From NCBI GenBank assembly GCA_964490105.1, contig CAZAZU010000001.1, positions 498,361-562,360 on the forward strand: a stretch of DNA of 64,000 nucleotides, read 5' to 3'. Each line of letters opens with the position of its first letter. The stretch's first letter is position 1. The position numbers and the translations under genes are program-made. The notes below the pieces were generated by a model. It did not search any database, was not told the origin of the DNA, and saw nothing but the letters and a program-made list of their open reading frames with translations. The DNA is from an uncultured Gammaproteobacteria bacterium. Its GTDB lineage: Bacteria > Patescibacteriota > Microgenomatia > Levybacterales > UBA12049. Of the stretch, positions 1 through 64,000 are shown piece by piece.

Positions 1-1
1 A

Positions 2-490
2 GTTGCAGATTTTTATAAATCTAACTCACCCAGAATCCTAAAGTACTTACTCAAACATCTACCGAGTAAGGAAGATGCTGAGGATTTAACTAATGATGTC
101 TTTTTCGAAGCAATTGATTCCTTAAATCTCCTAACAAAAGAGGATAATCTACAGGCTTGGCTTTATAAAATCGCACATAATAAAATGGTCGATTATTATA
201 GAAAAAGAAAAATTAAATCTCTTCTTCTGTCTCAGATTCCATATTTAGAAATAATCGATAAAGAAGTTCATCAGCCGGAATTTCAATTCGAGAAAGACAG
301 AGTTCGAGATAAGATTGAAAAGACTTTAATAAGCCTTTCTGAAAAATATCAAAAAGTATTAAGACTTCATTACGAAGAAGGATTTTCAGTAAAAGAAATT
401 GCCGTAAGACTTAATATGTCTTTTAAAGCTACGGAATCGCTTTTATTTAGAGCAAGAAAACAATTCCAACTAGCATATGAATCCCGCTAA
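2..490 (+). CDS. ECF-type RNA polymerase sigma-70 factor, 5'-truncated at window edge
   Basis: The frame is open from nt 2. Region 2-like segment 'DLTNDVFFEAIDSL...QAWLYKIAHNKMVDYYRKRK' is followed by a region 4 HTH 'SVKEIAVRLNMSFKATESLLFRARKQF'. The last codons and the stop lie inside MITE copy A. Confidence 0.8.
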   Translation, partial: VADFYKSNSPRILKYLLKHLPSKEDAEDLTNDVFFEAIDSLNLLTKEDNLQAWLYKIAHNKMVDYYRKRKIKSLLLSQIPYLEIIDKEVHQPEFQFEKDRVRDKIEKTLISLSEKYQKVLRLHYEEGFSVKEIAVRLNMSFKATESLLFRARKQFQLAYESR

Positions 491-565
491 AAGCCGCGAT
501 CGCTTTTAAAAATTGGGGTCAGAGAAAGGAAAGGCAGGTGATCGCGATCTGCTTTTAAACGGGAT
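481..565 (+). mobile_element. MITE-like palindromic repeat, copy A (about 85 bp, imperfect terminal inverted repeats containing GCGATCGC)
   Basis: Sequence 'atcccgctaaaagccgcgatcgcttttaa...gatcgcgatctgcttttaaacgggat' is near-identical to 46873-46959 and to the reverse complement of 39396-39478. The ends are inverted repeats of each other. Confidence 0.6.
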
Positions 566-791
566 GAACGAAAATGAATTTATTTTAAAACTCCAGGAAA
601 GAGCTCGCACTCAAGAAAAAATTGTTAAAGATATGCCATTTTCAAATATTTTTTCGACCGTTAGTCTTTGGCTGGGACGTCATCCATATAGAATTCTGGT
701 GCCAATCGCATTCATACTGACTTTACTTTTTAGAGGTGTTTTAGGCCCAAAATACACTGACTTTGTGCTTTATATATTTAGAACAATATGA
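513..791 (+). CDS. hypothetical membrane protein (possible anti-sigma factor by position only)
   Basis: ORF directly follows the ECF sigma gene and has one predicted TM segment 'ILVPIAFILTLLF'. The first 17 codons lie inside MITE copy A, so the true start is probably the ATG at 564 supplied by the repeat terminus (MNENEF...). Confidence 0.3.
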   Translation: MGSEKGKAGDRDLLLNGMNENEFILKLQERARTQEKIVKDMPFSNIFSTVSLWLGRHPYRILVPIAFILTLLFRGVLGPKYTDFVLYIFRTI

Positions 792-1108
792 AGAAAAGAA
801 CATTTTTTATATACGTTGCATATGTTTGGACAAAAACTTTACTCGGTCTTACTTTTCATCCATACAGCTCAGTTAGGGAAACTTTAAGACGCCCAGTTTT
901 ACTACCTGTAATTATTAGCCCACTAATGGGACTTGGAGTTTTATTAATTGTCGGAAAACTTACTTCTCTTCTAATAACTGTTTATGATTTAAAAAGAGAA
1001 TTAATAGGAATTATCTTAAGTACCACTCTTATTTCAATCGTCTTCTGGCAGCTTTTACTTCTATATCTTCTACTAAGCTTCGTAACCGCATATCTAAAGA
1101 GGCGATAA
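788..1108 (+). CDS. hypothetical polytopic small membrane protein
   Basis: 106-aa ORF overlapping the previous stop by 4 bp. It has 3 hydrophobic segments and no recognisable motif. Confidence 0.35.
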   Translation: MKKRTFFIYVAYVWTKTLLGLTFHPYSSVRETLRRPVLLPVIISPLMGLGVLLIVGKLTSLLITVYDLKRELIGIILSTTLISIVFWQLLLLYLLLSFVTAYLKRR

Positions 1109-1150
1109 AACTAGCATTTATAGCCTCGATAAGTTAAAATTACCATACAT

Positions 1151-1221
1151 TGCCAGATCATCTAATGGTAGGATAGCGGACTCTGAATCCGTTCATCTTG
1201 GTTCGAATCCAAGTCTGGCAG
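1151..1221 (+). tRNA. tRNA-Gln (anticodon CTG)
   Basis: Hand-folded cloverleaf.
- Acceptor TGCCAGA/TCTGGCA (U1-A72).
- D arm ATCT-AATGGTA-GGAT.
- Anticodon stem GCGGA/TCCGT with loop CTCTGAA (T33, CTG, A37).
- T arm CTTGG-TTCGAAT-CCAAG.
- Discriminator G, no encoded CCA. Confidence 0.8.
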
Positions 1222-1470
1222 CACAACTTCTTACATTTCCTCTACTATTCTCTAACTTAAATCTCAAAAGCTTAGTCTAGTATTGACTCATGGCTAAGTA
1301 TAGTAAAAGAGCACAGGATAAAGTCCACATAGCAATGCATGAGATGAAAGAGGGAAAACTTAAAAGTAGTAGTGGCGACAAAGTTACTAACCCTAAACAA
1401 GCAATAGCGATTGGACTTTCAGAAGCGAGATCTGAGGGAGCAAAGGTTCCTAGAAAAAAGAAACAATAAT

Positions 1471-1806
1471 ATGGAAATATTAAAAAATTATGGACTTTCC
1501 ATTGCTTTATTTCTTTTATTTGCAGGCTCATGGGGAGGACAGGCTTACTTTCAGTGGAATGAATTTACCTCCACCCAACAGGAACATAATGCGGAAATAA
1601 ATGTAAAAGATTTTTCAAATGAATTCCTATCAGCAACATTTGAAAATTGGCAGTCAGAATTCCTGCAACTATTTTCTTTTGTAGTACTAGCTACATACCT
1701 AATTCATAAAGGAAGTCCTCAATCAAAAGATGGAGATGATGAAATAAGAATAATGTTAAAAGACATTCAAAAGAAACTTGACACTACGAAGAAGAGAAAA
1801 CACTAA
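1471..1806 (+). CDS. hypothetical small membrane protein
   Basis: Internal Met (MEILKNYGLSIALFLLFAGSW...) of the 1411..1806 ORF. It has one N-terminal TM and a second hydrophobic stretch, and is convergent with gltX with overlapping stops. Confidence 0.35.
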   Translation: MEILKNYGLSIALFLLFAGSWGGQAYFQWNEFTSTQQEHNAEINVKDFSNEFLSATFENWQSEFLQLFSFVVLATYLIHKGSPQSKDGDDEIRIMLKDIQKKLDTTKKRKH

Positions 1807-3194
1807 ACTCTTTTTTTAAGATTTTCTATTATTTGATCACGGCCTTCTATTTTTACCATTGTCTCGATTAGCGGCAAACCTTGTTCTTTTCCTGTAATCA
1901 AAAAATAGATTATTTTCATGGAAACATTTTCCTGATCTCTAAAATTCTTAAGATGATTTAAGATTATGTCCTCTCTCCAGTCGGTGTGATTTATTTTTTC
2001 TAAAACTCCTAAAAGCTTTTTGCCGGATTCTTTTTCTTCGGACGTAAATTCTCTTTGTTTTTGTGGAGCATTAACTAAATTTCTAAATTCGGAAAGTTTT
2101 TTCATCCTGCTCTGAGCTAGGCCAATTAGTAAATCTACATGCTTACTATCAAACATTGCACTAAATTCCTTGTCATTTCTATAAAACTTTTCTAAGCGTT
2201 TTTTGAGCTCTAAGGAATCCATATTTCTAATCCACTGACCATTTATCCATTCTAATTTTGCGAGATCAAAAATAGGCCCGACAGGTTTTAAGTCTTTTGG
2301 ATCAAAAAGACTTATAAATTCCTGGATATCAAATACTTCTTTCTGCTCTGGATGACTCCAACCCATTAGAGCCAGGAAATTTAATATCGCTTCCGGTAAA
2401 AATCCCTCATCTTTATACCAATCTACGCTTGCATGTCCATGTCTTTTAGATAATTTAGACTTATCAGGATTTCTTAAAACCGGGGTATGATAAAACTTCG
2501 GCTTTTCCCAACCAAAATATTCATAAAGTAAAATATGCTTTGGAAGACTCGAAAGCCATTCTTCCCCTCTTACTACATCTGTAATCTCCATTAGATGGTC
2601 ATCAATAATTACAGCGAAGTGATATGTAGGAAATCCATCAGACTTCACAAGAACCGTATCTTCAATTAGACTAGAATCAAATTCTACATCTCCTCGAATT
2701 TCATCCCGTCCTACAAGTTTTGTATTTTCTGGAATTCTAAGGCGAAGAACGTGCGGCTCTGAAAGCCTCTCCTTTGATTCTTCAATTTTTAAACCTCTGC
2801 AATGACCATCATACATTGTGGGCTGATGACTTGCAGTTTGGGTTGCCCTTAAAGCATCTAGTCTTTCTTTTGTACAAAAACAATAATAAGCGCCGTTTTT
2901 TTCAACTAAATCCAATGCATATTTGGCATAAATCTCAAGCCTTTCAGATTGACGATACGGCCCAAAGTCCCCGCCTTTTCTCACACTTTCATCCTCAATT
3001 AGTGAAAACCAGTCAATTGCTTCAAAAATTTTATCCTCTGATCCTTCTACAAAACGAGCTCTATCTGTATCTTCAATTCTTACTAAAAACTTTCCTTTAT
3101 TTCTCCTGGCATATGCATAATCAAATAAGGCCTGATAAACAGTCCCTATATGCGGAAACCCGGTTGGACTTGGTGCAACTCTAGTTCTAGTCAT
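1803..3194 (-). CDS. gltX: glutamate--tRNA ligase
   Basis: Class I HIGH motif 'PSPTGFPHIGT' and KMSKS-type 'KLSKRHG'. 463 aa. TATAAT lies 6 nt upstream of the ATG. Confidence 0.9.
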   Translation of the reverse strand: MTRTRVAPSPTGFPHIGTVYQALFDYAYARRNKGKFLVRIEDTDRARFVEGSEDKIFEAIDWFSLIEDESVRKGGDFGPYRQSERLEIYAKYALDLVEKNGAYYCFCTKERLDALRATQTASHQPTMYDGHCRGLKIEESKERLSEPHVLRLRIPENTKLVGRDEIRGDVEFDSSLIEDTVLVKSDGFPTYHFAVIIDDHLMEITDVVRGEEWLSSLPKHILLYEYFGWEKPKFYHTPVLRNPDKSKLSKRHGHASVDWYKDEGFLPEAILNFLALMGWSHPEQKEVFDIQEFISLFDPKDLKPVGPIFDLAKLEWINGQWIRNMDSLELKKRLEKFYRNDKEFSAMFDSKHVDLLIGLAQSRMKKLSEFRNLVNAPQKQREFTSEEKESGKKLLGVLEKINHTDWREDIILNHLKNFRDQENVSMKIIYFLITGKEQGLPLIETMVKIEGRDQIIENLKKRV

Positions 3195-3374
3195 AGATTC
3201 ATTATATATCTAAAAAGGCTCAGAGAGCTTACGAAATTTTCGAAGCGAGAATTTGCGGGGCAGGAACCGGGAAAATAAAAACTTTCTCCGCGCGCGCAGT
3301 CTCGAAAATTTTGCGAGCGACCTGGGCAACCTTGTCATTTGCATTGTAGCTAAAATCTCCTTTATACTCAATAT

Positions 3375-4421
3375 ATGCCCACAACTCTAAGTAAATTTAA
3401 GAGTCAGTTTTTAGTGGTGGCCAAATGGGCTGCAATTATAACTGGGATTCTCGTTGGAATTTTTGTTTTGATAAAAATAGCTTTTTTTGTAAAAGAGCTT
3501 ATTTCTCCTACTCCACCACCCCCGCCTACTGTTAGTTTTGGTAAATTACCTCCTATCTATTTCCCTGAGAGCATAAATAAAAAGTTTACATACTCGGTAG
3601 ACACTCTTAGTGGGGAACTCCCAACTCTACCAGACAGAACCAAAGTTTATGAAATGGAAAAACCAGGACCCGACATCCTAGCAGTACAAAGAGCAATCGA
3701 AAAAGTTTCCTCTGTGGGATTTACATCAAAGCCAGAGCAACTCTCAGACATACAATACCGCTGGACAAGTCTTGGTCCACCTGCGAAAAGTCTTGTTTTA
3801 AATGTAAACATGGCTTCGTTTACCCTATATTCTTCATACCTTACTGATCCTTTCGTTCTTTCTGGTGCTTCGCTTGGAAATGAGGAGGATGCAGTAAACA
3901 CTGCAAAAACGTTCTTAAATGCACTAAATCTTTACCCGGAAGATATTGATGATGATAAAACAAAGATAGAATTATTCTCAATTAACAACGAGGTATTGGG
4001 CCCGGCAGAAAGCTTATCTAGAGCAAAACTTATAAGTGTTTCGTTTTTTCAGAAAGATAAAGATGAAATAAAAATGGTTTATCCTGGGGGTAAAAATTCA
4101 ACCATGAATTTAGTAATCGGATCTGGTGACAGAGAATCTCTTGTTGTAAATGCAAGATTTTTTTATCAAAAAGCTACAGATAAATCCGCAACGTATCCAA
4201 TAAAAACTTCCCAAGAAGCATTTGAGGAATTGAAAAATGGTAAAGGAAGAATAGTCAGTCAAAAAGGTGACAGTTTAAATATTGTTATTAAAAATGTTTA
4301 CCTGGGATATTATTCAGAAGGAAAACAGCAGGATTACTTGATGCCTGTTATTGTTTTTGAAGGTACCAACGATTTTATTGCCTATATCTCTGCTGTTAAG
4401 GACGAATGGATAGATAAGTAA
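3375..4421 (+). CDS. hypothetical membrane-anchored extracytoplasmic protein
   Basis: N-terminal TM 'AAIITGILVGIFVLIKIAFFV' followed by a PPPPP linker. No catalytic motifs recognised. Confidence 0.45.
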   Translation: MPTTLSKFKSQFLVVAKWAAIITGILVGIFVLIKIAFFVKELISPTPPPPPTVSFGKLPPIYFPESINKKFTYSVDTLSGELPTLPDRTKVYEMEKPGPDILAVQRAIEKVSSVGFTSKPEQLSDIQYRWTSLGPPAKSLVLNVNMASFTLYSSYLTDPFVLSGASLGNEEDAVNTAKTFLNALNLYPEDIDDDKTKIELFSINNEVLGPAESLSRAKLISVSFFQKDKDEIKMVYPGGKNSTMNLVIGSGDRESLVVNARFFYQKATDKSATYPIKTSQEAFEELKNGKGRIVSQKGDSLNIVIKNVYLGYYSEGKQQDYLMPVIVFEGTNDFIAYISAVKDEWIDK

Positions 4422-5307
4422 TATTATTATCCAGATAATTAAGAAGTGTTTGTGTATCCCCAAATCTATCCTGGCTTTGCATAACTACAAATATTAAATC
4501 AGCATTTTCCGAAGGCAAATTTCGGGAAGTTACCAAAACCTGACCTGCCCCATCTGTAAAACCAGTTTTTACGCCGTTTACACCAGGAATATCAAGTAAT
4601 ATATTTATATTTTTTATAGTGTATTTTACGCCATCCAAACTTTGAATTTGTCGGCTTTTAGTAGAGACTACCTCTCTAAACTTAGGATCATTCATTGCAA
4701 TACTCGTAAGTCTTGCCAAATCAATTGCAGTGGTATAGTCTTTTTCGTCCAGCAATCCAATCGGTTCTTCAAAATAAGTATCGTGTAAGTTATACGCTTG
4801 TGCTTTTTCGTTCATTCTGGCTACGAATGCTTTTTCTCCCCCAGGATAATTTTCGGCAATTGCCTGCGTTGCATCATTTGAAGAAGGAAGCATCATGGCA
4901 TAAAGAAGATCTTCAAATGTAAATTCATAATTAAGCGGAAGCTTAAGCGTAGTTCCCTCTACATTCGATTTATAAATAGTCAAAGTGTCCGCTAATTTAT
5001 AGTATTCTAATGCGACGAGCGCAGTCATAATCTTAGTAGTAGAAGCAGGAGAAAACCTTAAATTAGGATTTTTTTCAAATAAAACCACTTGCGACTCTTT
5101 ATCAATTACTACAGCACCCTGAGCAGAAATTACTGGATACAAAGAGAAATTAACCTGAGGATACCTTGCAGGAAAAAATTCAATCGGACTCGTGAAAGTT
5201 CCAATTAACGAATTTTGTTTTTTTAGTTCTATATTTAGGAGTGCTAAAAAACTAAATGTTGCAAAAACGATTACTAGAGATATGAAGTAGAAGATCTTTA
5301 CTTTCAT
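4396..5307 (-). CDS. D-alanyl-D-alanine carboxypeptidase (serine peptidase S11, PBP5/6-like)
   Basis: N-terminal TM. SxxK 'STTK', SxN 'SSN' and KTG 'KTGFTDGAG' motifs are in the correct order. Confidence 0.8.
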   Translation of the reverse strand: MKVKIFYFISLVIVFATFSFLALLNIELKKQNSLIGTFTSPIEFFPARYPQVNFSLYPVISAQGAVVIDKESQVVLFEKNPNLRFSPASTTKIMTALVALEYYKLADTLTIYKSNVEGTTLKLPLNYEFTFEDLLYAMMLPSSNDATQAIAENYPGGEKAFVARMNEKAQAYNLHDTYFEEPIGLLDEKDYTTAIDLARLTSIAMNDPKFREVVSTKSRQIQSLDGVKYTIKNINILLDIPGVNGVKTGFTDGAGQVLVTSRNLPSENADLIFVVMQSQDRFGDTQTLLNYLDNNITYLSIRP

Positions 5308-5312
5308 CCATT

Positions 5313-6737
5313 TTACTTTGTGACGATTTTAATTCCTAGTTCTTTTAGTTGATCTTCTGAAACAGGAGCTGGGGCGTCCATTACAGAAGTTCTCCCAGTT
5401 GAAGTCATCGGAAATGCCATTGCCTCCTTTATAGACTCTTCACCTTTTAAGAGCGCTATATGACGATCAAGTCCCAGCGCGATTCCTCCATGAGGAGGAG
5501 CACCAAATGAAAATGCTTCAAGCATATGCCCGATACTTTCATTTATTTCCTCATCTGAATAACCCATAATCTTATAAGTAGCTCTGAGTATTTCAGGGGT
5601 ATGTGCCCTCACACTTCCTCCACCTGCCTCAAGTCCATTACAAACTAAATCATATTGCGTAGTCATAATCTCTTGGATGTTTTCGCCTTTCATTAAATTA
5701 TCCAAGTGCTCTGGGAGAGGCATGCTAAAAGGATTATGGGTAAAAGTCCATTCGCTCTTACTATCCAAACTATCTGAGATTTCAGTCTTACTTACTTTCC
5801 TGAAGAATGGGAAATTTATAACCCAAGCAAATGCAAGTGTCCCGTCTTTCTTTTCTTCTTCTGTCCTTAAATCAAATTTATCCGCTCCATATTTCGAAAT
5901 CGCTTCCGTATAAGTAATTACTGGAAATTTTTCATCTTTTAATTTTCCGCCAACTGCTTTAACTGCGTCCTTAACTGCGCTTTCAGTTGTCTCCATAACG
6001 TCTTCTCGAGTTGCAAAACTCATCTCAAGATCTAACTGCGCGAACTCAAATCCTCTGTCTGCTCTTAAATCTTCATCCCTAAAACATTTTGGAAATTGGA
6101 AATATCTTTCAAATCCCGCCACCATCAGAAGCTGCTTATATTGCTGGGGTGATTGGGGTAGTGCATAAAATTTCCCCGGCTGAAAACGGGATGGAACTAT
6201 AAAGTCTCTCGCACCTTCCATAGTAGCCTTGGAAAGCACCGGTGTTTCTATCTCTACAAAATCTTTCTTGATCAAAGACTGGCGGAGCGCCTGCATGTAG
6301 TCACTCCTTAGTCTTATGTTGTCCTGCATTCTTGGCCGTCTTAAATCAAGATATCTATATTTCAAACGAACTTCTTCATTGATATCCAAACCATCACTTG
6401 TAACATCAAAGGGTGGGGTCTCTGATTTAGCTAGAATCTTTACATCTAAAACCTCAAGCTCTACAGTTCCAGTTAAAAGATCCTTATTAATATTTTTTTC
6501 GGGTCTAGCATTAATTTTTCCGGTAATTTCTACTACAAATTCTGGCCTTAATTCCCCGGCTTTAGTATGTGCTTCAGGAGAACTGCTTGGGATAACTACT
6601 GCCTGGATTTTTCCTGATCTATCCCTAAGATCTAAGAAGATTAATTTCCCATGATCGCGTCTTATATCTACCCAACCCTGTATTAAAACTTCTTCGCCAA
6701 CCTTACTAACAGTATCTTTTATGAGTGTTCTTTGCAT
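5313..6737 (-). CDS. aspS: aspartate--tRNA ligase, short form lacking GAD insertion
   Basis: Class II motif 2 'FRDEDLRADRGFEFAQLDLEMSF', preceded by 'QSPQQYKQLLMVAGFERYFQ' as in AspRS (not AsnRS). 474 aa. Confidence 0.85.
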   Translation of the reverse strand: MQRTLIKDTVSKVGEEVLIQGWVDIRRDHGKLIFLDLRDRSGKIQAVVIPSSSPEAHTKAGELRPEFVVEITGKINARPEKNINKDLLTGTVELEVLDVKILAKSETPPFDVTSDGLDINEEVRLKYRYLDLRRPRMQDNIRLRSDYMQALRQSLIKKDFVEIETPVLSKATMEGARDFIVPSRFQPGKFYALPQSPQQYKQLLMVAGFERYFQFPKCFRDEDLRADRGFEFAQLDLEMSFATREDVMETTESAVKDAVKAVGGKLKDEKFPVITYTEAISKYGADKFDLRTEEEKKDGTLAFAWVINFPFFRKVSKTEISDSLDSKSEWTFTHNPFSMPLPEHLDNLMKGENIQEIMTTQYDLVCNGLEAGGGSVRAHTPEILRATYKIMGYSDEEINESIGHMLEAFSFGAPPHGGIALGLDRHIALLKGEESIKEAMAFPMTSTGRTSVMDAPAPVSEDQLKELGIKIVTK

Positions 6738-6814
6738 ATGTGTATTTTAATATTTTGCCCAAAGCTACACAAGCCTCAATTGACTACTACTATAAGCTAT
6801 GCTAAAATCCCGCT

Positions 6815-8440
6815 ATGACAAGAGCTGAAGGCACACCAACCGGACAAACAGGGAAGAAAATTGGCGAAGGATCTGCTTTGCGTGTAGATTTGTCTAAAGA
6901 AGGACCTGGTAAAAGGACAAAACCCCCAACAACCTTACAAGAAGATCCCCACCTAAGACATAAATACGTTCCCTTAATGCAGGGCGAAACTTTTCCGTTT
7001 GATATTAGATTTGCGAGACCATATCAGCAGCGACAAGCTGACAGCAGTACCCCCTTCGAACCCCGTTTCGCATGGGCAGCTGCTCTTGCACATTCTCCAG
7101 AACTTCGTGAAGAATTCCTAGCTCATAGAACAGAATACAGGACTGCTATGGGAAATGTTTTACAACTTTTAGATATTACGGATGCAAGAGAAATTCCAAG
7201 AGCATTCGACGCAAGAGGGAAAGCTGCAAAAATAGTCGATATCAACAGAGCTATTGGGAGATTGTATTCACCGCAAACTGAAGGAAGAAGAGCACCAAAA
7301 GACTCTCGAAAAGCTAAAACAGTTGAAGATTATGCAAAATCTGCTGACACCTTCATTAGCGGTCTTCGATTAAACGATGGAATATTAAATCCCATCGCAT
7401 ACAAAATTCGTCCCTCAGAAGAGGCAGTAAGTAGATCAAATCCGTATGAACTTCTGGAGCTTGCGTTTACTCCAGGAAATTCACCAAAGCTTGGTTTTGA
7501 AGCGCTCAGAAAACTATTTCTTGGAACTAAAATTGCTGCAGTCGATGCTGTATCTGCGGAACTCGAAGAAGGAGATACATATAGAAAGTTTACTGATTTA
7601 CTCGATAAGTTAGTCTGGGATCAGGAACATCCTAAGGGATATACAGAAGATGTAGTCTTATTAAGTAAACACGATATGGAAACCTACGACGTTCTTTATG
7701 AATTAATGGATGGAACATTAGTTACATTTGATAAAATACCTGATGCAGAGCGAGAAACAGCAAAACCTGCAATCGCTGAAGTCCCAGCAAATGAAAAGGA
7801 TGCTATTGAAACTGCGGTAAGAAAAAGCGATCCTGATCAAATGGGGCACCATCTTAGATTAACCACTCTGCAATCCAGATTATTTAAACATAACGGTGTT
7901 TCACATCATGCTTTTGTAGATAAAAGACAGAAAAAGTTTCATTCATGGGTCATGAAAATGCTTCGTAAAGGTGAGGACGAACCAACAGTGGCGGTCGAAG
8001 ATAGAATTGGAATGATGCTTGTTGTTAAAGATACCGAAGAAGCTGACATGCTTGTGGAACAACTTCAGATGGCAGGCAGAAGAACTGGAAGCATACTTCT
8101 TCCAGAAGGCATAGAAGATAATCTCAAAAGAAAAGGAAAAAAGAAAAAGTACAGTGCAAAAAACGCAGGAAGCTCGAATGAGACAGAAATGATGAAATTC
8201 TATGCAAGGGTGCACGGAATGAGAATCGAAGTTATAATCCATACACATGAGTCTTACCTTAATTATCAGTATTCAGATAGGACTGGTCATGATGATTTTG
8301 AAATCAAGAGATTTTTCGACAGTGGGCTCTTTCAACTTCTCTTTCCACAATCAATCTACCCCGAGGTAAATCCTGAAGAAGATAGAGAATATCTATTGGA
8401 AGAAAAACGCAGAGCGAAAAGAACACAAAGAATTGGTTAA
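6815..8440 (+). CDS. GC-rich protein of unknown function with C-terminal RelA/SpoT-like nucleotidyltransferase (alarmone-synthetase fold) region
   Basis: Residues ~375-505 align by eye to the Rel synthetase core (layout in the matching finding), with the catalytic Asp and Glu positions present. GC is about 45-48 percent versus about 35 percent in neighbouring aspS. TTGACT-17nt-TAAAAT sits 6 nt upstream of the ATG. Confidence 0.5.
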   Translation: MTRAEGTPTGQTGKKIGEGSALRVDLSKEGPGKRTKPPTTLQEDPHLRHKYVPLMQGETFPFDIRFARPYQQRQADSSTPFEPRFAWAAALAHSPELREEFLAHRTEYRTAMGNVLQLLDITDAREIPRAFDARGKAAKIVDINRAIGRLYSPQTEGRRAPKDSRKAKTVEDYAKSADTFISGLRLNDGILNPIAYKIRPSEEAVSRSNPYELLELAFTPGNSPKLGFEALRKLFLGTKIAAVDAVSAELEEGDTYRKFTDLLDKLVWDQEHPKGYTEDVVLLSKHDMETYDVLYELMDGTLVTFDKIPDAERETAKPAIAEVPANEKDAIETAVRKSDPDQMGHHLRLTTLQSRLFKHNGVSHHAFVDKRQKKFHSWVMKMLRKGEDEPTVAVEDRIGMMLVVKDTEEADMLVEQLQMAGRRTGSILLPEGIEDNLKRKGKKKKYSAKNAGSSNETEMMKFYARVHGMRIEVIIHTHESYLNYQYSDRTGHDDFEIKRFFDSGLFQLLFPQSIYPEVNPEEDREYLLEEKRRAKRTQRIG

Positions 8441-10095
8441 TTCCTCTTCAGGTCTTTAATTTTTAGCTCTATTTTTTTATTTCCATTCCACTCATTTAAT
8501 TCAATCGAATAAACGACGTCCACTAAATCTCCAATTTTTAGATCCAGATTTTTATCAAAGTTAAATAAAATTCCGCTGATCTTAATTTCATCTTTGCTAA
8601 ACTCAAGCTTAACGTGTTTGCTTTCTTTTCCTACAAACTTCATCGCTGCGATTTCCAAACTCTTACTTAAAAAAACTGGTGCGGGATTTTTCATTCCAAA
8701 AGGTTCAAGTTTTAATAATTCTTCATACAGATCTAAATTAACTAACTCAATCGGCAGTTCGCAATCAATTTTTAATTTTCGAATTAAATGATCACTTGAG
8801 ATTAATTTTTCTGCGAGTTCTTCAAGCTTCTTCTCCAGAAGCTCCAGTTTTTTTGTTTCTACTGTAAAACCTGCCGCCATAGGATGTCCGCCGGCATCTA
8901 CTAAAAATTCCGAAGCCTCCCTTATGAATTCGATAATATTAAGACCTGACACAGAACGCGCAGATGCTTTACTAAATTCTTCTCCCTTTGAAAGAACAAT
9001 TGAAGGTAAATAAAATTCCTCTGTTAAACGGCCTGCCACCAAACCGATAACTCCCGGCTGATAACTTTCATGATAAACAAATAATAGTTTTTTTGAAATT
9101 TTACCTGAAACCGCGTCTTTTGCATGCTCTACTGCTTGTGCTGTAATCTGCTGCCTATTTCTATTCGTTTCTCCAATTGTCCTAGCTAAATCTTTTGCTT
9201 TCTTAGCGTCTTTTGTACATAAAAGCCTCAAGCTATCCATCCCCTCTTCAAGACGCCCCATCGCATTTAGTCGGGGTGCAATAATATGTCCAATTTCATA
9301 AGTCCCTATTTTTTTAGGATCTAACGTCGCCTCTTCAAATAATGAAACCAGGCCAACCCTATCTGTATTTCTTAAAACAGGTAAGCCATTTTTTACAATT
9401 ATTCTATTAAATTCAGTTAGTGGAACTAAATCTGCGACAGTCGCAATTGTAACTAAATCTAAATGTTTCTTAAGATCTGTTTTTCCATTTATTTTTTCTT
9501 CTAAAAATCTGGAGAGAAACCACCCAACCGCTGATCCGCAGACTTTAGTTGAATGAACTATAGAATGTGCTTTTGGGAGTTTCTTAGAAGGGACGTGATG
9601 ATCTGTAATTATTACATCGATTCCTAAACTATTTGCAAATTCAGTTCCCTCAAATGCCACTATTCCGTTATCCACTGTTACAACCAATTTCGTATCTGGG
9701 AATTTCCCCATCATTCCTTCTACGCCTTTTTTTGATAGCCCATACCCCTCCGTTATTCTGTTGGGAATATACGGCATCACATTTGCTCCTAGTGTATTTA
9801 AAGATTCCCAAAGAATAGCAGCGCCAGTTATTCCATCAGCATCATAATCTCCAAAAACAATTATCAGCTCCTTTTTTTCTATCGCGGTTTTAATTCTTTT
9901 GAGAGTTTTTGTAAGATCAACTTTACTAATACCGAGAAGATTAATGTCTAAGTCAGATAGTTTTGGATCTAAGAATTTTTCAATTTCTTTTTTAGTTTTT
10001 ATCCCTCTATTCTCTAGAAGTAAACTTATCAAGTCATCAATTCTTAATTCATGATTCTTAATTCTTGATTCACTTAATAGGTCCCACTTTTTCAT
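8437..10095 (-). CDS. recJ: single-stranded-DNA-specific exonuclease RecJ
   Basis: DHH family motifs 'FGDYDADGITGAAIL' and 'VIITDHHVPSK', plus a C-terminal OB-like domain. 552 aa. Confidence 0.85.
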   Translation of the reverse strand: MKKWDLLSESRIKNHELRIDDLISLLLENRGIKTKKEIEKFLDPKLSDLDINLLGISKVDLTKTLKRIKTAIEKKELIIVFGDYDADGITGAAILWESLNTLGANVMPYIPNRITEGYGLSKKGVEGMMGKFPDTKLVVTVDNGIVAFEGTEFANSLGIDVIITDHHVPSKKLPKAHSIVHSTKVCGSAVGWFLSRFLEEKINGKTDLKKHLDLVTIATVADLVPLTEFNRIIVKNGLPVLRNTDRVGLVSLFEEATLDPKKIGTYEIGHIIAPRLNAMGRLEEGMDSLRLLCTKDAKKAKDLARTIGETNRNRQQITAQAVEHAKDAVSGKISKKLLFVYHESYQPGVIGLVAGRLTEEFYLPSIVLSKGEEFSKASARSVSGLNIIEFIREASEFLVDAGGHPMAAGFTVETKKLELLEKKLEELAEKLISSDHLIRKLKIDCELPIELVNLDLYEELLKLEPFGMKNPAPVFLSKSLEIAAMKFVGKESKHVKLEFSKDEIKISGILFNFDKNLDLKIGDLVDVVYSIELNEWNGNKKIELKIKDLKRN

Positions 10096-10125
10096 CTGCT
10101 ATACTATATCAGAGCGCTAATTTTA

Positions 10126-11487
10126 ATGAAAGATTTGATTCCGCCAAGTGTCTTAAAAATCCATGACAGTCTTGAAAAAAACAATTTTGAAGCATATTTT
10201 GTAGGTGGATCTGTAAGAAACATTATTCTTAATTTACCCGTAAAAGATTGGGATCTTACGACCAATGCAACACCCGAAGAAATTCTCAAACTTTTTCCAG
10301 ATGGATATTATAATAATGAATTCGGAACTGTTGGGGTTCCATTAAATGACCAAACAGTTGTAGAAATAACAACTTATAGAACCGAGCAGGGTTTTTCAAA
10401 CAAAAGACATCCCGATAAAGTCGCTTGGGGAAAAACAATTGAAGAAGATTTAAGCAGACGCGATTTTACAATTAATGCTATTGCACTTCGTTTTCCTAAG
10501 GATAAACAGTCAGATCCAGAATTTATTGATCCATATGACGGAAAGACGGATATTAAAAATAAAATCATTAGAACTGTTGGTGCGCCCTCGGAACGATTCA
10601 AAGAAGACGCGCTAAGACTGTTAAGAGCGATTAGGTTTGCAACAGTCCTTTCATTTGACATAGATGCCGAAACAGGAAAAGAACTTGTCGAAGATGCACC
10701 GCTTATCCAACAAATTTCCTTTGAAAGAATTAGAGACGAATTATTAAAAATTTTAGCAAGTGAAAATCCATCTAAGGGGGTTTTACTTTTAAAGGATGCA
10801 GGACTTTTGAGGTTTATAATTCCAGAGCTTTTGGAGGGAGTAAATGTTTCTCAAGTTCGTCCTGGACGTCATCACACTACAGATGTTTTTACACATAATA
10901 TTTTGTCACTTAAGTTCTGCCCATCCACTGATCCTATCGTTAGATTTGCGACATTAATTCACGATGTCGGAAAACCAAAAGTAAAAGGTGAAGATAAAGA
11001 CGGATTAGTTACTTTTTATAATCACGAAGTAGCTGGCGCAAAAATTGCTTACGATATTTGTGAAAGATTAAAATTTTCCAAGATTGACCGGAATAGAGTG
11101 ATTAATCTAATAAGATGGCACATGTTTTCTGTGGATGACAAAATAACTGATGCTGCAGTCAGAAGATTTATTAGAAGAATTGGTGTAGAAAATGTTAAAG
11201 ATTTAATAGATTTAAGAATTGGCGATAGATTAGGAAGCGGAACTGAAACAGCTGAAAGCTGGCGCCTTAAATTATTTAAAGACAGGATAGAAAAAGAGCT
11301 TGCGCCTGCTGCATTCTCAATAAATGATTTAAAAATAGACGGAAACGATGTAATGAAAATCTTAAACATTAAACCAGGTAAGGAAATTGGAGAAATTTTA
11401 GAAAAATTATTTGAAGAAACGGATGAAGATCAATCAAAAAACACTAAAGAGTATTTAACTAAAAGAGTGAAAGAAATCGCTGCATGA
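10126..11487 (+). CDS. cca: CCA-adding tRNA nucleotidyltransferase with HD domain
   Basis: Pol-beta head 'YFVGGSVRNIIL...DWDLTT' and 'RRDFTINAIA'. C-terminal HD motif 'HTTDVFTH...LIHDVGKP'. Confidence 0.85.
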   Translation: MKDLIPPSVLKIHDSLEKNNFEAYFVGGSVRNIILNLPVKDWDLTTNATPEEILKLFPDGYYNNEFGTVGVPLNDQTVVEITTYRTEQGFSNKRHPDKVAWGKTIEEDLSRRDFTINAIALRFPKDKQSDPEFIDPYDGKTDIKNKIIRTVGAPSERFKEDALRLLRAIRFATVLSFDIDAETGKELVEDAPLIQQISFERIRDELLKILASENPSKGVLLLKDAGLLRFIIPELLEGVNVSQVRPGRHHTTDVFTHNILSLKFCPSTDPIVRFATLIHDVGKPKVKGEDKDGLVTFYNHEVAGAKIAYDICERLKFSKIDRNRVINLIRWHMFSVDDKITDAAVRRFIRRIGVENVKDLIDLRIGDRLGSGTETAESWRLKLFKDRIEKELAPAAFSINDLKIDGNDVMKILNIKPGKEIGEILEKLFEETDEDQSKNTKEYLTKRVKEIAA

Positions 11488-11517
11488 TATATCGATATAT
11501 CGATATATCGATATATA
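11485..11517. repeat. tandem palindromic repeat (ATATCGAT)x3
   Basis: Sequence 'tgatatatcgatatatcgatatatcgatatataa' sits immediately after the cca stop. ATATCGATAT is a perfect palindrome. The same repeat occurs at 41717-41743. Confidence 0.7.
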
Positions 11518-11580
11518 ATTCAACTTCGCCTCTTTTTTTATATTTTTTGCTACAAATATTTAATATGGTATTATCTATTC

Positions 11581-12498
11581 ATGACTAAAAATGTTCTGGA
11601 GGTTAAGAATCTCACGAAAAAATTTGGACAGTTCACTGCAGTTGATGACGTTTCTTTTTCTTTAAAAGAAGGAGAAATTTTGGGACTTTTAGGACCAAAT
11701 GGTGCTGGAAAAACTACAAGTATCTATATGCTATTAGATGTGATGTCGCCAACTAGCGGAGACATATTATATTTTGGAAAATCATTTAAAAAAGACCGAA
11801 GCGGAATTCTTAAAAAAATTAATTATTCTTCAGCATATATTTCACTCCCATGGTTTTTTACAATTGATCAAGTCCTTTCTGTTTTTGCTGATCTATATGA
11901 AGTTCCAAACAAGAAAAAAAGAATAGATAAACTTTTAGAAGAATTCGAAATAATTCATCTTAGGAAAAAAGCAGTTCACACACTTTCGGCTGGTGAAAGA
12001 GCTAGGCTTTTATTAACAAAGGCTTTTATAAATTATCCGGAAATAATTTTACTTGACGAGCCTACTGCTTCCCTTGATCCTGACATAGCAGTAAAAATAA
12101 GACAATTTTTAAAAAAAGAACAAAAAGAATATAAAGTTAGCATGTTATTTACATCTCACAACATGACAGAAGTTGAGGAAATGTGTGACCGTGTAATTTT
12201 TCTAAATCATGGAAAAATAATGGCAGAAGATACTCCGGAAAATCTTGCAAGAAAAATCACTGATTCAAACATCGAACTTTTAATCAAAGACTCTGGAATT
12301 GCTGAAAAATATTTTCAAAAAAACAATATTAATTTCTCTAAAGAAAAAAATATTTTCAATCTAAACATAAAAACCGATGAGATATCAAAAATTCTTACAG
12401 CTCTTGCTGCAGAAAAAATAGAATTCCAAGATATTTCGATTAACAAACCAGACCTGGAAGACTACTTCTTGAAATATTCTAAAGGAGGGAAAAAATGA
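11581..12498 (+). CDS. ABC transporter ATP-binding protein (ABC-2 exporter type)
   Basis: Walker A 'GLLGPNGAGKTT', signature 'LSAGERARL' and Walker B 'ILLDEPT'. TTGCTA-16nt-TATTAT sits 6 nt upstream of the ATG. Confidence 0.85.
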   Translation: MTKNVLEVKNLTKKFGQFTAVDDVSFSLKEGEILGLLGPNGAGKTTSIYMLLDVMSPTSGDILYFGKSFKKDRSGILKKINYSSAYISLPWFFTIDQVLSVFADLYEVPNKKKRIDKLLEEFEIIHLRKKAVHTLSAGERARLLLTKAFINYPEIILLDEPTASLDPDIAVKIRQFLKKEQKEYKVSMLFTSHNMTEVEEMCDRVIFLNHGKIMAEDTPENLARKITDSNIELLIKDSGIAEKYFQKNNINFSKEKNIFNLNIKTDEISKILTALAAEKIEFQDISINKPDLEDYFLKYSKGGKK

Positions 12499-13280
12499 GC
12501 TTACGTAGGATTTATGCTATGAATAAAAGGTATTTTTATACCCTAGTTCATAGTTACGACAGATTATCTGACATGTTTTATTGGCCAATTATGGACATCC
12601 TTATCTGGGGATTAACCGGAATTTATTTCGCAAAACTTAGCACCAATCCAGAAGAAACCACTACAGTTCTATTAACTGGATTAATATTTTGGATAATTAC
12701 CTGGAGAACCCAATATGAAGTAACGGTAAATTTACTTACAGAAATGTGGGATAAAAATTTAGTAAATCTTTTTTCTTCCCCTCTTAAAATGTCTGAATGG
12801 ATCTCCTCAGTAATGATCTATGGGGGAATAAAAATGCTGGCAAGCCTTATATTTTCTGCATCAATTGCCTTCCTTCTTTATAGTTATGATTTCTTTCAAT
12901 TTGGCTGGTGGATAATTCCATTCGCAATTAATCTTTGTATAACAGGATGGGCGATTGGATTTACCGTAGCATCTTTAATTATTAGGTACGGACAAAAGGT
13001 TCAAACTATGGCGTGGACTGGCGCATATATCATAGTTCCTTTTTCAGCTATCTATTATCCAGCAGCTATTCTTCCAGACTGGGCAATCAAAGTTTCTAAG
13101 ATAATTCCGGCTAGTTATGTTTTTGAAGCGATGAGGGAACATATTAAATCTGGAAATGTAAGCCTAGACAAACTGGCGATAAGCTTTGCATTAAGCATTA
13201 CTTATTTGCTATTATCAATCATGCTGTTTACTTGGGCATTTAGAAAAAGTAAACAAAAAGGACTTGGAAGATTAATTTAA
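12495..13280 (+). CDS. ABC-2 family transporter permease
   Basis: Translationally coupled to the ATPase with a 4-bp overlap. Six hydrophobic segments. Confidence 0.7.
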   Translation: MSLRRIYAMNKRYFYTLVHSYDRLSDMFYWPIMDILIWGLTGIYFAKLSTNPEETTTVLLTGLIFWIITWRTQYEVTVNLLTEMWDKNLVNLFSSPLKMSEWISSVMIYGGIKMLASLIFSASIAFLLYSYDFFQFGWWIIPFAINLCITGWAIGFTVASLIIRYGQKVQTMAWTGAYIIVPFSAIYYPAAILPDWAIKVSKIIPASYVFEAMREHIKSGNVSLDKLAISFALSITYLLLSIMLFTWAFRKSKQKGLGRLI

Positions 13281-13729
13281 TGGATAAAGCAAAACTACAA
13301 CAAGAATTAATTGCAGCAATGAAAGCGCAAGATGAGACCAAAAAGTCTACTGTTCGCATGCTTATTTCCTCTATCAACTACTATCAAATCGAAAAAGGCG
13401 GAGCAGGATATGAGGCAACTCCTGAAGATGTTTTAGCAGTTATCGAAAAAGAAGCTAAAAAAAGACGCGATTCAATCTCAGAGTATCAAAAAGCTGGAAG
13501 ACAAGATTTGGCTGATAAAGAAACCGAAGAGTTAAAGATTCTAGAAGCCTATCTTCCTGAAAAAATGTCAGAAGCAGAAGTTACTAAAATAGTTGAGGAA
13601 ACAATTTCAGAAACTGGCGCTTCGTCAATGGCCGACATGGGAAAACTTATGGGAGCTTTAAATGGAAAACTTAAAGGAAAAGCAGATATGGGAATGGTCT
13701 CAAACTTAGTTCGCTCAAAACTTTCCTAA
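13280..13729 (+). CDS. GatB/YqeY domain protein
   Basis: 149-aa acidic helical protein 'KAKLQQELIAAMKAQDETKKSTVRMLISSINYYQIEKGG...' typical of the YqeY family. Confidence 0.75.
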   Translation: MDKAKLQQELIAAMKAQDETKKSTVRMLISSINYYQIEKGGAGYEATPEDVLAVIEKEAKKRRDSISEYQKAGRQDLADKETEELKILEAYLPEKMSEAEVTKIVEETISETGASSMADMGKLMGALNGKLKGKADMGMVSNLVRSKLS

Positions 13730-14635
13730 TTATTCTTTCTTCGCTCTCTTAAGACTCCACTCGTGCCAGACTACAAGAATTGGTGTGGCATTAAATATAG
13801 AGGAATAAGTTCCTGAAATCATTCCGATTATTAGAGCGACCACAAACCAGCGAATACTTTCTCCCCCAAATAAAAGTAATGCGAAAAGAACTAATAGAAC
13901 AGTGATTGAATTATTTAAAGATCTTCCAATTGTTTGAACTATAGAATCATTTGCAACTTTAGCAAAATTCCCTCCCCCATTTTTTTCAAGATTTTCACGC
14001 ATTCTATCAAACACGACAATCGTATCGTGAACGGAAAATCCGATTACCGTAAGAAGCGCTGTAACAAAAAGACTATCAATTTCTACATTTAAGAAATGCC
14101 CTAGGATAGAGAATATTCCGACAACAACTAAAACATCATGCACTAAAGCTACAATTGCTGATATTCCAAAACGGATTGAACTAGCAGGCTTTGGAACTTT
14201 CCTGAAAACTAGAGATATATAAACAACAACAAGAAGAGATGCTACCACCACCGCTTTTAATGCATTTATGGTCGTTTCTTTTCCAATAGTTGGCCCGATC
14301 GTCGAAAACTCCTGCTGCTTTGCATTTTTATATTCTGCCGAAAGATCCTTTACGAATTCGTTGTTCTTTTTTTGATCAATCTCCTCGGTTCTAATAATTG
14401 CTAATTTATTTGAAGTTTCAATTACAGAAACTTTTATATCCTTTTCTTCAAGTGTTTTTCTTAAGAAATCTTTCTGCTCACCTGTAACCTCAGTTGGAAA
14501 TAAGACAGACATCCTAGATCCGCCTGTAAATTCAATTGATAGATTCAATCCATAAAGAACAAGAGAAACTAAACCTGGGACCATTACCAGAAGTGAAATT
14601 GCAAACCATATTTTTTTTCTGCCGATTATATTCAT
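13730..14635 (-). CDS. secF: protein translocase subunit SecF
   Basis: N-terminal 'KKIWFAISLLVMVPGLVSLVLYGLNLSIEFTGGS' and a C-terminal 6-TM RND-like domain. It lies immediately downstream of secD. Confidence 0.85.
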   Translation of the reverse strand: MNIIGRKKIWFAISLLVMVPGLVSLVLYGLNLSIEFTGGSRMSVLFPTEVTGEQKDFLRKTLEEKDIKVSVIETSNKLAIIRTEEIDQKKNNEFVKDLSAEYKNAKQQEFSTIGPTIGKETTINALKAVVVASLLVVVYISLVFRKVPKPASSIRFGISAIVALVHDVLVVVGIFSILGHFLNVEIDSLFVTALLTVIGFSVHDTIVVFDRMRENLEKNGGGNFAKVANDSIVQTIGRSLNNSITVLLVLFALLLFGGESIRWFVVALIIGMISGTYSSIFNATPILVVWHEWSLKRAKKE

Positions 14636-14636
14636 A

Positions 14637-15983
14637 TTATCTGTATGCTAGTTTTAATAATGTTTTTGTAACTGTTATCGCTGAGAACATAGAAACTACA
14701 ACTCCTATTGCCAAGATCAATGCAAAACCTCTCACGATTCCTGTACCAAAACTGTATAAAATTATACAGGTTATTATTGTTGAAACATTTGAATCTCTTA
14801 TTGACATCCAGGCATTCGAAAATCCTAAATCAATTGCCGAAGACTTACTCTTACCCTGCCTCATCTCTTCTTTAATTCTTTCAAAAATAAGAATGTTGGC
14901 GTCAACAGCCATACCAATTGAGAGAATTAAACCTGCGACGCCTGCGAGCGTCAAGGTAATTCCATAGGGAGTTAAGCTGCTTAATTTAAATATTGCCAAA
15001 TTGAAAAGTGTATATAGGAGCAGCGCCACACTAGCTATCACTCCAAGCCTTCCATAAAGAGAAACCATAAATACTACAACTGTTATAAAACCGATAACTC
15101 CAGCTATTAAACTTTTTCGAAGCGATTCCTGACCCAGGGTTGGCCCCACCACATGCTGCTCTAAAACTGTAAGCTTTACTGGAAGCGCTCCTGCGTTAAG
15201 TTGTGTACTTAGCGCTTTTGCTTGTTCCTGCGTAAATCCTCCAGAAATTATAGCGTCTCCTGTTAAAATGACATCGCTAACTGTTGGGGCTGTTAATATC
15301 ATATTATCCAAAACAATAGCTACCGGCTGCTGTAAATTTCTTTCCGTTATTTTTCCAAATTTTTCTTTCCCTTTTGAATCAAACAATAACTGCACCACAG
15401 GAGAACCAGTATTAGGGTCGAATGAAACAACAGCTGAGCTCAGATCTGATCCTGACAAATCCGTCTTCTTAAGAGGTCCGATCCCAGATTCATCAGCATT
15501 AATTGGATACTCACCTGATGCCATAACATCAGCTGCAACAGAAGCAGTCGGCTCCCAGAATGTAAGCTGTGCAGTTGAACCAATAAGATTAATCGCCTGA
15601 CTTACGTCGGTTACTCCAGGAAGCTCGACGATAATCCTTGAATCGTTATTAACCTTTGCAGTCTGGATTAAAGGTTCAGACACTCCAAATAAATTTATGC
15701 GTCTCTCAATTACCTCCCTAGCACTCTCAAGTGCCTGCTCTCGCTCCCCAGCTGGCAATTTCTCAACTTCAGCTTTAAAATTCAGACTTACTCCACCTTT
15801 TAAATCAAGCCCTTGTCTAAAAGAAATTTCCTTTGGAATATTTAGCCTTTGAAGAACGAAATTAGAATCATATTTAATGTCTTTAGTAAACCCCGGCAGA
15901 CTAATTCTACCCGGAAGATTCACAAAGGCAGCTAAAAGCGTCAAAACTAGTATAAAAGCAAAAAGGAGCCTGGGATTTTTCAT
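14637..15983 (-). CDS. secD: protein translocase subunit SecD
   Basis: N-terminal TM, periplasmic domain with 'LGLDLKGGVSL', and a C-terminal 6-TM bundle. 448 aa. Confidence 0.85.
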   Translation of the reverse strand: MKNPRLLFAFILVLTLLAAFVNLPGRISLPGFTKDIKYDSNFVLQRLNIPKEISFRQGLDLKGGVSLNFKAEVEKLPAGEREQALESAREVIERRINLFGVSEPLIQTAKVNNDSRIIVELPGVTDVSQAINLIGSTAQLTFWEPTASVAADVMASGEYPINADESGIGPLKKTDLSGSDLSSAVVSFDPNTGSPVVQLLFDSKGKEKFGKITERNLQQPVAIVLDNMILTAPTVSDVILTGDAIISGGFTQEQAKALSTQLNAGALPVKLTVLEQHVVGPTLGQESLRKSLIAGVIGFITVVVFMVSLYGRLGVIASVALLLYTLFNLAIFKLSSLTPYGITLTLAGVAGLILSIGMAVDANILIFERIKEEMRQGKSKSSAIDLGFSNAWMSIRDSNVSTIITCIILYSFGTGIVRGFALILAIGVVVSMFSAITVTKTLLKLAYR

Positions 15984-16555
15984 GAGAGCATATTCTCTTC
16001 GTCACCAATTAGCATAACACGTGAATCGTAAAGAATGGAGAGGATAAATGGATCTCTTTTCTTTTTTCTAAAATCAAACTCTTCCTCAGTCATTACTGTA
16101 TAGTTTATTTCTGCATCTAATCTCTTTTCTTCTTCACGAACGAGTAATGCAAGTTCTGGTAAAACTACAGCCCCAACTACTAATAAATCTACGTCTTCTG
16201 GTCCTTTTGGAAGACGTCTGGCAAATTTACCTGAAAACATCACATACTTAAGGCGTCCTAATTTTACTCTATTTTTAAGAATATTTTCACCAAGTCCTGC
16301 AGTCTTACTGCCAATTTTTAATAAATCGTAATAAAACTCGTAATTTTTTGAAAGGAAATAATAGACTCTATTAGCTCTGGGCTCTTTAGTTAAAATTCCT
16401 TTTTTTTCTAAATATGAAAGCTCGCGCCTAACTGCATTTATCTCATCCCCAGTGCGTCGTACCAACTCTCTGACATGATACATCTCTGAAGGATTGGACA
16501 GGAATACATTCAGGAGCTTTACGCGGGATCTTGATGTAATAAGATCTGAAAGCAT
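15980..16555 (-). CDS. winged-helix regulator fused to minimal nucleotidyltransferase (MNT-like) domain
   Basis: N-terminal wHTH 'YHVRELVRRTGDEINAVRRELSYLEKKGIL'. C-terminal 'SGKFARRLPKGPEDVDLLVVG' matches the GS-x9-13-DxD pol-beta NTase motif. Confidence 0.5.
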   Translation of the reverse strand: MLSDLITSRSRVKLLNVFLSNPSEMYHVRELVRRTGDEINAVRRELSYLEKKGILTKEPRANRVYYFLSKNYEFYYDLLKIGSKTAGLGENILKNRVKLGRLKYVMFSGKFARRLPKGPEDVDLLVVGAVVLPELALLVREEEKRLDAEINYTVMTEEEFDFRKKKRDPFILSILYDSRVMLIGDEENMLS

Positions 16556-16612
16556 ATGTGAATATTAACAGTTATTTTACTCGATATAAGAGGATTAGTA
16601 AACTATGTCAAA

Positions 16613-17782
16613 CTATTTCACGTCTACAACACCTTCTGTGGGGATTATATGGAACCAGATTTTACCTCTACTAAACTCTATCTCCTCGCCTTCTTCATCT
16701 TTTATTATAGTCTGAGCTGTTCTTGACTTCTTACTCCAGGTTCCCTCAATTTCTTTTCCATCCATGAGTATTACAGCATCCCCGGTACCGACAGTGTCAT
16801 ACAAGAGATGCGCATTATTCTCATAACCATCATTTGCACTACTCTCAACTTGATAAAGAACTACTATATTTTTAGCGGTTACAGGCTTATTCGTATTCCT
16901 ATCCAAGTGCGGGACTCCACCGTTTTTTCTACTGTATTCATTTGAGGTTTTATCATATGTCCAATCGATGAAATATTCGTCATATCCATCCCAATGCTCT
17001 ATGTGAATTGTTTTGGTATTTCCCCTGGATCCGCTTGGAGCATCATCTTTAAATTTATATGGAGTAAAACCCTCGTCCCATGGTGTCCCGTCTTCACCCT
17101 TTACTCCAAGTCCCCTGTCTTTTTCAGCAAATTCCCAAAGCTTACTTGTTGTGGAATACATCGTGTGCTCTGTAGCTGTAGCATGACCTAATCTATTGTA
17201 GTCTCTCCAGAATGTAGGAAATCCTATTGAGAACTGATTTAGGTCATTATATCCGCCCCATCCATAATCATTAATTTGAGACAACGCATCTGCTGGACCT
17301 GGGGTATTTGCGCCTCCTACATGGGCGTACAGAGGGCTGTCGCCATATTCTGATATCCAATCAAGGAAATATGTCCTAGCGCTTCTAATTGGCCCTACCT
17401 GAACTGGAGCATTACAGTAGTAAATGTTTAGAGTTCTTGTTATTCCGCCTTCCGCAACAGCCTCATAAGTTATGTCTGCACCATTAAGGCCTGATTGTGG
17501 CCTAGCGTTTTCGTGATTCTCGATCATTACTCCGAGAGGTCTATGTTTTTCCCACCAGTCTTTTTGCTGCTTAGAATATTTAGCACCATTTAGAGGGCAT
17601 GCTTCAGTCTTTGGAAGAGAATCGTCAAAAACTAATTCCCCATCAGCGCCTTTAGTAGCAGGCGGAATAGGTGAGGTAAATCTTTGTGCTAACGGAGACT
17701 TGGCAAATAAGAAGTATGAGGCGCCAGTTGCTAGTAAATAAACAACAAAAGCAATTAGAATGATCTTTTTATCTTTAAGCAT
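16613..17782 (-). CDS. DUF3048 (YerB-like) membrane-anchored protein
   Basis: N-terminal TM. 'ENHENARPQSGLNGADITYEAVAEGGITR' resembles the DUF3048 core as recalled from memory. Confidence 0.55.
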   Translation of the reverse strand: MLKDKKIILIAFVVYLLATGASYFLFAKSPLAQRFTSPIPPATKGADGELVFDDSLPKTEACPLNGAKYSKQQKDWWEKHRPLGVMIENHENARPQSGLNGADITYEAVAEGGITRTLNIYYCNAPVQVGPIRSARTYFLDWISEYGDSPLYAHVGGANTPGPADALSQINDYGWGGYNDLNQFSIGFPTFWRDYNRLGHATATEHTMYSTTSKLWEFAEKDRGLGVKGEDGTPWDEGFTPYKFKDDAPSGSRGNTKTIHIEHWDGYDEYFIDWTYDKTSNEYSRKNGGVPHLDRNTNKPVTAKNIVVLYQVESSANDGYENNAHLLYDTVGTGDAVILMDGKEIEGTWSKKSRTAQTIIKDEEGEEIEFSRGKIWFHIIPTEGVVDVK

Positions 17783-17785
17783 AAA

Positions 17786-18256
17786 TTATGATTTCTTTAA
17801 ACTTCCAGCTTCTTTCAAAGCCTTCTTTTCATCATCGGACAGCTCATGCTCTGTGCCTTTACCGTTTATTACTCTCTTAGCATACCATCTAAGACCGGAT
17901 CTAGAATAGAGCCCCGAAATAATCACTCCTGTGTCAGTACTGTCTAATAAGGACAATATGAAACTTTGATCTCCTCCTGTGTCTTTGAATGGATTAAATC
18001 GTAAAAGGCCAACTTTCTGAATATGAAATTGACCCTCTTGTCCTATTCTATCACATAGGATTCGTAACATTTCAATATCCTTTTTTGTTTGAGTTTGCGA
18101 TTTTAAAACATCCTCTAATAATGTCTTCAATCCTTCTTTTCCGACACCTTCTGAGAGCTTATTATAGTGAACAAGCATCCTCCAAAAAAGAATCGTCAGA
18201 AAGACTGTCCAAACAGAAACAACCAATAGTATTATGAGCGTGACGGTTCCCAACAT
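17786..18256 (-). CDS. DUF4446-like membrane-anchored protein
   Basis: N-terminal TM plus 'GLLRFNPFKDTGGDQSFILSL'. The family assignment is from memory only. Confidence 0.35.
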   Translation of the reverse strand: MLGTVTLIILLVVSVWTVFLTILFWRMLVHYNKLSEGVGKEGLKTLLEDVLKSQTQTKKDIEMLRILCDRIGQEGQFHIQKVGLLRFNPFKDTGGDQSFILSLLDSTDTGVIISGLYSRSGLRWYAKRVINGKGTEHELSDDEKKALKEAGSLKKS

Positions 18257-18343
18257 TGTGTTCCATTGTTACTCCTTGACAGGCATGATGTCAATAGTGT
18301 ATCTTGCCTTATGTAGCTTTAAATCAAGGCTACAGTCTAAAAA

Positions 18344-18610
18344 ATGGCAAAGAAGAAAACTAGAAAACAAAAGATTCTTGCCGATTCTCGACACATCGTC
18401 TATCACCTTGAAAACGAAACATCTGCTCAAGTAAGTACCCCTCGTGAGAAAAAATCAAAAATAGAGCTTCCAAGCATAACCAGAGCTCCTCAGGTAGCAA
18501 CAATTAGCTCTTACCCACATGTAATTAAAGATCTTAGAAAAACCGGAGTAGTTACCGGTGCAATTCTAATAGCTCAGATAATCCTTTTTATAGTTTTAAA
18601 TAGCATATAA
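18344..18610 (+). CDS. hypothetical small protein with C-terminal TM
   Basis: 88 aa with a basic N-terminus and a C-terminal hydrophobic helix. TTGACA-18nt-TATCTT lies upstream at about 18263-18295. Confidence 0.3.
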   Translation: MAKKKTRKQKILADSRHIVYHLENETSAQVSTPREKKSKIELPSITRAPQVATISSYPHVIKDLRKTGVVTGAILIAQIILFIVLNSI

Positions 18611-18643
18611 GTTTTTACTTATATCGAGAGGGGGTGAAATATT

Positions 18644-18787
18644 ATGGCAGAAATGTATTGTGTAAAATGTAGAGCTAAGAGAGATGATCCTAGTGCTACA
18701 CCAGTTACCATGAAAAATGGAAAACCTGCAATGAAAGGAAAGTGTCCAGTCTGTGGTACAGGAATGTACAAGATCGGAAAAGCTTAA
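18644..18787 (+). CDS. small zinc-ribbon protein (CxxC...CxxC, DUF5679-like)
   Basis: 47 aa 'MAEMYCVKCRAKRDDPSATPVTMKNGKPAMKGKCPVCGTGMYKIGKA'. Strong SD 'gagagggggtga' lies 6 nt upstream. It is below the 60-aa ORF-track cutoff. Confidence 0.55.
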   Translation: MAEMYCVKCRAKRDDPSATPVTMKNGKPAMKGKCPVCGTGMYKIGKA

Positions 18788-18842
18788 CTAGCAGATTTCT
18801 TTCTTGGACATCCTTTATTTGGAATCCAAGAAACACGATTGA

Positions 18843-18870
18843 AAAATCCCCGAAAGGGGATTTTTCTTTT
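18843..18870. terminator. bidirectional intrinsic terminator between convergent genes
   Basis: Hairpin 'aaaaatcccc-gaaa-ggggattttt' is flanked by an A-run and 'tttttctttt'. It can serve the plus-strand small ORF and minus-strand argG. Confidence 0.6.
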
Positions 18871-20134
18871 ATTTAGAAACTGAATTATTTTTTCTATTTA
18901 CTTCGTTTGCTACTTTCATTTGGAACGAATATATTTCAATAAAACCAGCACTCGCATTAATATTAAAATTATACCCTCCATTCTTGTTAAACGATGCATG
19001 CATAAGCCCGTTTGGAGAATCCAATGCAACTACAGAAACGCTTCCTCTATAAAGCTTAACCGTAACTTCTCCGCTTACCTTTTCATTAATTAAATCATTA
19101 AACGCATTAATTGCATCCATGACAGGGTCAAACCAAAGAGCTCCATAGCAGAAATATCCCCATTTTATATCCATCTCTGCCTTAACAGCGTTTAAATTTC
19201 TCGTTGAAACGTATTTCTCTAAAGCCTTATGCGCTTCAATTATTACATGTGCACCGGGCTGCTCATATACGCCGCCATTCTTAATACCTACCAACCTATC
19301 CTCTACCAAGTGTGCAACTCCCACCCCATGCTGTCCAGCTGTTTTATTAAGAGCTACAATAATCTTTGCTAGGGTGAGTTTTTTTCCATTAAGTAGAACT
19401 GGTATTCCTTTTTTAAAAGTAATCTTAATTAATTCCTCATCTTTTATAGAATTTTTGGCAAGAGTATAAGTAGTAAGAAATTTTTCAAGAGGAGCAATAA
19501 GATTTGGCTCTTCTATTTCTCCGCCTTCCCATGTCATTCCCCACATATTGTCATCATCGCTATATGGTGAATCGATAGTGGCTGGAACCGGAATTTTATT
19601 TTTTTTAGCATATAAAATTTCTTCATTTCGATCCATATCCCACTCCCTAACAGGAGCGATTATTTTAATGTCTGGATCATGTGCCAAAATATAAGATTCA
19701 AAACGCACTTGATCATTTCCTTTTCCCGTACATCCATGAGCAATAACTCTTATCCCAAGCTTTTTAGCGACTTCAACTGCTTTTTTTGCACAAATTGCCC
19801 TGCCCATTGGAGTTGATAAGTGATAATCCCCTTGATAACTTGCGTTCGCTTTTATACCTTTTGCAAGATATTCATTTGCAAACTCTTCTTTAATATCCAA
19901 AGTTATTGCCTCTTTAGCTCCTAGACTAATTGCTTTCTTTTTTATTGATTCCAAGTCATCTTTCTGCTGACCTAAATCCAAGGTAAGCGCGACGATCTCT
20001 GCTTTATATTTATCTTTAATCCATTTAAGAATTACTGAAGTATCAAGTCCGCCAGAATATAAAAGTAGGACTTTTTTTGCTTTATCAGTTGCCTCATATG
20101 ATGCGACTTTTATATATTTCGTTTTTGATTTCAT
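18869..20134 (-). CDS. argG: argininosuccinate synthase
   Basis: PP-loop 'LLLYSGGLDTSVIL'. 421 aa with full-length ArgG architecture. Confidence 0.9.
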   Translation of the reverse strand: MKSKTKYIKVASYEATDKAKKVLLLYSGGLDTSVILKWIKDKYKAEIVALTLDLGQQKDDLESIKKKAISLGAKEAITLDIKEEFANEYLAKGIKANASYQGDYHLSTPMGRAICAKKAVEVAKKLGIRVIAHGCTGKGNDQVRFESYILAHDPDIKIIAPVREWDMDRNEEILYAKKNKIPVPATIDSPYSDDDNMWGMTWEGGEIEEPNLIAPLEKFLTTYTLAKNSIKDEELIKITFKKGIPVLLNGKKLTLAKIIVALNKTAGQHGVGVAHLVEDRLVGIKNGGVYEQPGAHVIIEAHKALEKYVSTRNLNAVKAEMDIKWGYFCYGALWFDPVMDAINAFNDLINEKVSGEVTVKLYRGSVSVVALDSPNGLMHASFNKNGGYNFNINASAGFIEIYSFQMKVANEVNRKNNSVSK

Positions 20135-21339
20135 TTTTTAACACCTCCTCTCTCGTACTCTTTTCCAATTTTTTTGTACGCTTCCCTAAAGCTCTCACCT
20201 TTAATCACCAAGTTCAAAGCTTTTTCAGTTGCGTATAATTCCTGTGTCATGGAATTTTTCAAAACATTTTCATTTGGAACTATATTTTGTAGTAAGATTT
20301 GACTAATGACAATTGATTCCAGTGTTAGCTCCAAACTTTCCATTAATGGTTTTTTTGTGTCCTGAAAATCCCTGTTGTAACCTGTTACCAAGTTTGAAGA
20401 TATGCTTATAATCTGAGTATAATTTCCTAAAACCACATTAACCTTGCTTCGCAATAACTCTGCGATATCTAAATTTACTTTCTGAGGCATAATACTGCTT
20501 CCCGTAGTTATTTTTTTGTTTATCTGAAAATAATTAAATTCAGATGTAGTGAAAAGCATTAAGTCTGATGCAAATTTATTAATAGTTTGTAAAACAGAAA
20601 TTAAAAAAGCTAATGTTAACGCATCAATTTTAGTCCTTGAGCTTTGTGCATAAATCGGATTATTTAAAACTTTACCAAAACCTAAAATCTTAGAGCTATA
20701 TATTTTATCAACCTTAATTGGAAGTCCGTAACCTGCACCAGAACCTAAAGGAGACTGATCGTTTAAATCGTAAATTACTTTTAAAACCTTAATGTCATCA
20801 TTTAGTGCGTCTTTAAAACCGCCTGCCCAAAGACCAATGCTTGAGGGCATCGCTTTTTGCATATGTGTATAACCAGGCATTGGAACATCTCCATAAAGAG
20901 ATTCAAACTTTTCAAACAAATTACTTAATGAAATAATCTCTTTTTCAATTTTCTCTAAGTAATCTTTTGTAAAAAGTCTTAATGCTGTTAAAACCTGGTC
21001 ATTCCTACTTCGAGCTGTATGAATTTTTTTACCCACACTCCCATACCTCTGGGTCAAATATTTTTCGATTTTTGTATGACAATCCTCATCTCCAAATTTT
21101 AGGATAAACCCACCATTTTCATAAAGTTTTTTTATTTCTTCCAAGCCTTTTTCAATAAATAACAGCTCCTGTTTAGTTAAAATGTTTATTTTGTGAAGCA
21201 TTTTTGCGTGGGCAATCGAGCCGTTCAAATCATAAGGAATTAGTTTTTGATCCAAAAGAAGATCTCCCTTTGTTTCAAAGGCCTCTACCAGAGAATTCAG
21301 CTCCCAATTTTTCTGCCAAAGTTTATTATTTTTTTTCAT
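20131..21339 (-). CDS. argH: argininosuccinate lyase
   Basis: 'HTARSRNDQVLTALRLF' and fumarate-lyase signature 'GSSIMPQKVNLDIAE'. 4-bp overlap with argG. Confidence 0.85.
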   Translation of the reverse strand: MKKNNKLWQKNWELNSLVEAFETKGDLLLDQKLIPYDLNGSIAHAKMLHKINILTKQELLFIEKGLEEIKKLYENGGFILKFGDEDCHTKIEKYLTQRYGSVGKKIHTARSRNDQVLTALRLFTKDYLEKIEKEIISLSNLFEKFESLYGDVPMPGYTHMQKAMPSSIGLWAGGFKDALNDDIKVLKVIYDLNDQSPLGSGAGYGLPIKVDKIYSSKILGFGKVLNNPIYAQSSRTKIDALTLAFLISVLQTINKFASDLMLFTTSEFNYFQINKKITTGSSIMPQKVNLDIAELLRSKVNVVLGNYTQIISISSNLVTGYNRDFQDTKKPLMESLELTLESIVISQILLQNIVPNENVLKNSMTQELYATEKALNLVIKGESFREAYKKIGKEYERGGVKK

Positions 21340-21576
21340 AAAAAAATCCCGTCTTCATTCACAATTTAATTTGTGAACAAGGACGGGAATTCCCGTGGTG
21401 CCACCTTCATTCGTTATCTAAAAGATAACCTTATTTCAGCGCTCCGTTACCGACACGCTTTGCTAATTTTACGGTTTGCTTCCGTCGCGGTAAAGCATTT
21501 TTTGCCTTCACATCCACGCAGCTCGTTTATTGCTATAAACTCAAACGCTATTTATTTAACTTAATATATTATATCA
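21340..21576 (-). promoter_or_regulatory. T-box-like riboswitch leader (extended -10 promoter, Stem III-like hairpin, antiterminator, terminator) upstream of argH-argG
   Basis: On the minus strand:
- Extended -10 TGATATAAT (rc of 21568-21576).
- About 220-nt leader.
- Stem III-like hairpin GUUAUCU-UUU-AGAUAAC.
- Antiterminator AAGG-UGGCACC-ACGGGAAUUCCCGU-CCUU (rc of 21378-21407), a 14/16 match to AGGGUGGNACCGCGGG.
- Overlapping terminator CCCGUC..GACGGG + U7 (21340-21387) abutting the argH ATG. Confidence 0.5.
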
Positions 21577-21709
21577 CCTTGAGTCAAATTATTCACAACA
21601 GGGGTCTTTATAACCGCAGTTGGGACAATAAGCGTCGCGTGAGCCCGGCATATCTCCCATCTCTTCTTTACAAACTGGGCAATCTTGAGTTCTTAAATCT
21701 GGTCTTGGT

Positions 21710-23302
21710 CTATTCTTCACCTTGGTAGTGGATTAATTTATATACTTTTAATACTGACACGTCCCACTGACCTGCGATTTCTGCTCTTCCAAATCCTGCT
21801 ATTTCCTGACGGGATTCTCCGAGAGGATAACATGGATTAGTTTCGCAGACGACAAATAATTGATCAGTGACACTTTTTCTTTCCGGGTCCTGATCGATCC
21901 CTAAAATCGTCACAGGCTCTCTGCCATCAAGCTTAAAGAAATATCTATATGCATGATCTGAATTTCCAATTCCGCTTATTGAAAAATTATATGGCCTTCC
22001 TTCTGATTTAGAAATTACAAAATCTGAAATTCCTTTTACTTGATTTACTTGATTATTTCCGGGAACAGCGATTGGATTAAACTTAAGATTTACTAGAAAC
22101 AAACATATTAGAATTGCAGCAACAATTACTTTCCCTGGTTTTTTAAGAATAATAATTATTTCTGATAATAAAAGCCCTACTAATAAAAATGGCACCGGGA
22201 AAATAAAACCTAAATAGTAGTCATAGATGGATTTTTTATATAATCCGAAAAGTCCAATTCCCAGTAACGCCCAGATAAAAATTAATAAGAATTTTTTAAG
22301 TTCTATACTTTCAGTTCTGGATTTAATTAATAAAATCAAAAAGAAAATAATCGAAACTAATCCTAAGAACGCTGATACGACTAACCAAATTTGCAAAATG
22401 TTTGGATCAAATTTGTGGAACTTAGAAAAGTCAGGATAAGATAAAACTAATCCCCCAAAAAGCCTAATGAAAACATGCTGAACATTAACTAAAAACTGTC
22501 CTGATGCGCCAGTTTCAGGTGAGTTAAAAATAAACTCCAAGATGTTTTTTGAGTTTGTAAATTGATGTCTTATTTCAAACAATAAAAATGGAGAAAATCC
22601 AATTAAAAATCCTGCTAATAAACTTAGATATCTTTTAGCTAATGTTTTAAGATATGAAATCTTTAACTCAAATCCTGCGACCAATGTATAGAAAAATACG
22701 ATAGCTCCAACAAATGTTGCAAGATAATGAATTTGAAGATTTAGTCCCATTAGAAAACCAGCGAGAATAAAAAGAGAAATTTTATTTTTTACAACAGCTT
22801 TATATAAAACGTAAAGAGTAGAAATTGTAAAAAATGGAAATACATTAGGATTCCAGGAAGAACGTGAATAGGTAACTACAATCGGGGAAATCGCATATAA
22901 AAATGCAGCAATCACTCCGGCGAGCGGATTAAAAAATTCTCGGCCAATTTTATAAACTAAGAAAATTGTGGCAACTCCAAAAAGAATTACCATTATTGCG
23001 GGGCCTATCGGATCATAGCGCGAAAGGAACATAAAAGGAGTCATAAGATAGTAATAAATGGGACCCAAGAAAAATCCGCCCACTGAAGAAGTTGGACCCA
23101 GAAGAGTAAGATCCCCATGCAGAATATTATAAACAACTAATGCGTCTCTGCCTTCATCTCCCAGAAAAACTATATAGTCTCTGACTCGATAAAATCGCAG
23201 GAAAAATCCTAAAAGTAAAATAATAAAAATTGGGAACCACTCTGGTTTTAACCCAACTTTTTTTGGAGTTTTGAAAGAGAAGCGATGTGCCATCTTTTCC
23301 AT
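21710..23302 (-). CDS. GT-C fold membrane glycosyltransferase, ArnT/PMT (GT39/GT83)-like
   Basis: About 12 TM segments. N-terminal 'FLRFYRVRDYIVFLGDEGRDALVVYNI' has a DE-type motif in the first periplasmic loop, as in ArnT/PMT_2. The called start overlaps the upstream GT2 gene by 55 nt, so the real start may be internal. Confidence 0.65.
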   Translation of the reverse strand: MEKMAHRFSFKTPKKVGLKPEWFPIFIILLLGFFLRFYRVRDYIVFLGDEGRDALVVYNILHGDLTLLGPTSSVGGFFLGPIYYYLMTPFMFLSRYDPIGPAIMVILFGVATIFLVYKIGREFFNPLAGVIAAFLYAISPIVVTYSRSSWNPNVFPFFTISTLYVLYKAVVKNKISLFILAGFLMGLNLQIHYLATFVGAIVFFYTLVAGFELKISYLKTLAKRYLSLLAGFLIGFSPFLLFEIRHQFTNSKNILEFIFNSPETGASGQFLVNVQHVFIRLFGGLVLSYPDFSKFHKFDPNILQIWLVVSAFLGLVSIIFFLILLIKSRTESIELKKFLLIFIWALLGIGLFGLYKKSIYDYYLGFIFPVPFLLVGLLLSEIIIILKKPGKVIVAAILICLFLVNLKFNPIAVPGNNQVNQVKGISDFVISKSEGRPYNFSISGIGNSDHAYRYFFKLDGREPVTILGIDQDPERKSVTDQLFVVCETNPCYPLGESRQEIAGFGRAEIAGQWDVSVLKVYKLIHYQGEE

Positions 23303-24417
23303 ATAAAAATATTATACATTGAATAACTATAAGGAATAACAAATAAACCAATTGCGATTATAAGAGCAACCTGACGAACCAAAGTTGTGTTACCAAATAA
23401 GTGCGTCCCGACAAAAACAGTTGAAGAAATCAGAACAAGAGAACCAATTGAAACTAAATTAAATTGCGGGAATTTAATTAGAACTTTCCATGGACTAGTA
23501 ATTCTTTGACTGCTAAATGCCCAGAAATTATTTACAAAGAAATTAAAAATAATTGAAAGCTCAGCGGACAATGACGCAGCTGGAATCGGATGCAACTTAA
23601 AATATTGAGAAAAAATTTCAAGCGAAATTGCGTTTATTAAATATCCGATAAAACCGGTTATTGCATATTTCAAAAAGGGTGAATGTACTAGTTCTTTTAT
23701 TCTTGCGACAATCACAAATGAAAGTGTTTGAAATATTGTTTGGCCTGCTGGTATCTTAGATCTTCCGGCTACTCTGTCCGTTGCGGAAAAAGGAATTTCA
23801 GCTACTTTATAACCATCCTCAACCGCTGACAAAAGAAATCCCACCTGAAAAGTATAGCCCTTAAATTTCTTAATTTTTTCTCTTTCTTTAAGAAAAACCT
23901 CTTTTTTAATTGCTCTATATCCGCCTGTCCAATCATGAATATAAAAGCGCATTAAAATACTTCTTATTATGAAATTCCCGACTACTGATAGAAATTTTCT
24001 GTGAAGTCCCCAGTTCTTTGGAATTGATCCACCATTACTGTATCTGGTACCAATCACGAAATCATGTCCTTCATCTATTTTTTTCAAAAACTCCGGAATT
24101 TTCTTTGGATCATGAAAAAAATCTGCATCCATTTCAAAAACAACATCAGCTTTCATATTGGAAATTGCATGATCCATTCCTCTAACATAAGCCGCTCCCA
24201 ATCCTTCTTTTTTACCAGTAATCATCTCTAAATTTTTCCATTTTTTCATCAGCTCTTTAACAATGCCACCGGTCCCATCAGGAGAATTATCATCCGCGAC
24301 AAGAATCCCCATTTGATAATTTTTTATGTCAGGAAAAATTTCTTTCTCAAGAATTTCAATTAATTTTTCTATATTTCCCTTTTCGTTATATGTTGGAATG
24401 ATTACAACTGCTTTCAT
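23248..24417 (-). CDS. GT2 polyprenol-phosphate sugar synthase (DPM1/ArnC-like) fused to C-terminal GtrA-like TM domain
   Basis: 'IIPTYNEKGNI', 'VADDNSPDGT' and 'EMDADFFHD' (DxD). The C-terminal approx. 130 aa has 4 TM helices in a GtrA-like arrangement. Confidence 0.8.
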   Translation of the reverse strand: MKAVVIIPTYNEKGNIEKLIEILEKEIFPDIKNYQMGILVADDNSPDGTGGIVKELMKKWKNLEMITGKKEGLGAAYVRGMDHAISNMKADVVFEMDADFFHDPKKIPEFLKKIDEGHDFVIGTRYSNGGSIPKNWGLHRKFLSVVGNFIIRSILMRFYIHDWTGGYRAIKKEVFLKEREKIKKFKGYTFQVGFLLSAVEDGYKVAEIPFSATDRVAGRSKIPAGQTIFQTLSFVIVARIKELVHSPFLKYAITGFIGYLINAISLEIFSQYFKLHPIPAASLSAELSIIFNFFVNNFWAFSSQRITSPWKVLIKFPQFNLVSIGSLVLISSTVFVGTHLFGNTTLVRQVALIIAIGLFVIPYSYSMYNIFIWKRWHIASLSKLQKKLG

Positions 24418-25366
24418 AGGCTCTTAAAATATTGTATAGTTTTAGCTAGTCCCTCTTCAAGCGGAACTTTTGGAGACCAGTCTAATAGTCTTTTTGCTTT
24501 TTCAATATCTGGTTTTCGCGCTAGCGGATCATCCTTAGGCAATTCTTCACTCATTTTTATTTCACTAAATGATCCTGTGTGCTTCTTAATAAGATTTGCA
24601 AATTCCATAACAGAATGTTCTTCGTTTGACCCGACGTTGATTATTTCTCCATTTAAATCCGAGGTAAACATAAAACGCTTTAATCCGTCAACTGTGTCTG
24701 ATATATAACAAAGAGATCTTGTCTGAGATCCATCGCCGAAGATTGATATTGGCTCTCCATTTAGGGCTTCCAAAATAAAAACAATAACCATTCGCATGTC
24801 TTCTTTTAACATCCCTGGTCCAAATGTATTAAAGATCCTTGCAATTCGGACGTCTACACCCCTATCTCTTCCAAAATATGCTGTTATCGTCTCTCCAAAT
24901 CTTTTTGCTTCATCGTATACTGATCTAGGACCCGTGGTGGATACATTTCCCCTGTATTCTTCGTTCTGCGGATTTTCTTTTGGATCACCATAAACTTCAG
25001 AGGTGGAAGCAAATAAAAATCTAGCGTTATTTTTTTCAGCAAGTCTTAATAGATTAAAAGTACCAGTCGTATTCGCATGCATTGTCTCTTCGGGAAGCGC
25101 ATGGTAGCTGATTTTACTATGATGATTTGGGCTGGCTGGAGAAGCTAAATGAAAAATATAGTCGATTTTTTCACTAATTTCCAGAGGATTTGTAACATCG
25201 TGTTTTATAAAAGAAAAATTGGGGTTATTTTTTAAATCTTTAATTTTCTCTTCAGAGCTTGTTAGGAAATTATCTACACAGACTACCCTATATCCATCAC
25301 TAAGAAGTGATTCACAAAGATGAACTCCTATAAAACCTGCCCCGCCAGCTACGATAACCGTTTGCA

Positions 25367-25367
<1 letters not shown>
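24414..25367 (-). CDS. UDP-glucuronate decarboxylase (UDP-xylose synthase, UXS-type SDR)
   Basis: 'VAGGAGFIGVHLCESL', 'FASTSEVYGDP' and 'YDEAKRFGE' (YxxxK) follow the UXS/ArnA-decarboxylase pattern. Confidence 0.75.
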
Positions 25368-26350
<983 letters not shown>

Positions 26351-27304
26351 TTAGACTATTCCTCTAAAGTATTCTAGGGTATCTTCAAGTGTTTTTTCAA
26401 TCGGTATTTCAGGTTTCCAGCCGGTAAGATTTTCGAATCTAGAAGGATCACATAAAAGCTCCGGATCATCAGACGGTCGAATTAAGCTAGGATCTTTCTC
26501 AACTCTAATTTCTGTTTTACTCATTCCACGCATAATATCTAGAATTTCGGAAATCTTATGAGATTTTCCGCTACCCAGATTATAAACATCGCCACTTTTT
26601 CCTTTCTCAATCGCTAATAGATATGCCCTAACCATGTCTCTCACATCAGTAAAATCTCTTTTTGCTTCCAGATTCCCCACAGTCATCACGGACGCTTTTC
26701 CTTTTTCAATAAGGGCAATTTTATTTGCAAAAGAGGATACCACGAAATGCGGAGCTTGTCTTGGACCTACATGATTAAATGGTCTAACTCTAACGATATT
26801 TAAATTGTTTGAGTTAAAATATTGAAGCCCCAAAAAATCTTGAGCAAGCTTTGAGACAGAATATGGATTTGTAGGATTAAATGGAGTCTGCTCATCAATC
26901 GGTAAATCTTCAGGCTTTACGAGTCCGTATACTTCAGCCGAGGATACAATCAATATTTTCGTATCAGTATGTCCACTTTTAACGATTGATTCAAGTAAAT
27001 TAATTTGTCCCGAAACATTATTAACAAAAGTCTCTTTAGGATCTGAAAAACTTCTCTTAGCTGAAGTTAATGCTGCCAGATGAAATAAATATTCAGGTTT
27101 TTCGTATTGAATTAATTTATCTGTTGCATCCGGATCAAGAAGATCTACTTTATATAATTTTAAAGAGTCTTTGTTATCTAAATTAGCAAGGCTTTTATCG
27201 TTAAGATACGTGCCGCTTACTTCAAATTTGTTTTGCTTAAGAAGAAAATCTGATAGATAATTTCCCGCAAATCCAGTAATTCCCGTTATTAAAACTTTCG
27301 TCAT
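26351..27304 (-). CDS. GDP-4-keto-6-deoxy-D-mannose reductase-like SDR (Rmd/GDP-6-deoxyhexose branch)
   Basis: 'VLITGITGFAGNYLSDFLL' is the Rmd-type N-terminus, not the Fcl type. It is adjacent to gmd. Confidence 0.6.
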   Translation of the reverse strand: MTKVLITGITGFAGNYLSDFLLKQNKFEVSGTYLNDKSLANLDNKDSLKLYKVDLLDPDATDKLIQYEKPEYLFHLAALTSAKRSFSDPKETFVNNVSGQINLLESIVKSGHTDTKILIVSSAEVYGLVKPEDLPIDEQTPFNPTNPYSVSKLAQDFLGLQYFNSNNLNIVRVRPFNHVGPRQAPHFVVSSFANKIALIEKGKASVMTVGNLEAKRDFTDVRDMVRAYLLAIEKGKSGDVYNLGSGKSHKISEILDIMRGMSKTEIRVEKDPSLIRPSDDPELLCDPSRFENLTGWKPEIPIEKTLEDTLEYFRGIV

Positions 27305-28590
27305 CGTCCTACTCCAATATAGGAGAATCCTAATTTTCTGGCTTCTGTCGGATCGTAAATATTTCTTCCGTCAATTAAATTCGGAGACTTCATAAGTTTT
27401 TTTATTTGCTCTAGATCTACTTCCTTAAATTCATTCCAATCAGTTAACACTATCAAAAGCTCTGCTCCTTCAACTGCCTTATAAATATCTTCACCGAATT
27501 CAATTCCTTCAAAGATCTTTCTTGAGTTATCAATGGCTTGTGGGTCGTACGCTGTTATCAGCGCTCTTTCTTGTTTTAAAAGTTCAATAATATCAATTGA
27601 TGGAGCATCTCTCATATCATCTGTATTTGGTTTAAATGCCAAACCTAAAACTGCTACTTTTTTTCCTGTCATATCGCCTAAAACTTTTCTAGCTTTTCTT
27701 ACAATATCTCTTTTAGCCTGTCTGTTAATCTCCTCAACCTGATCAAGTAATGAAAAGTCATAATCATGGTCTGAGGCAATTGAAATAAGAGCCTTTACGT
27801 CTTTAGGAAAACAGCTGCCTCCATATCCTGCGCCTGGATAGAGAAAATGTCTTCCGATTCTTTTATCCATCCCAATTCCATCAAGTACTCGAAGTCCATC
27901 AGCATTAACAGACTCTGCTAATTTTGCGATTGCGTTAGCAAAAGATATTTTAGTAGCAAGGAATGAATTCGCTGCATACTTTATGAGTTCAGCGGTCTCA
28001 AGATTTGTATGAATAAAAGGAGCATTAATCGGTTTATGTAAATTTACCAACACATCTCTGGCCTTCTCACTATCCGTACCAATCACGATTCTATCGGGAT
28101 GTAGCGTATCTTCAATAGCTGTTCCTTCTCTTAAAAATTCTGGGACTGATGCTATGTTAAAATCTACATCCTTAGGTTTAAATTCTGAGATAATTTTTTC
28201 AATTCTTTTATTGGTCCCTACTGGAACTGTACTTTTTGTTGCAACAACAGTGTAGTTTTTTAAGTTTTTCCCAATCTCTTTTGCTACTTCAAAAACCGTA
28301 GAAAGCTCTGCGTCTCCGGTTTTCTGGGGTGGTGTTCCAACTGCGATAAAAACTATTTCTGATTCTGAAATAGCTGGATCATAATCGAGAGTAAATAGCA
28401 AACGCCCTGCATCCACATTTTTCTTTACCATTTCTGAGAGACCAGGCTCATAAATAGGGATTATTCCTTTTTTAAGGTTTTCAATTTTCGAAGCTGTGTG
28501 CCCGATAACATAAACTGTGTTTCCAAAATCTGCGAAAACAGTTGCTGTAACAAGTCCTACATATCCGTGTCCTATAAAAGTAATCGTCAT
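27301..28590 (-). CDS. ugd: UDP-glucose 6-dehydrogenase
   Basis: 'ITFIGHGYVGLVTATVFADFG' Rossmann fold and catalytic Cys motif 'GGSCFPKDV'. 429 aa. Confidence 0.85.
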   Translation of the reverse strand: MTITFIGHGYVGLVTATVFADFGNTVYVIGHTASKIENLKKGIIPIYEPGLSEMVKKNVDAGRLLFTLDYDPAISESEIVFIAVGTPPQKTGDAELSTVFEVAKEIGKNLKNYTVVATKSTVPVGTNKRIEKIISEFKPKDVDFNIASVPEFLREGTAIEDTLHPDRIVIGTDSEKARDVLVNLHKPINAPFIHTNLETAELIKYAANSFLATKISFANAIAKLAESVNADGLRVLDGIGMDKRIGRHFLYPGAGYGGSCFPKDVKALISIASDHDYDFSLLDQVEEINRQAKRDIVRKARKVLGDMTGKKVAVLGLAFKPNTDDMRDAPSIDIIELLKQERALITAYDPQAIDNSRKIFEGIEFGEDIYKAVEGAELLIVLTDWNEFKEVDLEQIKKLMKSPNLIDGRNIYDPTEARKLGFSYIGVGR

Positions 28591-28596
28591 AGAGGG

Positions 28597-29475
28597 TTAA
28601 AGTTGGGATTTAATTTCAATTAGACCTTCAGAAAATCCCTTCATTTTTACTCCCAGTTGCTCTATTTTAGCATTTCTAAGTTGTAAATTAAATGGCCTCG
28701 GAGCTCTATCTTTAAAGAATTCATCTCTCGTTATTTGCGTAATCAAACCTTTATCGAATCCAAAGTTTTCAGCAATTTTCATGGATGCTTCATATGGAGT
28801 CAGGGATTCACTTCCGACTGCGTGATAAATTCCCGTAGCATCATTTTTTACTAATGAATCAAGAGCGTAAGCGATATCATCAATTAAAGTAGGGCAAAAT
28901 ATTTGGTCCGTTACTCCTTTTATTTGATTGCCATTTTTTAATGCGTCAATTATTGCACGGACGAAATCTTTTTTCGGTTCAAAACATGCCCTGTATGGAA
29001 AAGCTAGTCTTAAAACAATATATGGCGCTCCGCTCTCTTCAACTCTTTTTTCTCCTTCATATTTTGTTTTTGAGTACCAGTTTATGGGATTTGGGATATC
29101 CTCTTCGCTATATGAATCTCCCTTTTCTTTCTTACCATCAAACACAAAATCTGTAGAAATATAAATTATTTTCTTTCCTAATTCTCTGCAAATTACTGCT
29201 ACGTTCTTTGTCCCTTCTACGTTAATTTTCCATGCTTCGCCTTCTTCTCCTTGCTCTTTGTCTTTTTCGCAAGCATCAACATCCGCTTTTGCGGATAATT
29301 GAAGTACAAATTTAGCATCAGTGTAATTTTTTAAAATGGTTAAACTTTCCGGATTTGTAATATCAATTCCCGTTGAGCGGCTTAAGCTAATAAAATCGTA
29401 CTGATCGCCAAGAAGTTCAGTGATTCTACTACCAACTAGACCATTTAGTCCAAGTCCAATTATTTTTTGTTTCAT
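28597..29475 (-). CDS. rfbD: dTDP-4-dehydrorhamnose reductase (RmlD-type)
   Basis: 'IIGLGLNGLVGSRITELL'. RmlD-like length (292 aa) with 'YxxxK'. It clusters with rfbB and rfbA. Confidence 0.7.
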   Translation of the reverse strand: MKQKIIGLGLNGLVGSRITELLGDQYDFISLSRSTGIDITNPESLTILKNYTDAKFVLQLSAKADVDACEKDKEQGEEGEAWKINVEGTKNVAVICRELGKKIIYISTDFVFDGKKEKGDSYSEEDIPNPINWYSKTKYEGEKRVEESGAPYIVLRLAFPYRACFEPKKDFVRAIIDALKNGNQIKGVTDQIFCPTLIDDIAYALDSLVKNDATGIYHAVGSESLTPYEASMKIAENFGFDKGLITQITRDEFFKDRAPRPFNLQLRNAKIEQLGVKMKGFSEGLIEIKSQL

Positions 29476-29951
29476 ATTTTTCCAATTACCGGTATTTCAA
29501 TTTTCTGCTTTTGATATTCTAAGAAAAGTTTTATATTTTCTAAATGATCAAAAGCAAAATCATCTTTATCAGGAAGTGTATCAAATCCGAACCATTTCAT
29601 CTCCGAATTTTCAGCATCCATTTTTCCAGTTTTTTCTAATGCCTTTGCAACATAAACAAAGGCTACATTTTGCCGATCCTCTTTCGGTCTATCAGGGTTA
29701 TCGGCAATTCTTAAAAGCTGATTAATTTCTGACTCATATCCTGTTTCTTCTTTAACCTCTCTTCTACATGCCTCTTTAGTATTTTCATCTCTATCTAAAA
29801 AACCTCCTACCAGAGACCACTTCCCGCCATTTAAGAGATGATCGGCGCGCTTTACAAGAAGAATTTTATTTTCATCGTTTAGAAGTATCAAATTAACAAC
29901 TACATGGCGAAGACTAGCTTTTTCGTCATTTTCAAAGGTGCAATTTATCAT
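29472..29951 (-). CDS. NUDIX hydrolase
   Basis: Nudix box 'GGFLDRDENTKEACRREVKEETG'. It sits within the sugar-nucleotide cluster. Confidence 0.75.
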   Translation of the reverse strand: MINCTFENDEKASLRHVVVNLILLNDENKILLVKRADHLLNGGKWSLVGGFLDRDENTKEACRREVKEETGYESEINQLLRIADNPDRPKEDRQNVAFVYVAKALEKTGKMDAENSEMKWFGFDTLPDKDDFAFDHLENIKLFLEYQKQKIEIPVIGKI

Positions 29952-30958
29952 TTGGAGTACTGTTTCTCGTAGTAAGATTTATAGTCTCCGGTTTTTACAT
30001 CCCTCCACCAAGCTTCGTTTTCCTGATACCACTTAACAGTTAATTCTAGCCATTCATCAAAAGAGTGAAGAGGTTCCCACCCTAATTCATTTTTTATTTT
30101 TGAAAAATCTATAGCATATCTTCTATCATGTCCCGGTCTATCCTTAACATATTCAATCATCGACTCATCTTTTCCCATAATACTTAATATTTTTTTAACA
30201 ACCTCTAAATTATTTACATCTTGAGTCATACTTCCGACACAATATGTTTCTCCGATTTTTCCTTTTTGTATAACCAAATCTATTGCCCGGCAATGATCTT
30301 CTACATAAAGCCAATCACGAACATAAAGACCGTCACCATAGACGGGAACGTTTTTCCCCTCAATAATATTAGTGATTGCGAGAGGAATTAATTTTTCAGG
30401 AAAATGATACGGGCCATAATTATTTGCGCAATTTGTAATCGTGATAGGAAGTTCAAAGGTATCGTAATATGCTCTAACTAAATGGTCTGATCCAGCTTTA
30501 CTTGCAGAATAGGGACTGTGTGGATCATATGGGGTTTTCTCGTTAAACTTTTCAGTAGAATCAAGATCAAGCGCACCAAAAACCTCGTCTGTTGAGATGT
30601 GATGAAATCTTTTAACATTATTTTTAAGAGCAGCGTCAAGTAAAACCTGCGTTCCCACCACATTTGTAACCACAAAAGATGCCGGCTCCATGATTGAGCG
30701 ATCTACATGACTTTCAGCAGCAAAGTGAACCACAGTATCAATCCCCTCCATGGCAAGGTTTACAGCTGCACCGTCACAAATATCCCCATGAATAAATGAA
30801 TAGTTTGGATTTTTCTCAACTGTTTTTAAATTTTCTAAATTCCCAGCGTAAGTTAACTTATCAAAATTTACTATTTGGTCTGATGGATGATTTTTCATCC
30901 AATAGAGGATGAAATTTGAGCCGATGAAGCCTGCGCCGCCAGTTACTAAAATCTTCAT
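29948..30958 (-). CDS. rfbB: dTDP-glucose 4,6-dehydratase
   Basis: 'ILVTGGAGFIGSNFILYW', 'YSASKAGSDHLVRAY' (YxxxK) and 'DKLTYAGN'. 336 aa. Confidence 0.85.
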   Translation of the reverse strand: MKILVTGGAGFIGSNFILYWMKNHPSDQIVNFDKLTYAGNLENLKTVEKNPNYSFIHGDICDGAAVNLAMEGIDTVVHFAAESHVDRSIMEPASFVVTNVVGTQVLLDAALKNNVKRFHHISTDEVFGALDLDSTEKFNEKTPYDPHSPYSASKAGSDHLVRAYYDTFELPITITNCANNYGPYHFPEKLIPLAITNIIEGKNVPVYGDGLYVRDWLYVEDHCRAIDLVIQKGKIGETYCVGSMTQDVNNLEVVKKILSIMGKDESMIEYVKDRPGHDRRYAIDFSKIKNELGWEPLHSFDEWLELTVKWYQENEAWWRDVKTGDYKSYYEKQYSK

Positions 30959-31671
30959 TTATCTTTTTCCGCCCAGTATTTGGTTGCAGCAAAAAGACTT
31001 TCAAATGTGCCAGCATCACTCCAGAATCCATTGAGCTCCGCCCAAAACATTTTCCCGTCTCTTATATAAATATTATTTAAATCTGTTACCTCAAGCTGTC
31101 CTCTTGAAGAGGGTTCAATTTGTCGAATGTAATCAAAAACTTTGTTATCATAAATATAAACGCCGGTTACTGCCATATTACTTTTTGGTTCTTTAGGCTT
31201 TTCCTCAATGCCAGTAATTTTTTTATTTTCATCGAAAACGGCAACTCCAAATCTCTCTGGATCATGAACTTCTTTTAAGAAAAACATGGCTCCATCCTTA
31301 AAATTTCTTACCTGTTCGCTAATATCAGCATCCGACGTATTATCTCCTAATATTACGGTTACAGGACCATCATCGGCAAAACTTTCAGCAAGTGACAGTG
31401 CGTCTGCAATTCCCCCATCAGGCTTTTCCTGATAGGCGTACTCTAAGTGCTCAACTCCAAGCTCAGTTCCATTTTTTAGAATTCCCAGAAAATGACCAAC
31501 ATGAGGTCCTGAAGTTACAATTAAAATGTCTTTGATTCCAGCCTTAACGAGAGTTTCGATCGGATAATAAATCATCGGCTTGTTATAAACGGGGAGCAAA
31601 TGCTTATTTGTTACATGGGTTAAAGGATAAAGTCTTGTACCTAATCCTCCTGCTAAAATTACACCTTTCAT
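30955..31671 (-). CDS. rfbA: glucose-1-phosphate thymidylyltransferase, short form
   Basis: 'GVILAGGLGTRLYPLT' and 'KHLLPVYNKPMIYYPIETL'. 238-aa short RmlA type. Confidence 0.75.
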   Translation of the reverse strand: MKGVILAGGLGTRLYPLTHVTNKHLLPVYNKPMIYYPIETLVKAGIKDILIVTSGPHVGHFLGILKNGTELGVEHLEYAYQEKPDGGIADALSLAESFADDGPVTVILGDNTSDADISEQVRNFKDGAMFFLKEVHDPERFGVAVFDENKKITGIEEKPKEPKSNMAVTGVYIYDNKVFDYIRQIEPSSRGQLEVTDLNNIYIRDGKMFWAELNGFWSDAGTFESLFAATKYWAEKDK

Positions 31672-31674
31672 ATA

Positions 31675-31974
31675 TTAAATTCCAAATCCTCCTTTAAAGA
31701 TAAAGAAGGCTGCTGCTATCCCAAGGGATGCAATAAGAACATATTCTATCACAATTTTAGCTACTAAATCGTGATTTATCAAATGATGAATCACACCAAC
31801 TAAAACGTATAAAAATCCGAGGCCAACCACTATCATCATCTGAGATTGCCTATCAGGAGAAACTGCAAGCACCAAAGACAAACCCCCTAAAAGTATCGCT
31901 GATAACAGAAAATAGTACGCTACATGGTTTTTGTTTCTCAAATAATTACTCCTCCTCCCAAAATACCTAGGCAA
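31675..31974 (-). CDS. hypothetical small membrane protein (2-3 TM)
   Basis: 99 aa, hydrophobic, no motif. Confidence 0.3.
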   Translation of the reverse strand: MPRYFGRRSNYLRNKNHVAYYFLLSAILLGGLSLVLAVSPDRQSQMMIVVGLGFLYVLVGVIHHLINHDLVAKIVIEYVLIASLGIAAAFFIFKGGFGI

Positions 31975-32777
31975 ATTACAATCGCAAAAAGAAATAACGC
32001 ATGATCTAAATTATGTCCTACAAATCTGACAATCTTCTTTCTTTCAATAAGAATTAAATCCAGCAGGAGAACTGAGATGAATCCAAGAAGTAAAATAATT
32101 GCCAGCTCTCCAGACCTGCTCATTCCAGCATTTATTGAAATATCTGACACTTCAAATCCTAAAACCTTTCTGGTGGTTGCTTTTTTTGGGGGACTTTTTT
32201 TAGCAACAGCAGCGTAATTTTTACTTCCAAACTCTTGAACAACTAAAAAGGTCTGCTCTCCATTTAAAGTTCCTGATTTAACTGCAAATCCAACATCTTT
32301 AAAATTAGAGGAGAGAATATTTGCCCTATGATTTGGACTAGCCATCCATGCATTTACAACGTCATTCGCACTATTAAATCCTCTTGCTAAATTTTCCCCT
32401 GCATAAACATAATTGTAACCTGATGCTTTTATAAAAACCCAAGGCGTAGTCCCATCAGGCGCGTTATGCGCCCAGTAATTTTTAGCAAACATATCATCTG
32501 CTTTTTTACTTGCAGCTTCATTTAATTGTGGATTACTTGATAATGACTGCAAACCATTTTCTGATCTTTTTTGGTTAGTAAAGTTTAAAAGCTCCTGGGT
32601 AGAAATATCAGCATATGCTCTAATTTGTGATGCGATCGGATTTATACTTGAAGAAAAAAATAAAGAACTAAAAATAAAGAATGCAATTAAAAATATAATT
32701 GCCTTGGGGTGAAGAATGTGTGCCCTATGATTATTCCGCGGATGTGGCAGTATTAGGCAGTAAAAAAAATCCCGCAT
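31938..32777 (-). CDS. CAP/SCP (PR-1/YkwD-like) domain protein with N- and C-terminal TM segments
   Basis: CAP signatures 'YWAHNAPDGTTPW' and 'ASPNHRANIL'. Hydrophobic segments occur at both ends. Confidence 0.7.
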   Translation of the reverse strand: MRDFFYCLILPHPRNNHRAHILHPKAIIFLIAFFIFSSLFFSSSINPIASQIRAYADISTQELLNFTNQKRSENGLQSLSSNPQLNEAASKKADDMFAKNYWAHNAPDGTTPWVFIKASGYNYVYAGENLARGFNSANDVVNAWMASPNHRANILSSNFKDVGFAVKSGTLNGEQTFLVVQEFGSKNYAAVAKKSPPKKATTRKVLGFEVSDISINAGMSRSGELAIILLLGFISVLLLDLILIERKKIVRFVGHNLDHALFLFAIVICLGILGGGVII

Positions 32778-32789
32778 AAAGAAAGTATA

Positions 32790-33098
32790 TCACGAGTATT
32801 TAGGAAGAGCTTCTTTAAGTTTAGAACCATTAACCTTAACATCAAGACCAAATCCTAACGCATTTGCGATTGCGACACCTACTCTTGTTCCAGTAAAGGA
32901 TCCGGGACCGGTATTCACTAAAATTTCATCTAATTCTTGCGGTTTAAGATTATTTTTCTTAAGTATTTTTTCTACAAGTAAAAGAGTTGTTTGGGTTCTA
33001 GGTTTTGCGGGTTCAATTATTTCGTCGGAAGAATCATCTCCCTCAAGTTTTATGAGAGTCTTAGTATTATCCGTTGTGTCGATTACAATTCTATTCAT
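32790..33098 (-). CDS. tsaB: TsaB-like protein, N-terminal half only (truncated YeaZ)
   Basis: 'RIVIDTTDNTKTLIKL' and 'GPGSFTGTRVGVAIANALG' match the TsaB N-terminal subdomain. It is only 102 aa and sits in a tsaE-tsaC-tsaB cluster. Confidence 0.55.
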   Translation of the reverse strand: MNRIVIDTTDNTKTLIKLEGDDSSDEIIEPAKPRTQTTLLLVEKILKKNNLKPQELDEILVNTGPGSFTGTRVGVAIANALGFGLDVKVNGSKLKEALPKYS

Positions 33099-33673
33099 AA
33101 ATCGATTTCTACAGCCCCCTGCCTAATAACTTTCCAGGGCCTATCTGTACAATCGATTACAGTGCTGGCTAAATTTTCTCCCTTAGTTTTTCCTTCTACT
33201 ATAAAGTCTACTAGTTTTATTAAGGATTTATCAAGTTCCGAAAAGGTATACGGAGTTTTTTCTCCATGGAAATTAGCAGATGGACCTAAAATTGGAACAC
33301 CAATTCCTTCAACAATTTTCCTGGGAATCTCATGATCTGGAATTCGCACTCCCAAATTTTCTCCTCCACCCCGAACCAAATCCGGCACTTTATCAACCTT
33401 ACACCTTAAAACAACTGTCAATGCTCCCGGCCACTGTTTATCCATCAAGTCTTCAACCTTTGGATCAAACGGATAAACAAATTCCCGAACTCTTTCAATT
33501 GAGTCAAACAAAACCGGCGTAGCCTGGCTTATTGGTCTTTTGCGAATTTCAAATAACCTCTTAATCGCAGATTCATCATCTATTCGGCAGCTTATCCCAA
33601 ATGCTGTGTCAGTTGGAATAATCACAATCCCTCCTTGATTCAAAACTTTTATCGCTTCGTCAATTTGATTCAT
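33095..33673 (-). CDS. tsaC: L-threonylcarbamoyladenylate synthase (YrdC/Sua5 family)
   Basis: 'GGIVIIPTDTAFGISC' YrdC fold. 192 aa. Confidence 0.8.
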   Translation of the reverse strand: MNQIDEAIKVLNQGGIVIIPTDTAFGISCRIDDESAIKRLFEIRKRPISQATPVLFDSIERVREFVYPFDPKVEDLMDKQWPGALTVVLRCKVDKVPDLVRGGGENLGVRIPDHEIPRKIVEGIGVPILGPSANFHGEKTPYTFSELDKSLIKLVDFIVEGKTKGENLASTVIDCTDRPWKVIRQGAVEIDL

Positions 33674-34101
33674 ATATTTTCTATTTCAATCTCTCTTTTA
33701 TTTTCGTCTTTATAAACAAATTTAATTTTGTAACCTTTTTTTGGATTAAAATTTTTTAATTTTTCAGCCCACTCTATAATAGTTACACTTTTGGGATTTG
33801 AAACAAACTCTGAGATTCCAAGTTTTTCTAAATTATTCTCTCCTTCAATTCGATATAAATCAATGTGATTTAAATTATTAAATTTTTCTGAATCAACTTC
33901 ATGATTTCTAACCAGAACAAAAGTTGGAGATAAAATTCTATCTTTAATTTTCAGTCCTTTTGCTATTCCCTGAACAAATGTGGTTTTTCCTGCACCTAAA
34001 TCCCCAGTCAGCAGTACGACATCTCCGTCTTCAAGCTCACCAGCAAAATCTTCGCCTAGCTTAATTGTTTCAGAATCGCTATTTGTTAAATAATTTTTCA
34101 T
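33670..34101 (-). CDS. tsaE: tRNA t6A biosynthesis ATPase TsaE (YjeE)
   Basis: P-loop 'LLTGDLGAGKTTFVQGIAKGL'. 143 aa. Confidence 0.8.
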   Translation of the reverse strand: MKNYLTNSDSETIKLGEDFAGELEDGDVVLLTGDLGAGKTTFVQGIAKGLKIKDRILSPTFVLVRNHEVDSEKFNNLNHIDLYRIEGENNLEKLGISEFVSNPKSVTIIEWAEKLKNFNPKKGYKIKFVYKDENKREIEIENI

Positions 34102-34924
34102 AAATTTCTTCTATGCTTATATATTTTAAACTAAAAGCTATTGCTCCTGCTAAAATTAGCAAGACTCCTCCGAAAATACTTACTACTGGGAATTTTCTAT
34201 CCGCTGCACCCAAAACCTCAGTTTTACCCGAAACTTCCGGCGTAATTGTTAAATTTCTAATAGTCGTATAGTTACTCGTCTTAAAAGCCTGCGCTATTTT
34301 ACCAGAATTATCATTGTTTGACGAAGTTCTAGTTGGAATTACTGAAACCGTAGATGCAATTGAAATAATTCTTGCTGGTGTGGGAGTTTTAGTTGGCAGG
34401 TTCGTGGCTGCTTTTGAAGCCTGAGGTGCCTTAGTTGGAGTAGGAGTTTTTGAAGGAGTAGGTGTTGGCGGAGTAAAAACAGATGATGAATTATTAGAAG
34501 AACCTTTTGAAGGAGAACTAAAAACTGTCCAATTAGATGCGCCATCCGTAATTCTACCTGCTGATTGATTTACATCTGGAGCGATTAGACCTCCTTGATT
34601 TCCATAAGTGATCTGATCAATTGAAGAATTATCAGAAATCAATACTAATTTTATATAGTCTCCTCCATTATTTAATTTATTCGCCCAATCAAAAACCATA
34701 AAGCTCTGAGGCATCAAGTTCCCTGATAAATCTAATTTATTATTTTCAGTCGAATCTCTTATTCTAAATGCTGAAAGATCAATGGGAGTAGTGTCTGGGT
34801 TATAAATTTCTATCCAATCGTCAGATGTACTAGAAGAAAATTCATTAATCACGGGAGAAGCGAATACAACAGACGGGAAGAAACTAGTTATGACTAAACA
34901 GATAATAAAAATCTGCTTTTTCAT
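34079..34924 (-). CDS. secreted lamin-tail-domain (LTD) protein with P/T-rich linker and C-terminal TM anchor
   Basis: Signal peptide. LTD core 'VINEFSSSTSDDWIEIYNPDTTPIDLSAFRIRD'. 'PPTPTPSKTPTPTKAP' linker. C-terminal hydrophobic helix. Confidence 0.6.
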   Translation of the reverse strand: MKKQIFIICLVITSFFPSVVFASPVINEFSSSTSDDWIEIYNPDTTPIDLSAFRIRDSTENNKLDLSGNLMPQSFMVFDWANKLNNGGDYIKLVLISDNSSIDQITYGNQGGLIAPDVNQSAGRITDGASNWTVFSSPSKGSSNNSSSVFTPPTPTPSKTPTPTKAPQASKAATNLPTKTPTPARIISIASTVSVIPTRTSSNNDNSGKIAQAFKTSNYTTIRNLTITPEVSGKTEVLGAADRKFPVVSIFGGVLLILAGAIAFSLKYISIEEIYEKLFNK

Positions 34925-34930
34925 TTGGTT

Positions 34931-36079
34931 TTAGGGTATATGCCAATAAAGACTAACTGTTCCATTCTTGTGATCCACTATTATTCCTTTTCCAAGTGAT
35001 CCGTTATAACTGCAAGTCGCGCTTGTCGCATATGCTTCTCCTGATTCCATGGCCCTAATAGGTGTTCCAAACGGATTTGCCAAATCAAGCCCTGTGTGGG
35101 TTCCAAGAAAATAAACTTCTCCATACCATGTGGTAACATTTCCGGGATAGCCGGGAACAGGCTGCTGATACGCTGAATTCTCCATGTATGGTTTTGGATC
35201 CACTCTATTTCCAATTACTCTATTATTCTGAACACTAGCGTTAACATAAACCTCGAAGTGTAGATGCGGTCCGGTAGAGCATCCGCTTGATCCAACTCCT
35301 GCAATTATATCTCCTTTATTTACCGGGCCAATTTTTGCATTAATATTTCCTAAGGCAATATTAATAGAAGCAGCATCTGCTTTAAGGCGAGCTAAAAGCT
35401 CCTGGAATTTGGCTTCATCATTTTTAGTTACAGCTAAAAGCTGCTCTTTCTGTGCCTTCTCAGTATCAAGTTGAGTTTGATAGCTAACAAGCTCTGCATT
35501 TAGCTGTTCAATTTTTGCTTTTTTATCTTCAAAAATATCTTTCTGATTAGAGTAATCATTCCTTGCTTGGACAGTATCATAAATTAATCTTTTATCATGA
35601 GCTTGGGCTATTCTTAAGTAATTAGCTTTTTTAACAAAGTCTTCAACATTTGAGGAAGTTAATAACATTTGAAATTGGGACGTGCTTCCGACTATGTAAG
35701 TTTCTTTAATCCTATTTATTAGTATTTCTGACAAACTATCCAGGGAATCTTCAAGTTTTACAATTTTCTTATCGGCTGTATCTATATCCAAAGTAAGATC
35801 TGAAATCTGAGCACGAGCTGAGTCAATCTTAAGCTGAGTTAATTTTATTTGATTATCAATAACGCCGATTTGAGAAGAAAGTGTTTTCTCCTCACCTTGA
35901 AGCTGGGAAATTTTTGCCTGCGTCTCATCAATTTGCCTTAAGATTTCAGCTTGGTTTTTTGATTGACCGGAAGTGGGAGTAGGGGTCTGCGCAATTGCAG
36001 TAATTCTGAAAACAAAACCAAGGGAAACAAAAATAAAGATGGCTAAAATTAAGTATGGTAATAACGTTTTGAATTTCAT
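34931..36079 (-). CDS. coiled-coil M23 (LytM) family peptidase, EnvC/PcsB-like partner of FtsEX; M23 motifs in permuted order
   Basis: N-terminal TM plus about 230 aa of coiled coil. The catalytic motifs occur in the order HxH 'GCSTGPHLHFEV', then HxxxD 'HTGLDLANPFGTPIRA', then 'GIIVDHKNGTVSLYWHI'. The ORF stops 4 aa after the last motif. Confidence 0.7.
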   Translation of the reverse strand: MKFKTLLPYLILAIFIFVSLGFVFRITAIAQTPTPTSGQSKNQAEILRQIDETQAKISQLQGEEKTLSSQIGVIDNQIKLTQLKIDSARAQISDLTLDIDTADKKIVKLEDSLDSLSEILINRIKETYIVGSTSQFQMLLTSSNVEDFVKKANYLRIAQAHDKRLIYDTVQARNDYSNQKDIFEDKKAKIEQLNAELVSYQTQLDTEKAQKEQLLAVTKNDEAKFQELLARLKADAASINIALGNINAKIGPVNKGDIIAGVGSSGCSTGPHLHFEVYVNASVQNNRVIGNRVDPKPYMENSAYQQPVPGYPGNVTTWYGEVYFLGTHTGLDLANPFGTPIRAMESGEAYATSATCSYNGSLGKGIIVDHKNGTVSLYWHIP

Positions 36080-36110
36080 ACTTTTCTAATTATACACGTA
36101 AAAATAAAAG

Positions 36111-36977
36111 CTATTTTAAATATCTTAAAACTGCGAGGTAACTGGAGAATGCACCAAGTATTATCGCGACCACTGCCTCAGCTGCTAAAAGCTCAAGTAA
36201 AAACACTGGGGAAATTGGAAGAACGGGAATTCCTTTTAGAAAAGATGAAAGATATGGAGTTACATAAAAAAGTGCTCCAATTGAAATTAACCAGCCCAAT
36301 AGTGCTCCCACCAAACCATAAAAAACTCCTTCTAAAATAAATGGCCACCTTATATACCAGCTTCCAGCTCCAATTAATCGCATCGTTTCTATGTCTGATT
36401 TTTTCTGGGATATTTTTATTCCTATGATCGTCACCATAATAAAGATTGAAACCATAGAAAGAATTACGACCACCGCAAGTCCTATTTTCCTTAGTGCACT
36501 TGTCCAGGAACTTAAAGTCGAAACAACATCTTTTTGGAAAACCACCTCCTGAACAATTGTAGATTTCTTAAGAGTATCTGAAACTAAAGCTAAATCTTCG
36601 ATCTTATATGTGGCGATTTCTAAAGATGCGGGCAAAATCTCGGCTGTTACTAAATCCAATAAGAGCGGGTCATCTTTATTTTGTTCTTTATAGATTCTTA
36701 AAGCTTCCTCTTTTGATATAAATTTTACCTCTGAAATAAGTCCAGATTCTTTTAAGGAATTCCCCAATTCTTCAATATCAGCCTGCTTAGCTTCGTCTCT
36801 AAAAAAAGCTGTCACCTGAGGTTTAGATTCGAAATAATCAACAATCCTAGTTGATCCAAAAATGATAAGTGCAAAAATTGAAAATGCTAAAAAGGTTAGC
36901 ATCATCACAAATATCGCAGCGACAGCTTGGTACGGAGATCTTCTGATGTTGCGCCATGTTGTACTAAGTGCTTTCAT
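36111..36977 (-). CDS. ftsX: cell division permease FtsX
   Basis: 4 TM segments with a large first extracytoplasmic loop. It lies immediately downstream of ftsE with a 4-bp overlap. Confidence 0.8.
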   Translation of the reverse strand: MKALSTTWRNIRRSPYQAVAAIFVMMLTFLAFSIFALIIFGSTRIVDYFESKPQVTAFFRDEAKQADIEELGNSLKESGLISEVKFISKEEALRIYKEQNKDDPLLLDLVTAEILPASLEIATYKIEDLALVSDTLKKSTIVQEVVFQKDVVSTLSSWTSALRKIGLAVVVILSMVSIFIMVTIIGIKISQKKSDIETMRLIGAGSWYIRWPFILEGVFYGLVGALLGWLISIGALFYVTPYLSSFLKGIPVLPISPVFLLELLAAEAVVAIILGAFSSYLAVLRYLK

Positions 36978-37783
36978 TTTAATGCCTCCTCAAAGTCATC
37001 AGTCTTAACTTCCTTATCATTATTATTCTCAACTTTTTCTTCTTCACCAGAATTCTGCTTTACAGAATCTTTCTTCTCATCAGCTTCTCTTTTATTTTCG
37101 TGATGCTCTTTTGACTTATGACCCTTTTTATCATTTACCATTTCTCCTTTGTTAAGCTCAATTACCCTCTTGTTAAGTTTTTTTATAATCTCACTATTAT
37201 GCGTTGCCATCACTACCGTAGTTCCTTTTTCATTAATATCAGATAAAAGTTTTACAATTTCCCAGGAAGTTGCATCATCCAGATTACCTGTCGGCTCATC
37301 TGCTAAGAGAATTTCAGGAGACAGAATAAGAGCTCTGGCAATAGCAGCTCTTTGGAGTTCTCCTCCCGAAAGCTGAACCGGAAATTTATCTTTGTGTTCG
37401 AGTATTCCTACCTGGTTCAAGATCTCCATAGCTCGTGTTACTGCATCTTTTTTCTTTGTTCCAATTACTTCAAGGGGAAGTGTTGTGTTTTCAAGAATCG
37501 TTCTATCATGAAGAAGTTTTAGATCTTGGAAAATAACTCCTATTTTTTTTCGAAGCTCCGGAACCTTTCTCCCAGGAAGCTTTACAACATCCCAACTATT
37601 TACAACGACTTTTCCTTGACTTGGAAGCATTTCTCGAATTAAAAGTCTAAAAATTGTAGTTTTTCCAGATCCAGTAGGTCCTATTAGAAATACAAACTCA
37701 CCTTTTTCAACCGAAAACGAGACGTCGGATATTGCAAAAACGCCTGTACCAAATTTTTTTGAAACATTTTCAAGGCTAATCAT
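36974..37783 (-). CDS. ftsE: cell division ATP-binding protein FtsE, with K/E-rich C-terminal tail
   Basis: Walker A 'LIGPTGSGKTT', signature 'LSGGELQRAAIARAL' and Walker B 'LLADEPTGNLD'. There is an unusual 50-aa charged tail. Confidence 0.85.
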   Translation of the reverse strand: MISLENVSKKFGTGVFAISDVSFSVEKGEFVFLIGPTGSGKTTIFRLLIREMLPSQGKVVVNSWDVVKLPGRKVPELRKKIGVIFQDLKLLHDRTILENTTLPLEVIGTKKKDAVTRAMEILNQVGILEHKDKFPVQLSGGELQRAAIARALILSPEILLADEPTGNLDDATSWEIVKLLSDINEKGTTVVMATHNSEIIKKLNKRVIELNKGEMVNDKKGHKSKEHHENKREADEKKDSVKQNSGEEEKVENNNDKEVKTDDFEEALK

Positions 37784-37807
37784 AATTGAAATAACTGGTG
37801 AGGACTA

Positions 37808-38263
37808 TTAAAGAACTTCTACTCTTCCAACATCCATTAACCAGCCTGCATGTTGGGCTTTTTGAGTCTGGCCCCACACTTTAATTTTTTTACCTTTTAC
37901 AAGAGACAAATCGACAGAGGAAGAGGTGAGATAAACATACTGACTTTCTCCGCCTGGTCTCTCAAGATGATACTGACCTTCACCTTCAATTCCTCCCTCT
38001 CTCAAGATTCCTTCTGCTGTATCTTTGAAAGTTTTTGTATCATTGGATCCCATGGCCGTTCCTTTTGTGACCTGGGATGAATCAGTTACTTCTTTAGTGG
38101 GTTCAAGACTCGTAGCTGTGCCTTTAGCAATTAAGAATCCGCTACCCGCTCCTAAAAGCGTCATAACAACCACAACTACTGCTATCATCATTAAGGGAGA
38201 TTTACTTGGTTTTGAATCAAATTGTTGCACTAATTCTTCCTCTGTTTTCTTATCTTTTTCCAT
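37808..38263 (-). CDS. hypothetical membrane-anchored protein
   Basis: Single TM 'LMMIAVVVVVMTLLGAGSGFLIA' followed by a soluble domain. No motif recognised. Confidence 0.4.
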   Translation of the reverse strand: MEKDKKTEEELVQQFDSKPSKSPLMMIAVVVVVMTLLGAGSGFLIAKGTATSLEPTKEVTDSSQVTKGTAMGSNDTKTFKDTAEGILREGGIEGEGQYHLERPGGESQYVYLTSSSVDLSLVKGKKIKVWGQTQKAQHAGWLMDVGRVEVL

Positions 38264-38391
38264 AAGATTAAGTTTCTGGACATCTTTAGTAAACCATAAA
38301 TAAGACTTTTAATCAACCCTGATATGGGTATTAGGAATCATGAATTATTTATAAATGAAAAATTATTGGCGACCTCAGTACATTTTTAGAA

Positions 38392-39396
38392 TTACAAACT
38401 GCGGAGTTCTGCTTCAATAAATTTATCAATATTTCCGTCCAAAACTCCCTGCGTATCCGAAGTTTCATAGAGAGTTCTAAGATCTTTTACCATTTTATAT
38501 GGATGCAAAACATAACTTCTAATTTGATTCCCCCAGCCCGGTGTTTTATATCCGCCTTTTAAGGCTGCTTCATTTTTCTTTCTTTCTTCTTCCTGCAAAA
38601 ACCATAGCTTTCCAACAAGAAGCTTCATCGCATATTCTCTATTTTTACCCTGATATCTTTCTGAATGAGCAGTTACTACTAGTCCCGTGGGCTTATGCTT
38701 AAGACGAACCGCAGTACTGACCTTATTTACATTTTGCCCACCGTGTCCACCTGATCTATAAAAATCCCATTCAACATCTTCTTCTTTTATTTGAATCGCT
38801 CCAGCATCTTCAATTTGAGGAATAACCTCTACCAGAGCAAACGAGGTTTGACGAAGGTTGTCTGCGTTAAATGGAGACTGCCTAACCAATCTGTGTACAC
38901 CTGCCTCAAGCTTTAAAAGACCATATGCAAATTGTCCATCTACTAAAAAAGTTATACTTTTAAGCCCTGCTTCTTCCCCTGGAGTCTCATCAATTGTTTC
39001 AAGTGAAAATCCCTTGAGCTCTGCATACCGTGAGTACATTCTATAAAGCATTTGCGTCCAGTCCATTGCTTCAACTCCACCCTGACCAGCATGGATTGAA
39101 ACAATTGCCGGAGATTTATCAAAATCACCTGAAAAATAAAGTAAATGCTCAAGTTCTCCTAAAACCACCTCTAGTTCATCAAATTTTTCCTGCCTAAGTA
39201 ACTCCATAATTTGTCTTGCAGATTCTATTTCTTTCTGAAGACTTGCCATTTCCTTCATTTTTTCAGTGGCTCTTTGAGGATCTTTCCAGAAATCTGGCAT
39301 CATAGATTCACCTTCTATATGCTTAATGGCTATTTCTTTTTCAGTTAAGTTAATTTTTTGAAGAACTTTTTCTGCTCTCCCTTTAATTTCATCCAT
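38392..39396 (-). CDS. prfB: peptide chain release factor 2, no programmed frameshift
   Basis: RF2-specific 'SPF', 'GGQNVNK' and the C-terminal GGQ domain. The ORF is contiguous. The called ATG is the terminal ATG of MITE copy B. An internal Met start cannot be excluded. Confidence 0.8.
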
Positions 39397-39478
39397 CCCG
39401 TTAGAAGCAGATCGCGATCATCTGCTATCCTTTCATTTTTTTCAAACCCTTAAAAGCGATCGCGGCTTCTAACGGGAT
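39396..39478 (-). mobile_element. MITE-like palindromic repeat, copy B (reverse orientation)
   Basis: The reverse complement matches copies A and C: 'atcccgttagaagccgcgatcgcttttaa...gatgatcgcgatctgcttctaacgggat'. Confidence 0.6.
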
Positions 39479-39483
39479 CCATA

Positions 39484-39909
39484 TTAAATTTCTGAGCAGA
39501 GCTTCATGCACATACTTTTTGCTTCGTTGCTTGGAAGATCCTTGAGTCCTTCCATATCTTTTAAAACTTTTTGGATTTGAGGAGATGATGACGCAACTTC
39601 CACAGGATCTAAACCTTCAATATTCTTTTTTAGTTCTTCTATCTTAGATCCAACTTCATTTGCGACATTAAATCTTGGAATTTCAACGTCAGGTTTTTTA
39701 ATTGGCGTAGGAGAAACGGATACATTTTGACCTAAAACTTCATCGTTATTTGAAAAAAATGTGGTCTTAATTTCTCTAACTGCTAAGATCGCAACCACCA
39801 CAAAAAAAGCTGTTACTATTACTCTTTTTTTATCCCATTCCTCGCCAGATTCTTCTTTTCTTCTAGTCTTTACAGGTTCAACTGCTTCTTCTTTTTTTCT
39901 GAAAAACAT
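39484..39909 (-). CDS. hypothetical membrane-anchored protein
   Basis: Charged N-terminus and one TM 'VIVTAFFVVVAILAV'. 141 aa. Confidence 0.4.
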   Translation of the reverse strand: MFFRKKEEAVEPVKTRRKEESGEEWDKKRVIVTAFFVVVAILAVREIKTTFFSNNDEVLGQNVSVSPTPIKKPDVEIPRFNVANEVGSKIEELKKNIEGLDPVEVASSSPQIQKVLKDMEGLKDLPSNEAKSMCMKLCSEI

Positions 39910-39984
39910 ATCTTAATTCTAGAGTCTCAACCTCACTTTTGCAAACGTGTAGCACAAATCCAACTTAAATGATAATATCAGGGT

Positions 39985-40959
39985 ATGCCATCAGTTGATG
40001 TTTTATGTATTGGAAATGCGACAATTGATGTTTTCGTTTTACTAAAAAATCTTCAGAAATTTTCTTACGATAAATTCTCAAATAATATTTCCTTTCCTCT
40101 CGGAGAAAAAGTTCCACTCGATGAACATAAATTAACCATGGGGGGAAATGCCGCTAACCTTGCTGTAGGACTCAAGCGACTTGGACTAAACACATCACTT
40201 GCTGCAGAAATTGGAAGCGATGAGTTCTCGGAAAAAATAACCCATACTTTAGAAAAAGAAGAAGTTGATCAAACATATATTAAAAAAGGGGATAGGCAAA
40301 CTCCATATTTTAATATAGTTCTTTCATACGGCGGAGATCGAACAATTCTTGATGAAAGAACACCTAGCGAGGAGGTCTTGGAAATCGGAAATGCTAATCC
40401 CAAATATTTTTATTTAACTGGACTAAACGGGGATTGGGAGAAAATATTTTCAGATGCCATCTCAAATAATCCCGATTCACTTCTTGCATTTAATCCCGGC
40501 AGCAGACAATTAAATGAAGGATTTGATAAGACACTGGAAATATTACCAAAAATTGAAATTCTTTTTGTAAACTTAGCTGAAGCCCAGAAAATGATTGGTG
40601 AGCAAGAAACAGATGTAAAAATTTTAATGACCAAACTTAAGAGTAAAGGCCCTAAAATTGCAGTTGTCACAGACGGCATAAATGGATCTTATGCAATCGG
40701 CGAAAATGGAAATATTTTTCATATCGGCCCGCTTTCAAAAGAAAAACCAATTGAGCGAACTGGAGCCGGAGACTCATACGCAGGTGCTTTTTTATATGCA
40801 GTTATAAAAGGCAAATCTATAGAAGAAGCTATGAGATATGGAGCAATAAATGCAGACAGTGTAATAAAAAAAATCGGCGCGCAAGATGGACTTTTAAAAG
40901 ATATCGAGATTGAACAAATCTCAAACGAAAATTTAGAATTCCAAGCAGTAAAAATATGA
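39985..40959 (+). CDS. PfkB-family carbohydrate/nucleoside kinase (ribokinase fold)
   Basis: 'GGNAANLAVGLKRLG' and the C-terminal 'GAGDSYAGAF' anion hole/DxGxGD-type motif. TAATAT sits about 6 nt upstream of the ATG. Confidence 0.8.
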   Translation: MPSVDVLCIGNATIDVFVLLKNLQKFSYDKFSNNISFPLGEKVPLDEHKLTMGGNAANLAVGLKRLGLNTSLAAEIGSDEFSEKITHTLEKEEVDQTYIKKGDRQTPYFNIVLSYGGDRTILDERTPSEEVLEIGNANPKYFYLTGLNGDWEKIFSDAISNNPDSLLAFNPGSRQLNEGFDKTLEILPKIEILFVNLAEAQKMIGEQETDVKILMTKLKSKGPKIAVVTDGINGSYAIGENGNIFHIGPLSKEKPIERTGAGDSYAGAFLYAVIKGKSIEEAMRYGAINADSVIKKIGAQDGLLKDIEIEQISNENLEFQAVKI

Positions 40960-41708
40960 CAGATTTAAGTAAAATTACAAAAGACGGCAAAGCGCTTTTC
41001 TTAGCATATGATCAGGGAATGGAACACGGACCGTCTGATTTCGATGATGAAAATGCGGATCCAGAAAATATAATTAATATTGGATTAAAAGGCGGTTTTA
41101 CCGGAATTATTTTTCAAAAAGGGGTAGCTGAACAATACTACAAAAAAGAATACGACTCCACGTTACCACTTATTATTAAACTAAACGGAAAGACAAACTT
41201 AAATGATGATCCAGATCCTTATTCACCACAAATTTGTTCTGTTGAAGAAGCTCTAAGTCTAGGTGCCTCAGCTGTAGGATATACGATTTATGTTGGGAGC
41301 CGTCATGAATCAAAGATGTTTAAGGAGTTTAGTAAAATTGAAGGAGAAGCGCATAAAGCTAACATTCCTTTCATCGGCTGGATGTATATTAAAGGAAGCG
41401 GGGCAGAAGGAAAAGATATAAGAGAGCTCACAGCTTATGCGGCACGTCTTGGACTTGAGATGGGTGCTGACATTATAAAAATAAAATATCCAGGGGATGA
41501 AAAAAGTCTCAGATGGGCAGTAAATAACGCAGGAAAAACTGGGGTCGTAATTTCAGGAGGAGCTAAGGAAGATGAGGGGACATTTCTGGAAACTGTGCAA
41601 ACTGCGATGAGCTCAGGATGCATCGGAATGGCAGTAGGAAGAAATATCTGGCAATCGAATTCACCATTGGAAATTACAGAAAAAGTTAAAAAAATAATCT
41701 GGCCCTAA
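40956..41708 (+). CDS. class I fructose-bisphosphate aldolase, archaeal DhnA/FbaB type
   Basis: 'KALFLAYDQGMEHGPSDF' and a Schiff-base lysine region 'ADIIKIKYPGD'. 250 aa. Confidence 0.75.
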   Translation: MTDLSKITKDGKALFLAYDQGMEHGPSDFDDENADPENIINIGLKGGFTGIIFQKGVAEQYYKKEYDSTLPLIIKLNGKTNLNDDPDPYSPQICSVEEALSLGASAVGYTIYVGSRHESKMFKEFSKIEGEAHKANIPFIGWMYIKGSGAEGKDIRELTAYAARLGLEMGADIIKIKYPGDEKSLRWAVNNAGKTGVVISGGAKEDEGTFLETVQTAMSSGCIGMAVGRNIWQSNSPLEITEKVKKIIWP

Positions 41709-41716
41709 ATTTACTG

Positions 41717-41743
41717 TCTGATATATCGATATATCGATATATA
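41717..41743. repeat. tandem palindromic repeat (ATATCGAT)x2, second locus
   Basis: Sequence 'tctgatatatcgatatatcgatatataatg' lies between the aldolase stop and the rpiB ATG. It ends in TATATAAT 8 nt upstream of the rpiB start. Confidence 0.7.
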
Positions 41744-41753
41744 ATGTATTGAT

Positions 41754-42251
41754 ATGAAAGTTTACTTAGCAACGGACCACGCAGGACTTGAAATTAAAAA
41801 TAAAGTAATTGAGTATTTAAAACAATTGGGACATGACCCAGAGGACTGTGGTGCTTTTACCTATGACAAAAATGATGATTACCCGGATCTCATTTCAAAT
41901 GCTGCGAGAAAAGTTTCAGAAAACCCTGATAGCTTCGGGGTAGTTTTCGGAGGTTCAGGGCAAGGCGAAGCAATTGTTGCTAATAAATTTAAAAATGTCA
42001 GGTGTGCTCTTTTTTATTCACCAGCGCTGCCAGCTCAAGCAATTGATATAAATGGAAATAAAAGTGTGGACGAATTTGAAATACTAAAACTAACTCGCGC
42101 CCATAATGACTCTAACATGCTTTCAATTGGCACTCGTTTTTTAACCGAAACAGAGATTTTTAAAGCAGTAAAAATATTTTTAGAAAGCCCATTTCCAGGA
42201 GACGAAAGACACAAAAGAAGAGTCAAAAAGATTAAACAGCTTGAGAATTAA
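41754..42251 (+). CDS. rpiB: ribose-5-phosphate isomerase B
   Basis: 'KVYLATDHAGLEIK' and 'GGSGQGEAIVANKF'. 165 aa. Confidence 0.85.
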   Translation: MKVYLATDHAGLEIKNKVIEYLKQLGHDPEDCGAFTYDKNDDYPDLISNAARKVSENPDSFGVVFGGSGQGEAIVANKFKNVRCALFYSPALPAQAIDINGNKSVDEFEILKLTRAHNDSNMLSIGTRFLTETEIFKAVKIFLESPFPGDERHKRRVKKIKQLEN

Positions 42252-43005
42252 TAACAGCTCCCATACTATCAAATAAAACTACACTTTCCCCCATGACTTG
42301 TCTGATGTGTGCAGTTTGATCTGGAGTAACTCCGCTACCCAAAACCATTCCGCTAATAAAATTACTTGGGACACCAACTAAAATTGCCGATAATCTTTTC
42401 CCAACTTCCGAATCTACATCTTTGACAGGTAAACGATGAATAATTTTTTTCATCGCTTCATTCTTGGGATCATATGCGTCCTGAGATAGTAACTCATCTA
42501 ACCTAGGATCTGGATCAATCAAATATGCAATATGACTTGTTCGCTTTTTATAAGATGGGAGGTAATTATATTCAGGCTGTGGTACAAAAAGTTTTTCACT
42601 TATTTGTCTCCCTTTAGAAATAAATGCCATATATTCTTGAACTGACATATCTTCAGGAACCTTAAAGAAATCACCACTATAACTAGTTTCTCCATCTTCT
42701 GGAATTCCTATAAACTCACCAGAAACTATACCCAATCTTTTTATACCCTCAACGAGCTCAGGAGTGTAAATGGCTCCATGAACCAGTGTTCCTTTTACTA
42801 ATGCAGGTTCTCCTCGTGCTAACCTTTCCCTAATTGGATTAGCTACGGGACCTGGATGATCCTTGAGTGTTTGAAAGAGATTCCATTGATTCCGCACAAC
42901 AGTCATTGAATCTGCATCAAGAGGCTTATAGGTTAACATGGTATCAGGAAAGGGGACAGATTTTGTTATTGTTTCAGGACTAGGTCCTGGTCCATCACCA
43001 CTCAT
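42232..43005 (-). CDS. conserved hypothetical protein
   Basis: 257 aa between rpiB and gap with no motif recognised. GC is slightly elevated (about 40 percent). Confidence 0.35.
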   Translation of the reverse strand: MSGDGPGPSPETITKSVPFPDTMLTYKPLDADSMTVVRNQWNLFQTLKDHPGPVANPIRERLARGEPALVKGTLVHGAIYTPELVEGIKRLGIVSGEFIGIPEDGETSYSGDFFKVPEDMSVQEYMAFISKGRQISEKLFVPQPEYNYLPSYKKRTSHIAYLIDPDPRLDELLSQDAYDPKNEAMKKIIHRLPVKDVDSEVGKRLSAILVGVPSNFISGMVLGSGVTPDQTAHIRQVMGESVVLFDSMGAVINSQAV

Positions 43006-44045
43006 TTTTCTTTTCCAACCATTAGAACTTCTTCTATCAAACGGTTAGCGTATCCATATTCATTGTCATACCAAGCTATAACTTTTACCATATTTCCGCC
43101 AACTACTTGGGTCAAACTTAAATCAACAATTGCAGAATGAGAATTACCAACTATATCTGAGGAAACAATTGGCTCCTCCGTAGCTTCTAAAATTCCTTTA
43201 AAATTATTCTTTCTTACAGCCGTTTTAAACGCATTATTAATCTCCTCAACTGTCGCGTCTTTTTTTAGAACAAACGTAAAATCTGAAAGTGAACCCACAG
43301 GAACAGGAACACGAATCGCGAGGCCATTAAATATTCCATCAAGCTCCGGCAGTGCTTTTGCTGCAGCTTTTGTAGCTCCAGTACTTGTTGGAACTATATT
43401 TTCTGCCGCTGCTCTTGCTCTCCTGTAATCTTCATGTCCACCATCTTGAAGTCTTTGATCCTGAGTATAACCATGAATGGTTGTCATCATCGCTTTTTCT
43501 ATCCCAAATTCATCAGCAATTACTTTTGCAACTGGAGCTATGCAATTTGTCGTACAAGATGCATTACTTATGATATTTGCGCCATTATAATCTGCGTCAT
43601 TTACTGACAAAACATAAGTTTCTATATTTCCTCCTTTTGCAGGAGCAGACAAAACTACATTTTTAGCTCCAGCTTTTATATGAAGGTTCAAGTCTTCCAA
43701 ACTTGAAAAATGTCCCGTGGACTCGATCACCACATCAACATTCAGATCATCCCAGGGAAGAAGAGATGGATCTTTCTGAGAATAAACAAAACTTTTTCTT
43801 CTTTTATTTACAACAATTTTCCCAAGAAGATCTTTTTTTGATTCTTTAGTTGGTTCAATTGTTACTTCATCTTTTAAATTTCCGTAAACGGAGTCGTATT
43901 TAAGTAAATACATCCATCCTTTTAAGTCAGTAGAAGTCCCAGCATTTATCGCCACCACATCAATCTTACTTTTATACTTCTCAAGAATTACACGGTGCGC
44001 AATTCTTCCAATTCTGCCGTATCCATTTATCGCAACTCTAATCAT
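43002..44045 (-). CDS. gap: glyceraldehyde-3-phosphate dehydrogenase, type I
   Basis: 'INGYGRIGRIAHR' and the active site 'SNASCTTNCIAPV'. 347 aa. Confidence 0.9.
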   Translation of the reverse strand: MIRVAINGYGRIGRIAHRVILEKYKSKIDVVAINAGTSTDLKGWMYLLKYDSVYGNLKDEVTIEPTKESKKDLLGKIVVNKRRKSFVYSQKDPSLLPWDDLNVDVVIESTGHFSSLEDLNLHIKAGAKNVVLSAPAKGGNIETYVLSVNDADYNGANIISNASCTTNCIAPVAKVIADEFGIEKAMMTTIHGYTQDQRLQDGGHEDYRRARAAAENIVPTSTGATKAAAKALPELDGIFNGLAIRVPVPVGSLSDFTFVLKKDATVEEINNAFKTAVRKNNFKGILEATEEPIVSSDIVGNSHSAIVDLSLTQVVGGNMVKVIAWYDNEYGYANRLIEEVLMVGKEK

Positions 44046-44207
44046 AAATATATAATCTCACTTCGATTAACCTGCGTCAAACTTAATTTATGCGTGGGGA
44101 GGAATTTGAATTTTCAAACGCAATCAGCAGACTAAGATTTAATACATAGGGATGATTTAAACTGCGAATGAAGTGAGAAAATTTGAATTCCACCCTCAGC
44201 GCAATTA

Positions 44208-46037
44208 CTACCGTAATAACTCGTGTACTTTTTCCACAATTGCTTTCGAATTTATTTGTTCAAAATCCAGTAATTCCTCAGGACTTCCGCTCCTTGGCAT
44301 CTTAGAAACCGACAAACTATAAATCGGAGTTTTTGAAGTATTTAAACATGAGCGAACGGCCTCTGCGATTCCGCCTTCTGGTCTGTGATCTTCGACAACT
44401 AAAATTTTCCCAGTTTCATCAGCGGCTCTTTCTAGCGTCGCAGAATCTATAGGTTTTACAGAATATAAATCTATTACCCTAATATCTATCCCCTGTTTTT
44501 TTAATTCTTCATAGGCTTTTAGCGCCTCATGAAGTGTAATTCCAGCGCCAACTACACTCATCTTATCCTTAGTAGATGATCTTAAAGTTTTACTGCCACC
44601 AATTTCAAAACTCTCCTTTTCATGATATATAACGGGGGTATCCATTCTTGTGGTTCTGAGATAAACAATGCCCTTATAGTCAGCGGCAGCTTCTGTCAAC
44701 TTTTGTGCCGATACTCCATCAGAGGGATACAAAACTACGCTGTCTACGACAGAACGAAACATTGCTATATCTTCAATCCCCATTTGAGATGCGCCGTCCT
44801 GACCAATTGACACCCCGGCATGTGAACCCACAAACTTAATATTTGCCTTAGCATAAGCAGCCATTCTTATTTGATCATGCGCTCTTGTCCAAAACGCTGC
44901 GAATGTGGAAATAAATGGCAGTTTTCCTCGCCTGGAAAGACCAACTGCGACAGAAACCATATTTTGCTCAGCAATAAACATTTCAAAATATTTATCACTA
45001 TGCTTTTCTCTAATAATTTCAGAAAAGGTCGAATTAGATGTTTCTCCGTCAAGTACGACTAGAGAAGGGTGGGTGGATACAAGAGTAGGCAATGCTTCAC
45101 CATAAGATTTTCTTGTAGCAATTAAATCTCCAATTTTATATTGTGCGACGCGAGAAGTATATCTTGGAGAGGGGTTATTTTTATGATTTATTTTATCTGG
45201 TTTTGCAATTTTTCCACGTAGTGTTCTGTCTATTTCACCCAAATCTTTTGCATGCTCCCCTATTTCAGCGTAGGGGAGAGCCTTTCCGTGAAAACCATCC
45301 TTATTTTCAACCTTCTTAATACCCTTACCCTTCATGGTTTTAGCAATTATCATTACGGGTCGGTCGTGCGAAGTTTGAGCTTGCAAAAAGGCCTGTGAAA
45401 TTTCGCTAAAATCATGTCCATCTACAACTATCGCCTCCCAACCAAATGCCTGAAGTTTTTTTTGATAGTTTTTTAAATCCCATCCATACATTGTCTCAGT
45501 ACTCTGTCCGAGCCTGTTAACGTCAATTATTCCGATTAAATTATTTAACTTATAATGACTTGCGATCTCTATTGCTTCCCAAACTTGTCCTTCGGAGGTT
45601 TCACTATCTCCCATCAAAACATATGTTTTATGCGACAATTTTTCAATCTTCGCAGCTAGTGCGATTCCAACTCCTACTGACAAACCTTGGCCAAGTGAGC
45701 CGGTTGGCGCTTCTGTATATTTAAATTCCATAGTAGGATGCCCTTCAAGCGGACTCCCAAACTTTCGATAAGTTAGTAAATCATTTTCTGAAATCTCTCC
45801 GGCTGCTACCCAGAGTGAATAAAATAAGGGAGAAGCATGGCCTTTTGAAAAGATTACCCTATCATTCTCTGGATAATCTGGATTTTTGGCATCAAATTTT
45901 AAAAATCCTCCGAAAAAAAGCGTGGTCATTAGCTCAACCGAAGATAAAGATGAAGTTAAATGCCCTGAACCTGCTGTAGAAGTTGAAAGAAGACAATAAT
46001 AACGAATCAACCTAGCTAACTTTTCCAAATCTTCCAT
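44208..46037 (-). CDS. tkt: transketolase
   Basis: TPP-binding 'GSLGQGLSVGVGIA', 'GDSETSEGQVWEA', 'SGHLTSSLS' and the C-terminal domain are all present. 609 aa. Confidence 0.9.
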   Translation of the reverse strand: MEDLEKLARLIRYYCLLSTSTAGSGHLTSSLSSVELMTTLFFGGFLKFDAKNPDYPENDRVIFSKGHASPLFYSLWVAAGEISENDLLTYRKFGSPLEGHPTMEFKYTEAPTGSLGQGLSVGVGIALAAKIEKLSHKTYVLMGDSETSEGQVWEAIEIASHYKLNNLIGIIDVNRLGQSTETMYGWDLKNYQKKLQAFGWEAIVVDGHDFSEISQAFLQAQTSHDRPVMIIAKTMKGKGIKKVENKDGFHGKALPYAEIGEHAKDLGEIDRTLRGKIAKPDKINHKNNPSPRYTSRVAQYKIGDLIATRKSYGEALPTLVSTHPSLVVLDGETSNSTFSEIIREKHSDKYFEMFIAEQNMVSVAVGLSRRGKLPFISTFAAFWTRAHDQIRMAAYAKANIKFVGSHAGVSIGQDGASQMGIEDIAMFRSVVDSVVLYPSDGVSAQKLTEAAADYKGIVYLRTTRMDTPVIYHEKESFEIGGSKTLRSSTKDKMSVVGAGITLHEALKAYEELKKQGIDIRVIDLYSVKPIDSATLERAADETGKILVVEDHRPEGGIAEAVRSCLNTSKTPIYSLSVSKMPRSGSPEELLDFEQINSKAIVEKVHELLR

Positions 46038-46095
46038 ATCTCTAGAATACAGGATCTTTTAGTTTATTGGAAGCAATTCTCTGTTATAATTTTTC

Positions 46096-46872
46096 TTGAT
46101 GGATTTATTTCAAACTTTAATTCTTTCTTTCGTAGAAGGTGTTACGGAATTTTTACCAATTTCTTCAACGGGGCACCTAATCCTTGCTTCTCAAATTCTT
46201 GGGATCAAACAAACTGAATTTGTAAAAAGTTTTGAAATTATTATTCAATTAGGCGCTATTCTTTCAATAGTTTTCCTATACTTTAAAACTTTATTAAATT
46301 TTAAGATCTGGCCCAAAATTTTCGTAGCTTTTCTTCCAAGCGCGGTCGTAGGCCTACTCTTCTATAAAATTATTAAAGAATTTCTAATTGGAAATAGCCT
46401 TATAACTGTAATCGCATTACTAATTGGAGGAATCGCATTTATAGCAGTCGAATACTGGAATAGGGATAAGCAATCAAAGCAAACTTCTAAGATCGAGGAG
46501 ATTACTTTTAAGAACGCATTTATAATAGGACTTTTCCAGTCAATTTCTGTGATTCCTGGCGTTTCAAGAGCTGGAGCTACAATTCTGGGGGCTTTACTAC
46601 TTAAAACAAACAGAAAAACAGCCGCAGAGTTTTCATTCATTCTGGCTGTTCCTACGATGGCAGCAGCCACTGGATTAGATGTATTTCAAACCAAATTGAA
46701 CTTTTCAAATAATGAATTGTTTTTGCTCGCTGTAGGCTTCGTGAGTTCATTCATTTTTGCTGCTATTTCAGTAAAATTACTTGTAAAATACCTGGCTAAT
46801 CATAACTTTATTTCCTTTGGAATCTATAGAATTGCGTTAGCGATAATATTTTGGTTAATATACCTGAGATGA
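46096..46872 (+). CDS. uppP: undecaprenyl-diphosphatase
   Basis: 'VTEFLPISSTGHLIL' and about 8 TM segments. TATAAT lies 8 nt upstream. The stop codon abuts MITE copy C. Confidence 0.85.
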   Translation: MMDLFQTLILSFVEGVTEFLPISSTGHLILASQILGIKQTEFVKSFEIIIQLGAILSIVFLYFKTLLNFKIWPKIFVAFLPSAVVGLLFYKIIKEFLIGNSLITVIALLIGGIAFIAVEYWNRDKQSKQTSKIEEITFKNAFIIGLFQSISVIPGVSRAGATILGALLLKTNRKTAAEFSFILAVPTMAAATGLDVFQTKLNFSNNELFLLAVGFVSSFIFAAISVKLLVKYLANHNFISFGIYRIALAIIFWLIYLR

Positions 46873-46959
46873 ATCCCGTTAGAAGCCGCGATCGCTTTTA
46901 GGGATTTGAAGCAAAAAGAAAGGATAAGTAGATGATCGCGATCTGCTTCTAAACGGGAT
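46873..46959 (+). mobile_element. MITE-like palindromic repeat, copy C
   Basis: Sequence 'atcccgttagaagccgcgatcgcttttag...gatgatcgcgatctgcttctaaacgggat'. Its terminal ATG is the start codon of the MGMT gene. Confidence 0.6.
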
Positions 46960-47260
46960 GAACACGTTTGAAAAGGTTTATAAGGCTGTAGCTAAAATTC
47001 CAAGAGGAAAAGTTACTACTTATGGTGAAATTGCGCGGTACTTAGGCATCTCTAACCCAAGAGTGGTAGGATTTGCACTTCACGTAAATAAGGACCCGGA
47101 TAATATCCCTTGCCACAGAGTGGTAAATAAAAAAGGAGAACTTGCTCCAGGCTACGCTTTTGGAGGTCTTGATGTCCAAAAACAGCTGCTAACACAAGAG
47201 GGGGTTAAATTTGAAAATTCGAGAGTAAAACTTGAAAGCTCAGGTTTTAATTTTACTTAG
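46958..47260 (+). CDS. methylated-DNA--protein-cysteine methyltransferase (stand-alone MGMT C-terminal domain)
   Basis: Active-site 'IPCHRVVN' (PCHR) and HTH 'TYGEIARYLGISNPRVVG'. 100 aa. Confidence 0.75.
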   Translation: MNTFEKVYKAVAKIPRGKVTTYGEIARYLGISNPRVVGFALHVNKDPDNIPCHRVVNKKGELAPGYAFGGLDVQKQLLTQEGVKFENSRVKLESSGFNFT

Positions 47261-47539
47261 CTATCTGAATTCTTGGAAATTCAAATTTCTTTGTCACAGG
47301 AATCTTCCTTAAAGCCGCTAAACCACTATAAACTAAAGCAGCAATCAACAAAAACATTGCAGCAGCCACACATAGCGCAAACCATGTGAATGCCGTAAAA
47401 ACACCAATTAAGTTCTTCATAAGCCTATAATTATAATAGAAAACAGTTAAAATGTCAATTCTATAGGATATAATTTGATTAAAACCCAGGCATAAATCCC
47501 ATTGCAAACTAGCCTATAATATGATATACTACCCCTCTA

Positions 47540-48244
47540 ATGATGCCTGATTTAAAAAATCAAAAATTACTCATTGTTTCGCCTCATCCTGATGACGAGG
47601 TTCTAGGCTGTGGTGGTCTCATCAAAAAGATTAAAGACCAAGGCGGAGAAGTCTATATTCTTTTCCTTACGGTCGGCGACACTCAGGAATACTCGGCCAA
47701 AGGTGTTTCTAACGGAAACGAAAGAGTTTCTGAAATCGCAAGGGTAGCGAAATTCTTAAAATATGATAATTATCAAATCCTTTTTGAAGGTAATACTTTC
47801 CATTTAAGACTTGATAGTGTTCCTCAGATTGACCTTGTAAGTAAAATTGAAGAATCTCTAAACAGAATAAAGCCAACAATCGTTGCTATGCCTCCCCGTC
47901 AGGATTACAATCAGGACCATAGGGCTGCAGCTCAAGCATTAATTAGCGCCACAAGACCTGCTCCTTCTGATTTTAAACCATTTCAGAAAATGGTTCTAAC
48001 ATATGAATCTGTTCCGGTAGCTAACTGGGCATATTCACAAACAGAAAATCCTAATTTCTATGTTCCATTAACTGAAGACGAATTAGATACCAAGCTTAAA
48101 GCACTTTCTATGTATAAATCACAAGTTAGAAAAGGTGCGCACCCAAGATCCTTAAAATCCATGAAAAATCTTGCAAAATTCAGAGGCATGCAGATAGGTC
48201 AAGAATTTGCAGAAGCGTATATTTGCCACAGAAATGTTCTGTAA
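47540..48244 (+). CDS. PIG-L/LmbE family N-acetylglucosaminyl deacetylase
   Basis: 'LLIVSPHPDDEVLGCGG' (HPDDE zinc motif). 234 aa. Confidence 0.75.
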   Translation: MMPDLKNQKLLIVSPHPDDEVLGCGGLIKKIKDQGGEVYILFLTVGDTQEYSAKGVSNGNERVSEIARVAKFLKYDNYQILFEGNTFHLRLDSVPQIDLVSKIEESLNRIKPTIVAMPPRQDYNQDHRAAAQALISATRPAPSDFKPFQKMVLTYESVPVANWAYSQTENPNFYVPLTEDELDTKLKALSMYKSQVRKGAHPRSLKSMKNLAKFRGMQIGQEFAEAYICHRNVL

Positions 48245-49062
48245 AACATATGAGAGTATCAATCTACCAGCCTCGTTATTTTCCTCAATTGCACTATTTT
48301 AATAGAGCGCTTGAGTCTGATGTTTTTGTGATTCTGGACAGCGCTCAATATACAAAAGCCCTAGTTCACAGCATAAATGGCAGTAAAGAAAGACACAAAT
48401 CATTTCAATCAGATACAGTTATCAAATTCCCGGAAGGCTCCCATTTCCTAACAGTATCAATCAAACATAACGGCCTTCTACCGATAAATCAAACCCAGTT
48501 AGATTATTCACAAGATTGGGCTAGAAAACATGCAGCAACAATTTCGTCGGCATACAGAAAATCGTTTTCATATAATTCTATTTTTCCTCAAATAGAAAAA
48601 CTCCTTAAAAGTCAGTATGAAACATTAGGTGAGCTAAATATTAAAACTTTTCTTTGGGGCTTAGCATGCATCCTAGGCCTAGATTTAACTCCTGATGAAT
48701 TAACAGTCGAAACAATTAATAAACATCTTGAAACCTCTAATTTTAGACTTAAAAAGATAGTATTAGGCTCTGAGTTAGGGGTTGAAAGACCAGACGGTTT
48801 TCAAAAAGGAACAGAGTGGACTGTTGAAATTTGTAAAAAATTAGGAGCTACAGAGTATCTCCACGGAGAAACAGCACAAAATGGATATATGGACGAGGAT
48901 TACTACAAAAACAATGGGATTAGTCTTGTAACTCAAAATTGGAAATGTGAAGAATATGATCAGCAGTTTAATGACAAAACCGGATTTATCCCTAATCTAT
49001 CAATCATAGATTTACTCTTAAATGTTAATCACGAAAAAGTATTAGAAATAATTACAAATTAA
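48223..49062 (+). CDS. WbqC-like family protein
   Basis: 'VSIYQPRYFPQLHYFNRALESDVFVILDSAQYTK' matches the WbqC N-terminal pattern. Confidence 0.6.
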   Translation: MPQKCSVKHMRVSIYQPRYFPQLHYFNRALESDVFVILDSAQYTKALVHSINGSKERHKSFQSDTVIKFPEGSHFLTVSIKHNGLLPINQTQLDYSQDWARKHAATISSAYRKSFSYNSIFPQIEKLLKSQYETLGELNIKTFLWGLACILGLDLTPDELTVETINKHLETSNFRLKKIVLGSELGVERPDGFQKGTEWTVEICKKLGATEYLHGETAQNGYMDEDYYKNNGISLVTQNWKCEEYDQQFNDKTGFIPNLSIIDLLLNVNHEKVLEIITN

Positions 49063-49063
49063 T

Positions 49064-50119
49064 ATGAGTAAAAAAATATTTTTTATCGTTCTAATATTAA
49101 TCCTAAGTGCTTTAATAGCATTTGCCGAAATCGCACAAAAGCCATTAAAAACAATTGGGTGGATTCCATATTGGGATCAAAATGCTGCTACCCAAAGCTT
49201 TAAAGAAAATGTTGATAAGATAGATTACGTTTCTCTTTTCTGGTATAGAATTGATGAGAACGGTAATTTAGGAGCATATGAAGGAGTCGTTGAAGACAAG
49301 TCTATAATTGAATTTGCTCACAAAAATAATGTGAAAGTTCTAGCTCTTATCGCAAACCTGGACGAGTCCGGAGATGGAACATGGGATCATAAAAGAGTCG
49401 ATACTGTTATTGCAACAAAAGAAGCTAGAGAAAAACATATCAGCGAACTAATCGATCTAGTTGAAAAAAATAATTTCGATGGAATTGACATAGATTATGA
49501 ATCTCTGGAAAGTTATCAAAAAGACGATTTCTCATTATTCATTAAAGAGCTTTCTAAGGAACTTCATAAAAGAGATAAAATTCTTGGAGTTGCGATTCAT
49601 CCAAAAACATCTGAAAACAATCCCCAGGAAGACAATGGATCTAGAGCTCAAGATTTAAGAAAAATCGGAAGATATGCCGATCAGCTGTACTTCATGACAT
49701 ATCTTGAACATGGTGCATTTAGTCAGCCTGGACCAATCGGCTCTCTTTCCTGGATGGAAGGAGTCATAGAATATGGAATATATAAAGTGCCTCGCCAAAA
49801 AGCATATCTAGGAATCGGGCTTATGGGAGCGCAATGGACTAAAAATCCTGACGGAACATATAAACCAACAGAAAGTGAAATGTCATTCTTGGATGTTTTA
49901 TCAAAAGTTAATATTTACAAATTAACTCCTATCTGGGATGAAAAATCAAAAACACCTTATCTTACTTTTAATGAGAATGGAGCGGAAAATATTATATGGT
50001 TTGAAAATGCGGAAAGCGTAAAACTTAGAGTAGAACTTGCAAAAAAATATGGGGTTGGCGGAGTCGCACTTTGGAGACTTGGAGAAGATGATGAAAGAAT
50101 TTGGGAGTACTTAAAATAA
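49064..50119 (+). CDS. secreted glycoside hydrolase family 18 domain protein
   Basis: Signal peptide. 'GWIPYWDQ' and the GH18 catalytic motif 'FDGIDIDYESL' (DxxDxDxE). Confidence 0.7.
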   Translation: MSKKIFFIVLILILSALIAFAEIAQKPLKTIGWIPYWDQNAATQSFKENVDKIDYVSLFWYRIDENGNLGAYEGVVEDKSIIEFAHKNNVKVLALIANLDESGDGTWDHKRVDTVIATKEAREKHISELIDLVEKNNFDGIDIDYESLESYQKDDFSLFIKELSKELHKRDKILGVAIHPKTSENNPQEDNGSRAQDLRKIGRYADQLYFMTYLEHGAFSQPGPIGSLSWMEGVIEYGIYKVPRQKAYLGIGLMGAQWTKNPDGTYKPTESEMSFLDVLSKVNIYKLTPIWDEKSKTPYLTFNENGAENIIWFENAESVKLRVELAKKYGVGGVALWRLGEDDERIWEYLK

Positions 50120-51180
50120 TTATGAAAACTATAAAACACAATAAACCATTAGTAGGTAGACAAGAATCTAAAGCGATTAACGATGTAATGAAAAGTGAGT
50201 GGATTATCGCTGATTCAGAAGTTAGAAAATTCGAAAAAACTGTTGCAAAAATGAATAAATTTAAATATGCAGTTGCAGTTAACAGCGGTACTGCTGCGAT
50301 TCATTTAGCTCTCCTTTCGCTTGGCGTTAAAGAGTCTGATGAAGTAATACTATCTTCTTTTACTGTTGCAGACCCACTTAATGCAATAAATTATACAGGC
50401 GCAAAAACAGTTCTAGTAGACATTGAAAAAAATTCTTTTGACATGAATATTGATGAAATAAAAAGAAAAATTACTAAGAAAACAAAAGCAATTATTGTTC
50501 CTCATATGCTGGGTTCGTTTGCAAAAATTGATGAGCTGGAAAATCTTGGAATTCCAATTATCAATGACTGCGCTCAATCAATCGGCGGAATTTATAAAGA
50601 TAAACCAATTGGATCATATGGTGACTTAACTATTTTTTCATTTTATGCGACTAAGTTAATTACCACAGGCCAAGGTGGAATGGTTTTAACAAATAATAAA
50701 AAACGCGCAAAGTTTATGAGAGATACAATCGACTATAATGGCAGGACAAATTATAAAGTTAGATTTAACTACCCTATGACAGACATATCTGCTGCAATGG
50801 GAAATGTTCAGCTAAAAAAACTTAATGATTTTATAAAAAGAAGAAGAGAAATTGCCAAAAGATATAAAGGCGCGATTTCTAATAAAGAAATCTCTACTTT
50901 CCCAAATCTTGATGAAGGCTATTCAAATTTTTATCGTTTCGTACTTAAATTTAATAGTCAGAAAAAAAGAACAGAAGCTAAGAAAATATTTATGAAGAAT
51001 AAAATAACTGCAATTGTTCCAATTAAAGAATATGAACTTTTGTATAACTGTGTAGGGGATAATAAAAAGGATTATCCTAATTCTCTAGAGATGGCTAATA
51101 CTTGCCTATCGATTCCGATTTATCCTGCATTAAGTGAAGCCGAAATTAAAAGAATCATAGATGTATTAAAATCTCTTTAA
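50101..51180 (+). CDS. DegT/DnrJ/EryC1/StrS-family PLP-dependent sugar aminotransferase
   Basis: 'FKYAVAVNSGTAAIHLAL', 'IIVPHMLGS', 'DCAQSIG' and 'SFYATKLITTGQGG' (Lys). Confidence 0.8.
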   Translation: MGVLKIIMKTIKHNKPLVGRQESKAINDVMKSEWIIADSEVRKFEKTVAKMNKFKYAVAVNSGTAAIHLALLSLGVKESDEVILSSFTVADPLNAINYTGAKTVLVDIEKNSFDMNIDEIKRKITKKTKAIIVPHMLGSFAKIDELENLGIPIINDCAQSIGGIYKDKPIGSYGDLTIFSFYATKLITTGQGGMVLTNNKKRAKFMRDTIDYNGRTNYKVRFNYPMTDISAAMGNVQLKKLNDFIKRRREIAKRYKGAISNKEISTFPNLDEGYSNFYRFVLKFNSQKKRTEAKKIFMKNKITAIVPIKEYELLYNCVGDNKKDYPNSLEMANTCLSIPIYPALSEAEIKRIIDVLKSL

Positions 51181-52400
51181 CCTCTTTTTGGACTTGTCCA
51201 AGTCCCGTCAGATTTCTTAAATATTGCCTCTGGAATAGATATAAAAAAGACGATTGTGTCAATAAACCTTAAGAAAACAAATCCAAGTCCTAAGAAAAGC
51301 ATTATTGGTTTTCGCTCTGTTATTGCCACCAATACTGTCATAATATAATCGATTAAAAACACACCGATAAGAATATCAATCAATCTAAATGTTCTGCCGA
51401 TAACAGGAATGGTGACCGGATCAAAGGAATTTAAAATTAGAAGTGTAATTATAAGTGGAATAGTCAAAAAGAATAAACTATAAAAAATAAGTTCTATAAG
51501 AAATGCTCCCATCGTAAGCCATAAAAAACTAGGCCAAATTCCATGTCTAAAAATTGTTTGCCAGTATCCTACGTTCCATCTTCGCAGTTGCTTTATGTAA
51601 TCCTCTAAACTGTATGGATCTTGGTGGGTAGCTTTTATTTCAGGCGCATATATAATCTTTCCAAGCTTCTTCTTCTGAACTTCAAAAGTCATATTAAAGT
51701 CTTCAATAACTAGTCCTGGGGCATCTATTTCTAAGTGCTCTAAAACTCTAGTTCTATAGATACTAAAAGCCCCAGGGATGATATAGCTCGCATTTGCAAC
51801 CTTCCAAGTTTGACCAAATCTAAGTCCCCATTGCATCACTTTCCAGAGCTTTGCTCTATATGAAATTAGGAATAATTCTGAAAGCTTGGTTCTTCCCCAT
51901 CTTGTTTGACCATGCGGACTAACAGCAGCCACATTCTCATCTCTAAAATATTGAAGCGCTAAATGCAGATAGTTAGGATCAATTATACAATCAGCGTCAT
52001 TAATAAGAATTGCCTTGTACGCTTTTAGAAGACCGTATTCACGCATTATATAAACGAGTGCCTTTGCCTTACCTTTATTTGGACGCAAATCCAAACTTCT
52101 AACTCCCATTGAACGGATTATTTCGATAGTTTTATCTGTTGAAAAGTCACTTACTACATATATATTTCTAGGGGGTAAAACCTGAAGAAGCGCTGAGATC
52201 GTTTTTCTTATACTATCTTCTTCGTTGTGCGCTGGAACTATTGCTGCAACTTCTGAAAAATTTATAGGAAGCGGCTCAAGTCTTTTTTCTCGATTTCTTT
52301 TTGAAGATCCAAATTTTTCGAAGATTAAACGAAGAAAACCTACTATTACCCAAAAAGTGAAGTTAAATCCAAGGGTAAAAAAAGCTAGAAACCATACCAC
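51177..52400 (-). CDS. processive family-2 glycosyltransferase (PgaC/IcaA/chitin-synthase-like, QxxRW)
   Basis: N-terminal TM. 'VPAHNEEDSI', 'VVSDFSTDKT', 'INDADCIIDP' and 'QLRRWNVGYWQ', then a C-terminal 4-TM bundle. Confidence 0.7.
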   Translation of the reverse strand: MVWFLAFFTLGFNFTFWVIVGFLRLIFEKFGSSKRNREKRLEPLPINFSEVAAIVPAHNEEDSIRKTISALLQVLPPRNIYVVSDFSTDKTIEIIRSMGVRSLDLRPNKGKAKALVYIMREYGLLKAYKAILINDADCIIDPNYLHLALQYFRDENVAAVSPHGQTRWGRTKLSELFLISYRAKLWKVMQWGLRFGQTWKVANASYIIPGAFSIYRTRVLEHLEIDAPGLVIEDFNMTFEVQKKKLGKIIYAPEIKATHQDPYSLEDYIKQLRRWNVGYWQTIFRHGIWPSFLWLTMGAFLIELIFYSLFFLTIPLIITLLILNSFDPVTIPVIGRTFRLIDILIGVFLIDYIMTVLVAITERKPIMLFLGLGFVFLRFIDTIVFFISIPEAIFKKSDGTWTSPKRG

Positions 52401-53320
52401 TGCGCAGTCCTCCTAATACCTTCCTCTAAGTTAACTTTAGGACTCCACCCAAGCTTTTTCATTTTTGTGAGTGCTGGAAGCCTTCTGTCATGATCATGAT
52501 TTGGTCTTTCAATGAATTTAATTTTAAGATTTTTTTCTGTAATTTTTATTACCATTTTTGCTAAATCAATTATTTTTGTTTCGTTGTCATTTCCCAAGTT
52601 ATATACTTCGCCTTTTTTACCCTTCAATGCAATAGTTATCAAACCTGATACTAAATCATCTACGTAACAAAGTGTTCTTGTTTGAGTTCCCTTGCCCTCC
52701 ACAGTTAGATCACGACCGTTCATGCATTGATTCATGAACCTTGGCATAACTCTTGCGTCACTTCTGCTCATTCCTGGCCCATATGTATTAAATACTCTTG
52801 CGATCCTCGCGTCAACTCCAAAGGCCCTAAAATAGAACATAACTACACTTTCTGCAAATCTTTTTCCCTCTTCATATGTACTTCTGTACCCAGTTGGACT
52901 TACTTTTCCTTCATAATCTTCTGTTTGAGGGAAAACTTCAGGATTTCCGTAAACTTCAGATGAAGACGTAAATACTACCTTTGATTTCGTCTTTCTTGCT
53001 AGTTCCATTACGTTTTTTGTTCCAACTCCAGAAGTAAATAACATTTCTGATCCTAATTTAAGTAAATTATCAACACCAGTTGGACATGCTAGATGAAAAA
53101 TTACGTCAATTTTTTTACTTTCAAGTGATTTTGGAAGGTTTTTAGTAATATCGTGTTTGATGAAAGTGAAATTTTTATTCTTTTTAAGTGTATTTACAGC
53201 TTTATCATTTGAAGTTACAAAATTATCGATTGCGATAACCTGAATGTCTCTTGAGAGAAGAGTACGGCAAAGATTTTGACCTATAAAGCCAGCTCCTCCA
53301 GTGACTAGAACAAGTTTCAT
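52385..53320 (-). CDS. UDP-glucuronate decarboxylase-like SDR (second UXS paralog; possible UDP-GlcNAcA decarboxylase)
   Basis: 'VTGGAGFIGQNL', 'FTSSSEVYGNP' and 'YEEGKRFAE'. It sits directly downstream of the UDP-sugar dehydrogenase with a 4-bp overlap. Confidence 0.7.
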   Translation of the reverse strand: MKLVLVTGGAGFIGQNLCRTLLSRDIQVIAIDNFVTSNDKAVNTLKKNKNFTFIKHDITKNLPKSLESKKIDVIFHLACPTGVDNLLKLGSEMLFTSGVGTKNVMELARKTKSKVVFTSSSEVYGNPEVFPQTEDYEGKVSPTGYRSTYEEGKRFAESVVMFYFRAFGVDARIARVFNTYGPGMSRSDARVMPRFMNQCMNGRDLTVEGKGTQTRTLCYVDDLVSGLITIALKGKKGEVYNLGNDNETKIIDLAKMVIKITEKNLKIKFIERPNHDHDRRLPALTKMKKLGWSPKVNLEEGIRRTAQWYGF

Positions 53321-54636
53321 AGTGAGAAAACGTGAGAGTTGTGATCTGAAATCTTAACTTTTCTGGTATCTAAAATTGGTTTATTAAAGCTGGAAAGCCA
53401 TTCATAGTCAACTGTGCTGTGATTTGTAGTAATAACTAGTAAATCACTTTCAGCAATTGTTTTCTCACTAAGCTCTACTGACTGACCGCCATTAAACTGC
53501 GGGATAAACGGATCATGATATGAAACTTCATACCCACTTTTTTCAAAAAGTTCCCAGATTCTAAGAGCAGGTGATTCTCTGTGGTCATCAATATCTGGCT
53601 TATAAGCAATACCGATTAAAAGTACTTTTTTCTTGTTATTTTGATCTTTTATATGAACTCCATCCTTCAGTTTTGTAAAAACAGAGGCAATTCCATTTTG
53701 TGAATTAACTTTCTTAATACTTGCAGAAATAATTTCTTCAGCTCGTCTTACAACTTTTTGAGGCTGGTTTTCGTTAATTCTTCCTGCTTCTTTAACAAGA
53801 GTTAAGTCAATTCCAAGCTGTTTTGCATCTTCAATTAGATAGTATGGATCTACTGGAATACAGTGTCCCCCGATACCAGGCCCTGGATAGTGAGCCAAGA
53901 ATCCGAAAGGTTTTGTTGCAGCTGCGTCTACGACTTCCCACATGTCTACATTAATTGCCTTTGCATACTGGTGAACTTGATTTACAAGGCTAATATTAAT
54001 CAAACGGAAAGTATTCTCAAAGATTTTCGTGAGCTCTGCTGTCTCAAGAGAACTTACAGGAACTACCCTATCGATGATTTTTTCATAGAATGCGACAACT
54101 GCTTCAAACGAATTTTCTTCCAGTCCTGATACAACTTTTGGAATTTCGTTTAATTTAAATTTGGAGTTTCCCGGATCAACTCTTTCAGGTGAAAACGCTA
54201 AGAAGAATTCTTCTCCAGCCTTTAATCCTGTTTTTTCAAGTATTGGAAGTGCGATTTTTCTAGTAGTTCCTGGAGCAATTGAGCTTTCAATTACAACTAG
54301 TTGACCTTTCCTTAAATGCTCTGATACCTCAGAACACGCTCCTTCAAGCGCTCTAAGATCTGGCATTTTATTCTCATGAACTGGTGTTTGAACACAAATA
54401 AGAACCACATCAGCTTCGGAAATCTTTGTTTTATCGATAGTAGAAGTTAAATTCTTAATCTTAAGATCATTAATTTTTGAAGCTTTTTGAGGGTTTCTCA
54501 CAAAACCTGTTGTCTTAAAACCTGCCGCAGAGGAAAGTTCTGCTAAAGGCATTCCCACATACCCCATTCCGACAATACCAACCTTGGCAGTTTTATCGTT
54601 AATTTTCTTAATTAATTCAGTTTTAAACTTATTCAT
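53317..54636 (-). CDS. UDP-N-acetyl-hexosamine/UDP-sugar 6-dehydrogenase (WecC/TviB/WbpA family)
   Basis: 'VGIVGMGYVGMPLA' and catalytic 'GGHCIPVDP'. 439 aa. The motif set differs from Ugd at 27301. Confidence 0.8.
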   Translation of the reverse strand: MNKFKTELIKKINDKTAKVGIVGMGYVGMPLAELSSAAGFKTTGFVRNPQKASKINDLKIKNLTSTIDKTKISEADVVLICVQTPVHENKMPDLRALEGACSEVSEHLRKGQLVVIESSIAPGTTRKIALPILEKTGLKAGEEFFLAFSPERVDPGNSKFKLNEIPKVVSGLEENSFEAVVAFYEKIIDRVVPVSSLETAELTKIFENTFRLINISLVNQVHQYAKAINVDMWEVVDAAATKPFGFLAHYPGPGIGGHCIPVDPYYLIEDAKQLGIDLTLVKEAGRINENQPQKVVRRAEEIISASIKKVNSQNGIASVFTKLKDGVHIKDQNNKKKVLLIGIAYKPDIDDHRESPALRIWELFEKSGYEVSYHDPFIPQFNGGQSVELSEKTIAESDLLVITTNHSTVDYEWLSSFNKPILDTRKVKISDHNSHVFSL

Positions 54637-54752
54637 ATTATGAGATAAAAAAACAACCCTAATATAAGGGTTGTTAATTATCTTCTACCCTTATATTCAA
54701 TGAGGGCAGAATTACAAAATGCATTATAATATAGGCTTATCAGAATGTCAAG
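54637..54752 (-). promoter_or_regulatory. consensus sigma70 promoter plus attenuator-like leader (hairpin + U7) upstream of dehydrogenase-UXS operon
   Basis: On the minus strand: TTGACA (rc 54746-54751), a 17-nt spacer, and TATAAT (rc 54723-54728). The about 80-nt leader can form three mutually exclusive pairings: 1:2 CCCUC/AAGGG, 2:3 AAGGGU/ACCCUU, and 3:4 AACAACCCU-UAUAUU-AGGGUUGUU. The last is followed by UUUUUUU 14 nt before the ATG. Confidence 0.5.
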
Positions 54753-54841
54753 CGGTGGAATAGTTCTCACACGTTTCTCACATTATTCTCATTCAAATTT
54801 ATTGCTATAGGACTAATAATATAGTATAATACTGCCACATT

Positions 54842-57800
54842 ATGGCAGCTCAAAGAATTGAAAGCACAGGATCACATCCAGAAGCAGATAATCTTCCAAA
54901 TAATGGGTCTCATCTGCAGATTGATCGTGGATTAACTCAACTTGAATTAGGCTTATCAACAGCCCCTGTTCTCGGAGAAAATGGAACCCCAGGAGCAGAA
55001 GATGAAAGAATTAATAGTGGAAAGCGAGAAGAAGTATTACAAGCCTTTGCGCGCCAATTCGAAGCATTTAGAGAGGCTCCTGATACTGTCCTGGAAGACT
55101 GGGAAGCAGCAGAAAGAGGCGAAATGGCTGAAATATTGGACACGGGAAAGGTTGATTTCGCAAATGGAGTAGATTCTTTCAGAGAAAACGGACGCACAAG
55201 AAGACTTCCTATCCAGGCTTTTATGAACTTCGTTGCTGTTAAGGCTGATGAGGATGAGCAAGTTGAAAATGATAGAAGAATTCTTGAAAAATATAGCAGG
55301 TCTCCTATCTCAACTATCAGAGGAGATGGCCAGATCAGCAGACAAACACACAGGCAGTTAGCTGATGAAGCAGCCCAAGCAACCCAGGACAGAAGAAGCG
55401 CAGTAAGAAGAGCCCAAACAGGAGTGCGCTGGTTCTATCCGCCTAAAAATGCAGACATAAACAACACCACTCCTGAAGCTTCGCAACCGCAAGATTTATC
55501 GGGTGCAATGCAAATCTTTGAAGAAGCTCTTCGGAGATATAGACATGCCAACAGTCCGATTGATAAAAAAACGGCAAAAAGAGAACTTGATTTAATCACC
55601 AGGCAAATGGGAGATTTAACAGGGGACACGGCTGCTGTAAAAGAATTCCTAGAGGCGAGAAGAGAAGAAGCACGAAAATCAGGAAAAGCGGATCGAGGAA
55701 CGGCATCCAAACTGGAAATACGAGCATCAAAGTTAAGAATAGAACGAGCAGCAGACAGATTATATGAATTGGAAGATTTAAGAAGTAATGAACCAATTAT
55801 TCTGGGGAATTCACCAAGCTCGGATATATCAGATCGCGGCTCTGACCTTCCAAGCGAAACTGCTGAAGAAATTATAACCACTCCTTGGCTTACTTCAATG
55901 ATTGAAACTCAAGTAAGACAGGATGATGCTCCTTGGGGTAAACCTAAACTACCTGGTAATGTGACAGTAACCACAGAGAATGCTCTCGAAAAAATTAAAA
56001 CTCCACTTAGGCTTTCTGGAGGCTTAAATCCTGGAGAAAAAAAGGGCTATAGCCAACCTCAAGCTTCTCAAATTATTAGAAAAGCTGGAGAAGAACTATA
56101 TCGTAGTTATAAAAAGACATGGGATGAAGTATCGAAATTGAGAGCAGATAGCGATTCTAAGGTTACATCAAAGTCTGATCCTATTACTTCTTCAGCGCAC
56201 GATTTTACACCACCATCTTATACTTCTGTAGATTGGTCTAAAACAGATAATGCGAGAGAGGTATGGGAGGCTCAATTCAGAGAGGCAGTAAAAGCAGAGG
56301 AAAAACTACCTGCGCTACCTATACCCATAAGCGCTGCTGATCAACTTCAAGCTGATGAAGACGCAGAAAGAGCCAGAAAAACTGCGGAAGACGATAAAAG
56401 ACGCGCCGCAAGAACAGCTATTGATGACGCTAGACGTTTAGGACAACCGATTCCAGAAGTAGATGAAAAGGGGTTTTTGGTTGACCCTACCTTAAAACCT
56501 GATGAAGATTTATTTCCTGAGCATGATTACACCCCTCCACCTCCATATGTATCCATTGATTGGTCTCAGACAGAAAAGGAAAGACAAAACTGGGAATTTA
56601 AATTTCAATTATTAAATGACATTGCTAGCTGGGATCAAGGAGATATAGGAAGTGAAGATAGTGGAATTCCCCCCGTCGAAACCGTTCCTCCAGTTGCAGA
56701 AAAAGAGAACGTAAAGTTTAATATTATATTTACATCGCTTGACCCAGCATATGATCAAGAAGCAGAAAAATGGGCAGAACAAAAACTTCAACAAGAACTA
56801 ACTCCAACTAAAGGCAGACTAGGAAAAATTAGAAGTATAAGAAGAGTTGCAGCGACCAGAATCACAGAAGAAGGTAAAAGACTAAAATATACTAAAGCAT
56901 ATAAAGAGACTTTGGTAAAAGCAGGTAATCCATATGCGCAAATCGATATAAAAACAGGAGAAGTAACAGATGCAGATCAGGATAGAGACAAATTTGATGC
57001 ATCAGTTCAGGCCACACTTAGAGGACTTGACATAAACCCAGAGCAGTTCGTTGCAAGAAAAGCAACTATCGATGAAAAATTACAAGAAAAGATTAGTTTC
57101 GAACTATATGGATATGCGGCTGGAAAATTAAGCCCAGCGGAAATTGAGGAAAGATTTGCGAGATTCACTAAAGCTAATTCTGTGGACTTAAGAAAATATT
57201 TCGGAAAGGATTTAGATTCTAGTGATTTTATGGCTGGATTTAATTCAAATTTGATTCAAAAACTTGGAGAAATTAGAGAAGCGATTGATCATGGAGTAAT
57301 AACCCTTGATCAAGTGGACTTTAACGTAGGATTTGCAATTCCAAGATGGGGGACAGAAACTCAGGCAGAACTTACCAGAAGAGATAAATTAATAAAAGGC
57401 GCACAAAAAAGAAGGAAAACTGGAGTTTTAGCGAATCCGCTGGTCTTAGGAGGAGGAGCATCGATAGGAACTAGTTTGGCTTGGGGAGCTGCTGGCTGGG
57501 GAGCTAGATCTGTAGCGCCAGTTGTAGGAATTCTACCTGGAGCATTAATCGGAGGATGGAACGCAAAAGCCAGAAGAAGCTATGATCTAAAAAGAGACAG
57601 AGCAACTTTTGAAAAGGATCAAGCATCAGGAGTTAAGGTTACATCTGATCAACCAAGAAGATTAGCATTGGACAGTTTTTCGAGAAGAAAGACTTCGACT
57701 AGACAGCTTAATTATGGAGTAAGCAACTTAATCAGCCGTGATTTATCAAACAATCCATTTTTATCAGATAAAAGAAAAGAACAAAACGAAAAAGCCCTAC

Positions 57801-59710
57801 AAGCATTAATTAGCAGAATTGCTGAAATAGACGTTAGAAGAAAATTAGGAATTAGCGAGCAAACAGATCATGTAATGTACTCTTCAGAAAAAGTAATCCA
57901 GCAGGAAAAACTTGCACTTGAAGAACTAAGACTAAAAGCCATTGAAGCTGTCAGGTTTTCAGGTATAAGTCATGAAGACTATCAAAGAATCTTAGGTGAA
58001 AAAACAAGAAAATGGGAAAACTTTTTAGCTCGAACTAGTAAGGCACAGGATAAAAAGTTTGATAAATATAGAACTCGTGAAAGCAGAAAAGCATTCGTGG
58101 AAGGAGCTGTTAAGGGAGCAGTTGGAGCAGGTGTAATAGCAGCCGGAACTACTGGAATCAGAATGGCATCTGATGCACTGGGAATCGATGTAGTTGGAGG
58201 AGTAAGAAATATAATTGATGAAAGAATTAGATATATAAGAGGAGAGATAAATGAACTTTCAAGCAAACCACAAGGAGTTCCAAACGAACAACCAGTTAAA
58301 TTAGCAATGGATGGCCACTATTCCAACGGACATCAAGTTTTTGACTCAATGCTAAATATTGATTCAGCAACTGCGACTGATACTGAAGTTGCGGTTTTCG
58401 CACAAGAAGCTCCATTAAATTTTTATGATACAAAATTAGATGGCAAAACAATTAGTATTCCAGAACACACTAGATTAGTCATGGACAGAATTAACGGTGG
58501 GTATGATTTAGTTTCAAGTCGTGATGGCACAACAGTTCTACTTGATGACGTCCGTTGGGAAGAAGGAAAACTAGTTGCTAATCCAAATAGTCTTTGGGCC
58601 GATAAAATCACAGCTGAAACCTCTACAACGCCTGATATGAGAAGAGTTTTGGGAAAAAATGGAGTTTGGAAAGAAATGGCCACGCCGATTAAAGATATTG
58701 ATTGGGATCCGAATGGAACTCCTGGAAAATATGATAAAGATGAATTAGGAATATTTAACAAACGCGATGGAGACGCAGTGGTATTTAGAATTCCTAGTTC
58801 CTCAAATGGATTTTTCTTAAATATAAACGGCGATAGAGTTTGGCTACCAGAAACTAGAGATGGAATCGTAAGGCTTGATCCTGATTCTAAAAAACTCATC
58901 CCTGGAAGACATGACGGAATGACTTATGGAGATGTTGCAAGAATAGCAATTGATCAGGAGGAGCTTAGAAAATATCACGGAAGTCTTCAAACTGAAGTTC
59001 ATACCGAGAGAAGAGAAATATTTAGAGTTGACGCTATCGAAGCGGGAACATTTAGAAATGGTAGAGCTACAATCCATGCAACCATTTTAGGATGTGGTGA
59101 AACTCCAAAAGAAATTAAAATGGGAACAGTTACAAATAGTGTTACTAAAATATTAGCAGGTGAACTTCCCGAACCAGTAGAACCAATTGATCCAACTCCT
59201 GGGCCTACTCAAACATCAAACCCAACAACTACTCCGACTGCTTCACCAGAACCGACAAAATCACCCTGGATAACGCCAAGAACTACTCCGGAGCCAACTC
59301 CTGACCCAACACCAAGGCCTGCTCCTACACCTGAACCAGCTATTCCTACTGGAAGCGGGTTTACATTTGAATGGCCAGACCTAAGTAATATCAACATCCC
59401 GCCAACCATAGCAACTCCAATGGCTAGAAGATATCCATTAGAAAGTGTTTATGCAGCTACAACAAGACCAACTCCAATTTATCCTGCTGTTTTACCGCCT
59501 ACTACTCCGCCATTAGCGTCGACTCCACATGCTAGCCCGAGATTTATGGCTAGAAGATATGGCGATCAGATGAGTCGCGGACTAACAGATGAGGAAAAAG
59601 GGAAAATTGCACTTTATGCTAATGAGGGGAATTCAGATCAAGAAATTGCGAATAAGCTTAATATTCCGCTAAGTCAAGTTCGGCATGTTAGATACGGAAG
59701 AAATAATTAA
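54842..59710 (+). CDS. giant (1622 aa) GC-rich protein with internal repeats, Gly-rich TM segments, Pro/Thr linker and C-terminal LuxR/GerE-type HTH
   Basis: The ORF is continuous with about 45-50 percent GC. Evidence from the sequence:
- Repeats 'DFTPPSYTSVDWSKT...' and 'DYTPPPPYVSIDWSQT...'.
- Gly-rich hydrophobic 'LANPLVLGGGASIGTSLAWGAAGWGA' and 'GAVKGAVGAGVIAAGTTG'.
- Linker 'PTPGPTQTSNPTTTPTASPEPTKSP...'.
- C-terminal 'LTDEEKGKIALYANEGNSDQEIANKLNIPLSQVRHV'.
- TTGCTA-17nt-TATAAT sits 11 nt upstream of the ATG. Confidence 0.6.
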   Translation: MAAQRIESTGSHPEADNLPNNGSHLQIDRGLTQLELGLSTAPVLGENGTPGAEDERINSGKREEVLQAFARQFEAFREAPDTVLEDWEAAERGEMAEILDTGKVDFANGVDSFRENGRTRRLPIQAFMNFVAVKADEDEQVENDRRILEKYSRSPISTIRGDGQISRQTHRQLADEAAQATQDRRSAVRRAQTGVRWFYPPKNADINNTTPEASQPQDLSGAMQIFEEALRRYRHANSPIDKKTAKRELDLITRQMGDLTGDTAAVKEFLEARREEARKSGKADRGTASKLEIRASKLRIERAADRLYELEDLRSNEPIILGNSPSSDISDRGSDLPSETAEEIITTPWLTSMIETQVRQDDAPWGKPKLPGNVTVTTENALEKIKTPLRLSGGLNPGEKKGYSQPQASQIIRKAGEELYRSYKKTWDEVSKLRADSDSKVTSKSDPITSSAHDFTPPSYTSVDWSKTDNAREVWEAQFREAVKAEEKLPALPIPISAADQLQADEDAERARKTAEDDKRRAARTAIDDARRLGQPIPEVDEKGFLVDPTLKPDEDLFPEHDYTPPPPYVSIDWSQTEKERQNWEFKFQLLNDIASWDQGDIGSEDSGIPPVETVPPVAEKENVKFNIIFTSLDPAYDQEAEKWAEQKLQQELTPTKGRLGKIRSIRRVAATRITEEGKRLKYTKAYKETLVKAGNPYAQIDIKTGEVTDADQDRDKFDASVQATLRGLDINPEQFVARKATIDEKLQEKISFELYGYAAGKLSPAEIEERFARFTKANSVDLRKYFGKDLDSSDFMAGFNSNLIQKLGEIREAIDHGVITLDQVDFNVGFAIPRWGTETQAELTRRDKLIKGAQKRRKTGVLANPLVLGGGASIGTSLAWGAAGWGARSVAPVVGILPGALIGGWNAKARRSYDLKRDRATFEKDQASGVKVTSDQPRRLALDSFSRRKTSTRQLNYGVSNLISRDLSNNPFLSDKRKEQNEKALQALISRIAEIDVRRKLGISEQTDHVMYSSEKVIQQEKLALEELRLKAIEAVRFSGISHEDYQRILGEKTRKWENFLARTSKAQDKKFDKYRTRESRKAFVEGAVKGAVGAGVIAAGTTGIRMASDALGIDVVGGVRNIIDERIRYIRGEINELSSKPQGVPNEQPVKLAMDGHYSNGHQVFDSMLNIDSATATDTEVAVFAQEAPLNFYDTKLDGKTISIPEHTRLVMDRINGGYDLVSSRDGTTVLLDDVRWEEGKLVANPNSLWADKITAETSTTPDMRRVLGKNGVWKEMATPIKDIDWDPNGTPGKYDKDELGIFNKRDGDAVVFRIPSSSNGFFLNINGDRVWLPETRDGIVRLDPDSKKLIPGRHDGMTYGDVARIAIDQEELRKYHGSLQTEVHTERREIFRVDAIEAGTFRNGRATIHATILGCGETPKEIKMGTVTNSVTKILAGELPEPVEPIDPTPGPTQTSNPTTTPTASPEPTKSPWITPRTTPEPTPDPTPRPAPTPEPAIPTGSGFTFEWPDLSNINIPPTIATPMARRYPLESVYAATTRPTPIYPAVLPPTTPPLASTPHASPRFMARRYGDQMSRGLTDEEKGKIALYANEGNSDQEIANKLNIPLSQVRHVRYGRNN

Positions 59711-60378
59711 TTATCTTTAATATTTACTTTTGATAATAAAATAATTATCAAATCAATTGCGATTGGAAAAAATAATACCCATATCCCCTTTTTTACTATT
59801 TCCGCAAACTCTTGGGAGTTAAAAAATAAAATAATCGAATCAGGAATCCTCACACCCAAAAAATAACAAACTACAATAACAGTTGCAATTACTGTTAAAA
59901 GAAAAGCTGATCCTTCTAAATCTTTAGAGCTGGAAAACATAGTATTTCCGATTTGAAATACTGCGAAGAATACGAGCACATAATTCCATGGAAAGCCTAT
60001 CATTGATCTGTCTGACAAAAAGTAAAACACAAAAAAAGATATTATTAAAATCCCTACGAAAACCGGTGCGAAGCCAATGATAGCCCGCCTGATAGGATCA
60101 GTTTCTTGAATAGCAACACTTCCCATGATTATCCTATCCCCATCTGGCTCTGGTGTAAAATTTAATCCACTCGTTCTAACCAGCATAGCTTCAGCTACTA
60201 ATAGGTGTGCTAATTCATGAACTATGACTCCGGGAAGAAGAAATAAATGAAAAAGTCTGATTGCTAAACTCTCTCTCCTTGTAACTTTTAAAAATAAGAA
60301 AGAAATTGATCTTATTAACAATTTAGAAAGAAAAAAAAGAAAGATGAATTCTAAAATAAAAATTAAGACGTAAACCAC
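59707..60378 (-). CDS. polytopic membrane protein with HExxH motif (putative intramembrane zinc metalloprotease)
   Basis: 'LLPGVIVHELAHLLVAEAM' sits within a TM region. 223 aa with about 6 TM segments. Confidence 0.4.
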   Translation of the reverse strand: MVYVLIFILEFIFLFFLSKLLIRSISFLFLKVTRRESLAIRLFHLFLLPGVIVHELAHLLVAEAMLVRTSGLNFTPEPDGDRIIMGSVAIQETDPIRRAIIGFAPVFVGILIISFFVFYFLSDRSMIGFPWNYVLVFFAVFQIGNTMFSSSKDLEGSAFLLTVIATVIVVCYFLGVRIPDSIILFFNSQEFAEIVKKGIWVLFFPIAIDLIIILLSKVNIKDN

Positions 60379-60382
60379 ATAT

Positions 60383-61570
60383 TTATCTTAACGTATTTTT
60401 CGAATCTGTGTCAGGAATTTTAAAGTATACCCAAAGAGCAATTGGCATGACAATCAAAATTACCTTGGGATGATATTCATAAACTGGAGAAATTAAAAGA
60501 CTTACAAAAGTAAAAAGGTAAAGATATTCTTGTTTTCCCTTTTCTTTGGCATATAAAAAAATAGAAAGAATTATTGGAATATAAACAGGAAATGTATATC
60601 TAAAAACAGAAACAAAAATATGAAAATAATGATCGCTTGGTAAGAATAAAAAGATAACAAAATTAGATAATCCTATTAATATAAATTTTGTAATTTTACT
60701 AAATTTTCTTTTTTTATAACTTTTGAATAGAATAAAGAATGAAATAAAAATTGAAAAAAACCATATAGAATACTCACCAAATCCAGCGTTAATAAAATTA
60801 ATCGCTCCGCTAAATGAAATAAAGGAAACTTCCCATACCTGAGTGCTTAGTATTTCAAAACCTGATTTTGGAAAAAATAAAAATGACTGCGGATAAAATG
60901 GATTTCCCGTATGGAATAAATTTCGCAAATACCAAAAAAGACCAAATATTAAAAAAGGTAAAAAGAAAAAAGGGAATAATTTAAGATTAAAATTTTTTAA
61001 TATTTTTTTTAAGTAAAAGATTATTAGAATAAAAAAATAAAGCGGGCCGCTGAATTTACTCCCAATCAGCATTCCAGCTGAGGTGCCAATCGCTAAATAA
61101 CGGCTATTTTTCTTTTTCATCCCCTCTAGCAGAAGGAGTGTGAGAGTGAAAAAAACCGCAAGCCAGATATCGATTATCTGCATATTAATCCACCTGAGCA
61201 TAATAGGAAGAGAAGAAATAGCTACGCCAAATACAATCGACAAATTATTCCCCAAGCCTGTTCTTTTACCTAACAAATAACAAATTACAAACAAAAAGAT
61301 AACTCCAATTACATTAAGTAACTGGATTGGAATTTTAAATAAAAGAAGTACCGCGATTAACCCCTCCGAAGCACCTGGAGAATATTTCATAAAAGAAATC
61401 CCATCTATTTTTTCAGGATTAAAAATATTTCCATTTAGAAAAGATTTGGCTATGGGAATATGATAATTAAGACTATCTCCATCAGGTGTAATATTTGTAA
61501 AAGCTAAAAAGGTAAAATAGGTGATTAAATATATGAAGAAAATAAAAATTATTTTTGTGAATTTTTTCAT
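60383..61570 (-). CDS. polytopic membrane protein (about 11 TM), possible GT-C-like glycosyltransferase or polymerase/ligase
   Basis: Very hydrophobic 395-aa ORF next to a GT2 gene. No diagnostic motif. Confidence 0.35.
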   Translation of the reverse strand: MKKFTKIIFIFFIYLITYFTFLAFTNITPDGDSLNYHIPIAKSFLNGNIFNPEKIDGISFMKYSPGASEGLIAVLLLFKIPIQLLNVIGVIFLFVICYLLGKRTGLGNNLSIVFGVAISSLPIMLRWINMQIIDIWLAVFFTLTLLLLEGMKKKNSRYLAIGTSAGMLIGSKFSGPLYFFILIIFYLKKILKNFNLKLFPFFFLPFLIFGLFWYLRNLFHTGNPFYPQSFLFFPKSGFEILSTQVWEVSFISFSGAINFINAGFGEYSIWFFSIFISFFILFKSYKKRKFSKITKFILIGLSNFVIFLFLPSDHYFHIFVSVFRYTFPVYIPIILSIFLYAKEKGKQEYLYLFTFVSLLISPVYEYHPKVILIVMPIALWVYFKIPDTDSKNTLR

Positions 61571-61619
61571 ACATTAAATACGTTCATTGTGGCAATGTTA
61601 ATCAAAACTTAAAGTTATC

Positions 61620-62330
61620 TTAAACATTTTTTATCCTGTAAGTAAATATTATTATTAACATTTTTATTCCTACTATTACCGATCGCATCATGGAACCTGT
61701 AATCTTTGACTTACCGACTCTCTGTCTATAATTAACTGGAGCTTCAATTACCGACAAGCCATTAAGTAATGACAGGACTGTAAATTCTGACAAGAAATAT
61801 GAACCGCCGACGCTGAATTTTGAATTAATTAATTTTAATGATTTTCTATTAATCACTCTAAACGTACATCCACAGTCTGATAACGAGGTTTTAGGTGAAT
61901 AAAGAATTTGCATAATCTTAGCTAAGATTAAATTACCAAATCTTAACGCACCCTTCATATTTGCTTTTTTACCGATATATTTCATATTAGTTCTGGAACC
62001 CATAACCAGATCATATTTATCGGTGTGTTTTAAAAGCTTTAGTAAATCTTTTGCTAAAAAGGTTCCGTCCGGTTCACAAAGAACTATCAAATCCCCTTTC
62101 GCCTCTTTTAAACCTCTTCTTAATGCATAACCATAACCTTGTTTTGTCTCTTTTATAACTTTTGCCCTTTTTAACTTAGCAATCTTACTTGTTTTATCTT
62201 TAGAATTATTATCAATTACTAAAATTTCATCGATAATTTTTAATTTTTTAAAATCTAGAATTGCATTTGCGATATTTTCTTCTTCATTATATGCAGGAAA
62301 AACTACTGAAATTATTTTATTTTTATACAT
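61620..62330 (-). CDS. GT2 polyprenol-phosphate sugar synthase-like glycosyltransferase
   Basis: 'SVVFPAYNEEENI', 'LVIDNNSKDKT' and 'LCEPDGTF' (DxD-like). 236 aa. Confidence 0.8.
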   Translation of the reverse strand: MYKNKIISVVFPAYNEEENIANAILDFKKLKIIDEILVIDNNSKDKTSKIAKLKRAKVIKETKQGYGYALRRGLKEAKGDLIVLCEPDGTFLAKDLLKLLKHTDKYDLVMGSRTNMKYIGKKANMKGALRFGNLILAKIMQILYSPKTSLSDCGCTFRVINRKSLKLINSKFSVGGSYFLSEFTVLSLLNGLSVIEAPVNYRQRVGKSKITGSMMRSVIVGIKMLIIIFTYRIKNV

Positions 62331-62333
62331 TCT

Positions 62334-63791
62334 TTACCAAACAGCCACAAGAACTGATTGAAAAATCAGAACTTGAACAGCTTGCAGCAAGAGGAGCAGG
62401 GTAAATTGCCGATTGGTAAATTTTAGTTTAAATGTTACAAAGTTTGCAACAACAATTACTAAGAGTGGTGCAAATGGCAGCCAAATTCGACCTGTTTCAG
62501 CTCTCACAGTACCGCTAAAATTAACTACAATTAGCATAATGATAAAAGATAAGAAAACTGAGTCAATTTTCCTTAAGCTTTTTGTTTTTTTAAAAGTTTT
62601 TAAAGACTCAAATATAAGATAACCAAACATTATTCCTATTGGAATTCCAGTTAAAAGAATAAAGTCAAACAAATTATAAAAATACCAAGTTAGATGTTCT
62701 CTACCTGCTTGCGCCGCTTCATGGTAAATCATAATTGTTTTTACTGTTTCAATAAAATTAAAACCCACGAAGAATAAAAGAAAGGGGATTAATATAAAAC
62801 CAGATAAAAACGAAATAAAATTTTCTATAACTTTTTTTAAATCTTTTCTATTTTGAATAAATTTGAGAAAAAACAGCATAAAAAAGAAAAATAAAAATGG
62901 AATAAAGGTTAAAGTAAAATATGCACCAAGAAATAAAATTAAACCAGAAAAAAAGAAATATAAATAATCATTTGTTTGATTTCCCTTCAAAAATAAATAC
63001 AAAGATATACATGTAAATAAAGGCATAAAAACATCAATAAGAGGCGTAAATAAAAGAAAGCTAGGAACGAAAATAAATAACACGCTACTTCTAATTGCAG
63101 CTTTTTCTCCGTAAAGAATTTTTGATGATAAATATATCGGAATTATTGAAAGACTTGCTATAAAAGCTATGACAAATCCAGATACCAGAGCATTAAATTT
63201 TTGATACATTTCTAAACCATTCCACAGAAGAGCAACATCAGTATGAGTGGGATTAACGGACAAAATATTAGCGAATAAATGAGAAAAGGGTTTTAGGATA
63301 AATTCTAATAAATAATAAACTAAAACTCCGCCGGGTGGATGAAATCTTGCATACATCGGATAATCATAAAGACTTTGATTATAATTTCTTAGAAAACTAC
63401 CTAAATCAAAAATCTGATTAGATACCGAAAAATATCCACTTATCATGGGATTTATGGTTCTGTGAACCAATACCTCAACACCTGATCTACTGTAATAAAG
63501 AAGGCTTATTTGAAGCAAGAAAGAAAGAATTACAAACACTAATATAGTTTTGTAATTATTAGATTTTCTAGTTTTATTTTCCTTTTTTCTGAATATTAAG
63601 ATAATTAATGTAATTACTCCTAGAGGAGCCCAAACTCGAGAAAGAGTATTTGCGGGCTCATAAGGCCATCTCCAGTCAGGTGGATAAGGAGCAGGTCCTC
63701 TTAAGTAAGGTGAAAAATCAAATGCAATTAAAGCAAAAAAAATAATTGAAATTAATGAAGTAATTATTAAGAATGAAGGCCTCTTAAACAC
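62334..63791 (-). CDS. polytopic membrane protein (about 12 TM), GT-C fold-like, paired with upstream GT2
   Basis: 485 aa with N-terminal 'PYLRGPAPYPPDWRWPYEP' after TM1. The arrangement mirrors the GT2 + ArnT-like pair at 21.7-24.4 kb. Confidence 0.4.
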   Translation of the reverse strand: MFKRPSFLIITSLISIIFFALIAFDFSPYLRGPAPYPPDWRWPYEPANTLSRVWAPLGVITLIILIFRKKENKTRKSNNYKTILVFVILSFLLQISLLYYSRSGVEVLVHRTINPMISGYFSVSNQIFDLGSFLRNYNQSLYDYPMYARFHPPGGVLVYYLLEFILKPFSHLFANILSVNPTHTDVALLWNGLEMYQKFNALVSGFVIAFIASLSIIPIYLSSKILYGEKAAIRSSVLFIFVPSFLLFTPLIDVFMPLFTCISLYLFLKGNQTNDYLYFFFSGLILFLGAYFTLTFIPFLFFFFMLFFLKFIQNRKDLKKVIENFISFLSGFILIPFLLFFVGFNFIETVKTIMIYHEAAQAGREHLTWYFYNLFDFILLTGIPIGIMFGYLIFESLKTFKKTKSLRKIDSVFLSFIIMLIVVNFSGTVRAETGRIWLPFAPLLVIVVANFVTFKLKFTNRQFTLLLLLQAVQVLIFQSVLVAVW

Positions 63792-64000
63792 AGATACTTT
63801 ATGATATCAAATTTCAGAAATATTTAACGAAGAATTTATTTCTTTTTATTTATGAGGAATAAAAGCGATATTAGAAGAGCAAATCCGCTAACTGACAAGA
63901 GCATGAATAAATTAAAATTTCCAGAATTAAATATAGCATCTCTATATTCTTTAAAAAGTAAAAGAAGTGAAAAAGCTAAAACCAAAACTAAAAATGAAAC

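Follow-up and report, generated by a model that had tools for sequence, protein, structure and literature searches.

A probable MITE family of Candidatus Levybacteria that lies at start codons and duplicates its target

Background

The 64-kb stretch of DNA analyzed here (the window) raises the question of how one small palindromic sequence comes to stand at three separate gene boundaries in DNA that is about 95% coding and in which 30 of the 46 co-directional gene junctions overlap or lie no more than 5 nt apart. Bacterial MITEs insert beside or into gene ends and so change an ORF at its 5' or 3' end (review PMC3184786), and in the case of CREE the target preference shapes the functional outcome (PMC9330008). 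The genes flanking the repeated sequence have their closest named homologs in Candidatus Levybacteria (Microgenomates, CPR). The release factor 2 (RF2) encoded in the window matches protein P0001 at 100% identity and a protein named Levybacteria at 88%, and the G+C content amounts to 29-39% over 4-kb windows, mostly 33-39%. To what kind of element the repeats belong, how they reach start codons and what they do to the genes around them are considered in turn below.

Results

Three copies of one palindromic element

The window contains three copies of one element of 81-84 nt. A sequence-only reading had placed copies of an approximately 85-bp element in the 481-565 region, at 39396-39478 and at 46873-46959, and these positions were borne out with corrections of 1-5 nt each. 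Copy A lies between an ECF sigma-factor gene (3' part at 185-490, forward strand) and a gene for a 75-aa protein (564-791, forward strand). Its 82-nt core (482-563, forward strand; TCCCG...CGGG) is composed of a left arm, a purine-rich loop and a right arm, and it is bounded by the pentamer ATGAA on the left (477-481), which now opens a 10-codon decoy ORF, and again on the right (564-568), where ATGAA represents the first 5 nt of the 75-aa gene. Copy B, on the reverse strand, separates a gene for a 141-aa protein from prfB (38392-39396, reverse strand), which encodes a protein with PCRF and RF-1 domains whose homologs are named RF2. The 81-nt core of copy B (39477-39397) is preceded by ATGGA (39482-39478), 1 nt past the TAA stop (39484-39486) of the 141-aa gene, and is followed by a second ATGGA (39396-39392) that forms the first 5 nt of prfB. 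Copy C is located between uppP and an MGMT-type DNA_binding_1 gene (46958-47260, forward strand; Pfam PF01035 on the ortholog). Its 84-nt core (46874-46957, forward strand) is flanked on the left by an ATGAA (46869-46873) that contains the uppP stop TGA (46870-46872), the original ATGA stop/start overlap, and on the right by an ATGAA (46958-46962) that supplies the first 5 nt of the MGMT-type gene.

The pentamer ATG(A/G)A had at first been taken as the terminus of the inverted repeat. It is instead a direct repeat, a target-site duplication on either side of the element, and the true inverted repeat reads (A)TCCCGTTAGAAGC / GCTTCTA(A)ACGGGA(T). The terminal inverted repeat has 14-nt perfect arms (ATCCCGTTAGAAGC / GCTTCTAACGGGAT). 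Across eight distinct copies the arms, each about 25 nt, are near-invariant, and the loop between them is variable and purine-rich. The only coding capacity of the 81-84 nt core consists of 6- and 10-codon ORFs.

Several counts set the element apart from its surroundings. The octamer GCGATCGC occurs three times in the window against 0.2 expected, in every case within a copy, and a 12-nt arm sequence with at most two mismatches was matched ten times in the window against 2.3 expected, a number equaled in 0 of 100 shuffles. A profile built from the known copies scored copies A, B and C at E = 6e-23 to 5e-27, and the same profile search found no further diverged copy in the window. The octamer is also that of HIP1 of cyanobacteria, a resemblance noted earlier that proved coincidental: HIP1 is over-represented genome-wide, whereas the octamer is found here three times in 64 kb, exclusively inside the element, and the host is a member of Levybacteria rather than a cyanobacterium.

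Copies A, B and C are each predicted to fold into a long hairpin, with minimum free energies between -30 and -37 kcal/mol and z values between -2.9 and -5.5, and 24 base pairs are conserved in the eight distinct copies compared, which upholds the fold expected of the element. Among these eight copies one compensatory pair was observed, in copy A, where G-C is replaced by A-U on both sides; that selection on the hairpin itself has this single pair in its support was counted against the overall explanation given below. The element contains no T-run and no terminator-like site. No conserved outward promoter was detected, copy B alone offering a 9/12 match of a kind that occurs at chance frequency, and no avoidance of GATC or of restriction sites was seen. 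A search of the whole window against Rfam 15 at the gathering threshold returned only a tRNA, and relaxing the threshold to E <= 10 over positions 400-650 yielded chance matches, of which the best over the element scored 20 bits (E = 0.7), where the gathering score is 80.

Filled and empty alleles

At each of the five sites that were compared, adding the core and one extra ATGRA to the empty allele gives the filled allele. The RF2 start is filled in the window and in L010/L026/L027 and is empty in the orthologous loci L013-L020. The empty allele of L017, whose RF2 is 90% identical, reads tttaat|ATGGATGAA, and the window reads tttaatATGGA, then the core, then ATGGATGAA; the remaining empty relatives carry RF2 proteins of 88% (L013-L016) and 78% (L018-L020) identity. 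N-terminally extended RF2 homologs represent further empty sites, as their extension is made of upstream-gene sequence and not of element. The uppP/MGMT junction is empty in L015, L018 and L026, and both L015 and L018 read ...g|ATGAATACA with the ATGA stop/start overlap kept. The junction between the sigma-factor gene and the 75-aa gene is empty in L021-L025, each with a single ATGGA or ATGAA. Two sites outside the three junctions gave the same picture: L002 has a filled MVD gene start where L021 and L025 have an empty one, and L003/L005 carry a copy at the YqeY gene start while the orthologous ATGGA of the window (13280-13284, forward strand) is unoccupied and represents the empty allele.

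The paired flanks co-vary: three copies have ATGAA on both sides, three have ATGGA and one has TCAAA. Co-varying pentamers are what duplication by a staggered cut predicts, since a fixed element end would not vary. A 5-bp duplication of ATGAA or ATGGA was identified in six of the eight copies, and the target-site duplications are confirmed by the empty alleles. The two exceptions are L001, which lies 5 nt before an ATGGAT start and whose TCAAA duplication misses by one base however the ends are parsed, and L009, which has no duplication, a different loop without the SD-like motif described below, and a position between two genes. Verified duplications, a conserved hairpin fold and occupation of other sites in other genomes together support the proposal that the repeats are copies of a mobile MITE.

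Consequences for the flanking genes

When the element is inserted on a start codon, the left copy of the duplication preserves the upstream stop, or the element provides a new stop within three codons, and the right copy rebuilds the start, which leaves both neighboring genes intact. The sigma-factor gene illustrates the second outcome. Its last codons, TCC CGC TAA (482-490), are element sequence inside the left arm, as had been noticed, and its 3' end is indeed rewritten, but the element contributes no more than the final two residues and the stop. The predicted protein ends in ..AYESR* in the window and in ..AYERK* once the insert is removed in silico; in the relatives L021-L025 it ends in ..SYGRI* with a 14-nt overlap with the next gene, and the L021 protein contains Sigma70_r2/r4 domains.

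On the other side of copy A, the ATG at 564 had been attributed to the element and is in fact the duplicated copy of the gene's own start. A mechanical ORF of 92 aa (513-791) opens at a TTG within the element, 17 codons before this ATG, because the open frame runs through the right arm. These 17 codons are element sequence, as first described, but they constitute a gene-calling artifact: all 16 of the homologs are 75-77 aa in length, and they agree with the empty alleles in placing the true start at 564.

Target choice and orientation

Integration makes a 5-bp duplication, preferentially of ATGAA or ATGGA. The ATGRA pentamer is the commonest gene opening in this genome, and 29 of the 66 ORFs of the window start with ATGAA or ATGGA. 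Counting both strands, the window offers 483 ATGRA sites, comprising 29 at called gene starts, 14 that are fully intergenic and 440 inside genes. Three of three copies at gene starts would be an improbable outcome of random choice among all of these sites (p ~2e-4), and the same outcome has a probability of (29/43)^3 = 0.31 among the sites at which insertion does not break a gene. Because of this latter value, a preference for ATGRA combined with purifying selection is sufficient to account for the start-codon placement, and no start-codon sensing is required. The same two factors do not explain the uniform orientation of the element: all eight copies are in the sense direction relative to the flanking genes, including L001 and L009 with their non-ATGRA flanks.

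The RF2 start is occupied in two lineages. Between the window and Ga0209726_10000004 the RF2 proteins are 77% identical, third codon positions 54% and the flanks 65-69%, and the two element copies are 93% identical; the nearest relatives of both filled lineages are empty. Two independent insertions at one of several hundred permissible sites would suggest that the RF2 start is a hot spot; otherwise an old insertion would have been kept by selection here and precisely lost many times elsewhere. Identity alone does not separate the two readings, since copies at unrelated sites resemble each other just as closely (up to 93%).

Distribution of the family and search for a mobilizer

Eight distinct copies are known, from at least five genomes or metagenome contigs. 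A scan of one genome per species located the element in two MAGs, with one and two copies, and in metagenomes one more copy turned up in a 574-kb contig (the sole match there), along with one variant, the other matches being GC-rich chance hits. The empty-allele loci of the relatives (L013-L025, about 135 kb) contained no copy, and 21 kb of the RF2-filled genome L026 contained the RF2-site copy only. Copies from different genomes and sites are 75-93% identical to each other, the L009 variant being 65-72% identical. These results demonstrate a real, low-copy family that is confined to Levybacteria-like genomes in these data, with the window as its densest sample. The high copy density previously remarked upon thus holds for the window (3 in 64 kb), but does not extend to other genomes, where there are one or two copies per MAG and one in the 574-kb contig. 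Searches of viral contigs with a two-box pattern gave no match, and blastn against plasmids and phages gave matches at chance level only (E >= 0.9).

No transposase was found among the 40 window ORFs scanned with Pfam. The relatives' loci that were examined yielded neither a transposase with matching ends nor solo arms bounding a full-length IS. The CC ends and the 5-bp duplication may hint at an IS1380-like parent IS. In L026/L027 the copy has a 221-aa Y1_Tnp (RAYT-like) gene at a distance of 1.6 kb. This gene was rejected as the mobilizer, since its own inverted 13-mers GGGGACGGTCCTC bear no relation to the element and occur neither in it nor in the window. Apparently the same module is present in L017 (an uncharacterized 212-aa ORF adjoining one copy of the 13-mer), yet the RF2 site of L017 is empty. 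The lack of a transposase with matching ends in the window and in the relatives' loci, the one or two copies per MAG and the aberrant flanks of L001 and L009 were recorded as points against the overall explanation given below.

Mini-ORFs and the loop motif

Each reading frame entering the element from the left is closed. Frame 0 reads ATG RAT CCC GTT AGA AGC CGC GAT CGC TTT TAR; frame 1 meets an immediate TGA in the ATGAA copies and a stop in the loop in the ATGGA copies; frame 2 reads GAA TCC CGT TAG and closes the sigma-factor gene as well as the upstream ORFs of L001 and L009. In copy A the first frame forms a mini-ORF (477-509, forward strand; ATG AAT CCC GCT AAA AGC CGC GAT CGC TTT TAA, MNPAKSRDRF*) that begins in the original start context, crosses the left arm and terminates within the loop. 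This mini-ORF is present as in copy A in six of the eight copies, and its stop is TAA or TAG in every copy that has the left ATG.

The loop of copy A carries an SD-like purine-rich motif, GAAAGGAAAGG (523-534, forward strand), followed by a second mini-ORF, GTG ATC GCG ATC TGC TTT TAA (538-558, forward strand), the end of which lies 5 nt before the gene's ATG. Copy B has the SD-like GAAAGGA at 39434-39428 and the mini-ORF ATG ATC GCG ATC TGC TTC TAA at 39401-39421 (both on the reverse strand), ending 4 nt before the RF2 ATG, and copy C has GAAAGGA in the loop at 46918-46924 and the mini-ORF at 46932-46952 (forward strand), ahead of the MGMT-type gene. Over the eight copies the first codon of the second mini-ORF is ATG in six, GTG in one (copy A) and TTG in one (L009); it is followed by ATC GCG ATC TGC TTY TAA, and the mini-ORF ends 4-5 nt before the gene's ATG. 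The sequence GAA(A)GG is retained in seven of the eight copies; it stands 6-7 nt ahead of the internal start where that start is ATG (six copies) and 3 nt ahead of the GTG in copy A. Loop indels fall upstream of the module formed by this motif and the second mini-ORF.

With the hairpin in place, the predicted unpaired probability of positions -18 to -1 relative to the real start drops from 0.72 to 0.34, from 0.35 to 0.22 and from 0.44 to 0.27. SD motifs precede 7 of the 66 starts in the window, which is no enrichment over the 12% background. An SD reading of the loop motif is weak because SD use in this genome is no higher than background.

Discussion

The evidence leads us to regard the repeats, with high confidence, as a MITE family of Candidatus Levybacteria that duplicates its target. 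A transposase encoded elsewhere and acting in trans would move the element, and only sense insertions at gene junctions would survive selection in a genome that is about 95% coding. The explanation as a whole, a non-autonomous MITE residing at gene starts with a proposed translational relay added to it, is given a probability of roughly 0.8. What the results describe is a new low-copy MITE family of ordinary kind whose insertion geometry on start codons and strict sense orientation are unusual.

The relay is a more tentative proposal, which we think has a good deal less than an even chance of being correct. Ribosomes that would otherwise start the gene would begin at the left ATG and translate the 10-codon decoy ORF. 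Doing so would unwind the 5' arm and melt the hairpin, and the SD-like GAAAGG together with the ATG, GTG or TTG mini-ORF (MIAICF*) could then pass translation by re-initiation to the regenerated ATG. The TAA or TAG that closes the first mini-ORF wherever the left ATG is present, the regular spacing from GAA(A)GG to the start codon (6-7 nt in six of the seven copies with the motif, 3 nt in copy A) with loop indels confined to the region upstream, the reduced accessibility predicted for positions -18 to -1 and the situation of RF2, whose start directly abuts the hairpin with no alternative start nearby, argue for such a relay. Against it, the combination of SD-like motif and ATG could be a remnant of the translation start of the parent transposase, all copies share ancestry, so that their conservation amounts to few independent observations, and SD motifs at 7 of 66 starts equal the background.

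The strongest competitor, to which we give only slightly less than an even chance, retains the MITE and dispenses with any adaptation to gene starts. Mini-ORFs, in-frame stops and loop motif would then simply arise from a GC-rich palindrome surrounded by AT-rich DNA, or survive from the parent IS, and the orientation would derive from the chemistry of integration at an asymmetric target. Start-codon placement is already predicted by selection and ATGRA preference, arm conservation is expected of transposase binding sites, and the background level of SD motifs in this genome agrees with a passive element, as does the persistence of L009 between two genes without the loop motif. Three observations fit a passive element poorly. 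The sense orientation of L001 (TCAAA) and L009 (no duplication) indicates that the orientation bias is not tied to ATGRA, the spacing from motif to start is kept in six of seven motif-bearing copies while other parts of the loop vary, and translation of RF2 still has to begin at an ATG directly beside a hairpin of -37 kcal/mol. At the opposite extreme is a MITE specialized for ultra-compact genomes, with ATGRA targeting, a regenerated start, stops in all frames, a built-in relay and an RF2 start hit independently in two lineages; taken together, we consider this full package unlikely.

Less probable still is a cis-regulatory RNA hairpin that has been exapted, in which case at least the RF2-site copy would be old and under selection, acting as an RNase III site or as a translational gate on prfB, and the relatives would have lost it precisely and repeatedly. 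Occupation of the RF2 site in two lineages so far diverged (77% protein identity, 54% at third positions) by copies that are 93% identical is consistent with this, as is the fact that the RF2-site copy is the only match in the 574-kb contig. Hairpins between short direct repeats are moreover prone to precise deletion. Copies at unrelated sites in other genomes reach up to 93% identity as well, many independent precise losses would be needed given that the nearer relatives of both lineages are all empty, and no Rfam family is matched, so that we regard exaptation as improbable.

A REPIN or an IS200/IS605-type single-strand element moved by a Y1 (RAYT-like) transposase, inserting 3' of a pentanucleotide without true duplication, is very improbable. 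The proximity of the Y1_Tnp gene to the copy in L026/L027 and the combination of a long hairpin with a specific flanking pentamer would suit it. The 13-mers of that gene are unrelated to the element, L017 apparently combines the same module with an empty RF2 site, and the right pentamer changes with the left (ATGAA, ATGGA, TCAAA), unlike a fixed end. Finally, a fixed, non-mobile operator or attenuator palindrome common to three operon junctions, suggested by the gene-boundary position and the strong dyad symmetry, can be dismissed almost with certainty, as the orthologous junctions of close relatives (88-91% protein identity) precisely lack the element, other genomes have it at different junctions and target duplications flank the copies.

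Comparison with known repeats supports the assignment of the element to the MITEs in general, whose defining features it has apart from a parent element, none of which turned up in the window or in the relatives' loci. It shares with the Correia element (CREE) of Neisseria, RUP of Streptococcus pneumoniae and MITEAba12 a length below 150 bp, a non-coding nature, a hairpin formed by terminal inverted repeats, target duplication, dispersed copies and presence/absence polymorphism. It differs from them in sequence, with no Rfam, plasmid or phage match, in duplicating a 5-bp ATGRA rather than TA or 9 bp, and in its CPR host, very low copy number, start-codon sites and sense orientation. REP2 of Neisseria and related Borrelia repeats similarly put an SD-like motif and start codons before genes; REP2, however, measures 120-150 bp, is without terminal inverted repeats, comes with a promoter and joins an ATG of its own to ORFs, whereas here the gene's ATG is duplicated host sequence and there is no conserved promoter. 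Rickettsia palindromic elements (RPE) are likewise small palindromic mobile repeats tolerated in or at coding edges of a reduced genome (PMC3184786). RPE are translated in-frame within the host protein, whereas in the present element all three frames contain stops, and no part of it is translated into the downstream protein.

REP/REPIN sequences with their RAYT resemble the element in forming hairpins and in the RAYT-like gene of related genomes. The element differs in making target duplications and in being neither extragenic nor high-copy, and the repeats that flank the Y1_Tnp gene of L026 (GGGGACGGTCCTC) are unrelated to it, which excludes it from the REPIN/RAYT group. An IS200/IS605-derived palindromic element was likewise rejected, since the right flank co-varies with the left. 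Tn3-derived TIMEs, which make a 5-bp duplication and have ends of about 38 bp beginning GGGG, agree in the length of the duplication, but the ends found here are (T)CCCG...CGGG(A), not GGGG...CCCC. A literature search did not find a description of a MITE in CPR.

Conclusions

CPR genomes are smaller than 1 Mb and have almost no intergenic DNA, and mobile elements have rarely been described in them. The family characterized here represents one way for a transposon to persist in such genomes: it occupies the stop/start junction of coupled genes, and the start is rebuilt by the duplication. Insertions of this kind mislead gene callers, as in the 92-aa call at 513-791 for a real protein of 75 aa, and inflate apparent intergenic gaps. 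That the RF2 start is occupied in more than one lineage would speak for targeting or for selection. If the relay is real, the element would amount to a portable cassette of natural origin for translational coupling, and if the doubtful reading of a specialized MITE should be true, insertion inside tightly coupled operons would be nearly neutral.

Y1_Tnp module and variant element copy

Directly 3' of the RF2 gene in L026, a locus of the lineage that carries the element at RF2, a gene coding for a 221-aa Y1_Tnp protein (PF01797) has been inserted jointly with a gene for a 194-aa M23 peptidase. In L026 (11636-12386), and likewise in L027 and L010, the Y1_Tnp gene has inverted 13-mers GGGGACGGTCCTC on both sides, an arrangement similar to that of RAYT/REP. 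A relative's locus with an empty RF2 site (L017) probably carries the module too, judging from a single copy of the GGGGACGGTCCTC 13-mer and an uncharacterised 212-aa ORF there. The module was found in two non-sister RF2 lineages and is absent from the 64-kb window.

The variant element copy at L009:3611-3705 shares its arms with the other copies, but its AT-rich loop is unrelated to theirs and no duplication flanks it. The copy is located between two ORFs that share one reading frame, of which only the downstream one appeared glycosyltransferase-like when compared by eye. This variant could be a recombination product between copies or could represent a second subfamily.

Labels of related assemblies and the low-G+C end of the window

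The metagenome-assembled genomes of L001 and L021 (CAYILI01) and of L002 and L003 (CAZSXQ01) are titled 'uncultured Gammaproteobacteria bacterium'. Contigs of both are syntenic with the Levybacteria window, and one of these contigs codes for a protein 91% identical to its window counterpart; from these sequence comparisons, the Gammaproteobacteria labels look wrong.

Within the window, the 1,622-aa ORF at 54842-59710 (+) has no significant Pfam match. 3' of this ORF, G+C falls to 29% (60001-64000), in a region where some glycosyltransferases are encoded alongside several ORFs that match no family.

Promoter-like sequences and translation starts

Among the window copies of the element, only copy B has a sigma-70-like match in its loop (TTGAAA-17-GATGAT, 39417-39445 (-)), which is directed toward RF2. 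The same hexamers, spaced 17-18 nt apart, were seen by eye in L010 and L003, and matches of this kind occur at chance level.

A second short repeat, CTGnnTGATATATCGATATATCGATATATAAT, built from tandem ATATCGAT units, occurs at 11480-11522 and at 41714-41753. Because the latter copy terminates in TATAAT 8 nt ahead of the ATG with which the 41754 gene starts, the repeat may be a common operator or promoter module of both loci.

Across all ORF starts in the window (for example those of 1803-3194 (-), 34931-36079 (-), 41754 and 54842), a Shine-Dalgarno motif precedes 7 of 66, which is the background level, and 28 of 66 have a TATAAT-like hexamer in the 20 nt before them, versus a 10% background. 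In the starts inspected by eye, this hexamer typically ends 6-9 nt ahead of the ATG. Taken together, this pattern suggests that leaderless or very short-leader mRNAs are widespread in this Levybacteria genome.

Follow-up and report, generated by a model that had tools for sequence, protein, structure and literature searches.

The question raised by this locus is what is encoded by a lone plus-strand gene between aspS and recJ, for which a C-terminal RelA/SpoT-type (RSH) core, a foreign origin and a possible toxSAS or defence role had been proposed from the DNA letters alone. The window considered here is the whole 64-kb stretch of DNA that was analysed. Within it the target gene (6815..8440, + strand, taken from the ORF list) is complete, with 541 codons and a stop, and we regard it as a real gene. 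ORF list and coordinates agree with the original prediction that it sits by itself between two minus-strand genes: aspS (5313..6737; Pfam tRNA-synt_2 on a syntenic orthologue) and recJ (8437..10095; Pfam DHH, DHHA1 and RecJ_OB on an orthologue), which are used below as the synteny anchors on either side. The target stop codon (8438-8440) overlaps the stop of the convergent recJ (8437-8439). The same minus strand carries secF (13730-14635) and secD (14637-15983), both recognised by Pfam and together spanning 13730..15983.

The gene is preceded by a promoter (6772..6808, + strand) consisting of a conserved upstream AGCCTCA (6772-6778), a −35 TTGACT (6780-6785) and a −10 TAAAAT (6803-6808) with a 17-nt spacer, which scores 10/12, with a TG extended −10, in a consensus scan. 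In the orthologues L001, L002 and L086 (86, 65 and 44% protein identity, respectively) the whole element is kept, spacer TACTACTATAAG included. The promoter first noticed from the sequence, at 6780-6808, is confirmed. Since the −10 ends 6 nt 5′ of the ATG, the mRNA is probably leaderless or near-leaderless, the transcription start being placed from the promoter position. This layout had been read as a peculiarity of the gene, but most first-in-operon genes in the window likewise show a −10-like hexamer 5-9 nt 5′ of the start and no Shine-Dalgarno motif. Near-leaderless starts are the norm for this genome, and the leaderless start was dropped as a special feature.

Searches with the single protein against Pfam, NCBIfam, PADLOC and PDB returned nothing useful beyond weak NCBIfam matches to TIGR04552/TIGR04562 (E 6e-4; 19.3 and 18.9 bits against cutoffs of 125/140; residues 356-418 only). 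A word-indexed homologue search recovered 4 proteins only, even with a 65-sequence profile; an exhaustive HMM search was required, and it defines an unannotated family of ~211 clusters. At this family level the expected resemblance to Pfam RelA_SpoT (PF04607) was partly recovered: the target alone has no match even at E ≤ 10, whereas 10 of 85 relatives match at E ≤ 0.01 (best E 3.8e-5), with alignments over positions 1-96 of the profile. All of these family matches are below threshold, with five relatives inspected singly scoring 14.6-22.1 bits against a gathering score of 27. TIGR04552/TIGR04562 match 17-18 of the 85 relatives (best E 8e-6, scores of ~19-25 bits). When the family profile was compared with PDB, the sole match was RelP/YwaC (E 0.006), with the motifs in register. 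An hhalign comparison of the C-terminal domain with the SYNTH domain of 10 long RSHs gave E 3.5e-4 (score 31.9, probability 37%), compared with E ≥ 0.06 and scores of 8.8-18.2 for all 20 column-shuffled controls and no signal in the cross-domain controls. The 10-sequence RSH alignment was required for this result, a single E. coli RelA sequence giving nothing in hhalign.

Structure prediction points the same way. The template-free AlphaFold model of the target reaches a pLDDT of 87.2 and a pTM of 0.85 (only pLDDT 43 when built from a 4-sequence alignment) and contains an RSH-type alpha/beta fold in the synthetase domain. In a Foldseek search of PDB the best 19 matches are all RSH proteins (Rel N-terminal regions, SpoT, CapRel, FaRel2; prob up to 0.99), though with a modest best E of 4.4e-3, none at E ≤ 0.001 and low TM-scores of 0.14-0.21 by query length; GrpB and Pol-beta-type nucleotidyltransferases rank under every RSH match. 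The top BFVD structure matches are phage RelA/SpoT and Tas1-like proteins. Taken with the hhalign, family-profile and Pfam results, this supports the proposed C-terminal core and indicates that residues ~344-519 (7844..8371, + strand) form a divergent RSH synthetase-type nucleotidyl/pyrophosphotransferase domain, with significance at the level of family profile and structure only.

When E. coli RelA and SpoT are added to the family alignment, the synthetase motifs fall in register, and the three peptide strings that had been aligned by eye with the Rel/SAS core do occur in the protein, spanning residues 375-386, 394-417 and 469-499. R371-x-K373-xxx-S377-xxx-K381 (7925..7957, + strand) corresponds to the RSH ATP-phosphate-binding motif RxKxxxSxxxK and aligns to RelA GRPKHIYSIWRKM, SpoT GREKHLYSIYCKM and RelP SRVKSFESIVNKL; K373 and K381 are invariant (65/65) and R371 is found in 61/65 sequences. 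D396-xx-G399 (8000..8011, + strand), aligned to RelA FDVRAVR, is the counterpart of the DxxGxR strand with its Mg2+-binding Asp, and E472-V-I-I-H-T477 (8228..8245, + strand), aligned to RelA VEIQIRT, that of ExQIRT with its catalytic Glu. Both acidic residues are conserved, as had been proposed (D396 and E472, 65/65 each), along with G399 (64/65) and T477 (59/65), and the flanking residues are substituted: the Arg of DxxGxR is replaced by Met, position 401 being mostly Met across the family, and in most members the Gln and Arg of ExQIRT are replaced by Ile and His. R355, R371, G399, K461, T477, H492 and R499 are each at least 85% conserved among 65 relatives at ~25% identity.

The acceptor side differs further. 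Aligned with E. coli RelA/SpoT, the family lacks the canonical G-loop GYxSxH, and its place is taken by K-Y446-S-A-K-N-A-G452-S-S...K461, so that Y446...G452-S453-S454...K461 (8150..8197, + strand) makes a family-specific loop and strand at the position of the RSH acceptor-binding G-loop. Position 446 is aromatic in 52/65 sequences, and G452, S453, S454 and K461 are kept in 54-61/65. Compared with RelP/RelQ-type SYNTH domains (PF04607), the target has the same predicted fold and keeps, in register, RxKxxxSxxxK, the DxxGxR Asp, both Glu and Thr from ExQxRT and a downstream His, but departs from them in its sub-gathering score, in Y...GSS...K for GYxSxH, and in the Met and Ile/His replacements. 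Because the family has not kept the acceptor-binding motifs that mark (p)ppGpp synthetases, its product may be a different one. The uncharacterised TIGR04552/TIGR04562 (~350-aa profiles) share with the target a weak local likeness over the RxK...D..G segment but differ in length and N-terminal region, with scores far under the 125-140 bit cutoffs; they are probably sister RSH-like families.

Upstream of the synthetase domain, residues 1-85 (6815..7069, + strand) form a variable, probably disordered tail, with 10-residue block mean pLDDT values of 35-69 (except 86 at residues 51-60), a length that varies across the family and weak conservation. Residues 86-343 (7070..7843, + strand) are predicted with confidence (10-residue block means of 82-98) as a family-specific, mainly helical domain of 11 helices plus short strands. 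It carries the motifs RFEA(K/L)RKL (F228 E229 A230 R232 K233) and LLSxH (S284, H286), and E229, A230, R232, K233 and H286 are kept in at least 90% of sequences in the family alignment. Pfam, NCBIfam and PDB sequence searches return no match for this domain, in keeping with the earlier statement that the N-terminal ~340 residues lack a recognisable sequence domain. The idea of a recognisable HD hydrolase was set aside for want of profile signal: hhalign against the RSH HD domain gives E 0.35 with no HD motif seen, and Pfam HD_4 matches none of 85 family members. A structural hint of such a domain nevertheless remains, in that Foldseek alignments to Rel N-terminal regions cover both domains (413-476 columns).

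At the other end, the protein stops 22 residues past the catalytic domain, after a single helix (520-537). Pfam finds neither TGS nor ACT in the target or in 85 relatives, and the C-terminal regulatory domains of long RSHs are absent. The architecture is unlike that of single-domain SASs such as RelP/RelQ, given the N-terminal extension of ~340 residues, and also unlike that of long RSHs. The latter (Rel/RelA/SpoT) are its best structural matches and also place a helical domain before the synthetase domain, but the target has no TGS, ACT or ZFD domain, and its N-terminal domain shows neither an HD motif nor a profile match to the hydrolase domain.

The claim of horizontal acquisition rested on composition, and measurement goes against it. 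The GC content given as 45-48% is 40.2% overall (43-46% in the first ~400 nt only), next to 39.6% in the adjoining aspS. Relative to 61 window ORFs the gene lies at z=+1.5 in GC and is ordinary in GC3 (27.5% vs a mean of 25.8%, z=+0.6), and the G+A+R+P content of its protein is 27.5% (z=+2.1). The GC excess lies in codon positions 1-2, which makes it a matter of amino-acid composition. Target dN/dS is 0.062 against the L001 orthologue and 0.104 against L002; in the comparison with its neighbours, 0.062 for the target stands beside 0.056 for aspS and 0.112 for recJ. A tblastn search of 72,556 plasmid and 50,697 phage records found no homologues. In the family tree, members from small genomes are deep long branches, apart from a tight proteobacterial clade. 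Together with the conserved gene order described below, composition and dN/dS argue against a foreign island. What these comparisons indicate instead is that a lineage with a small, low-GC genome has inherited the gene vertically as part of its core, under strong purifying selection, with a housekeeping rather than a mobile character.

The aspS-gene-recJ arrangement recurs in 10 loci, with orthologues down to 24-33% identity, and aspS and recJ each adjoin the target gene in 10/10 of them. The order in the window is secD-secF-..-recJ-[target]-aspS, comparable with secDF-recJ-apt-rel-dtd-..-hisS-aspS in Listeria, recJ-rel-dtd in Vescimonas and secF-apt-rel in Tsukamurella. The window thus matches a Terrabacteria-type rel neighbourhood, and gene order indicates that the target fills the slot held by canonical rel in Listeria; in contrast to long RSH loci, the gene points the opposite way to recJ and aspS, and the cluster lacks apt, dtd and hisS. 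No canonical RSH is found in 186 kb (window plus syntenic loci), though a canonical Rel may exist elsewhere in the genome, since the window covers 64 kb of ~785 kb. We consider that the target most likely stands in for Rel, having either descended from it with extreme divergence or replaced it in situ. The slot could also have been reached by routes other than descent from Rel, given the inversion and the occurrence of the family in Proteobacteria and Desulfobacterota in other gene contexts. Among these, members from Desulfobulbales and Thiothrix adjoin homocitrate synthase, modABC/modE, amtB-glnK and a nifA-like gene. Of 150 representatives listed, ~11 are fusions of ~730 aa that join the target family to PRTase-like and NUDIX domains; ppGpp hydrolysis outside the RSH superfamily is known for a Nudix pyrophosphatase (PMC3153485). 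We found no description of the family in the literature.

As a separate observation on taxonomy, the NCBI label of two related MAGs is 'uncultured Gammaproteobacteria', and the Firmicutes-like gene order is at odds with that label.

Our leading reading, to which we give an even chance, is that the target is a predicted housekeeping, highly divergent RSH pyrophosphokinase devoid of the C-terminal domains, making a nucleotide alarmone. By homology only, the basic cluster of R371, K373 and K381, with R355 and R384/K385, would position the ATP triphosphate, D396 would bind Mg2+ and E472 would activate the acceptor hydroxyl. The beta,gamma-pyrophosphate of ATP would then pass to the 3′-OH of an acceptor nucleotide, and the resulting alarmone would resemble (p)ppGpp or (pp)pApp. 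With Y446...GSS...K461 for GYxSxH and ExIxHT for ExQxRT, the acceptor pocket appears rebuilt, so that more than one acceptor is conceivable. Transcription would start at the gene's own promoter, which is strong and conserved, and give a near-leaderless mRNA like those of most genes in this genome.

The rebuilt pocket also feeds the closest competitor of this reading, namely a housekeeping enzyme of the RSH fold, pyrophosphokinase or nucleotidyltransferase, that acts on something other than a classical alarmone precursor, for instance on another metabolite, on RNA 3′ ends (in a regulatory, not killing, capacity) or on a protein side chain. It would account for donor-side motifs being kept while GYxSxH and the Gln and Arg of ExQxRT on the acceptor side are replaced; the large N-terminal domain, with its conserved E229, R232, K233 and H286, could add a new substrate pocket, and the nif/mod-type neighbours in Desulfobulbales and Thiothrix hint at a specific metabolic link. 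A nucleotide second messenger nevertheless fits the NUDIX and PRTase-like fusions and the rel-slot position better than other acceptors do, and characterised enzymes of the RSH synthetase fold are not known to use any acceptor but a nucleotide or tRNA 3′-OH (PMC7229694). We hold a non-classical acceptor to be possible but rather unlikely. A more distant departure, that the protein is no RSH relative but another nucleotidyltransferase-fold or unrelated protein with RSH motifs by chance, could draw on the lack of a Pfam match for the target, the sub-threshold scores of all profile matches and the lack of Foldseek PDB matches at E ≤ 0.001. Against it, four independent lines (Pfam on relatives, family profile against PDB, hhalign with shuffles, and the template-free structure) agree on family, region and register, and GrpB and Pol-beta-type enzymes fall behind the RSH matches throughout; we find such a coincidence very hard to credit.

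Nor do we favour the proposed toxSAS-type toxin or anti-phage effector, acting by tRNA CCA-end pyrophosphorylation or (pp)pApp flooding and held in check by an antitoxin or, CapRel-like, by its own N-terminal domain. It does share its catalytic fold with toxSASs (FaRel2, CapRel, PhRel2) and Tas1/APK-type (pp)pApp synthetases, with CapRel and FaRel2 (prob 0.96-0.99) and phage Tas1-like proteins among the structural matches, and the extra N-terminal domain could autoinhibit. But what defines toxSASs is their conserved bicistronic operon of toxin-antitoxin-like type (PMC7229694), and no neighbour gene or cluster is shared across 67 family loci. A small ORF (81-128 aa, motif (M/L)GPY(V/R)) lies just upstream in 4/10 syntenic loci; it is served by a separate promoter, gives no Pfam match and is missing from the window although all catalytic residues of the target are kept there, so that it was rejected as an obligatory antitoxin on account of its patchiness. 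The patchy, mobile-element-linked distribution of toxSASs likewise contrasts with a core syntenic gene at a fixed chromosomal position over deep divergence, with a dN/dS of 0.06, no plasmid or phage copies, no PADLOC match, and no conserved immunity gene or secretion-system link; a toxin appears improbable. More improbable still is a catalytically dead, RSH-like scaffold with a structural or regulatory role. The exchange of the DxxGxR Arg for Met, and of Gln and Arg in ExQxRT for Ile and His, would agree with a pseudoenzyme. Pseudoenzymes, however, normally lose precisely the catalytic and the Mg- and phosphate-binding residues, and this family has kept them: over 65 sequences at ~25% identity there is no variation in the Asp that binds Mg, in the catalytic Glu or in the Lys residues that bind phosphate, and next to none in the Arg residues.

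Returning to the housekeeping alarmone synthetase, we may speculate on its history, tentatively and with more doubt than confidence: in a candidate-phyla-like, Terrabacteria-related lineage with a small genome, the gene could descend in situ, by extreme divergence, from the ancestral Rel, a long RSH. It would have lost the ribosome-sensing C-terminal domains and any recognisable hydrolase motif and would still be the sole alarmone synthetase of the lineage. The family would later have spread to sulfur-cycling Proteobacteria and Desulfobacterota, where it would have become linked to genes for nitrogen fixation and molybdate, and in other places have been fused to NUDIX/PRTase domains. If so, alarmone signalling would persist in organisms scored as RelA/SpoT-less by standard HMMs, using an enzyme whose acceptor site is rebuilt and whose product may be new.

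Annotation by Pfam, NCBIfam and PADLOC leaves the target and its ~211 cluster-level relatives hypothetical, and with their RSH fold recognised they form a deep branch, so far unclassified, of a superfamily on which bacterial stress physiology, toxin-antitoxin systems and defence against phages all centrally depend. Leads to a possibly new product or regulatory link come from the fusions with NUDIX/PRTase domains, from the nif/mod genes nearby in sulfur bacteria and from the rebuilt pocket for the acceptor. The rel slot and the core-gene status raise a testable question: do reduced-genome bacteria seemingly without RelA/SpoT use a stringent-response-like signal, and which nucleotide would carry it?

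Gene T (6815..8440, plus strand; 541 aa) is a real ORF that stands alone, as originally predicted, between the minus-strand genes aspS (5313..6737) and recJ (8437..10095), and the three peptide strings quoted in that prediction were found in its protein. The GC content of 45-48% ascribed to it was overstated: T has 40.2% GC overall, with 43-46% only within its first ~400 nt (window 35.9%, aspS 39.6%), and its GC3 is 27.5% versus 26-31% in the neighbours. Against 61 window ORFs it deviates by z=+1.5 in GC, z=+0.6 in GC3 and z=+2.1 in G+A+R+P content; since GC3 is ordinary and G+A+R+P is raised, the GC excess reflects amino-acid composition rather than foreign codon usage. The highest G+A+R+P content of the window (30%) belongs to a 1622-aa ORF (54842-59710, plus strand) with 40.3% GC, strong positive AT skew and no significant Pfam domain. 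At 3375-4421 (plus strand) the window encodes a 348-aa protein that is conserved, being shared by several syntenic loci (L001, L002, L102, L103); it has a hydrophobic helix at its N-terminus and matches no Pfam domain. The 3′ end of its gene overlaps a convergent S11 peptidase gene (4396-5307, minus strand) by 26 nt which, along with the convergently overlapping stop codons of T and recJ (8437-8440), indicates a very compact genome.

Searched alone, the T protein gave no PADLOC match, a PDB sequence match no better than chance (E 1.2), a sole Pfam match to TetR_C_31 (E 0.26) and weak local matches (E 6e-4, residues 356-418) to TIGR04552 and TIGR04562, two NCBIfam families that are themselves uncharacterised. 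A word-indexed search returned four proteins (100, 86, 65 and 42% identity), and an HMM run exhaustively against 1.84 billion cluster representatives returned 211 clusters at E ≤ 1e-3, 142 of them at E ≤ 1e-10. Judged by sequence, this is a real family, outside Pfam and NCBIfam coverage, and literature searches found no description of it. Members typically have 430-500 aa, with conservation concentrated in T residues ~105-290 and ~345-535.

Four lines of evidence, each independent of the others, connect the C-terminal domain with the synthetase domain of RelA/SpoT homologues (RSHs). Pfam RelA_SpoT, which fails to match T itself, does match 10 of 85 family members (best E 3.8e-5, profile positions 1-96 of 113), although all inspected matches fall below the 27-bit gathering score. 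Among 177,635 PDB sequences, the family profile matched only S. aureus RelP/YwaC (E 0.006), with RxKxxxSxxxK and D..G aligned. By hhalign, residues 341-541 matched the synthetase part of ten long RSHs (E 3.5e-4, score 31.9), while twenty column shuffles scored 8.8-18.2 and every cross-domain control was null. Lastly, an AlphaFold model built from a 65-sequence alignment (pLDDT 87.2, pTM 0.85) returned RSH enzymes as its best 19 Foldseek matches in the PDB (probability up to 0.99), namely Rel N-terminal regions (S. aureus, B. subtilis, T. thermophilus, S. equisimilis), SpoT, CapRel and FaRel2, with GrpB and Pol-beta-type nucleotidyltransferases ranked below them; the best viral matches were phage RelA/SpoT and Tas1-like proteins. 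The best E-values were modest (4.4e-3 in the PDB, 7.5e-4 in BFVD) and TM-scores low.

Across 65 family members sharing about 25% identity, K373, K381, D396, E472 and P511 are invariant, R355, R371, G399, K461, T477 and R499 are conserved in at least 90%, and R384, K385, G452-S453-S454 and H492 in 83-89%. When E. coli RelA and SpoT were added to the alignment, R371/K373/S377/K381 fell in register with GRPKHIYSIWRKM, D396 with the Asp in FDVRAVR, E472 with the Glu in VEIQIRT and H492 with AAHW, indicating that, at the level of aligned residues, the donor (ATP) side of the active site is conserved. The RelA Asp and Glu at the D396 and E472 positions (D275, E335) are the classical sites of catalytic-dead mutations. 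The acceptor side has diverged: Y446...G452-S-S...K461 stands in place of GYxSxH, ExQxRT has become ExIxHT, and Met replaces the DxxGxR Arg in most members. The RelA/SpoT-type enzymatic call thus stands as to fold and active site, where we regard an RSH fold of this domain as highly probable.

No recognisable domain was found by sequence in the N-terminal region, in agreement with the original prediction. Residues 1-85 are variable and mostly of low confidence in the model; residues 86-343 form a confidently modelled fold of 11 helices and short strands, bear the conserved, family-specific motifs RFEA(K/L)RKL and LLSxH, and do not resemble the RSH hydrolase domain at profile level (hhalign E 0.35). 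Foldseek alignments to Rel N-terminal regions span 413-476 columns, i.e., hydrolase plus synthetase domains, a hint rather than evidence of a possible pseudo-hydrolase origin. T has no TGS or ACT-type C-terminal domains.

The order gltX-orf348-dac-aspS-T-recJ-cca-...-yqeY-secF-secD is found in ten loci (the window, L001, L002, L086, L023, L053 and L100-L103), whose T orthologues range from 86% down to 24-33% identity. Relative to the 86% orthologue, dN/dS is 0.062 for T, 0.056 for aspS and 0.112 for recJ; farther out T changes more quickly than the genes beside it (in L053, 33% identity against 76% for aspS), with every catalytic residue kept. In a rough NJ tree the small-genome sequences lie on deep long branches, apart from a compact proteobacterial clade, which argues against recent import. 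With this synteny, the low dN/dS and ordinary GC3, the proposal of a horizontally acquired, GC-anomalous island was rejected. A toxSAS-like reading fared no better: alongside the null PADLOC search, no neighbour is universally conserved across 67 loci and tblastn against 72,556 plasmid and 50,697 phage records found no T copy. The sole antitoxin candidate around T is a small ORF (81-128 aa) between aspS and T with a (M/L)GPY(V/R) motif, a low-complexity C-terminus, its own sigma70-like promoter and no Pfam match. Being present in only four of the ten loci (L001:5666-5947, L002:5554-5940, L086:2650-2928, L023:5437-5682) and absent from the window (6738-6814), it is dispensable, which excludes an obligatory antitoxin role; the 77-bp window spacer resembles the junction left by a deletion at a repeated AGCCTCA. 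Compared with the window, L023 (contig CAZIDK010000004.1) has recJ 56% and cca 65% identical and aspS only 36%, and its lineage may have replaced aspS with a different-type AspRS. The NCBI label 'uncultured Gammaproteobacteria bacterium' of two MAGs carrying the block (L004, L023) is doubtful, because the order secDF...recJ...aspS, the presence of DUF3048/DUF4446 genes and the shortness of AspRS recall Firmicutes or candidate phyla.

A consensus scan recovered the predicted promoter, TTGACT-17-TAAAAT (6780-6808, plus strand), with a TG extended -10, as the only strong plus-strand match of the region; its -10 hexamer ends 6 nt upstream of the ATG and no Shine-Dalgarno motif is present. The whole element, with the spacer TACTACTATAAG and the upstream AGCCTCA (6772-6808), persists in orthologues whose proteins are as little as 44% identical. 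As this exceeds what the -35 and -10 require, an operator for some regulator may overlap the promoter. The leaderless layout is present, as proposed, but is not peculiar to T: at most first-in-operon window genes, a TATAAT/TAAAAT-like hexamer stops 5-9 nt short of the start codon and a Shine-Dalgarno motif is lacking (e.g., starts at 3194-, 3375+, 6737-, 10095-, 11581+, 23302-, 36079-, 41754+, 46096+ and 54842+), whereas Shine-Dalgarno-like motifs occur chiefly at genes further inside operons. Judging from these start regions, leaderless expression seems to be the rule in this organism.

Elsewhere, ~30%-identical members in Desulfobulbales (L007, L010, L017, L028, L029, L034, L045, L059, L073, L079), Desulfurivibrionaceae and Thiothrix (L027, L033, L043, L062, L076) adjoin genes for NifV-like homocitrate synthase, modA/modC/modE and amtB-glnK, along with a NifA-like activator and a class-I glutamine amidotransferase, which suggests that in those sulfur-cycling Desulfobacterota and Gammaproteobacteria the family is linked to nitrogen or molybdenum status. 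About 11 among the 150 representatives listed are ~730-aa fusions of T with a PRTase-like and then a NUDIX domain (P0069, P0076, P0080, P0081, P0085, P0086, P0090 and others; L087:8001-10196), with a degenerate PRPP loop and, in some members, a near-canonical NUDIX box; the P0080 gene adjoins those for DHFR, dUTPase and thymidylate kinase. Outside the RSHs, ppGpp is known to be hydrolysed by a Nudix pyrophosphatase (PMC3153485), and the fusions resemble in their logic bifunctional Rel, which joins a synthetase to a hydrolase. By this analogy, they point to a small nucleotide product.

Canonical RSH genes fetched for the control alignment also gave the neighbourhoods of rel, the stringent-response gene: secDF-(lapA-like)-recJ-apt-rel-dtd-(amidase)-hisS-aspS in Listeria, recJ-rel-dtd in Vescimonas and secF-apt-rel in Tsukamurella. 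Along its minus strand, the window reads secD, secF, four plus-strand genes (yqeY, two ABC genes, cca), recJ, T, aspS. Like Listeria rel, T lies between recJ and aspS, but as the sole gene there and inverted. A random gene would occupy this slot with a chance of about 1 in 750 (a rough estimate from ~750 genes in a 785-kb genome), and no canonical RSH was found within 186 kb of window plus syntenic loci. Be T a descendant of Rel or its replacement in situ, this position speaks for a housekeeping role similar to that of Rel. The main rival keeps the same pyrophosphokinase chemistry on a non-classical acceptor; the conserved donor side and the diverged acceptor side speak for it, the rel-slot position and the fusions against it, and we consider it less likely. 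On the best explanation, T may well be a housekeeping, highly divergent RSH pyrophosphokinase devoid of C-terminal regulatory domains, making a nucleotide alarmone from the chromosomal place of rel.

Follow-up and report, generated by a model that had tools for sequence, protein, structure and literature searches.

A probable T-box riboswitch with an ultrashort Stem I in the argH-argG leader of a Microgenomates bacterium

Introduction

How does a tiny-genome bacterium of the CPR/Microgenomates control its arginine biosynthesis genes? The question is raised by a 230-base leader that precedes argH-argG on the minus strand of the 64-kb stretch of DNA analyzed here as a whole (hereafter, the window). 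Gene regulation is almost unknown in CPR/Patescibacteria, and arginine metabolism is central to their lifestyle (PMC11665869). T-boxes have been described for Firmicutes, Actinobacteria, Chloroflexi, Deinococcus-Thermus, and a few Deltaproteobacteria (PMC2494555). The initial annotation of this locus, which proposed a T-box-like leader, knew of no T-boxes from CPR-like lineages, and our literature searches agree with it to the extent that no paper describing T-boxes in CPR, Patescibacteria, or Microgenomates was found, which is absence of evidence only. The analysis reported below indicates that the leader is very probably a T-box riboswitch that regulates argH-argG through attenuation of transcription.

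Results and Discussion

Operon context and similarity to the T-box family

The two genes downstream of the leader had been named argH and argG from the letters alone, and both names were borne out by NCBIfam equivalog cut-offs. The argH gene (20131–21339, minus strand; Pfam Lyase_1) scored 299 with TIGR00838 against a cut-off of 279.5, and argG (18869–20134, minus strand; Pfam Arginosuc_synth), which overlaps argH by 4 nt, scored 463 with NF001770 against a cut-off of 334. The gap of 370 bp between the end of a GT-C/PMT_2 ORF (21710) and the argH ATG (21339) is indeed GC-richer than its surroundings, with 40.5% GC vs. 32–33% in the flanking genes. A 43-codon zinc-ribbon-like ORF can be read at 21720–21589, 5′ of the promoter, so that the gap does not look wholly non-coding. 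Attenuation through a leader peptide was rejected, as the minus-strand ATGs in the leader open only ‘M*’ and an ORF of 9 codons that has a single Arg and lacks a Shine-Dalgarno (SD) sequence.

RF00230, the Rfam T-box model to which the initial annotation had pointed, matched positions 21376–21539 of the minus strand with 45.3 bits and a significant E-value of 9.2e-7 for the whole 64-kb window (local E = 7e-9), although the score is under half of the gathering score (45.3 vs. 93). It was the sole non-tRNA Rfam match with E < 0.01 in the window, and its alignment by cmscan takes in Stem II, the IIA/B element, Stem III, and the antiterminator. At the Rfam gathering threshold (93 bits), a T-box is not reported for this leader, whereas E-value mode finds it. 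Related argH leaders scored 34–98 bits on RF00230, with only one of them (locus L012) above the gathering score; most argH leaders of this kind score far below the Rfam threshold, so that routine annotation misses them.

Promoter element

The sequence features listed in the initial annotation all lie on the minus strand where it had placed them. Among them is an extended −10 element of the form TGnTATAAT (TGATATAAT), read directly from the sequence at 21576–21568 (minus strand) and representing a predicted promoter; it stands 229 nt 5′ of the argH ATG, close to the approximately 220 nt first reported. The predicted transcription start, at about 21561, would fall 10–12 nt 5′ of Stem I. In the related loci L162, L163, and L168, TGnTATAAT or TATAAT likewise occurs 20–23 nt before the first base of Stem I. 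A TTGACT at 21587–21582 was considered as a −35 element and rejected, because it is separated from the extended −10 by only 8 nt. A simple scan for −35/−10 promoters and terminators reported neither the promoter nor the terminator of the leader, the former being missed because there is no −35 and the latter because stem bulges and the loop exceed the rules of the tool.

Conserved architecture of the leader

Stem I, which could not be folded with confidence at first, became identifiable after relatives had been aligned. It is an ultrashort element of 30 nt (21520–21549, minus strand) made up of a K-turn, as predicted from sequence, and a 6-bp hairpin that carries the specifier loop; with this and the significant RF00230 match, the T-box interpretation is supported. 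The C-stem of the K-turn is formed by AGC (21549–21547) and GCU (21522–21520), with GUU as the bulge, and the tandem G.A pairs come from UGA (21543–21541) and GA (21524–21523). The K-turn strands agree with the RF00230 consensus GCgaUGA...GAGC. The hairpin, GUUUAU/AUAAAC, occupies 21540–21525. Both helices covary: the C-stem pairs occur as AU, GC, UA, and GU, and the hairpin shows CG/UA exchanges at two positions among 13 sequences and covariation at all 6 pairs among 47 sequences. In the cmscan alignment of the window leader, 85 consensus positions of RF00230 are deleted in Stem I, and none of the 47 group-A leaders has a distal element of the tRNA-elbow platform (AG bulge plus distal loop, IDTM).

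Stem II (21486–21518, minus strand) aligned to Stem II of RF00230 and consists of a lower helix CGUGG/CCGCG and an upper helix AGGCA/UGCUU on either side of an internal loop, AUGUGA, that is rich in purines (−10.5 kcal/mol, z = −2.1). All five pairs of the lower helix are kept, with compensatory changes at three of them among 13 sequences and at all five among 47. The internal loop reads AUGUGA/UA in the window, with no obvious AGUA/GAA S-turn, and GAGAAA/AAUAA, a purine loop, in relatives; it is remodeled in the clade of leaders whose Stem I loop is AGCA. A possible pairing of that AGCA loop with UGCU in Stem II was set aside, since this complementarity follows from the sequence of the Stem II helix itself.

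The adjoining IIA/B element (21462–21485, minus strand) aligned to its RF00230 counterpart, including the F-box CCGU.A. Within it, ACGG-AAGCAAA-CCGU forms the Stem IIA hairpin (21485–21471), in which a G-C pair is replaced by A-U in 12 of 47 sequences, and the IIA loop (21479–21477) pairs with 21464–21462 to give the IIB pseudoknot, all three pairs of which show compensatory changes. An insertion placed by cmscan between IIA/B and Stem III (21438–21459, minus strand) holds an extra conserved hairpin, AGCGUGUCGG-UAA-CGGAGCGCU, that lies outside the canonical T-box consensus of Rfam. In this hairpin, an outer Watson-Crick helix is followed by an invariant stack of U.G / G.A / U.G, and a CG/CG helix then leads to the loop, which is of the GNRA type (−9.9 kcal/mol, z = −2.6). 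Its outer helix covaries (CG/UA/AU/GC) and its U.G pairs are invariant in 41–45 of the 47 sequences; even a minimal leader (L017) still has it. Stem III, a GGUUAUCU-UUU-AGAUAACC-like hairpin with flanking purines (21413–21429, minus strand), aligned to RF00230 with high posterior probability (−5.7 kcal/mol, z = −3.5), and the short hairpin GUUAUCU-UUU-AGAUAAC described initially is found at 21428–21414, directly 5′ of the antiterminator.

About 80 of 166 related loci, for the most part from Microgenomates, carry the leader 5′ of argH. A regular expression located the GGUGGNACC motif 45–150 nt 5′ of argH in 58 of 161 loci, and a custom covariance model (R1) gave 78 matches in 166 argH loci, with E-values from 1e-2 to 4e-69, and exactly one match in the 64-kb window, of 168.9 bits. 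When 13 leaders were aligned with MAFFT, unfitted, 95.3% of cells were paired and 14 of 36 pairs showed double changes; none of 500 shuffles reached the real value, and in slid controls 28–49% of cells were paired. The corresponding values for 47 model-aligned leaders were 98.3% of cells and 27 of 33 pairs. Overall, dozens of genomes share eight helices, the pseudoknot among them, that show compensatory changes, and the whole window leader folds 3.9 sd better than shuffled sequences.

Specifier and sensed tRNA

The apical loop of Stem I, AGCA (21534–21531), occupies the specifier position and in the window reads AGC followed by the purine A. A different specifier, ‘A-CGU-A’, had been proposed initially and does not stand: CGU (21473–21471) is paired, as the 3′ strand of Stem IIA, and this strand becomes CUGU with a compensating ACAG opposite in L059, L100, and L166. 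The string ACGUA is absent from the leader, in which the sole CGU followed by A is C-CGU-A at 21473–21470.

AGC, nominally a Ser codon, is shared by the window and its three closest relatives (L162, L163, and L168). About 40 of the 47 group-A leaders have CGC (Arg), and other relatives, with an intermediate or long Stem I, have GAA-(G)AGA/AGG/CGA-G in the canonical specifier bulge. L174 shares the AGCA loop of the window, and its operon runs on from argH-argG to a GNAT gene and the ornithine carbamoyltransferase gene argF. Because CGC is used by some 40 of 47 relatives and CGA, AGA, or AGG by other relatives, and because argF belongs to the operon of the nearest relative, the sensed tRNA is, as judged from sequence, probably tRNA-Arg. 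Among the Arg specifiers in TBDB, CGC accounts for 52% and AGA for 24% (PMC7778990).

The exact isoacceptor, together with the pairing at one codon position, is something we infer for the window’s AGC, which pairs fully with tRNA-Ser(GCU) and at only two of three positions with any tRNA-Arg. The 64-kb window encodes tRNA-Gln only, and neither tRNA-Arg nor tRNA-Ser genes were found up to 10 kb past both of its edges (L171, L172) or in the 21 kb that surround argH in the sister genome (L174). The only tRNA-Arg detected by ARAGORN in all 167 loci was tRNA-Arg(CCU) in L153/L154; the gene adjoins the L153 leader, and its A73 matches the UGGU bulge of that leader.

The complementarity of AGC to the anticodon GCU gives rise to an unlikely alternative, namely that the leader is a T-box attenuator with tRNA-Ser(GCU) as its effector in the AGCA clade, so that serine starvation controls argH-argG. 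A single C-to-A change, from CGC to AGC, would have retargeted it. G73 is typical of bacterial tRNA-Ser, and all four AGCA leaders carry UGGC, which matches G73, but UGGC is also found in 16 of the 41 non-AGCA leaders with a readable bulge. The AGCA loop has been kept in four lineages while the stem beneath it covaries, which argues that its A is selected rather than an error, and the remodeling of the Stem II internal loop in the same clade is a further point for serine. So is the listing of AGC in TBDB as a used Ser specifier, given the strong preference of T-boxes for three Watson-Crick pairs (PMC7778990). Against this, serine control of argininosuccinate synthase and lyase has no physiological logic, the AGCA leader of L174 heads argH-argG-GNAT-argF, all of them arginine-pathway genes, and every other member of the family has an Arg codon, AGC being one step from CGC as well as from AGA/AGG. 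We therefore retain tRNA-Arg as the probable effector.

A reading of the loops as Ala codons (GCA/GCG plus a purine can be read in all group-A loops) was rejected because the last base of UGGN is variable, with C in 20 and U in 25 leaders, whereas A73 of tRNA-Ala is to our knowledge invariant, because GCG in the pentaloop members is followed by the base that closes the loop (A, U, or C), and because the regulated genes are arginine genes.

Antiterminator, terminator, and mode of control

The antiterminator, AAGG[UGGCACC]ACGGG-AAUU-CCCGUCCUU, lies at 21379–21407 (minus strand), as first described, and was the best-aligned part of the RF00230 match, with a posterior probability near 1. A direct count reproduced the agreement with the T-box consensus AGGGUGGNACCGCGGG at 14 of 16 positions. 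Helices A1 (AAGG/CCUU) and A2 (ACGGG/CCCGU) flank the 7-nt bulge UGGCACC (21403–21397), of which UGGC (21403–21400) would pair with a tRNA 3′ end GCCA; the A1 and A2 pairs covary in both the 13- and the 47-leader alignments. The MFE structure contains instead a predicted intrinsic terminator (21340–21388, minus strand), consisting of a hairpin at 21388–21347 and a run of seven U (21346–21340) that abuts the argH ATG. As the initial annotation had noticed, its 5′ arm reuses CCCGUCCUU, the 3′ strand of the antiterminator (21387–21379). The two folds are mutually exclusive through this common strand, with predicted energies of −24.8 kcal/mol for the terminator (z = −4.6) vs. −8.5 kcal/mol for the antiterminator. 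A terminator overlapping the antiterminator was present in 44 of 47 related leaders.

On the model of the general T-box mechanism, transcription would start about 10 nt 5′ of the ultrashort Stem I, the apical loop of which would show a codon-like triplet to the tRNA anticodon, and Stem II and the IIA/B pseudoknot would dock on the codon-anticodon duplex, as in Class III T-boxes. If the tRNA is uncharged, its 3′ GCCA would pair with the UGGC of the T-box bulge and stabilize the weak antiterminator, and RNA polymerase would therefore continue into argH. With charged tRNA, or none, the far more stable terminator would form and transcription would stop at U7, just 5′ of the ATG. The match in sequence and structure, the conservation, the covariation, and the mutually exclusive folds are shown by the analysis; we infer tRNA binding, sensing of the charging state, use of the promoter, and termination in vivo.

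It is considerably less likely, and on the present evidence improbable, that the T-box acts mainly on translation, with the terminator hairpin serving as a sequestrator of the GACGGGA beside the ATG, in the manner of the Class III ileS T-boxes of Actinobacteria. Most T-boxes with a short Stem I reportedly act on translation (PMC10482949, PMC7583486), and GACGGGA, located in the 3′ arm of the hairpin and 8 nt from the argH ATG, provides the only SD-like purines. However, the U7 directly 3′ of the hairpin is the signature of an intrinsic terminator, and hairpin and U-run are kept in 44 of 47 relatives, in some of which the hairpin cannot mask the start codon because the latter is 20–60 nt further downstream. 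The translational and transcriptional modes are, moreover, not mutually exclusive. That there is no riboswitch at all, the hairpin and U7 simply ending transcription of the upstream glycosyltransferase gene or of the small ORF and the likeness to a T-box being due to chance or a relic, is effectively refuted: the GT-C gene does lie 5′ of the hairpin and shares its strand, and the Rfam score is under the gathering threshold, but the match has an E-value of 9e-7 over the whole window, the eight helices with their compensatory changes recur in dozens of genomes, selection is visible on loop and bulge sequences, and the leader, with its own −10, travels with argH and not with the upstream gene, preceding argH also where the neighbor is a HAD hydrolase gene (L163/L174), a divergent gene (L162), or a tRNA gene (L153).

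Significance of the leader and a possible CPR subclass

It speaks against transcriptional attenuation by a T-box at this locus that T-boxes of the transcriptional kind are stated generally to need the platform of a long Stem I in order to capture tRNA fast enough (PMC7583486), a platform that the leader lacks. Conversely, a large natural family in which an intrinsic terminator is coupled to a Stem I lacking the platform offers a direct test of this platform rule, and the extra conserved hairpin is a candidate for the element that compensates for the missing platform. An AGC specifier on an arginine operon is, in addition, a natural test case of the strictness of T-box decoding. With its compact length of about 180 nt, the leader could serve as a native regulatory part in Patescibacteria genetics.

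More tentatively, the argH leader could be the founding example of an undescribed CPR-wide T-box subclass, in which a Class III core is combined with co-transcriptional kinetic control of the terminator, an extra-hairpin module, and a selected AGC; we consider this broader proposal possible but rather doubtful. Under it, the invariant GUGUCGG-GNRA-CGGAGC hairpin would be a new module, docking on the tRNA or on the leader itself, that makes up for the absent platform, and a terminator-like pause hairpin nested in Stem III of relatives might have the same role. AGC would then be a tolerated non-Watson-Crick position, for instance with tRNA-Arg(UCU) and a structurally imposed third-position C, or reflect rewiring to a serine tRNA.

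Comparison with known T-box classes

With Class I T-boxes (RF00230; Bacillus subtilis tyrS type), the argH leader shares the T-box sequence, the competition between antiterminator and terminator, Stem III, Stem II, IIA/B, and the K-turn, as well as the control of amino-acid genes that would be exerted by the cognate uncharged tRNA. Its Stem I, in contrast, has no specifier internal loop, S-turn, AG bulge, or distal loop. Relatives of the leader use CGC and AGA, like the known Arg-specific T-boxes of Class I, from which the window leader differs in its AGC specifier and in its 45 bits vs. a gathering score of 93. The other argH T-boxes of Microgenomates and Ktedonobacterales (L012, L014, L112, L013, L105, and L051) have the argH/argG context, the discriminator domain, and the terminator in common with it, and they use Arg specifiers (AGA, AGG, or CGA, each with a 3′ G). 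They differ in a Stem I that is either long, with GAA/AGUA S-turn and distal elements, or intermediate, in scores of 54–98 bits on RF00230, and in having no extra GUGUCGG...CGGAGC hairpin.

The architecture of the leader matches that of Class III T-boxes, joined to an intrinsic terminator. Class III, known from Nocardia farcinica and Mycobacterium tuberculosis ileS (Sherwood 2015; Suddala & Zhang 2019; Battaglia 2019; summarized in PMC7583486 and PMC10482949), is defined by a short Stem I whose apical loop, of five or six nucleotides, carries the specifier (PMC10482949). Like these T-boxes, the argH leader has a short Stem I with a K-turn at its base and without the tRNA-elbow platform (IDTM), and a specifier with a 3′ purine in an apical loop of 5–6 nt, which is U-AGC-A-A closed by A-U in the window and a U-CGC-G pentaloop or Y-CGC-A-R in relatives. 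In both, Stem II is followed by the IIA/B pseudoknot, and Stem III by a discriminator of the antiterminator type whose bulge reads UGGN. Unlike Class III, the outer loop nucleotides of argH leaders covary as a pair, which leaves a formal tetraloop, the Stem II internal loop of the window has no obvious AGUA/GAA S-turn, and an extra conserved hairpin is inserted between IIA/B and Stem III. Class III T-boxes are known from ileS in Actinobacteria, and most of them are said to act on translation, by sequestering the Shine-Dalgarno sequence, which is not strictly required of the class; the expression platform of the argH leader is an intrinsic terminator with a U-run, and it precedes arginine biosynthesis genes in CPR/Microgenomates.

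Identity of the argH-argG leader

The argH-argG pair lies on the minus strand (argH, 21339-20131; argG, 20134-18869), behind a GT2/GtrA gene and a GT-C/PMT_2 gene (23302-21710), from which argH is separated by a gap of 370 bp. Both ArgH and ArgG passed the NCBIfam equivalog cut-offs, and the best homologues of ArgH were labelled Daviesbacteria, Levybacteria, and Microgenomates, which assigns the window to a CPR/Patescibacteria genome. The GC content of the gap was 40.5%, compared with 32–33% in the flanking genes and 36% in the window, in agreement with the GC-richer gap reported in the initial annotation. The elements listed there were all found in place on the minus strand: an extended -10 (TGATATAAT, 21576-21568; predicted promoter), a Stem III-like hairpin, the antiterminator AAGG[UGGCACC]ACGGG-AAUU-CCCGUCCUU (21407-21379), and a long hairpin reusing CCCGUCCUU, followed by a U7 run directly before the argH ATG. 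The 256-nt leader folded 3.9 sd better than its shuffles, with the terminator within the MFE structure.

At Rfam gathering thresholds, tRNA-Gln was the sole match in the window. In E-value mode, the T-box family (RF00230) matched at 21376-21539(-) with 45.3 bits (E = 7e-9 for a 501-nt region and 9e-7 for the whole window), the only non-tRNA family with E<0.01 in the window. Stem II, Stem IIA/B, Stem III, and the antiterminator were well placed in this alignment, while 85 consensus positions of Stem I were deleted and the ~24 nt separating IIA/B from Stem III were taken as an insertion. The E-value and the partial alignment thus indicated a leader that is significantly T-box-like; the ultrashort Stem I leaves it far under the curated score of 93. 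The T-box proposed before argH-argG was therefore borne out by the RF00230 match and by covariation among relatives, and on these sequence criteria the leader is a T-box; the element does not represent a new principle.

Leader anatomy and covariation

Thirteen leaders sharing the architecture of the window (group A) were aligned by MAFFT, and the helices read from the window were projected onto the alignment. Standard pairs occupied 95.3% of cells and compensatory double changes were present in 14 of 36 pairs, values reached by none of 500 shuffles; moving the 3' partners by 1–3 columns lowered pairing to 28–49%. A covariance model (R1) built from this alignment scored 168.9 bits on the window, its sole match there, and gave 78 matches on 166 argH loci. 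In 47 model-aligned leaders, 98.3% of cells were paired and 27/33 pairs had double changes, but this alignment is fitted to the model and biased towards structure, so that the unfitted 13-leader result is the cleaner control.

Stem I, which could not be folded confidently at first, was resolved by aligning the relatives into a predicted K-turn and a 6-bp hairpin with apical loop AGCA (21540-21525). The K-turn C-stem (AGC 21549-47 with GCU 21522-20) had AU, GC, UA, or GU as its first pair across relatives, and its flanking UGA and GA strands matched the T-box GA motif. Stem II (21518-21486), Stem IIA (21485-21471), and a IIB pseudoknot of the IIA loop (21479-77) with 21464-62, covarying in 3/3 pairs, followed on the same strand, then an extra hairpin (21459-21438) and the antiterminator helices A1 and A2. 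In the extra hairpin the outer helix covaried, a U.G/G.A/U.G stack was invariant, and the GNRA loop was replaceable by longer stems. It was confined to leaders lacking the platform, and a minimal leader (L017) kept it while lacking Stem II, IIA/B, and Stem III; a role in making up for the absent platform is speculative.

Many related leaders carried a GC-rich hairpin with U6–U7 nested inside Stem III, upstream of the T-box sequence (L162:560-640, L043:1370-1420, L089, L091, L007, L008, L166, L169; for example, UCCACC-GAAA-GGUGGA-UUUUUU). This terminator-like or pause-like element, absent in the window and L163, could be a programmed pause giving time for tRNA binding.

Specifier and sensed tRNA

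In the aligned leaders, the specifier position falls within the Stem I apical loop. This loop occurred as a pentaloop U-CGC-G closed by G.A, G.U, or G-C, as Y-CGC-A-R with Y-R covarying as C-G or U-A, and, in few leaders, as U-CGA-R. CGC is the commonest Arg specifier in TBDB (52%; PMC7778990). The window has U-AGC-A-A. An independent Logan assembly (L001) contained the same leader, the AGCA loop recurred in the three closest relatives (L162, L163/L174, and L168; ArgH 71–75% identical), and the stem beneath it covaried (GUUUAU/AUAAAC, GUCUAC/GUAGAC, GUUUAC/GUAAAC); together, these sequences rule out an assembly error as the source of AGC.

The tRNA sensed is probably tRNA-Arg. A third-position C is structurally favoured by the Stem II S-turn contact (PMC7778990), so that AGC might be a specifier of the AGR family whose C is imposed. 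The N of the UGGN bulge, which would be read against discriminator base 73, alternated between C (20) and U (25) in closely related leaders; such variation would fit tRNA-Arg, whose discriminator is variable. In two related loci (L153:322-396 and L154:437-511), a gene for tRNA-Arg(CCU), with A73 and an encoded CCA, stood ~120 nt upstream of an argH T-box leader with a UGGU bulge. Neither tRNA-Arg nor tRNA-Ser genes were found in the window, in up to 10 kb past either of its edges, or in the 21 kb around argH in the sister genome (L174).

As a codon, AGC also specifies Ser and complements tRNA-Ser(GCU), which normally has G73; all four AGCA leaders have UGGC, matching that base. That reading nevertheless seems rather unlikely, given that the AGCA leader of L174 heads argH-argG-GNAT-argF, that every other family member has an Arg codon, that AGC is one step from CGC and from AGA/AGG, and that 63% of the window's Arg codons are AGA. 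An alanine reading (GCA/GCG) was rejected because the variable UGGN misfits the discriminator of tRNA-Ala, A73, which is not known to vary. The Arg specifier 'A-CGU-A' suggested initially did not hold: the string ACGUA is absent, and the sole CGU before A (C-CGU-A, 21473-21470) is the Stem IIA 3' strand, a paired position rather than a codon, since three relatives (L059, L100, L166) have CUGU with ACAG opposite.

Expression platform

The terminator (21388-21347) had a folding energy of −24.8 kcal/mol (z = −4.6) and the antiterminator alone −8.5 kcal/mol, with 21387-21379 common to both. A terminator-type hairpin, defined as a hairpin of ≤ −10 kcal/mol using the antiterminator 3' strand and ending at a U-run, was found in 44/47 group-A leaders. 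These included some with the start codon well downstream, and the predicted mechanism at the family level is therefore transcription attenuation. SD-like purines (GACGGGA) in the window occurred only in the terminator 3' arm, and an added translational effect is possible there.

Distribution and neighbouring genes

Related argH loci comprised 80 from species-representative genomes, 80 from metagenomes, and the closest relatives obtained by exact protein look-up. In 58 of 161 loci, the GGUGGNACC motif preceded argH by 45–150 nt. These loci belonged to Levy-, Gottesman-, Woese-, and Roizmanbacteria, other Microgenomates, one Saccharimonadales genome, and Ktedonobacterales (Chloroflexi); among the loci fetched, it was absent from those of DPANN archaea, Peregrinibacteria, and Marinimicrobia. 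Fifteen motif-bearing leaders scored 34–98 bits with RF00230, only L012 exceeding the gathering score.

Two architectures were distinguished. Group B retained a Stem I of long or intermediate length that carried a classical specifier bulge, where AGA, AGG, or CGA followed by G stood immediately 5' of the helix leading to the K-turn (GAA-CGA-G-CUCUC in L013). Group A, including the window, started with GCGUUUGA and had a tiny hairpin instead of Stem I. In another relative (L161:730-839), the Stem I hairpin GGGGUUCGAAUCCU looked exactly like a tRNA T-arm (GGUUCGAAUCC), with CGA-A at the specifier position and the remainder of the leader strongly reduced. Two argH loci without a T-box (L164:520-700 and L165:520-700; 67% ArgH identity) had a different, mutually similar leader of ~150 nt ending GCAACCGCC-GAAGG-GCGGUUUUUUU, possibly a further attenuator of this operon.

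Gene content around the leader also varied. A small ORF between the GT-C gene and the predicted promoter (21589-21720, minus strand; 43 codons from GTG, or 23 from ATG at 21660) encoded a zinc-ribbon-like peptide (CPVC...CPNC, C-terminal CCE) without a Pfam match; in L162, L163, and L153, no such ORF preceded the leader. Three loci had an extra small gene between leader and argH (L004:954-1406, L116:402-806, L134:394-834), GNAT-like in L116 and encoding 146–150 aa proteins in L004 and L134. Past argG, the sister-genome operon goes on to encode a GNAT acetyltransferase and then ornithine carbamoyltransferase (argF; L174:12521-13878), both missing from the window (18257-18868), where the ~600 nt from argG to a DUF4446 gene held short plus-strand ORFs only. 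ArgH of the window (20131-21339, minus strand) was short (402 aa), its Lyase_1 match confined to residues 29–305, and outside Microgenomates the nearest species-representative relatives included DPANN (Woesearchaeota, Micrarchaeota, Nanoarchaeota) at ~50% identity. This similarity to DPANN archaea, noted for the window and loci L021, L030, L033, L034, and others, hints at CPR–DPANN gene exchange.

Comparison with known T-box classes

Four T-box classes are recognized. Those in which a long Stem I bears an elbow-binding platform, Classes I and II, generally act on transcription. In Class III, Stem I is short, its apical loop holds the specifier, and Stem II is required; in Class IV, Stem I is of intermediate length. 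Most members of Classes III and IV, exemplified by actinobacterial ileS leaders, act on translation (PMC10482949). A codon plus purine within a penta- or hexanucleotide apical loop defines Class III (PMC10482949; PMC7583486), and the group-A loop has this same form, so that the tRNA-binding core of the window leader would fit Class III; on a conservative view, the leader could be counted as a new Class III member. Unlike described Class III members, it uses a predicted intrinsic terminator, would control arginine biosynthesis, occurs in CPR, and has an additional, highly conserved hairpin. Older surveys placed T-boxes in Firmicutes, Actinobacteria, Chloroflexi, Deinococcus-Thermus, and two Deltaproteobacteria (PMC2494555), and none of the papers covered by our literature search described T-boxes in CPR, to which the argH-argG leader extends them. 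With most scores under the Rfam gathering threshold, its family also reveals an annotation blind spot. According to a 2020 review, transcriptional T-boxes need the platform for fast enough tRNA binding (PMC7583486); the argH-argG leader offers a natural test of this rule.

Follow-up and report, generated by a model that had tools for sequence, protein, structure and literature searches.

A circularly permuted M23/LytM domain in a coiled-coil protein encoded beside ftsEX in Microgenomates bacteria

The window, which is the whole 64-kb stretch of DNA that was analysed, carries on its reverse strand a gene for a 382-aa coiled-coil protein with an M23 peptidase domain. The genes at the locus are given below in the order in which they are read.

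37808..38263, (-): gene for a 151-aa single-TM protein, between prfB and ftsE; conserved there in nearly all loci
36974..37783, (-): ftsE (Pfam ABC_tran, 2.5e-33, and synteny), with a 4-nt overlap with ftsX
36111..36977, (-): ftsX (Pfam FtsX_ECD, 2.5e-16, and FtsX, 7.7e-13), 31 nt upstream of the hydrolase gene
34931..36079, (-): gene for the exported coiled-coil protein with the permuted M23 domain (ORF list and Pfam M23); stop codon at 34931-34933
34079..34924, (-): gene for an exported Lamin-tail-domain (LTD) protein (Pfam LTD, 5.1e-9), starting 6 nt past the hydrolase stop

The ORF list gives the 382-aa product an unbroken reading frame and, together with Pfam, bears out the placement of this ORF right after ftsE-ftsX on the same strand, as stated in an earlier sequence-only reading of the locus. 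The same reading had noted the short distance to the next gene and a signal-like N-terminus of its product, and both are evident from the ORF list and the sequence. The LTD gene lies downstream of the hydrolase gene in about one third of the loci, i.e. synteny is partly conserved on this side. The 151-aa protein gave a weak FliL-like NCBIfam match (E 0.0025) and matched no family in Pfam; it is a possible accessory of the ftsEX-hydrolase module. Canonical M23 queries revealed no second M23 gene within the 64-kb window (tblastn).

The 382-aa protein itself was divided as follows.

35990..36079, (-): aa 1-30, N-terminal export signal or membrane anchor (read from sequence; AF2)
35354..35965, (-): aa 39-242, coiled coil of about 200 aa (AF2 helices 39-62, 67-130, 135-141 and 145-242)
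35180..35353, (-): aa 243-300, canonical C-terminal half of M23, placed first (aligns with the C-terminal part of canonical chains)
35159..35179, (-): aa 300-306 (ENSAYQQ), junction of the old C-terminus (..DPKPYM) and the old N-terminus (YQQPVPG..) (re-permuted alignment)
34934..35161, (-): aa 307-382, canonical N-terminal half of M23, placed last (Pfam profile 2-52 = aa 327-381)

Here E300 is counted as junction and the C-terminal-type half effectively ends at M299, so that the boundary at 35180 is one residue off.

To our knowledge, the linear order HxxxD, central His, HxH is canonical in all described members of M23. This is not the order of the 382-aa protein, in which HxH (H272, H274) is followed by HxxxD (H328, D332) and then by the central His (H380). 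The C-terminal-type half holds GSSGCSTGPHLHFE with H272 and H274 (codons 35258-35266) and also C267, and the N-terminal-type half holds H328xxxD332 (codons 35084-35098), D369-H370 and the central catalytic H380 (34940-34942). Because the motif order is swapped, the protein is filed here as a homologous, circularly permuted M23 variant and not as a standard member of the family.

The non-canonical order had been noticed in the sequence-only reading, and it emerged again from three kinds of alignment. Pfam M23 (PF01551) recognised the native protein above its curated threshold (65.3 bits vs cut-off 28.7), in two separate stretches. The phmmer searches against the PDB paired aa 298-381 with the N-terminal part of canonical M23 chains, and their C-terminal part with aa 246-299. 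When 15 canonical M23 queries were used in tblastn, 13 matched the domain, all 13 in swapped order, and for most of these the two halves came as separate pieces. In-silico re-joining of aa 301-382 with aa 236-300, in that order, gave a single Pfam M23 stretch that covered profile positions 2-94 of 96 with 73.5 bits, and the product could also be aligned in a single stretch with each of gp16 (9m7n), zoocin A, lysostaphin and LytM. Against gp16 (9m7n) 779-910 and zoocin A 17-146, the alignment of the re-permuted sequence starts at Y304 and runs to M299, and just about 4 residues of the junction (ENSA) are without a canonical counterpart.

Judged by these alignments, the M23 domain is an exact natural circular permutation, in which the chain has been opened just past the strand with the central catalytic His and the old termini have been joined by about 4 residues. 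As a consequence of this opening, the last coiled-coil helix (aa 145-242) is connected by 3 residues to the strand located after the catalytic His in canonical M23 domains, and the polypeptide ends two residues past the catalytic His (..LYWH-IP-stop). An earlier count of four residues between the last motif and the stop is corrected accordingly: the stop lies two residues past the central His. In the AF2 model, helix 145-242 leads directly into strand 246-253 with no helical segment between them, at the place where EnvC has restraining-arm helices that fill the groove of its LytM domain.

Few peptidoglycan hydrolase and regulator modules have been studied as much as M23/LytM domains, which are also being engineered into antibacterial enzymes. 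Judged by the searchable literature, a naturally permuted M23/LytM domain appears to be new. In terms of protein science, the position just past the catalytic His strand is seen to accept new termini, and about 4 residues suffice to connect the canonical ones; both the new-termini site and the short joint are directly usable for enzyme engineering.

The swapped order is a conserved feature of Microgenomates, a whole group of ultrasmall bacteria. We found 1628 homologues, and among the best 120 of these every full-length match was permuted (115/115) and ended in ..YWH[ILMV][PL]. Of the 83 fetched loci, 75 had the permuted order, and in all 75 scorable ones exactly two residues separate the central His from the stop. 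Relatives are encoded in 216 GTDB species genomes, and all informative names among 80 fetched records were those of Microgenomates/Patescibacteria. About 45 of the best 150 representatives of 50%-identity clusters were permuted. The family also includes a second, divergent permuted subfamily, likewise located after ftsX (L085, L086), and short secreted proteins that carry the permuted domain and no coiled coil (P0141, P0166).

This distribution bears on the suspicion that the scrambled M23 domain stems from a local mis-assembly, a chimeric contig or a frameshift. The unusual motif order itself, and nothing else, speaks for such an artefact. Against it stand an uninterrupted reading frame, catalytic residues that are all conserved, and an identical order and stop position in hundreds of independent assemblies from different projects. 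An alignment of orthologues had been proposed as a check, and the permuted order in the best full-length homologues and in the fetched loci rules out mis-assembly; the probability that we would leave to an artefact of any kind is negligible.

The residues H272, H274, H328, D332 and H380 were invariant in 59 diverse sequences. They comprise the zinc ligands of M23, i.e. H328 and D332 of HxxxD together with H274 as the second His of HxH, and the two catalytic His residues, i.e. H272 as the first His of HxH and the central H380. Since the full catalytic set is under purifying selection, catalysis is favoured, and the M23 domain is predicted from its sequence to be a working zinc endopeptidase, unlike that of EnvC. 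C267 was invariant in the 59 sequences as well. Both Cys residues of the pair C267/C356 were present in 154 of 185 permuted sequences and the first Cys alone in none, and among the 118 canonical sequences examined none had the first Cys (before STGPH). The pattern suggests a clade-specific C267-C356 disulfide, which probably staples the two M23 halves together.

The permuted LytM domain could also be non-enzymatic, and the protein an FtsEX-controlled activator of a separate amidase or hydrolase, like EnvC and DipM. Such LytM factors are common (PMC11627006), the full-length model has EnvC chains as its best structural matches, the coiled coil gives a weak match to NCBIfam EnvC, and some family members have been named 'septal ring factor EnvC' by JGI annotators. 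However, EnvC and DipM are devoid of zinc ligands, whereas three ligands and two catalytic His residues are invariant here (59 sequences, 75 loci). The domain thus differs from the degenerate LytM of EnvC proper, and no amidase gene is found in the conserved neighbourhood. We therefore consider a purely regulatory role improbable.

Both AF2 models (full-length and domain-only) gave the region as one confident all-beta domain, and in the domain-only model (pLDDT 92.3, pTM 0.88) the strand pattern was that expected for M23. When this model was compared with the PDB by Foldseek, no M23 chain was among the 50 best matches, all of which had E > 0.4, and half-domain matches were absent too. A structure aligner that depends on sequence order is expected to do poorly on permutants. 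In view of this Foldseek result, it is sequence homology that argues for an M23-like three-dimensional fold. Order-dependent searches split the domain (two partial Pfam matches) or miss it (Foldseek against the PDB), and permuted members are therefore easily mistaken for degenerate ones; in the databases these proteins are labelled merely 'peptidase M23', 'CwlO-like' or 'EnvC'.

The sequence-only reading had left a choice between a natural circular permutation of the LytM fold and a degenerate or chimeric domain. The conserved order and C-terminal end, the invariant residues, the complete re-joined M23 and the confident all-beta models support the former. The latter was rejected, as orthologues keep the order, the residues do not vary and re-joining restores a complete M23 domain.

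A single chain need not, however, form the active site by itself. Assembly in trans is possible for circular permutants and for split domains, and in PcsB-type dimers of coiled-coil hydrolases the partner chain holds the catalytic domains (PMC11627006). With a junction between the halves of only about 4-7 residues, the two halves might likewise complement each other across the two chains of a coiled-coil dimer, with an active site in the oligomer only. The single-chain AF2 domain is compact and confident (pTM 0.88), the permuted domain also occurs in the short secreted proteins that have no coiled coil, and the length of the junction matches what the canonical terminal segments need if the termini are adjacent. 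Such a domain-swapped assembly is in our judgement very unlikely, and a permuted domain that folds within one chain is the preferred reading.

The N-terminal 30 residues consist of MKFK, about 20 hydrophobic residues and AIA|Q, and AF2 predicts a helix at 7-25 followed by a disordered stretch at 28-36. A hydrophobic segment is hence present where a TM segment had been proposed, albeit its identity as such is not firm; since the segment ends in AIA-Q, a cleavable signal peptide is possible instead of a TM anchor. The coiled coil that follows (aa 39-242) is, by analogy, presumed to be the FtsX-docking module. In Foldseek comparisons of the full-length AF2 model with the PDB, the top matches were EnvC of FtsEX-EnvC (8tzl_E, 6tpi_A), followed by the coiled coils of RipA and RipC, and PcsB was also among the matches. 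Pfam CC_PcsB matched weakly over aa 106-168 (17.5 bits vs a curated cut-off of 27), and many homologues have precomputed CC_PcsB matches at the curated level. NCBIfam EnvC matched aa 42-239, i.e. the coiled coil only, with 29 bits vs a cut-off of 270. In the AF2 and Foldseek results the protein has the build of FtsEX-coupled hydrolases and activators: an exported chain in which a hydrolase-type domain is preceded by a long antiparallel coiled coil. Some Levybacteria have, between ftsX and the permuted-M23 gene, a paralogue (L013) in which a near-identical coiled coil is combined with a C39-like Cys peptidase, which marks the coiled coil as a shared module.

Among the 74 loci that hold upstream DNA, ftsX was directly upstream in 69, which extend to identities of about 40%; in 65 loci the gene order was prfB, 151-aa gene, ftsE, ftsX, permuted M23. 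Together with the second permuted subfamily and a relative of canonical order at the same place, this amounts to a genetic link to ftsEX; gene adjacency alone is no proof of a physical FtsX complex. The EnvC/PcsB-like context that had been proposed for the gene is supported by the upstream ftsE-ftsX and by the fold matches to EnvC, RipA and RipC.

Alternatively, the protein might be an autolysin independent of FtsEX, i.e. a secreted M23 endopeptidase of the usual kind that shares no more than a transcript with ftsEX and whose coiled coil serves oligomerisation or spacing. CPR genomes are compact and their mixed operons long, and the operon contains prfB, tsaE, tsaC and tsaB, which are unrelated. 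Mere co-transcription has to be weighed against the persistence of the post-ftsX position over that range of identity and in the second subfamily, against a coiled coil like those of proven FtsX partners, and against the insertion, at the same spot, of a paralogue that shares the coiled coil and has another hydrolase domain. We consider such independence unlikely. Our main reading, to which we assign a probability of about 0.72, is that the protein is an FtsEX-driven, catalytically active peptidoglycan endopeptidase of Levybacteria-type Microgenomates (CPR) with a naturally permuted domain. From the standpoint of cell biology, it is probably the division hydrolase under FtsEX control in a large, uncultured class of CPR bacteria.

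FtsEX partners and their mechanism have been reviewed (PMC11627006). By analogy with them, the hydrolase would be exported via its N-terminal signal or anchor, and its antiparallel coiled coil would dock between the extracellular domains of the FtsX dimer, like those of EnvC, PcsB, CwlO and RipC. The coiled coil would relay ATP binding and hydrolysis by FtsE, and the C-terminal M23 domain would thereby be switched on and cut peptide cross-links of peptidoglycan at the division site. In the canonical arrangement the coiled coil is attached at the domain's far N-terminal edge; the permutation would bring this attachment to the active-site rim, so that movement of the coiled coil could act directly on the catalytic centre. 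No separate 'restraining arm' of the EnvC type is evident where the coiled coil meets the domain. With its attachment point moved in this way, the protein represents a natural experiment on the coupling between coiled coil and catalytic domain.

A further step would be to regard the permutation not as neutral but as an adaptive rewiring of FtsEX mechanotransmission, with the zinc site gated by ATP-driven compression or shift of the coiled coil; subsequently, the disulfide-stapled domain would have passed into further architectures within Microgenomates, among them the secreted short forms. Motion of the coiled coil would gate the zinc site because the last helix is fused to the post-His strand and the chain ends two residues past the His. 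We offer this as speculation and doubt that it holds in full; if true, the hydrolase would be switched with no restraining arm involved, a type of control that EnvC, PcsB and RipC do not show.

Among known systems, EnvC (E. coli, V. cholerae and P. aeruginosa; PDB 6TPI, 8TZL) is likewise exported, has an antiparallel coiled coil followed by a LytM/M23-type domain and is tied to FtsEX. EnvC's LytM domain is of canonical order and without zinc ligands, whereas the window protein is permuted and has kept all catalytic residues. EnvC activates AmiA and AmiB, and its LytM domain is held by the restraining arm (PMC11627006), of which AF2 predicts no separate counterpart between coiled coil and domain in the window protein. 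In PcsB (S. pneumoniae), CwlO (B. subtilis) and RipC (M. tuberculosis) the FtsEX-activated coiled-coil protein is the hydrolase itself, as proposed here, but their catalytic domains are Cys peptidases of the CHAP or NlpC/P60 type and not zinc M23; the C39-like paralogue is a closer analogue of these three.

Coiled-coil M23 proteins of canonical order, P0307 (GCA_030628575.1), P0316 and P0322 (Oscillibacter), have a similar length (about 390-410 aa) and combine a coiled coil with an active-type M23 domain, as does the window protein. They are collinear with it over the coiled coil and the HxxxD half, whereas the HxH half forms their C-terminal end and lies between the coiled coil and the HxxxD half in the window protein. 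Such canonical-order proteins follow ftsEX in other bacteria; P0307 is encoded at the same place after ftsE-ftsX as the permuted gene. LytM, lysostaphin, zoocin A and phage gp16 (PDB 2B44, 4QP5, 5KVP, 9M7N) have the homologous HxxxD, central His and HxH motifs, and the re-joined window sequence aligns with them end to end; they differ in the linear order of the halves and have neither a coiled coil nor a link to FtsEX.

A precedent exists in NlpC/P60, of which some families are circularly permuted (LRAT-like, YaeF/poxvirus G6R; Anantharaman & Aravind 2003, cited in PMC6403190): there, too, natural permutation of a peptidoglycan-hydrolase catalytic domain has swapped the order of catalytic residues. 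Their fold and chemistry, those of a papain-like Cys peptidase, are other than those of M23. In the searchable literature this NlpC/P60 case was the only precedent that we found, with no description of a natural circular permutation of M23/LytM.

With respect to origin, 31 of 32 permuted sequences grouped together in an NJ tree of re-joined domains, with weak support (47 of 200 bootstraps) and with P0159 placed elsewhere, which is no more than suggestive of a single origin of the permutation. Tandem M23-M23 proteins were considered as duplication intermediates and rejected, as they are BlaR1-type M56 sensors of KSB1, Bacteroidota and Firmicutes with an unrelated architecture. Tandem M23 pairs do exist in these sensors, which ranked high in the representative search.

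A scan of IMG/VR gave nothing relevant to the permuted domain, and when the domain served as tblastn query, 50,697 phage genomes gave half-domain matches to canonical M23 only, with no record at >=80% query coverage. In a Foldseek comparison of the domain-only model with a viral library, three full-length matches were obtained, A0A510E7V3_3, S-TIM5 H6WFX6 and P60 gp33, all of them predicted structures. Similar permuted M23-like domains are possibly present in cyanophage virion proteins, which we mention in passing and as part of the speculation above. The C-terminus of P60 gp33 has the same permuted order and has lost the catalytic residues; its score with the family HMM was insignificant (0.3 bits).

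The M23 protein is encoded in a tight same-strand row on the minus strand, delineated by the ORF list and Pfam, in which the Lamin-tail-domain (LTD) gene is followed by tsaE, tsaC and tsaB:

38392-39396, minus strand: prfB
37808-38263, minus strand: gene for a 151-residue single-TM protein
36974-37783, minus strand: ftsE
36111-36977, minus strand: ftsX
34931-36079, minus strand: 382-residue ORF (M23 protein)
34079-34924, minus strand: exported LTD protein

The LTD gene starts 6 nt past the stop of the 382-residue ORF, as had been read from the sequence. Its product has a linker rich in Thr, Pro and Ser as well as a C-terminal TM segment, and LTD genes recur downstream of the hydrolase in about one third of related loci. 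Nearly all related loci have the gene for the 151-residue protein between prfB and ftsE. The protein belongs to no Pfam family, obtained only a weak FliL-like match from NCBIfam (E 0.0025) and could be a so far overlooked accessory of FtsEX.

The M23 protein begins with a hydrophobic segment ending AIA-Q. In the full-length AF2 model (mean pLDDT 83) about 200 residues are predicted to form long helices (39-62, 67-130, 135-141 and 145-242), and the C-terminal domain is predicted to be all-beta. Pfam M23 matched significantly (65.3 bits; cut-off 28.7), yet in two separate stretches: residues 327-381 correspond to profile positions 2-52, its first half. A phmmer run against PDB sequences paired residues ~298-381 with the N-terminal, and residues ~246-299 with the C-terminal, portion of canonical M23 chains. 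Fifteen queries were run by tblastn into the window; all 13 canonical M23 queries that matched the domain did so in swapped order, mostly with both halves as separate pieces, and no second M23 gene was found within the 64 kb.

The domain was then re-joined in silico by moving residues 301-382 ahead of residues 236-300. The re-joined domain gave one Pfam M23 stretch covering profile positions 2-94 of 96 (73.5 bits), and aligned in a single stretch to gp16 (9m7n, 779-910), zoocin A (17-146), lysostaphin and LytM. Because the profile, PDB and tblastn alignments are swapped and the re-joined domain gives a single stretch, the M23 domain is, judged from these alignments, an exact circular permutation. 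The break lies two residues past the central catalytic H380, the protein ending in H-I-P, and the former C-terminus (..DPKPYM299) is linked to the former N-terminal lead (Y304QQPVPG..) via about four extra residues.

Searching 5.8 billion proteins turned up 1628 relatives. Of the best 120, 115 are full-length (down to 47% identity); all of these exhibit the swapped order and end in ..YWH[ILMV][PL], and their sources are Levy-, Woese-, Roizman- and Curtissbacteria. Relatives are encoded in 216 genomes in a scan of GTDB species representatives, and the closest fetched locus, from a Candidatus Levyibacteriota MAG, is 97% identical. Of the 83 fetched loci, 75 have HxH first, HxxxD second and the central His third, and stop exactly two residues past this His; the remaining eight failed the strict motif pattern, two being visibly shortened by contig ends. 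In an alignment of 59 sequences H272, H274, H328, D332 and H380 are invariant, as are C267, D369 and H370. The common order and stop position, the 115 relatives and the invariant catalytic residues rule out an artefact. The circular permutation proposed in the sequence-only reading is thus upheld, and the local mis-assembly that it had considered is not: the order in orthologues is permuted, not canonical. By its sequence, the protein combines a permuted M23 domain, its catalytic residues intact, with a coiled coil of the probable FtsEX-partner type, an arrangement kept across Microgenomates. Many of the GTDB-representative MAGs with a Microgenomates-type operon (loci L005-L015 and others) are publicly titled 'uncultured Gammaproteobacteria bacterium', which looks like a placeholder or wrong label.

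The EnvC/PcsB-like context that had also been suggested is supported by both synteny and predicted structure. Upstream sequence of 1 kb or more is available for 74 loci; in 69 of them ftsX directly precedes the hydrolase gene, and the whole row of prfB, 151-residue gene, ftsE, ftsX and hydrolase is intact in 65 loci. The sole synteny exception is a permuted homologue of 41% identity (L052, 1780-2919), with no ftsX in the 1.8 kb of upstream sequence available. The top Foldseek matches of the full-length model in the PDB were EnvC of the V. cholerae FtsE/FtsX/EnvC complex (8tzl_E) and EnvC with the FtsX periplasmic domain (6tpi_A), followed at lower ranks by RipA, RipC in FtsEX/RipC complexes, and PcsB. 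In another genome a canonical-order coiled-coil M23 protein (P0307) holds the same place after ftsE-ftsX. Such canonical proteins are collinear with the window protein through its coiled coil and again through its HxxxD half, whereas the HxH half of the latter appears as an insertion between the two.

Four loci (L012, L013, L015 and L071) carry a 1.3-kb insert that separates ftsX from the permuted M23 gene. In L013 (2724-3947) it encodes a 407-residue paralogue whose PcsB-type coiled coil is almost the same but whose C-terminal domain is a Peptidase_C39_2 Cys peptidase. Since near-identical coiled coils are here joined to unlike catalytic domains, sequence comparison shows the coiled coil to be a shared module borne by different hydrolase domains, and FtsEX in these Levybacteria may serve two hydrolases with one common docking module.

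In FtsEX partners the coiled coil docks between both FtsX extracellular domains, and ATP-driven movement compresses or shifts it, freeing the C-terminal domain (PMC11627006). The EnvC LytM domain is without zinc ligands and activates amidases, whereas PcsB, CwlO and RipC are hydrolases themselves (PMC11627006). Unlike EnvC, the window protein keeps every catalytic residue, and since these are invariant we read it as a probable direct zinc-dependent endopeptidase of the PcsB/CwlO/RipC kind. In the AF2 models three residues separate helix 145-242 from the strand that comes next, in canonical order, after the one bearing the catalytic His, and the carboxylate end of the chain is two residues from H380. 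Coiled-coil movement would in this arrangement be coupled to the active-site rim, not to the distal N-terminal edge. C-terminal extensions are probably selected against, since all 75 of 75 loci place the stop at one and the same position.

C267 (35279-35281) and C356 (35012-35014) are a clade-specific Cys pair: 154 of 185 permuted sequences have both, no permuted sequence has C267 alone, and C267 is missing from all 118 canonical M23 sequences compared. This co-occurrence makes a disulfide joining both halves likely. SCOP places LytM among the 'duplicated hybrid motif' barrel-sandwich folds, and weak Pfam Biotin_lipoyl and RnfC barrel-sandwich matches on M23 domains agree with this placement; a fold with such an internal duplication would be expected to withstand an exchange of its two halves.

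Circular permutation is on record for NlpC/P60 hydrolases (PMC6403190). Full-text literature searches found neither a circular permutation of M23/LytM nor anything on FtsEX partners in CPR bacteria. NCBIfam holds no model for a permuted M23 family, and source annotations of the relatives read 'peptidase M23', 'CwlO-like' or 'EnvC'. The permuted domain falls inside a well-understood functional framework; it should surprise specialists in these enzymes and be of use for engineering and annotation.

With the domain alone as query against 1.84 billion 50%-identity representatives, about 45 of the best 150 clusters were permuted, and three further groups outside the main clade carry a permuted domain. 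A second coiled-coil subfamily ends in ..LYAHLR, is without the Cys pair and is located after prfB-ftsE-ftsX; directly after its gene come a coiled-coil M23 gene of canonical order and ctpB (L085, 6001-8468; L086, 1320-3834), so that permuted and canonical paralogues adjoin. Short exported proteins of ~210-260 residues (P0141, P0166, P0209 and P0420), from Woyke- and Beckwithbacteria and one record labelled Nanoarchaeia, carry the permuted domain behind a Pro-rich/low-complexity linker without a coiled coil; P0209, counted as the third group, is degenerate, having lost the HxH motif.

A neighbour-joining tree of re-joined permuted domains together with canonical M23 domains placed 31 of the 32 permuted sequences in one cluster, weakly supported (47 of 200 bootstraps), and the Cys-pair clade was strongly supported (193 of 200). 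A single origin is favoured by the breakpoint common to the permuted domains, though not proven. Tandem M23-M23 proteins occur naturally as M56 sensor proteins and show that the intermediate type assumed by a duplication-and-truncation route is viable; these sensors themselves were rejected as ancestors.

The domain-only AF2 model was confident (pLDDT 92.3, pTM 0.88), and no M23 chain was among its 50 best Foldseek matches in the PDB. Against the viral library, full-length alignments of this model were obtained with three proteins only: A0A510E7V3_3 (E 1.4e-5, TM 0.56), cyanophage S-TIM5 H6WFX6 and P60 gp33. The C-terminus of gp33 from Synechococcus phage P60 (L084, NC_003390.2, 25363-25776) reads GSTGPHLD ... 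GVDFATPDG ... YAFVHGTVPNA-stop, which is a permuted order, degenerate and without catalytic residues. Its sequence similarity to the CPR permuted family was not significant. Homologues of gp33 are present in S-CBP1 and DSL-LC07.
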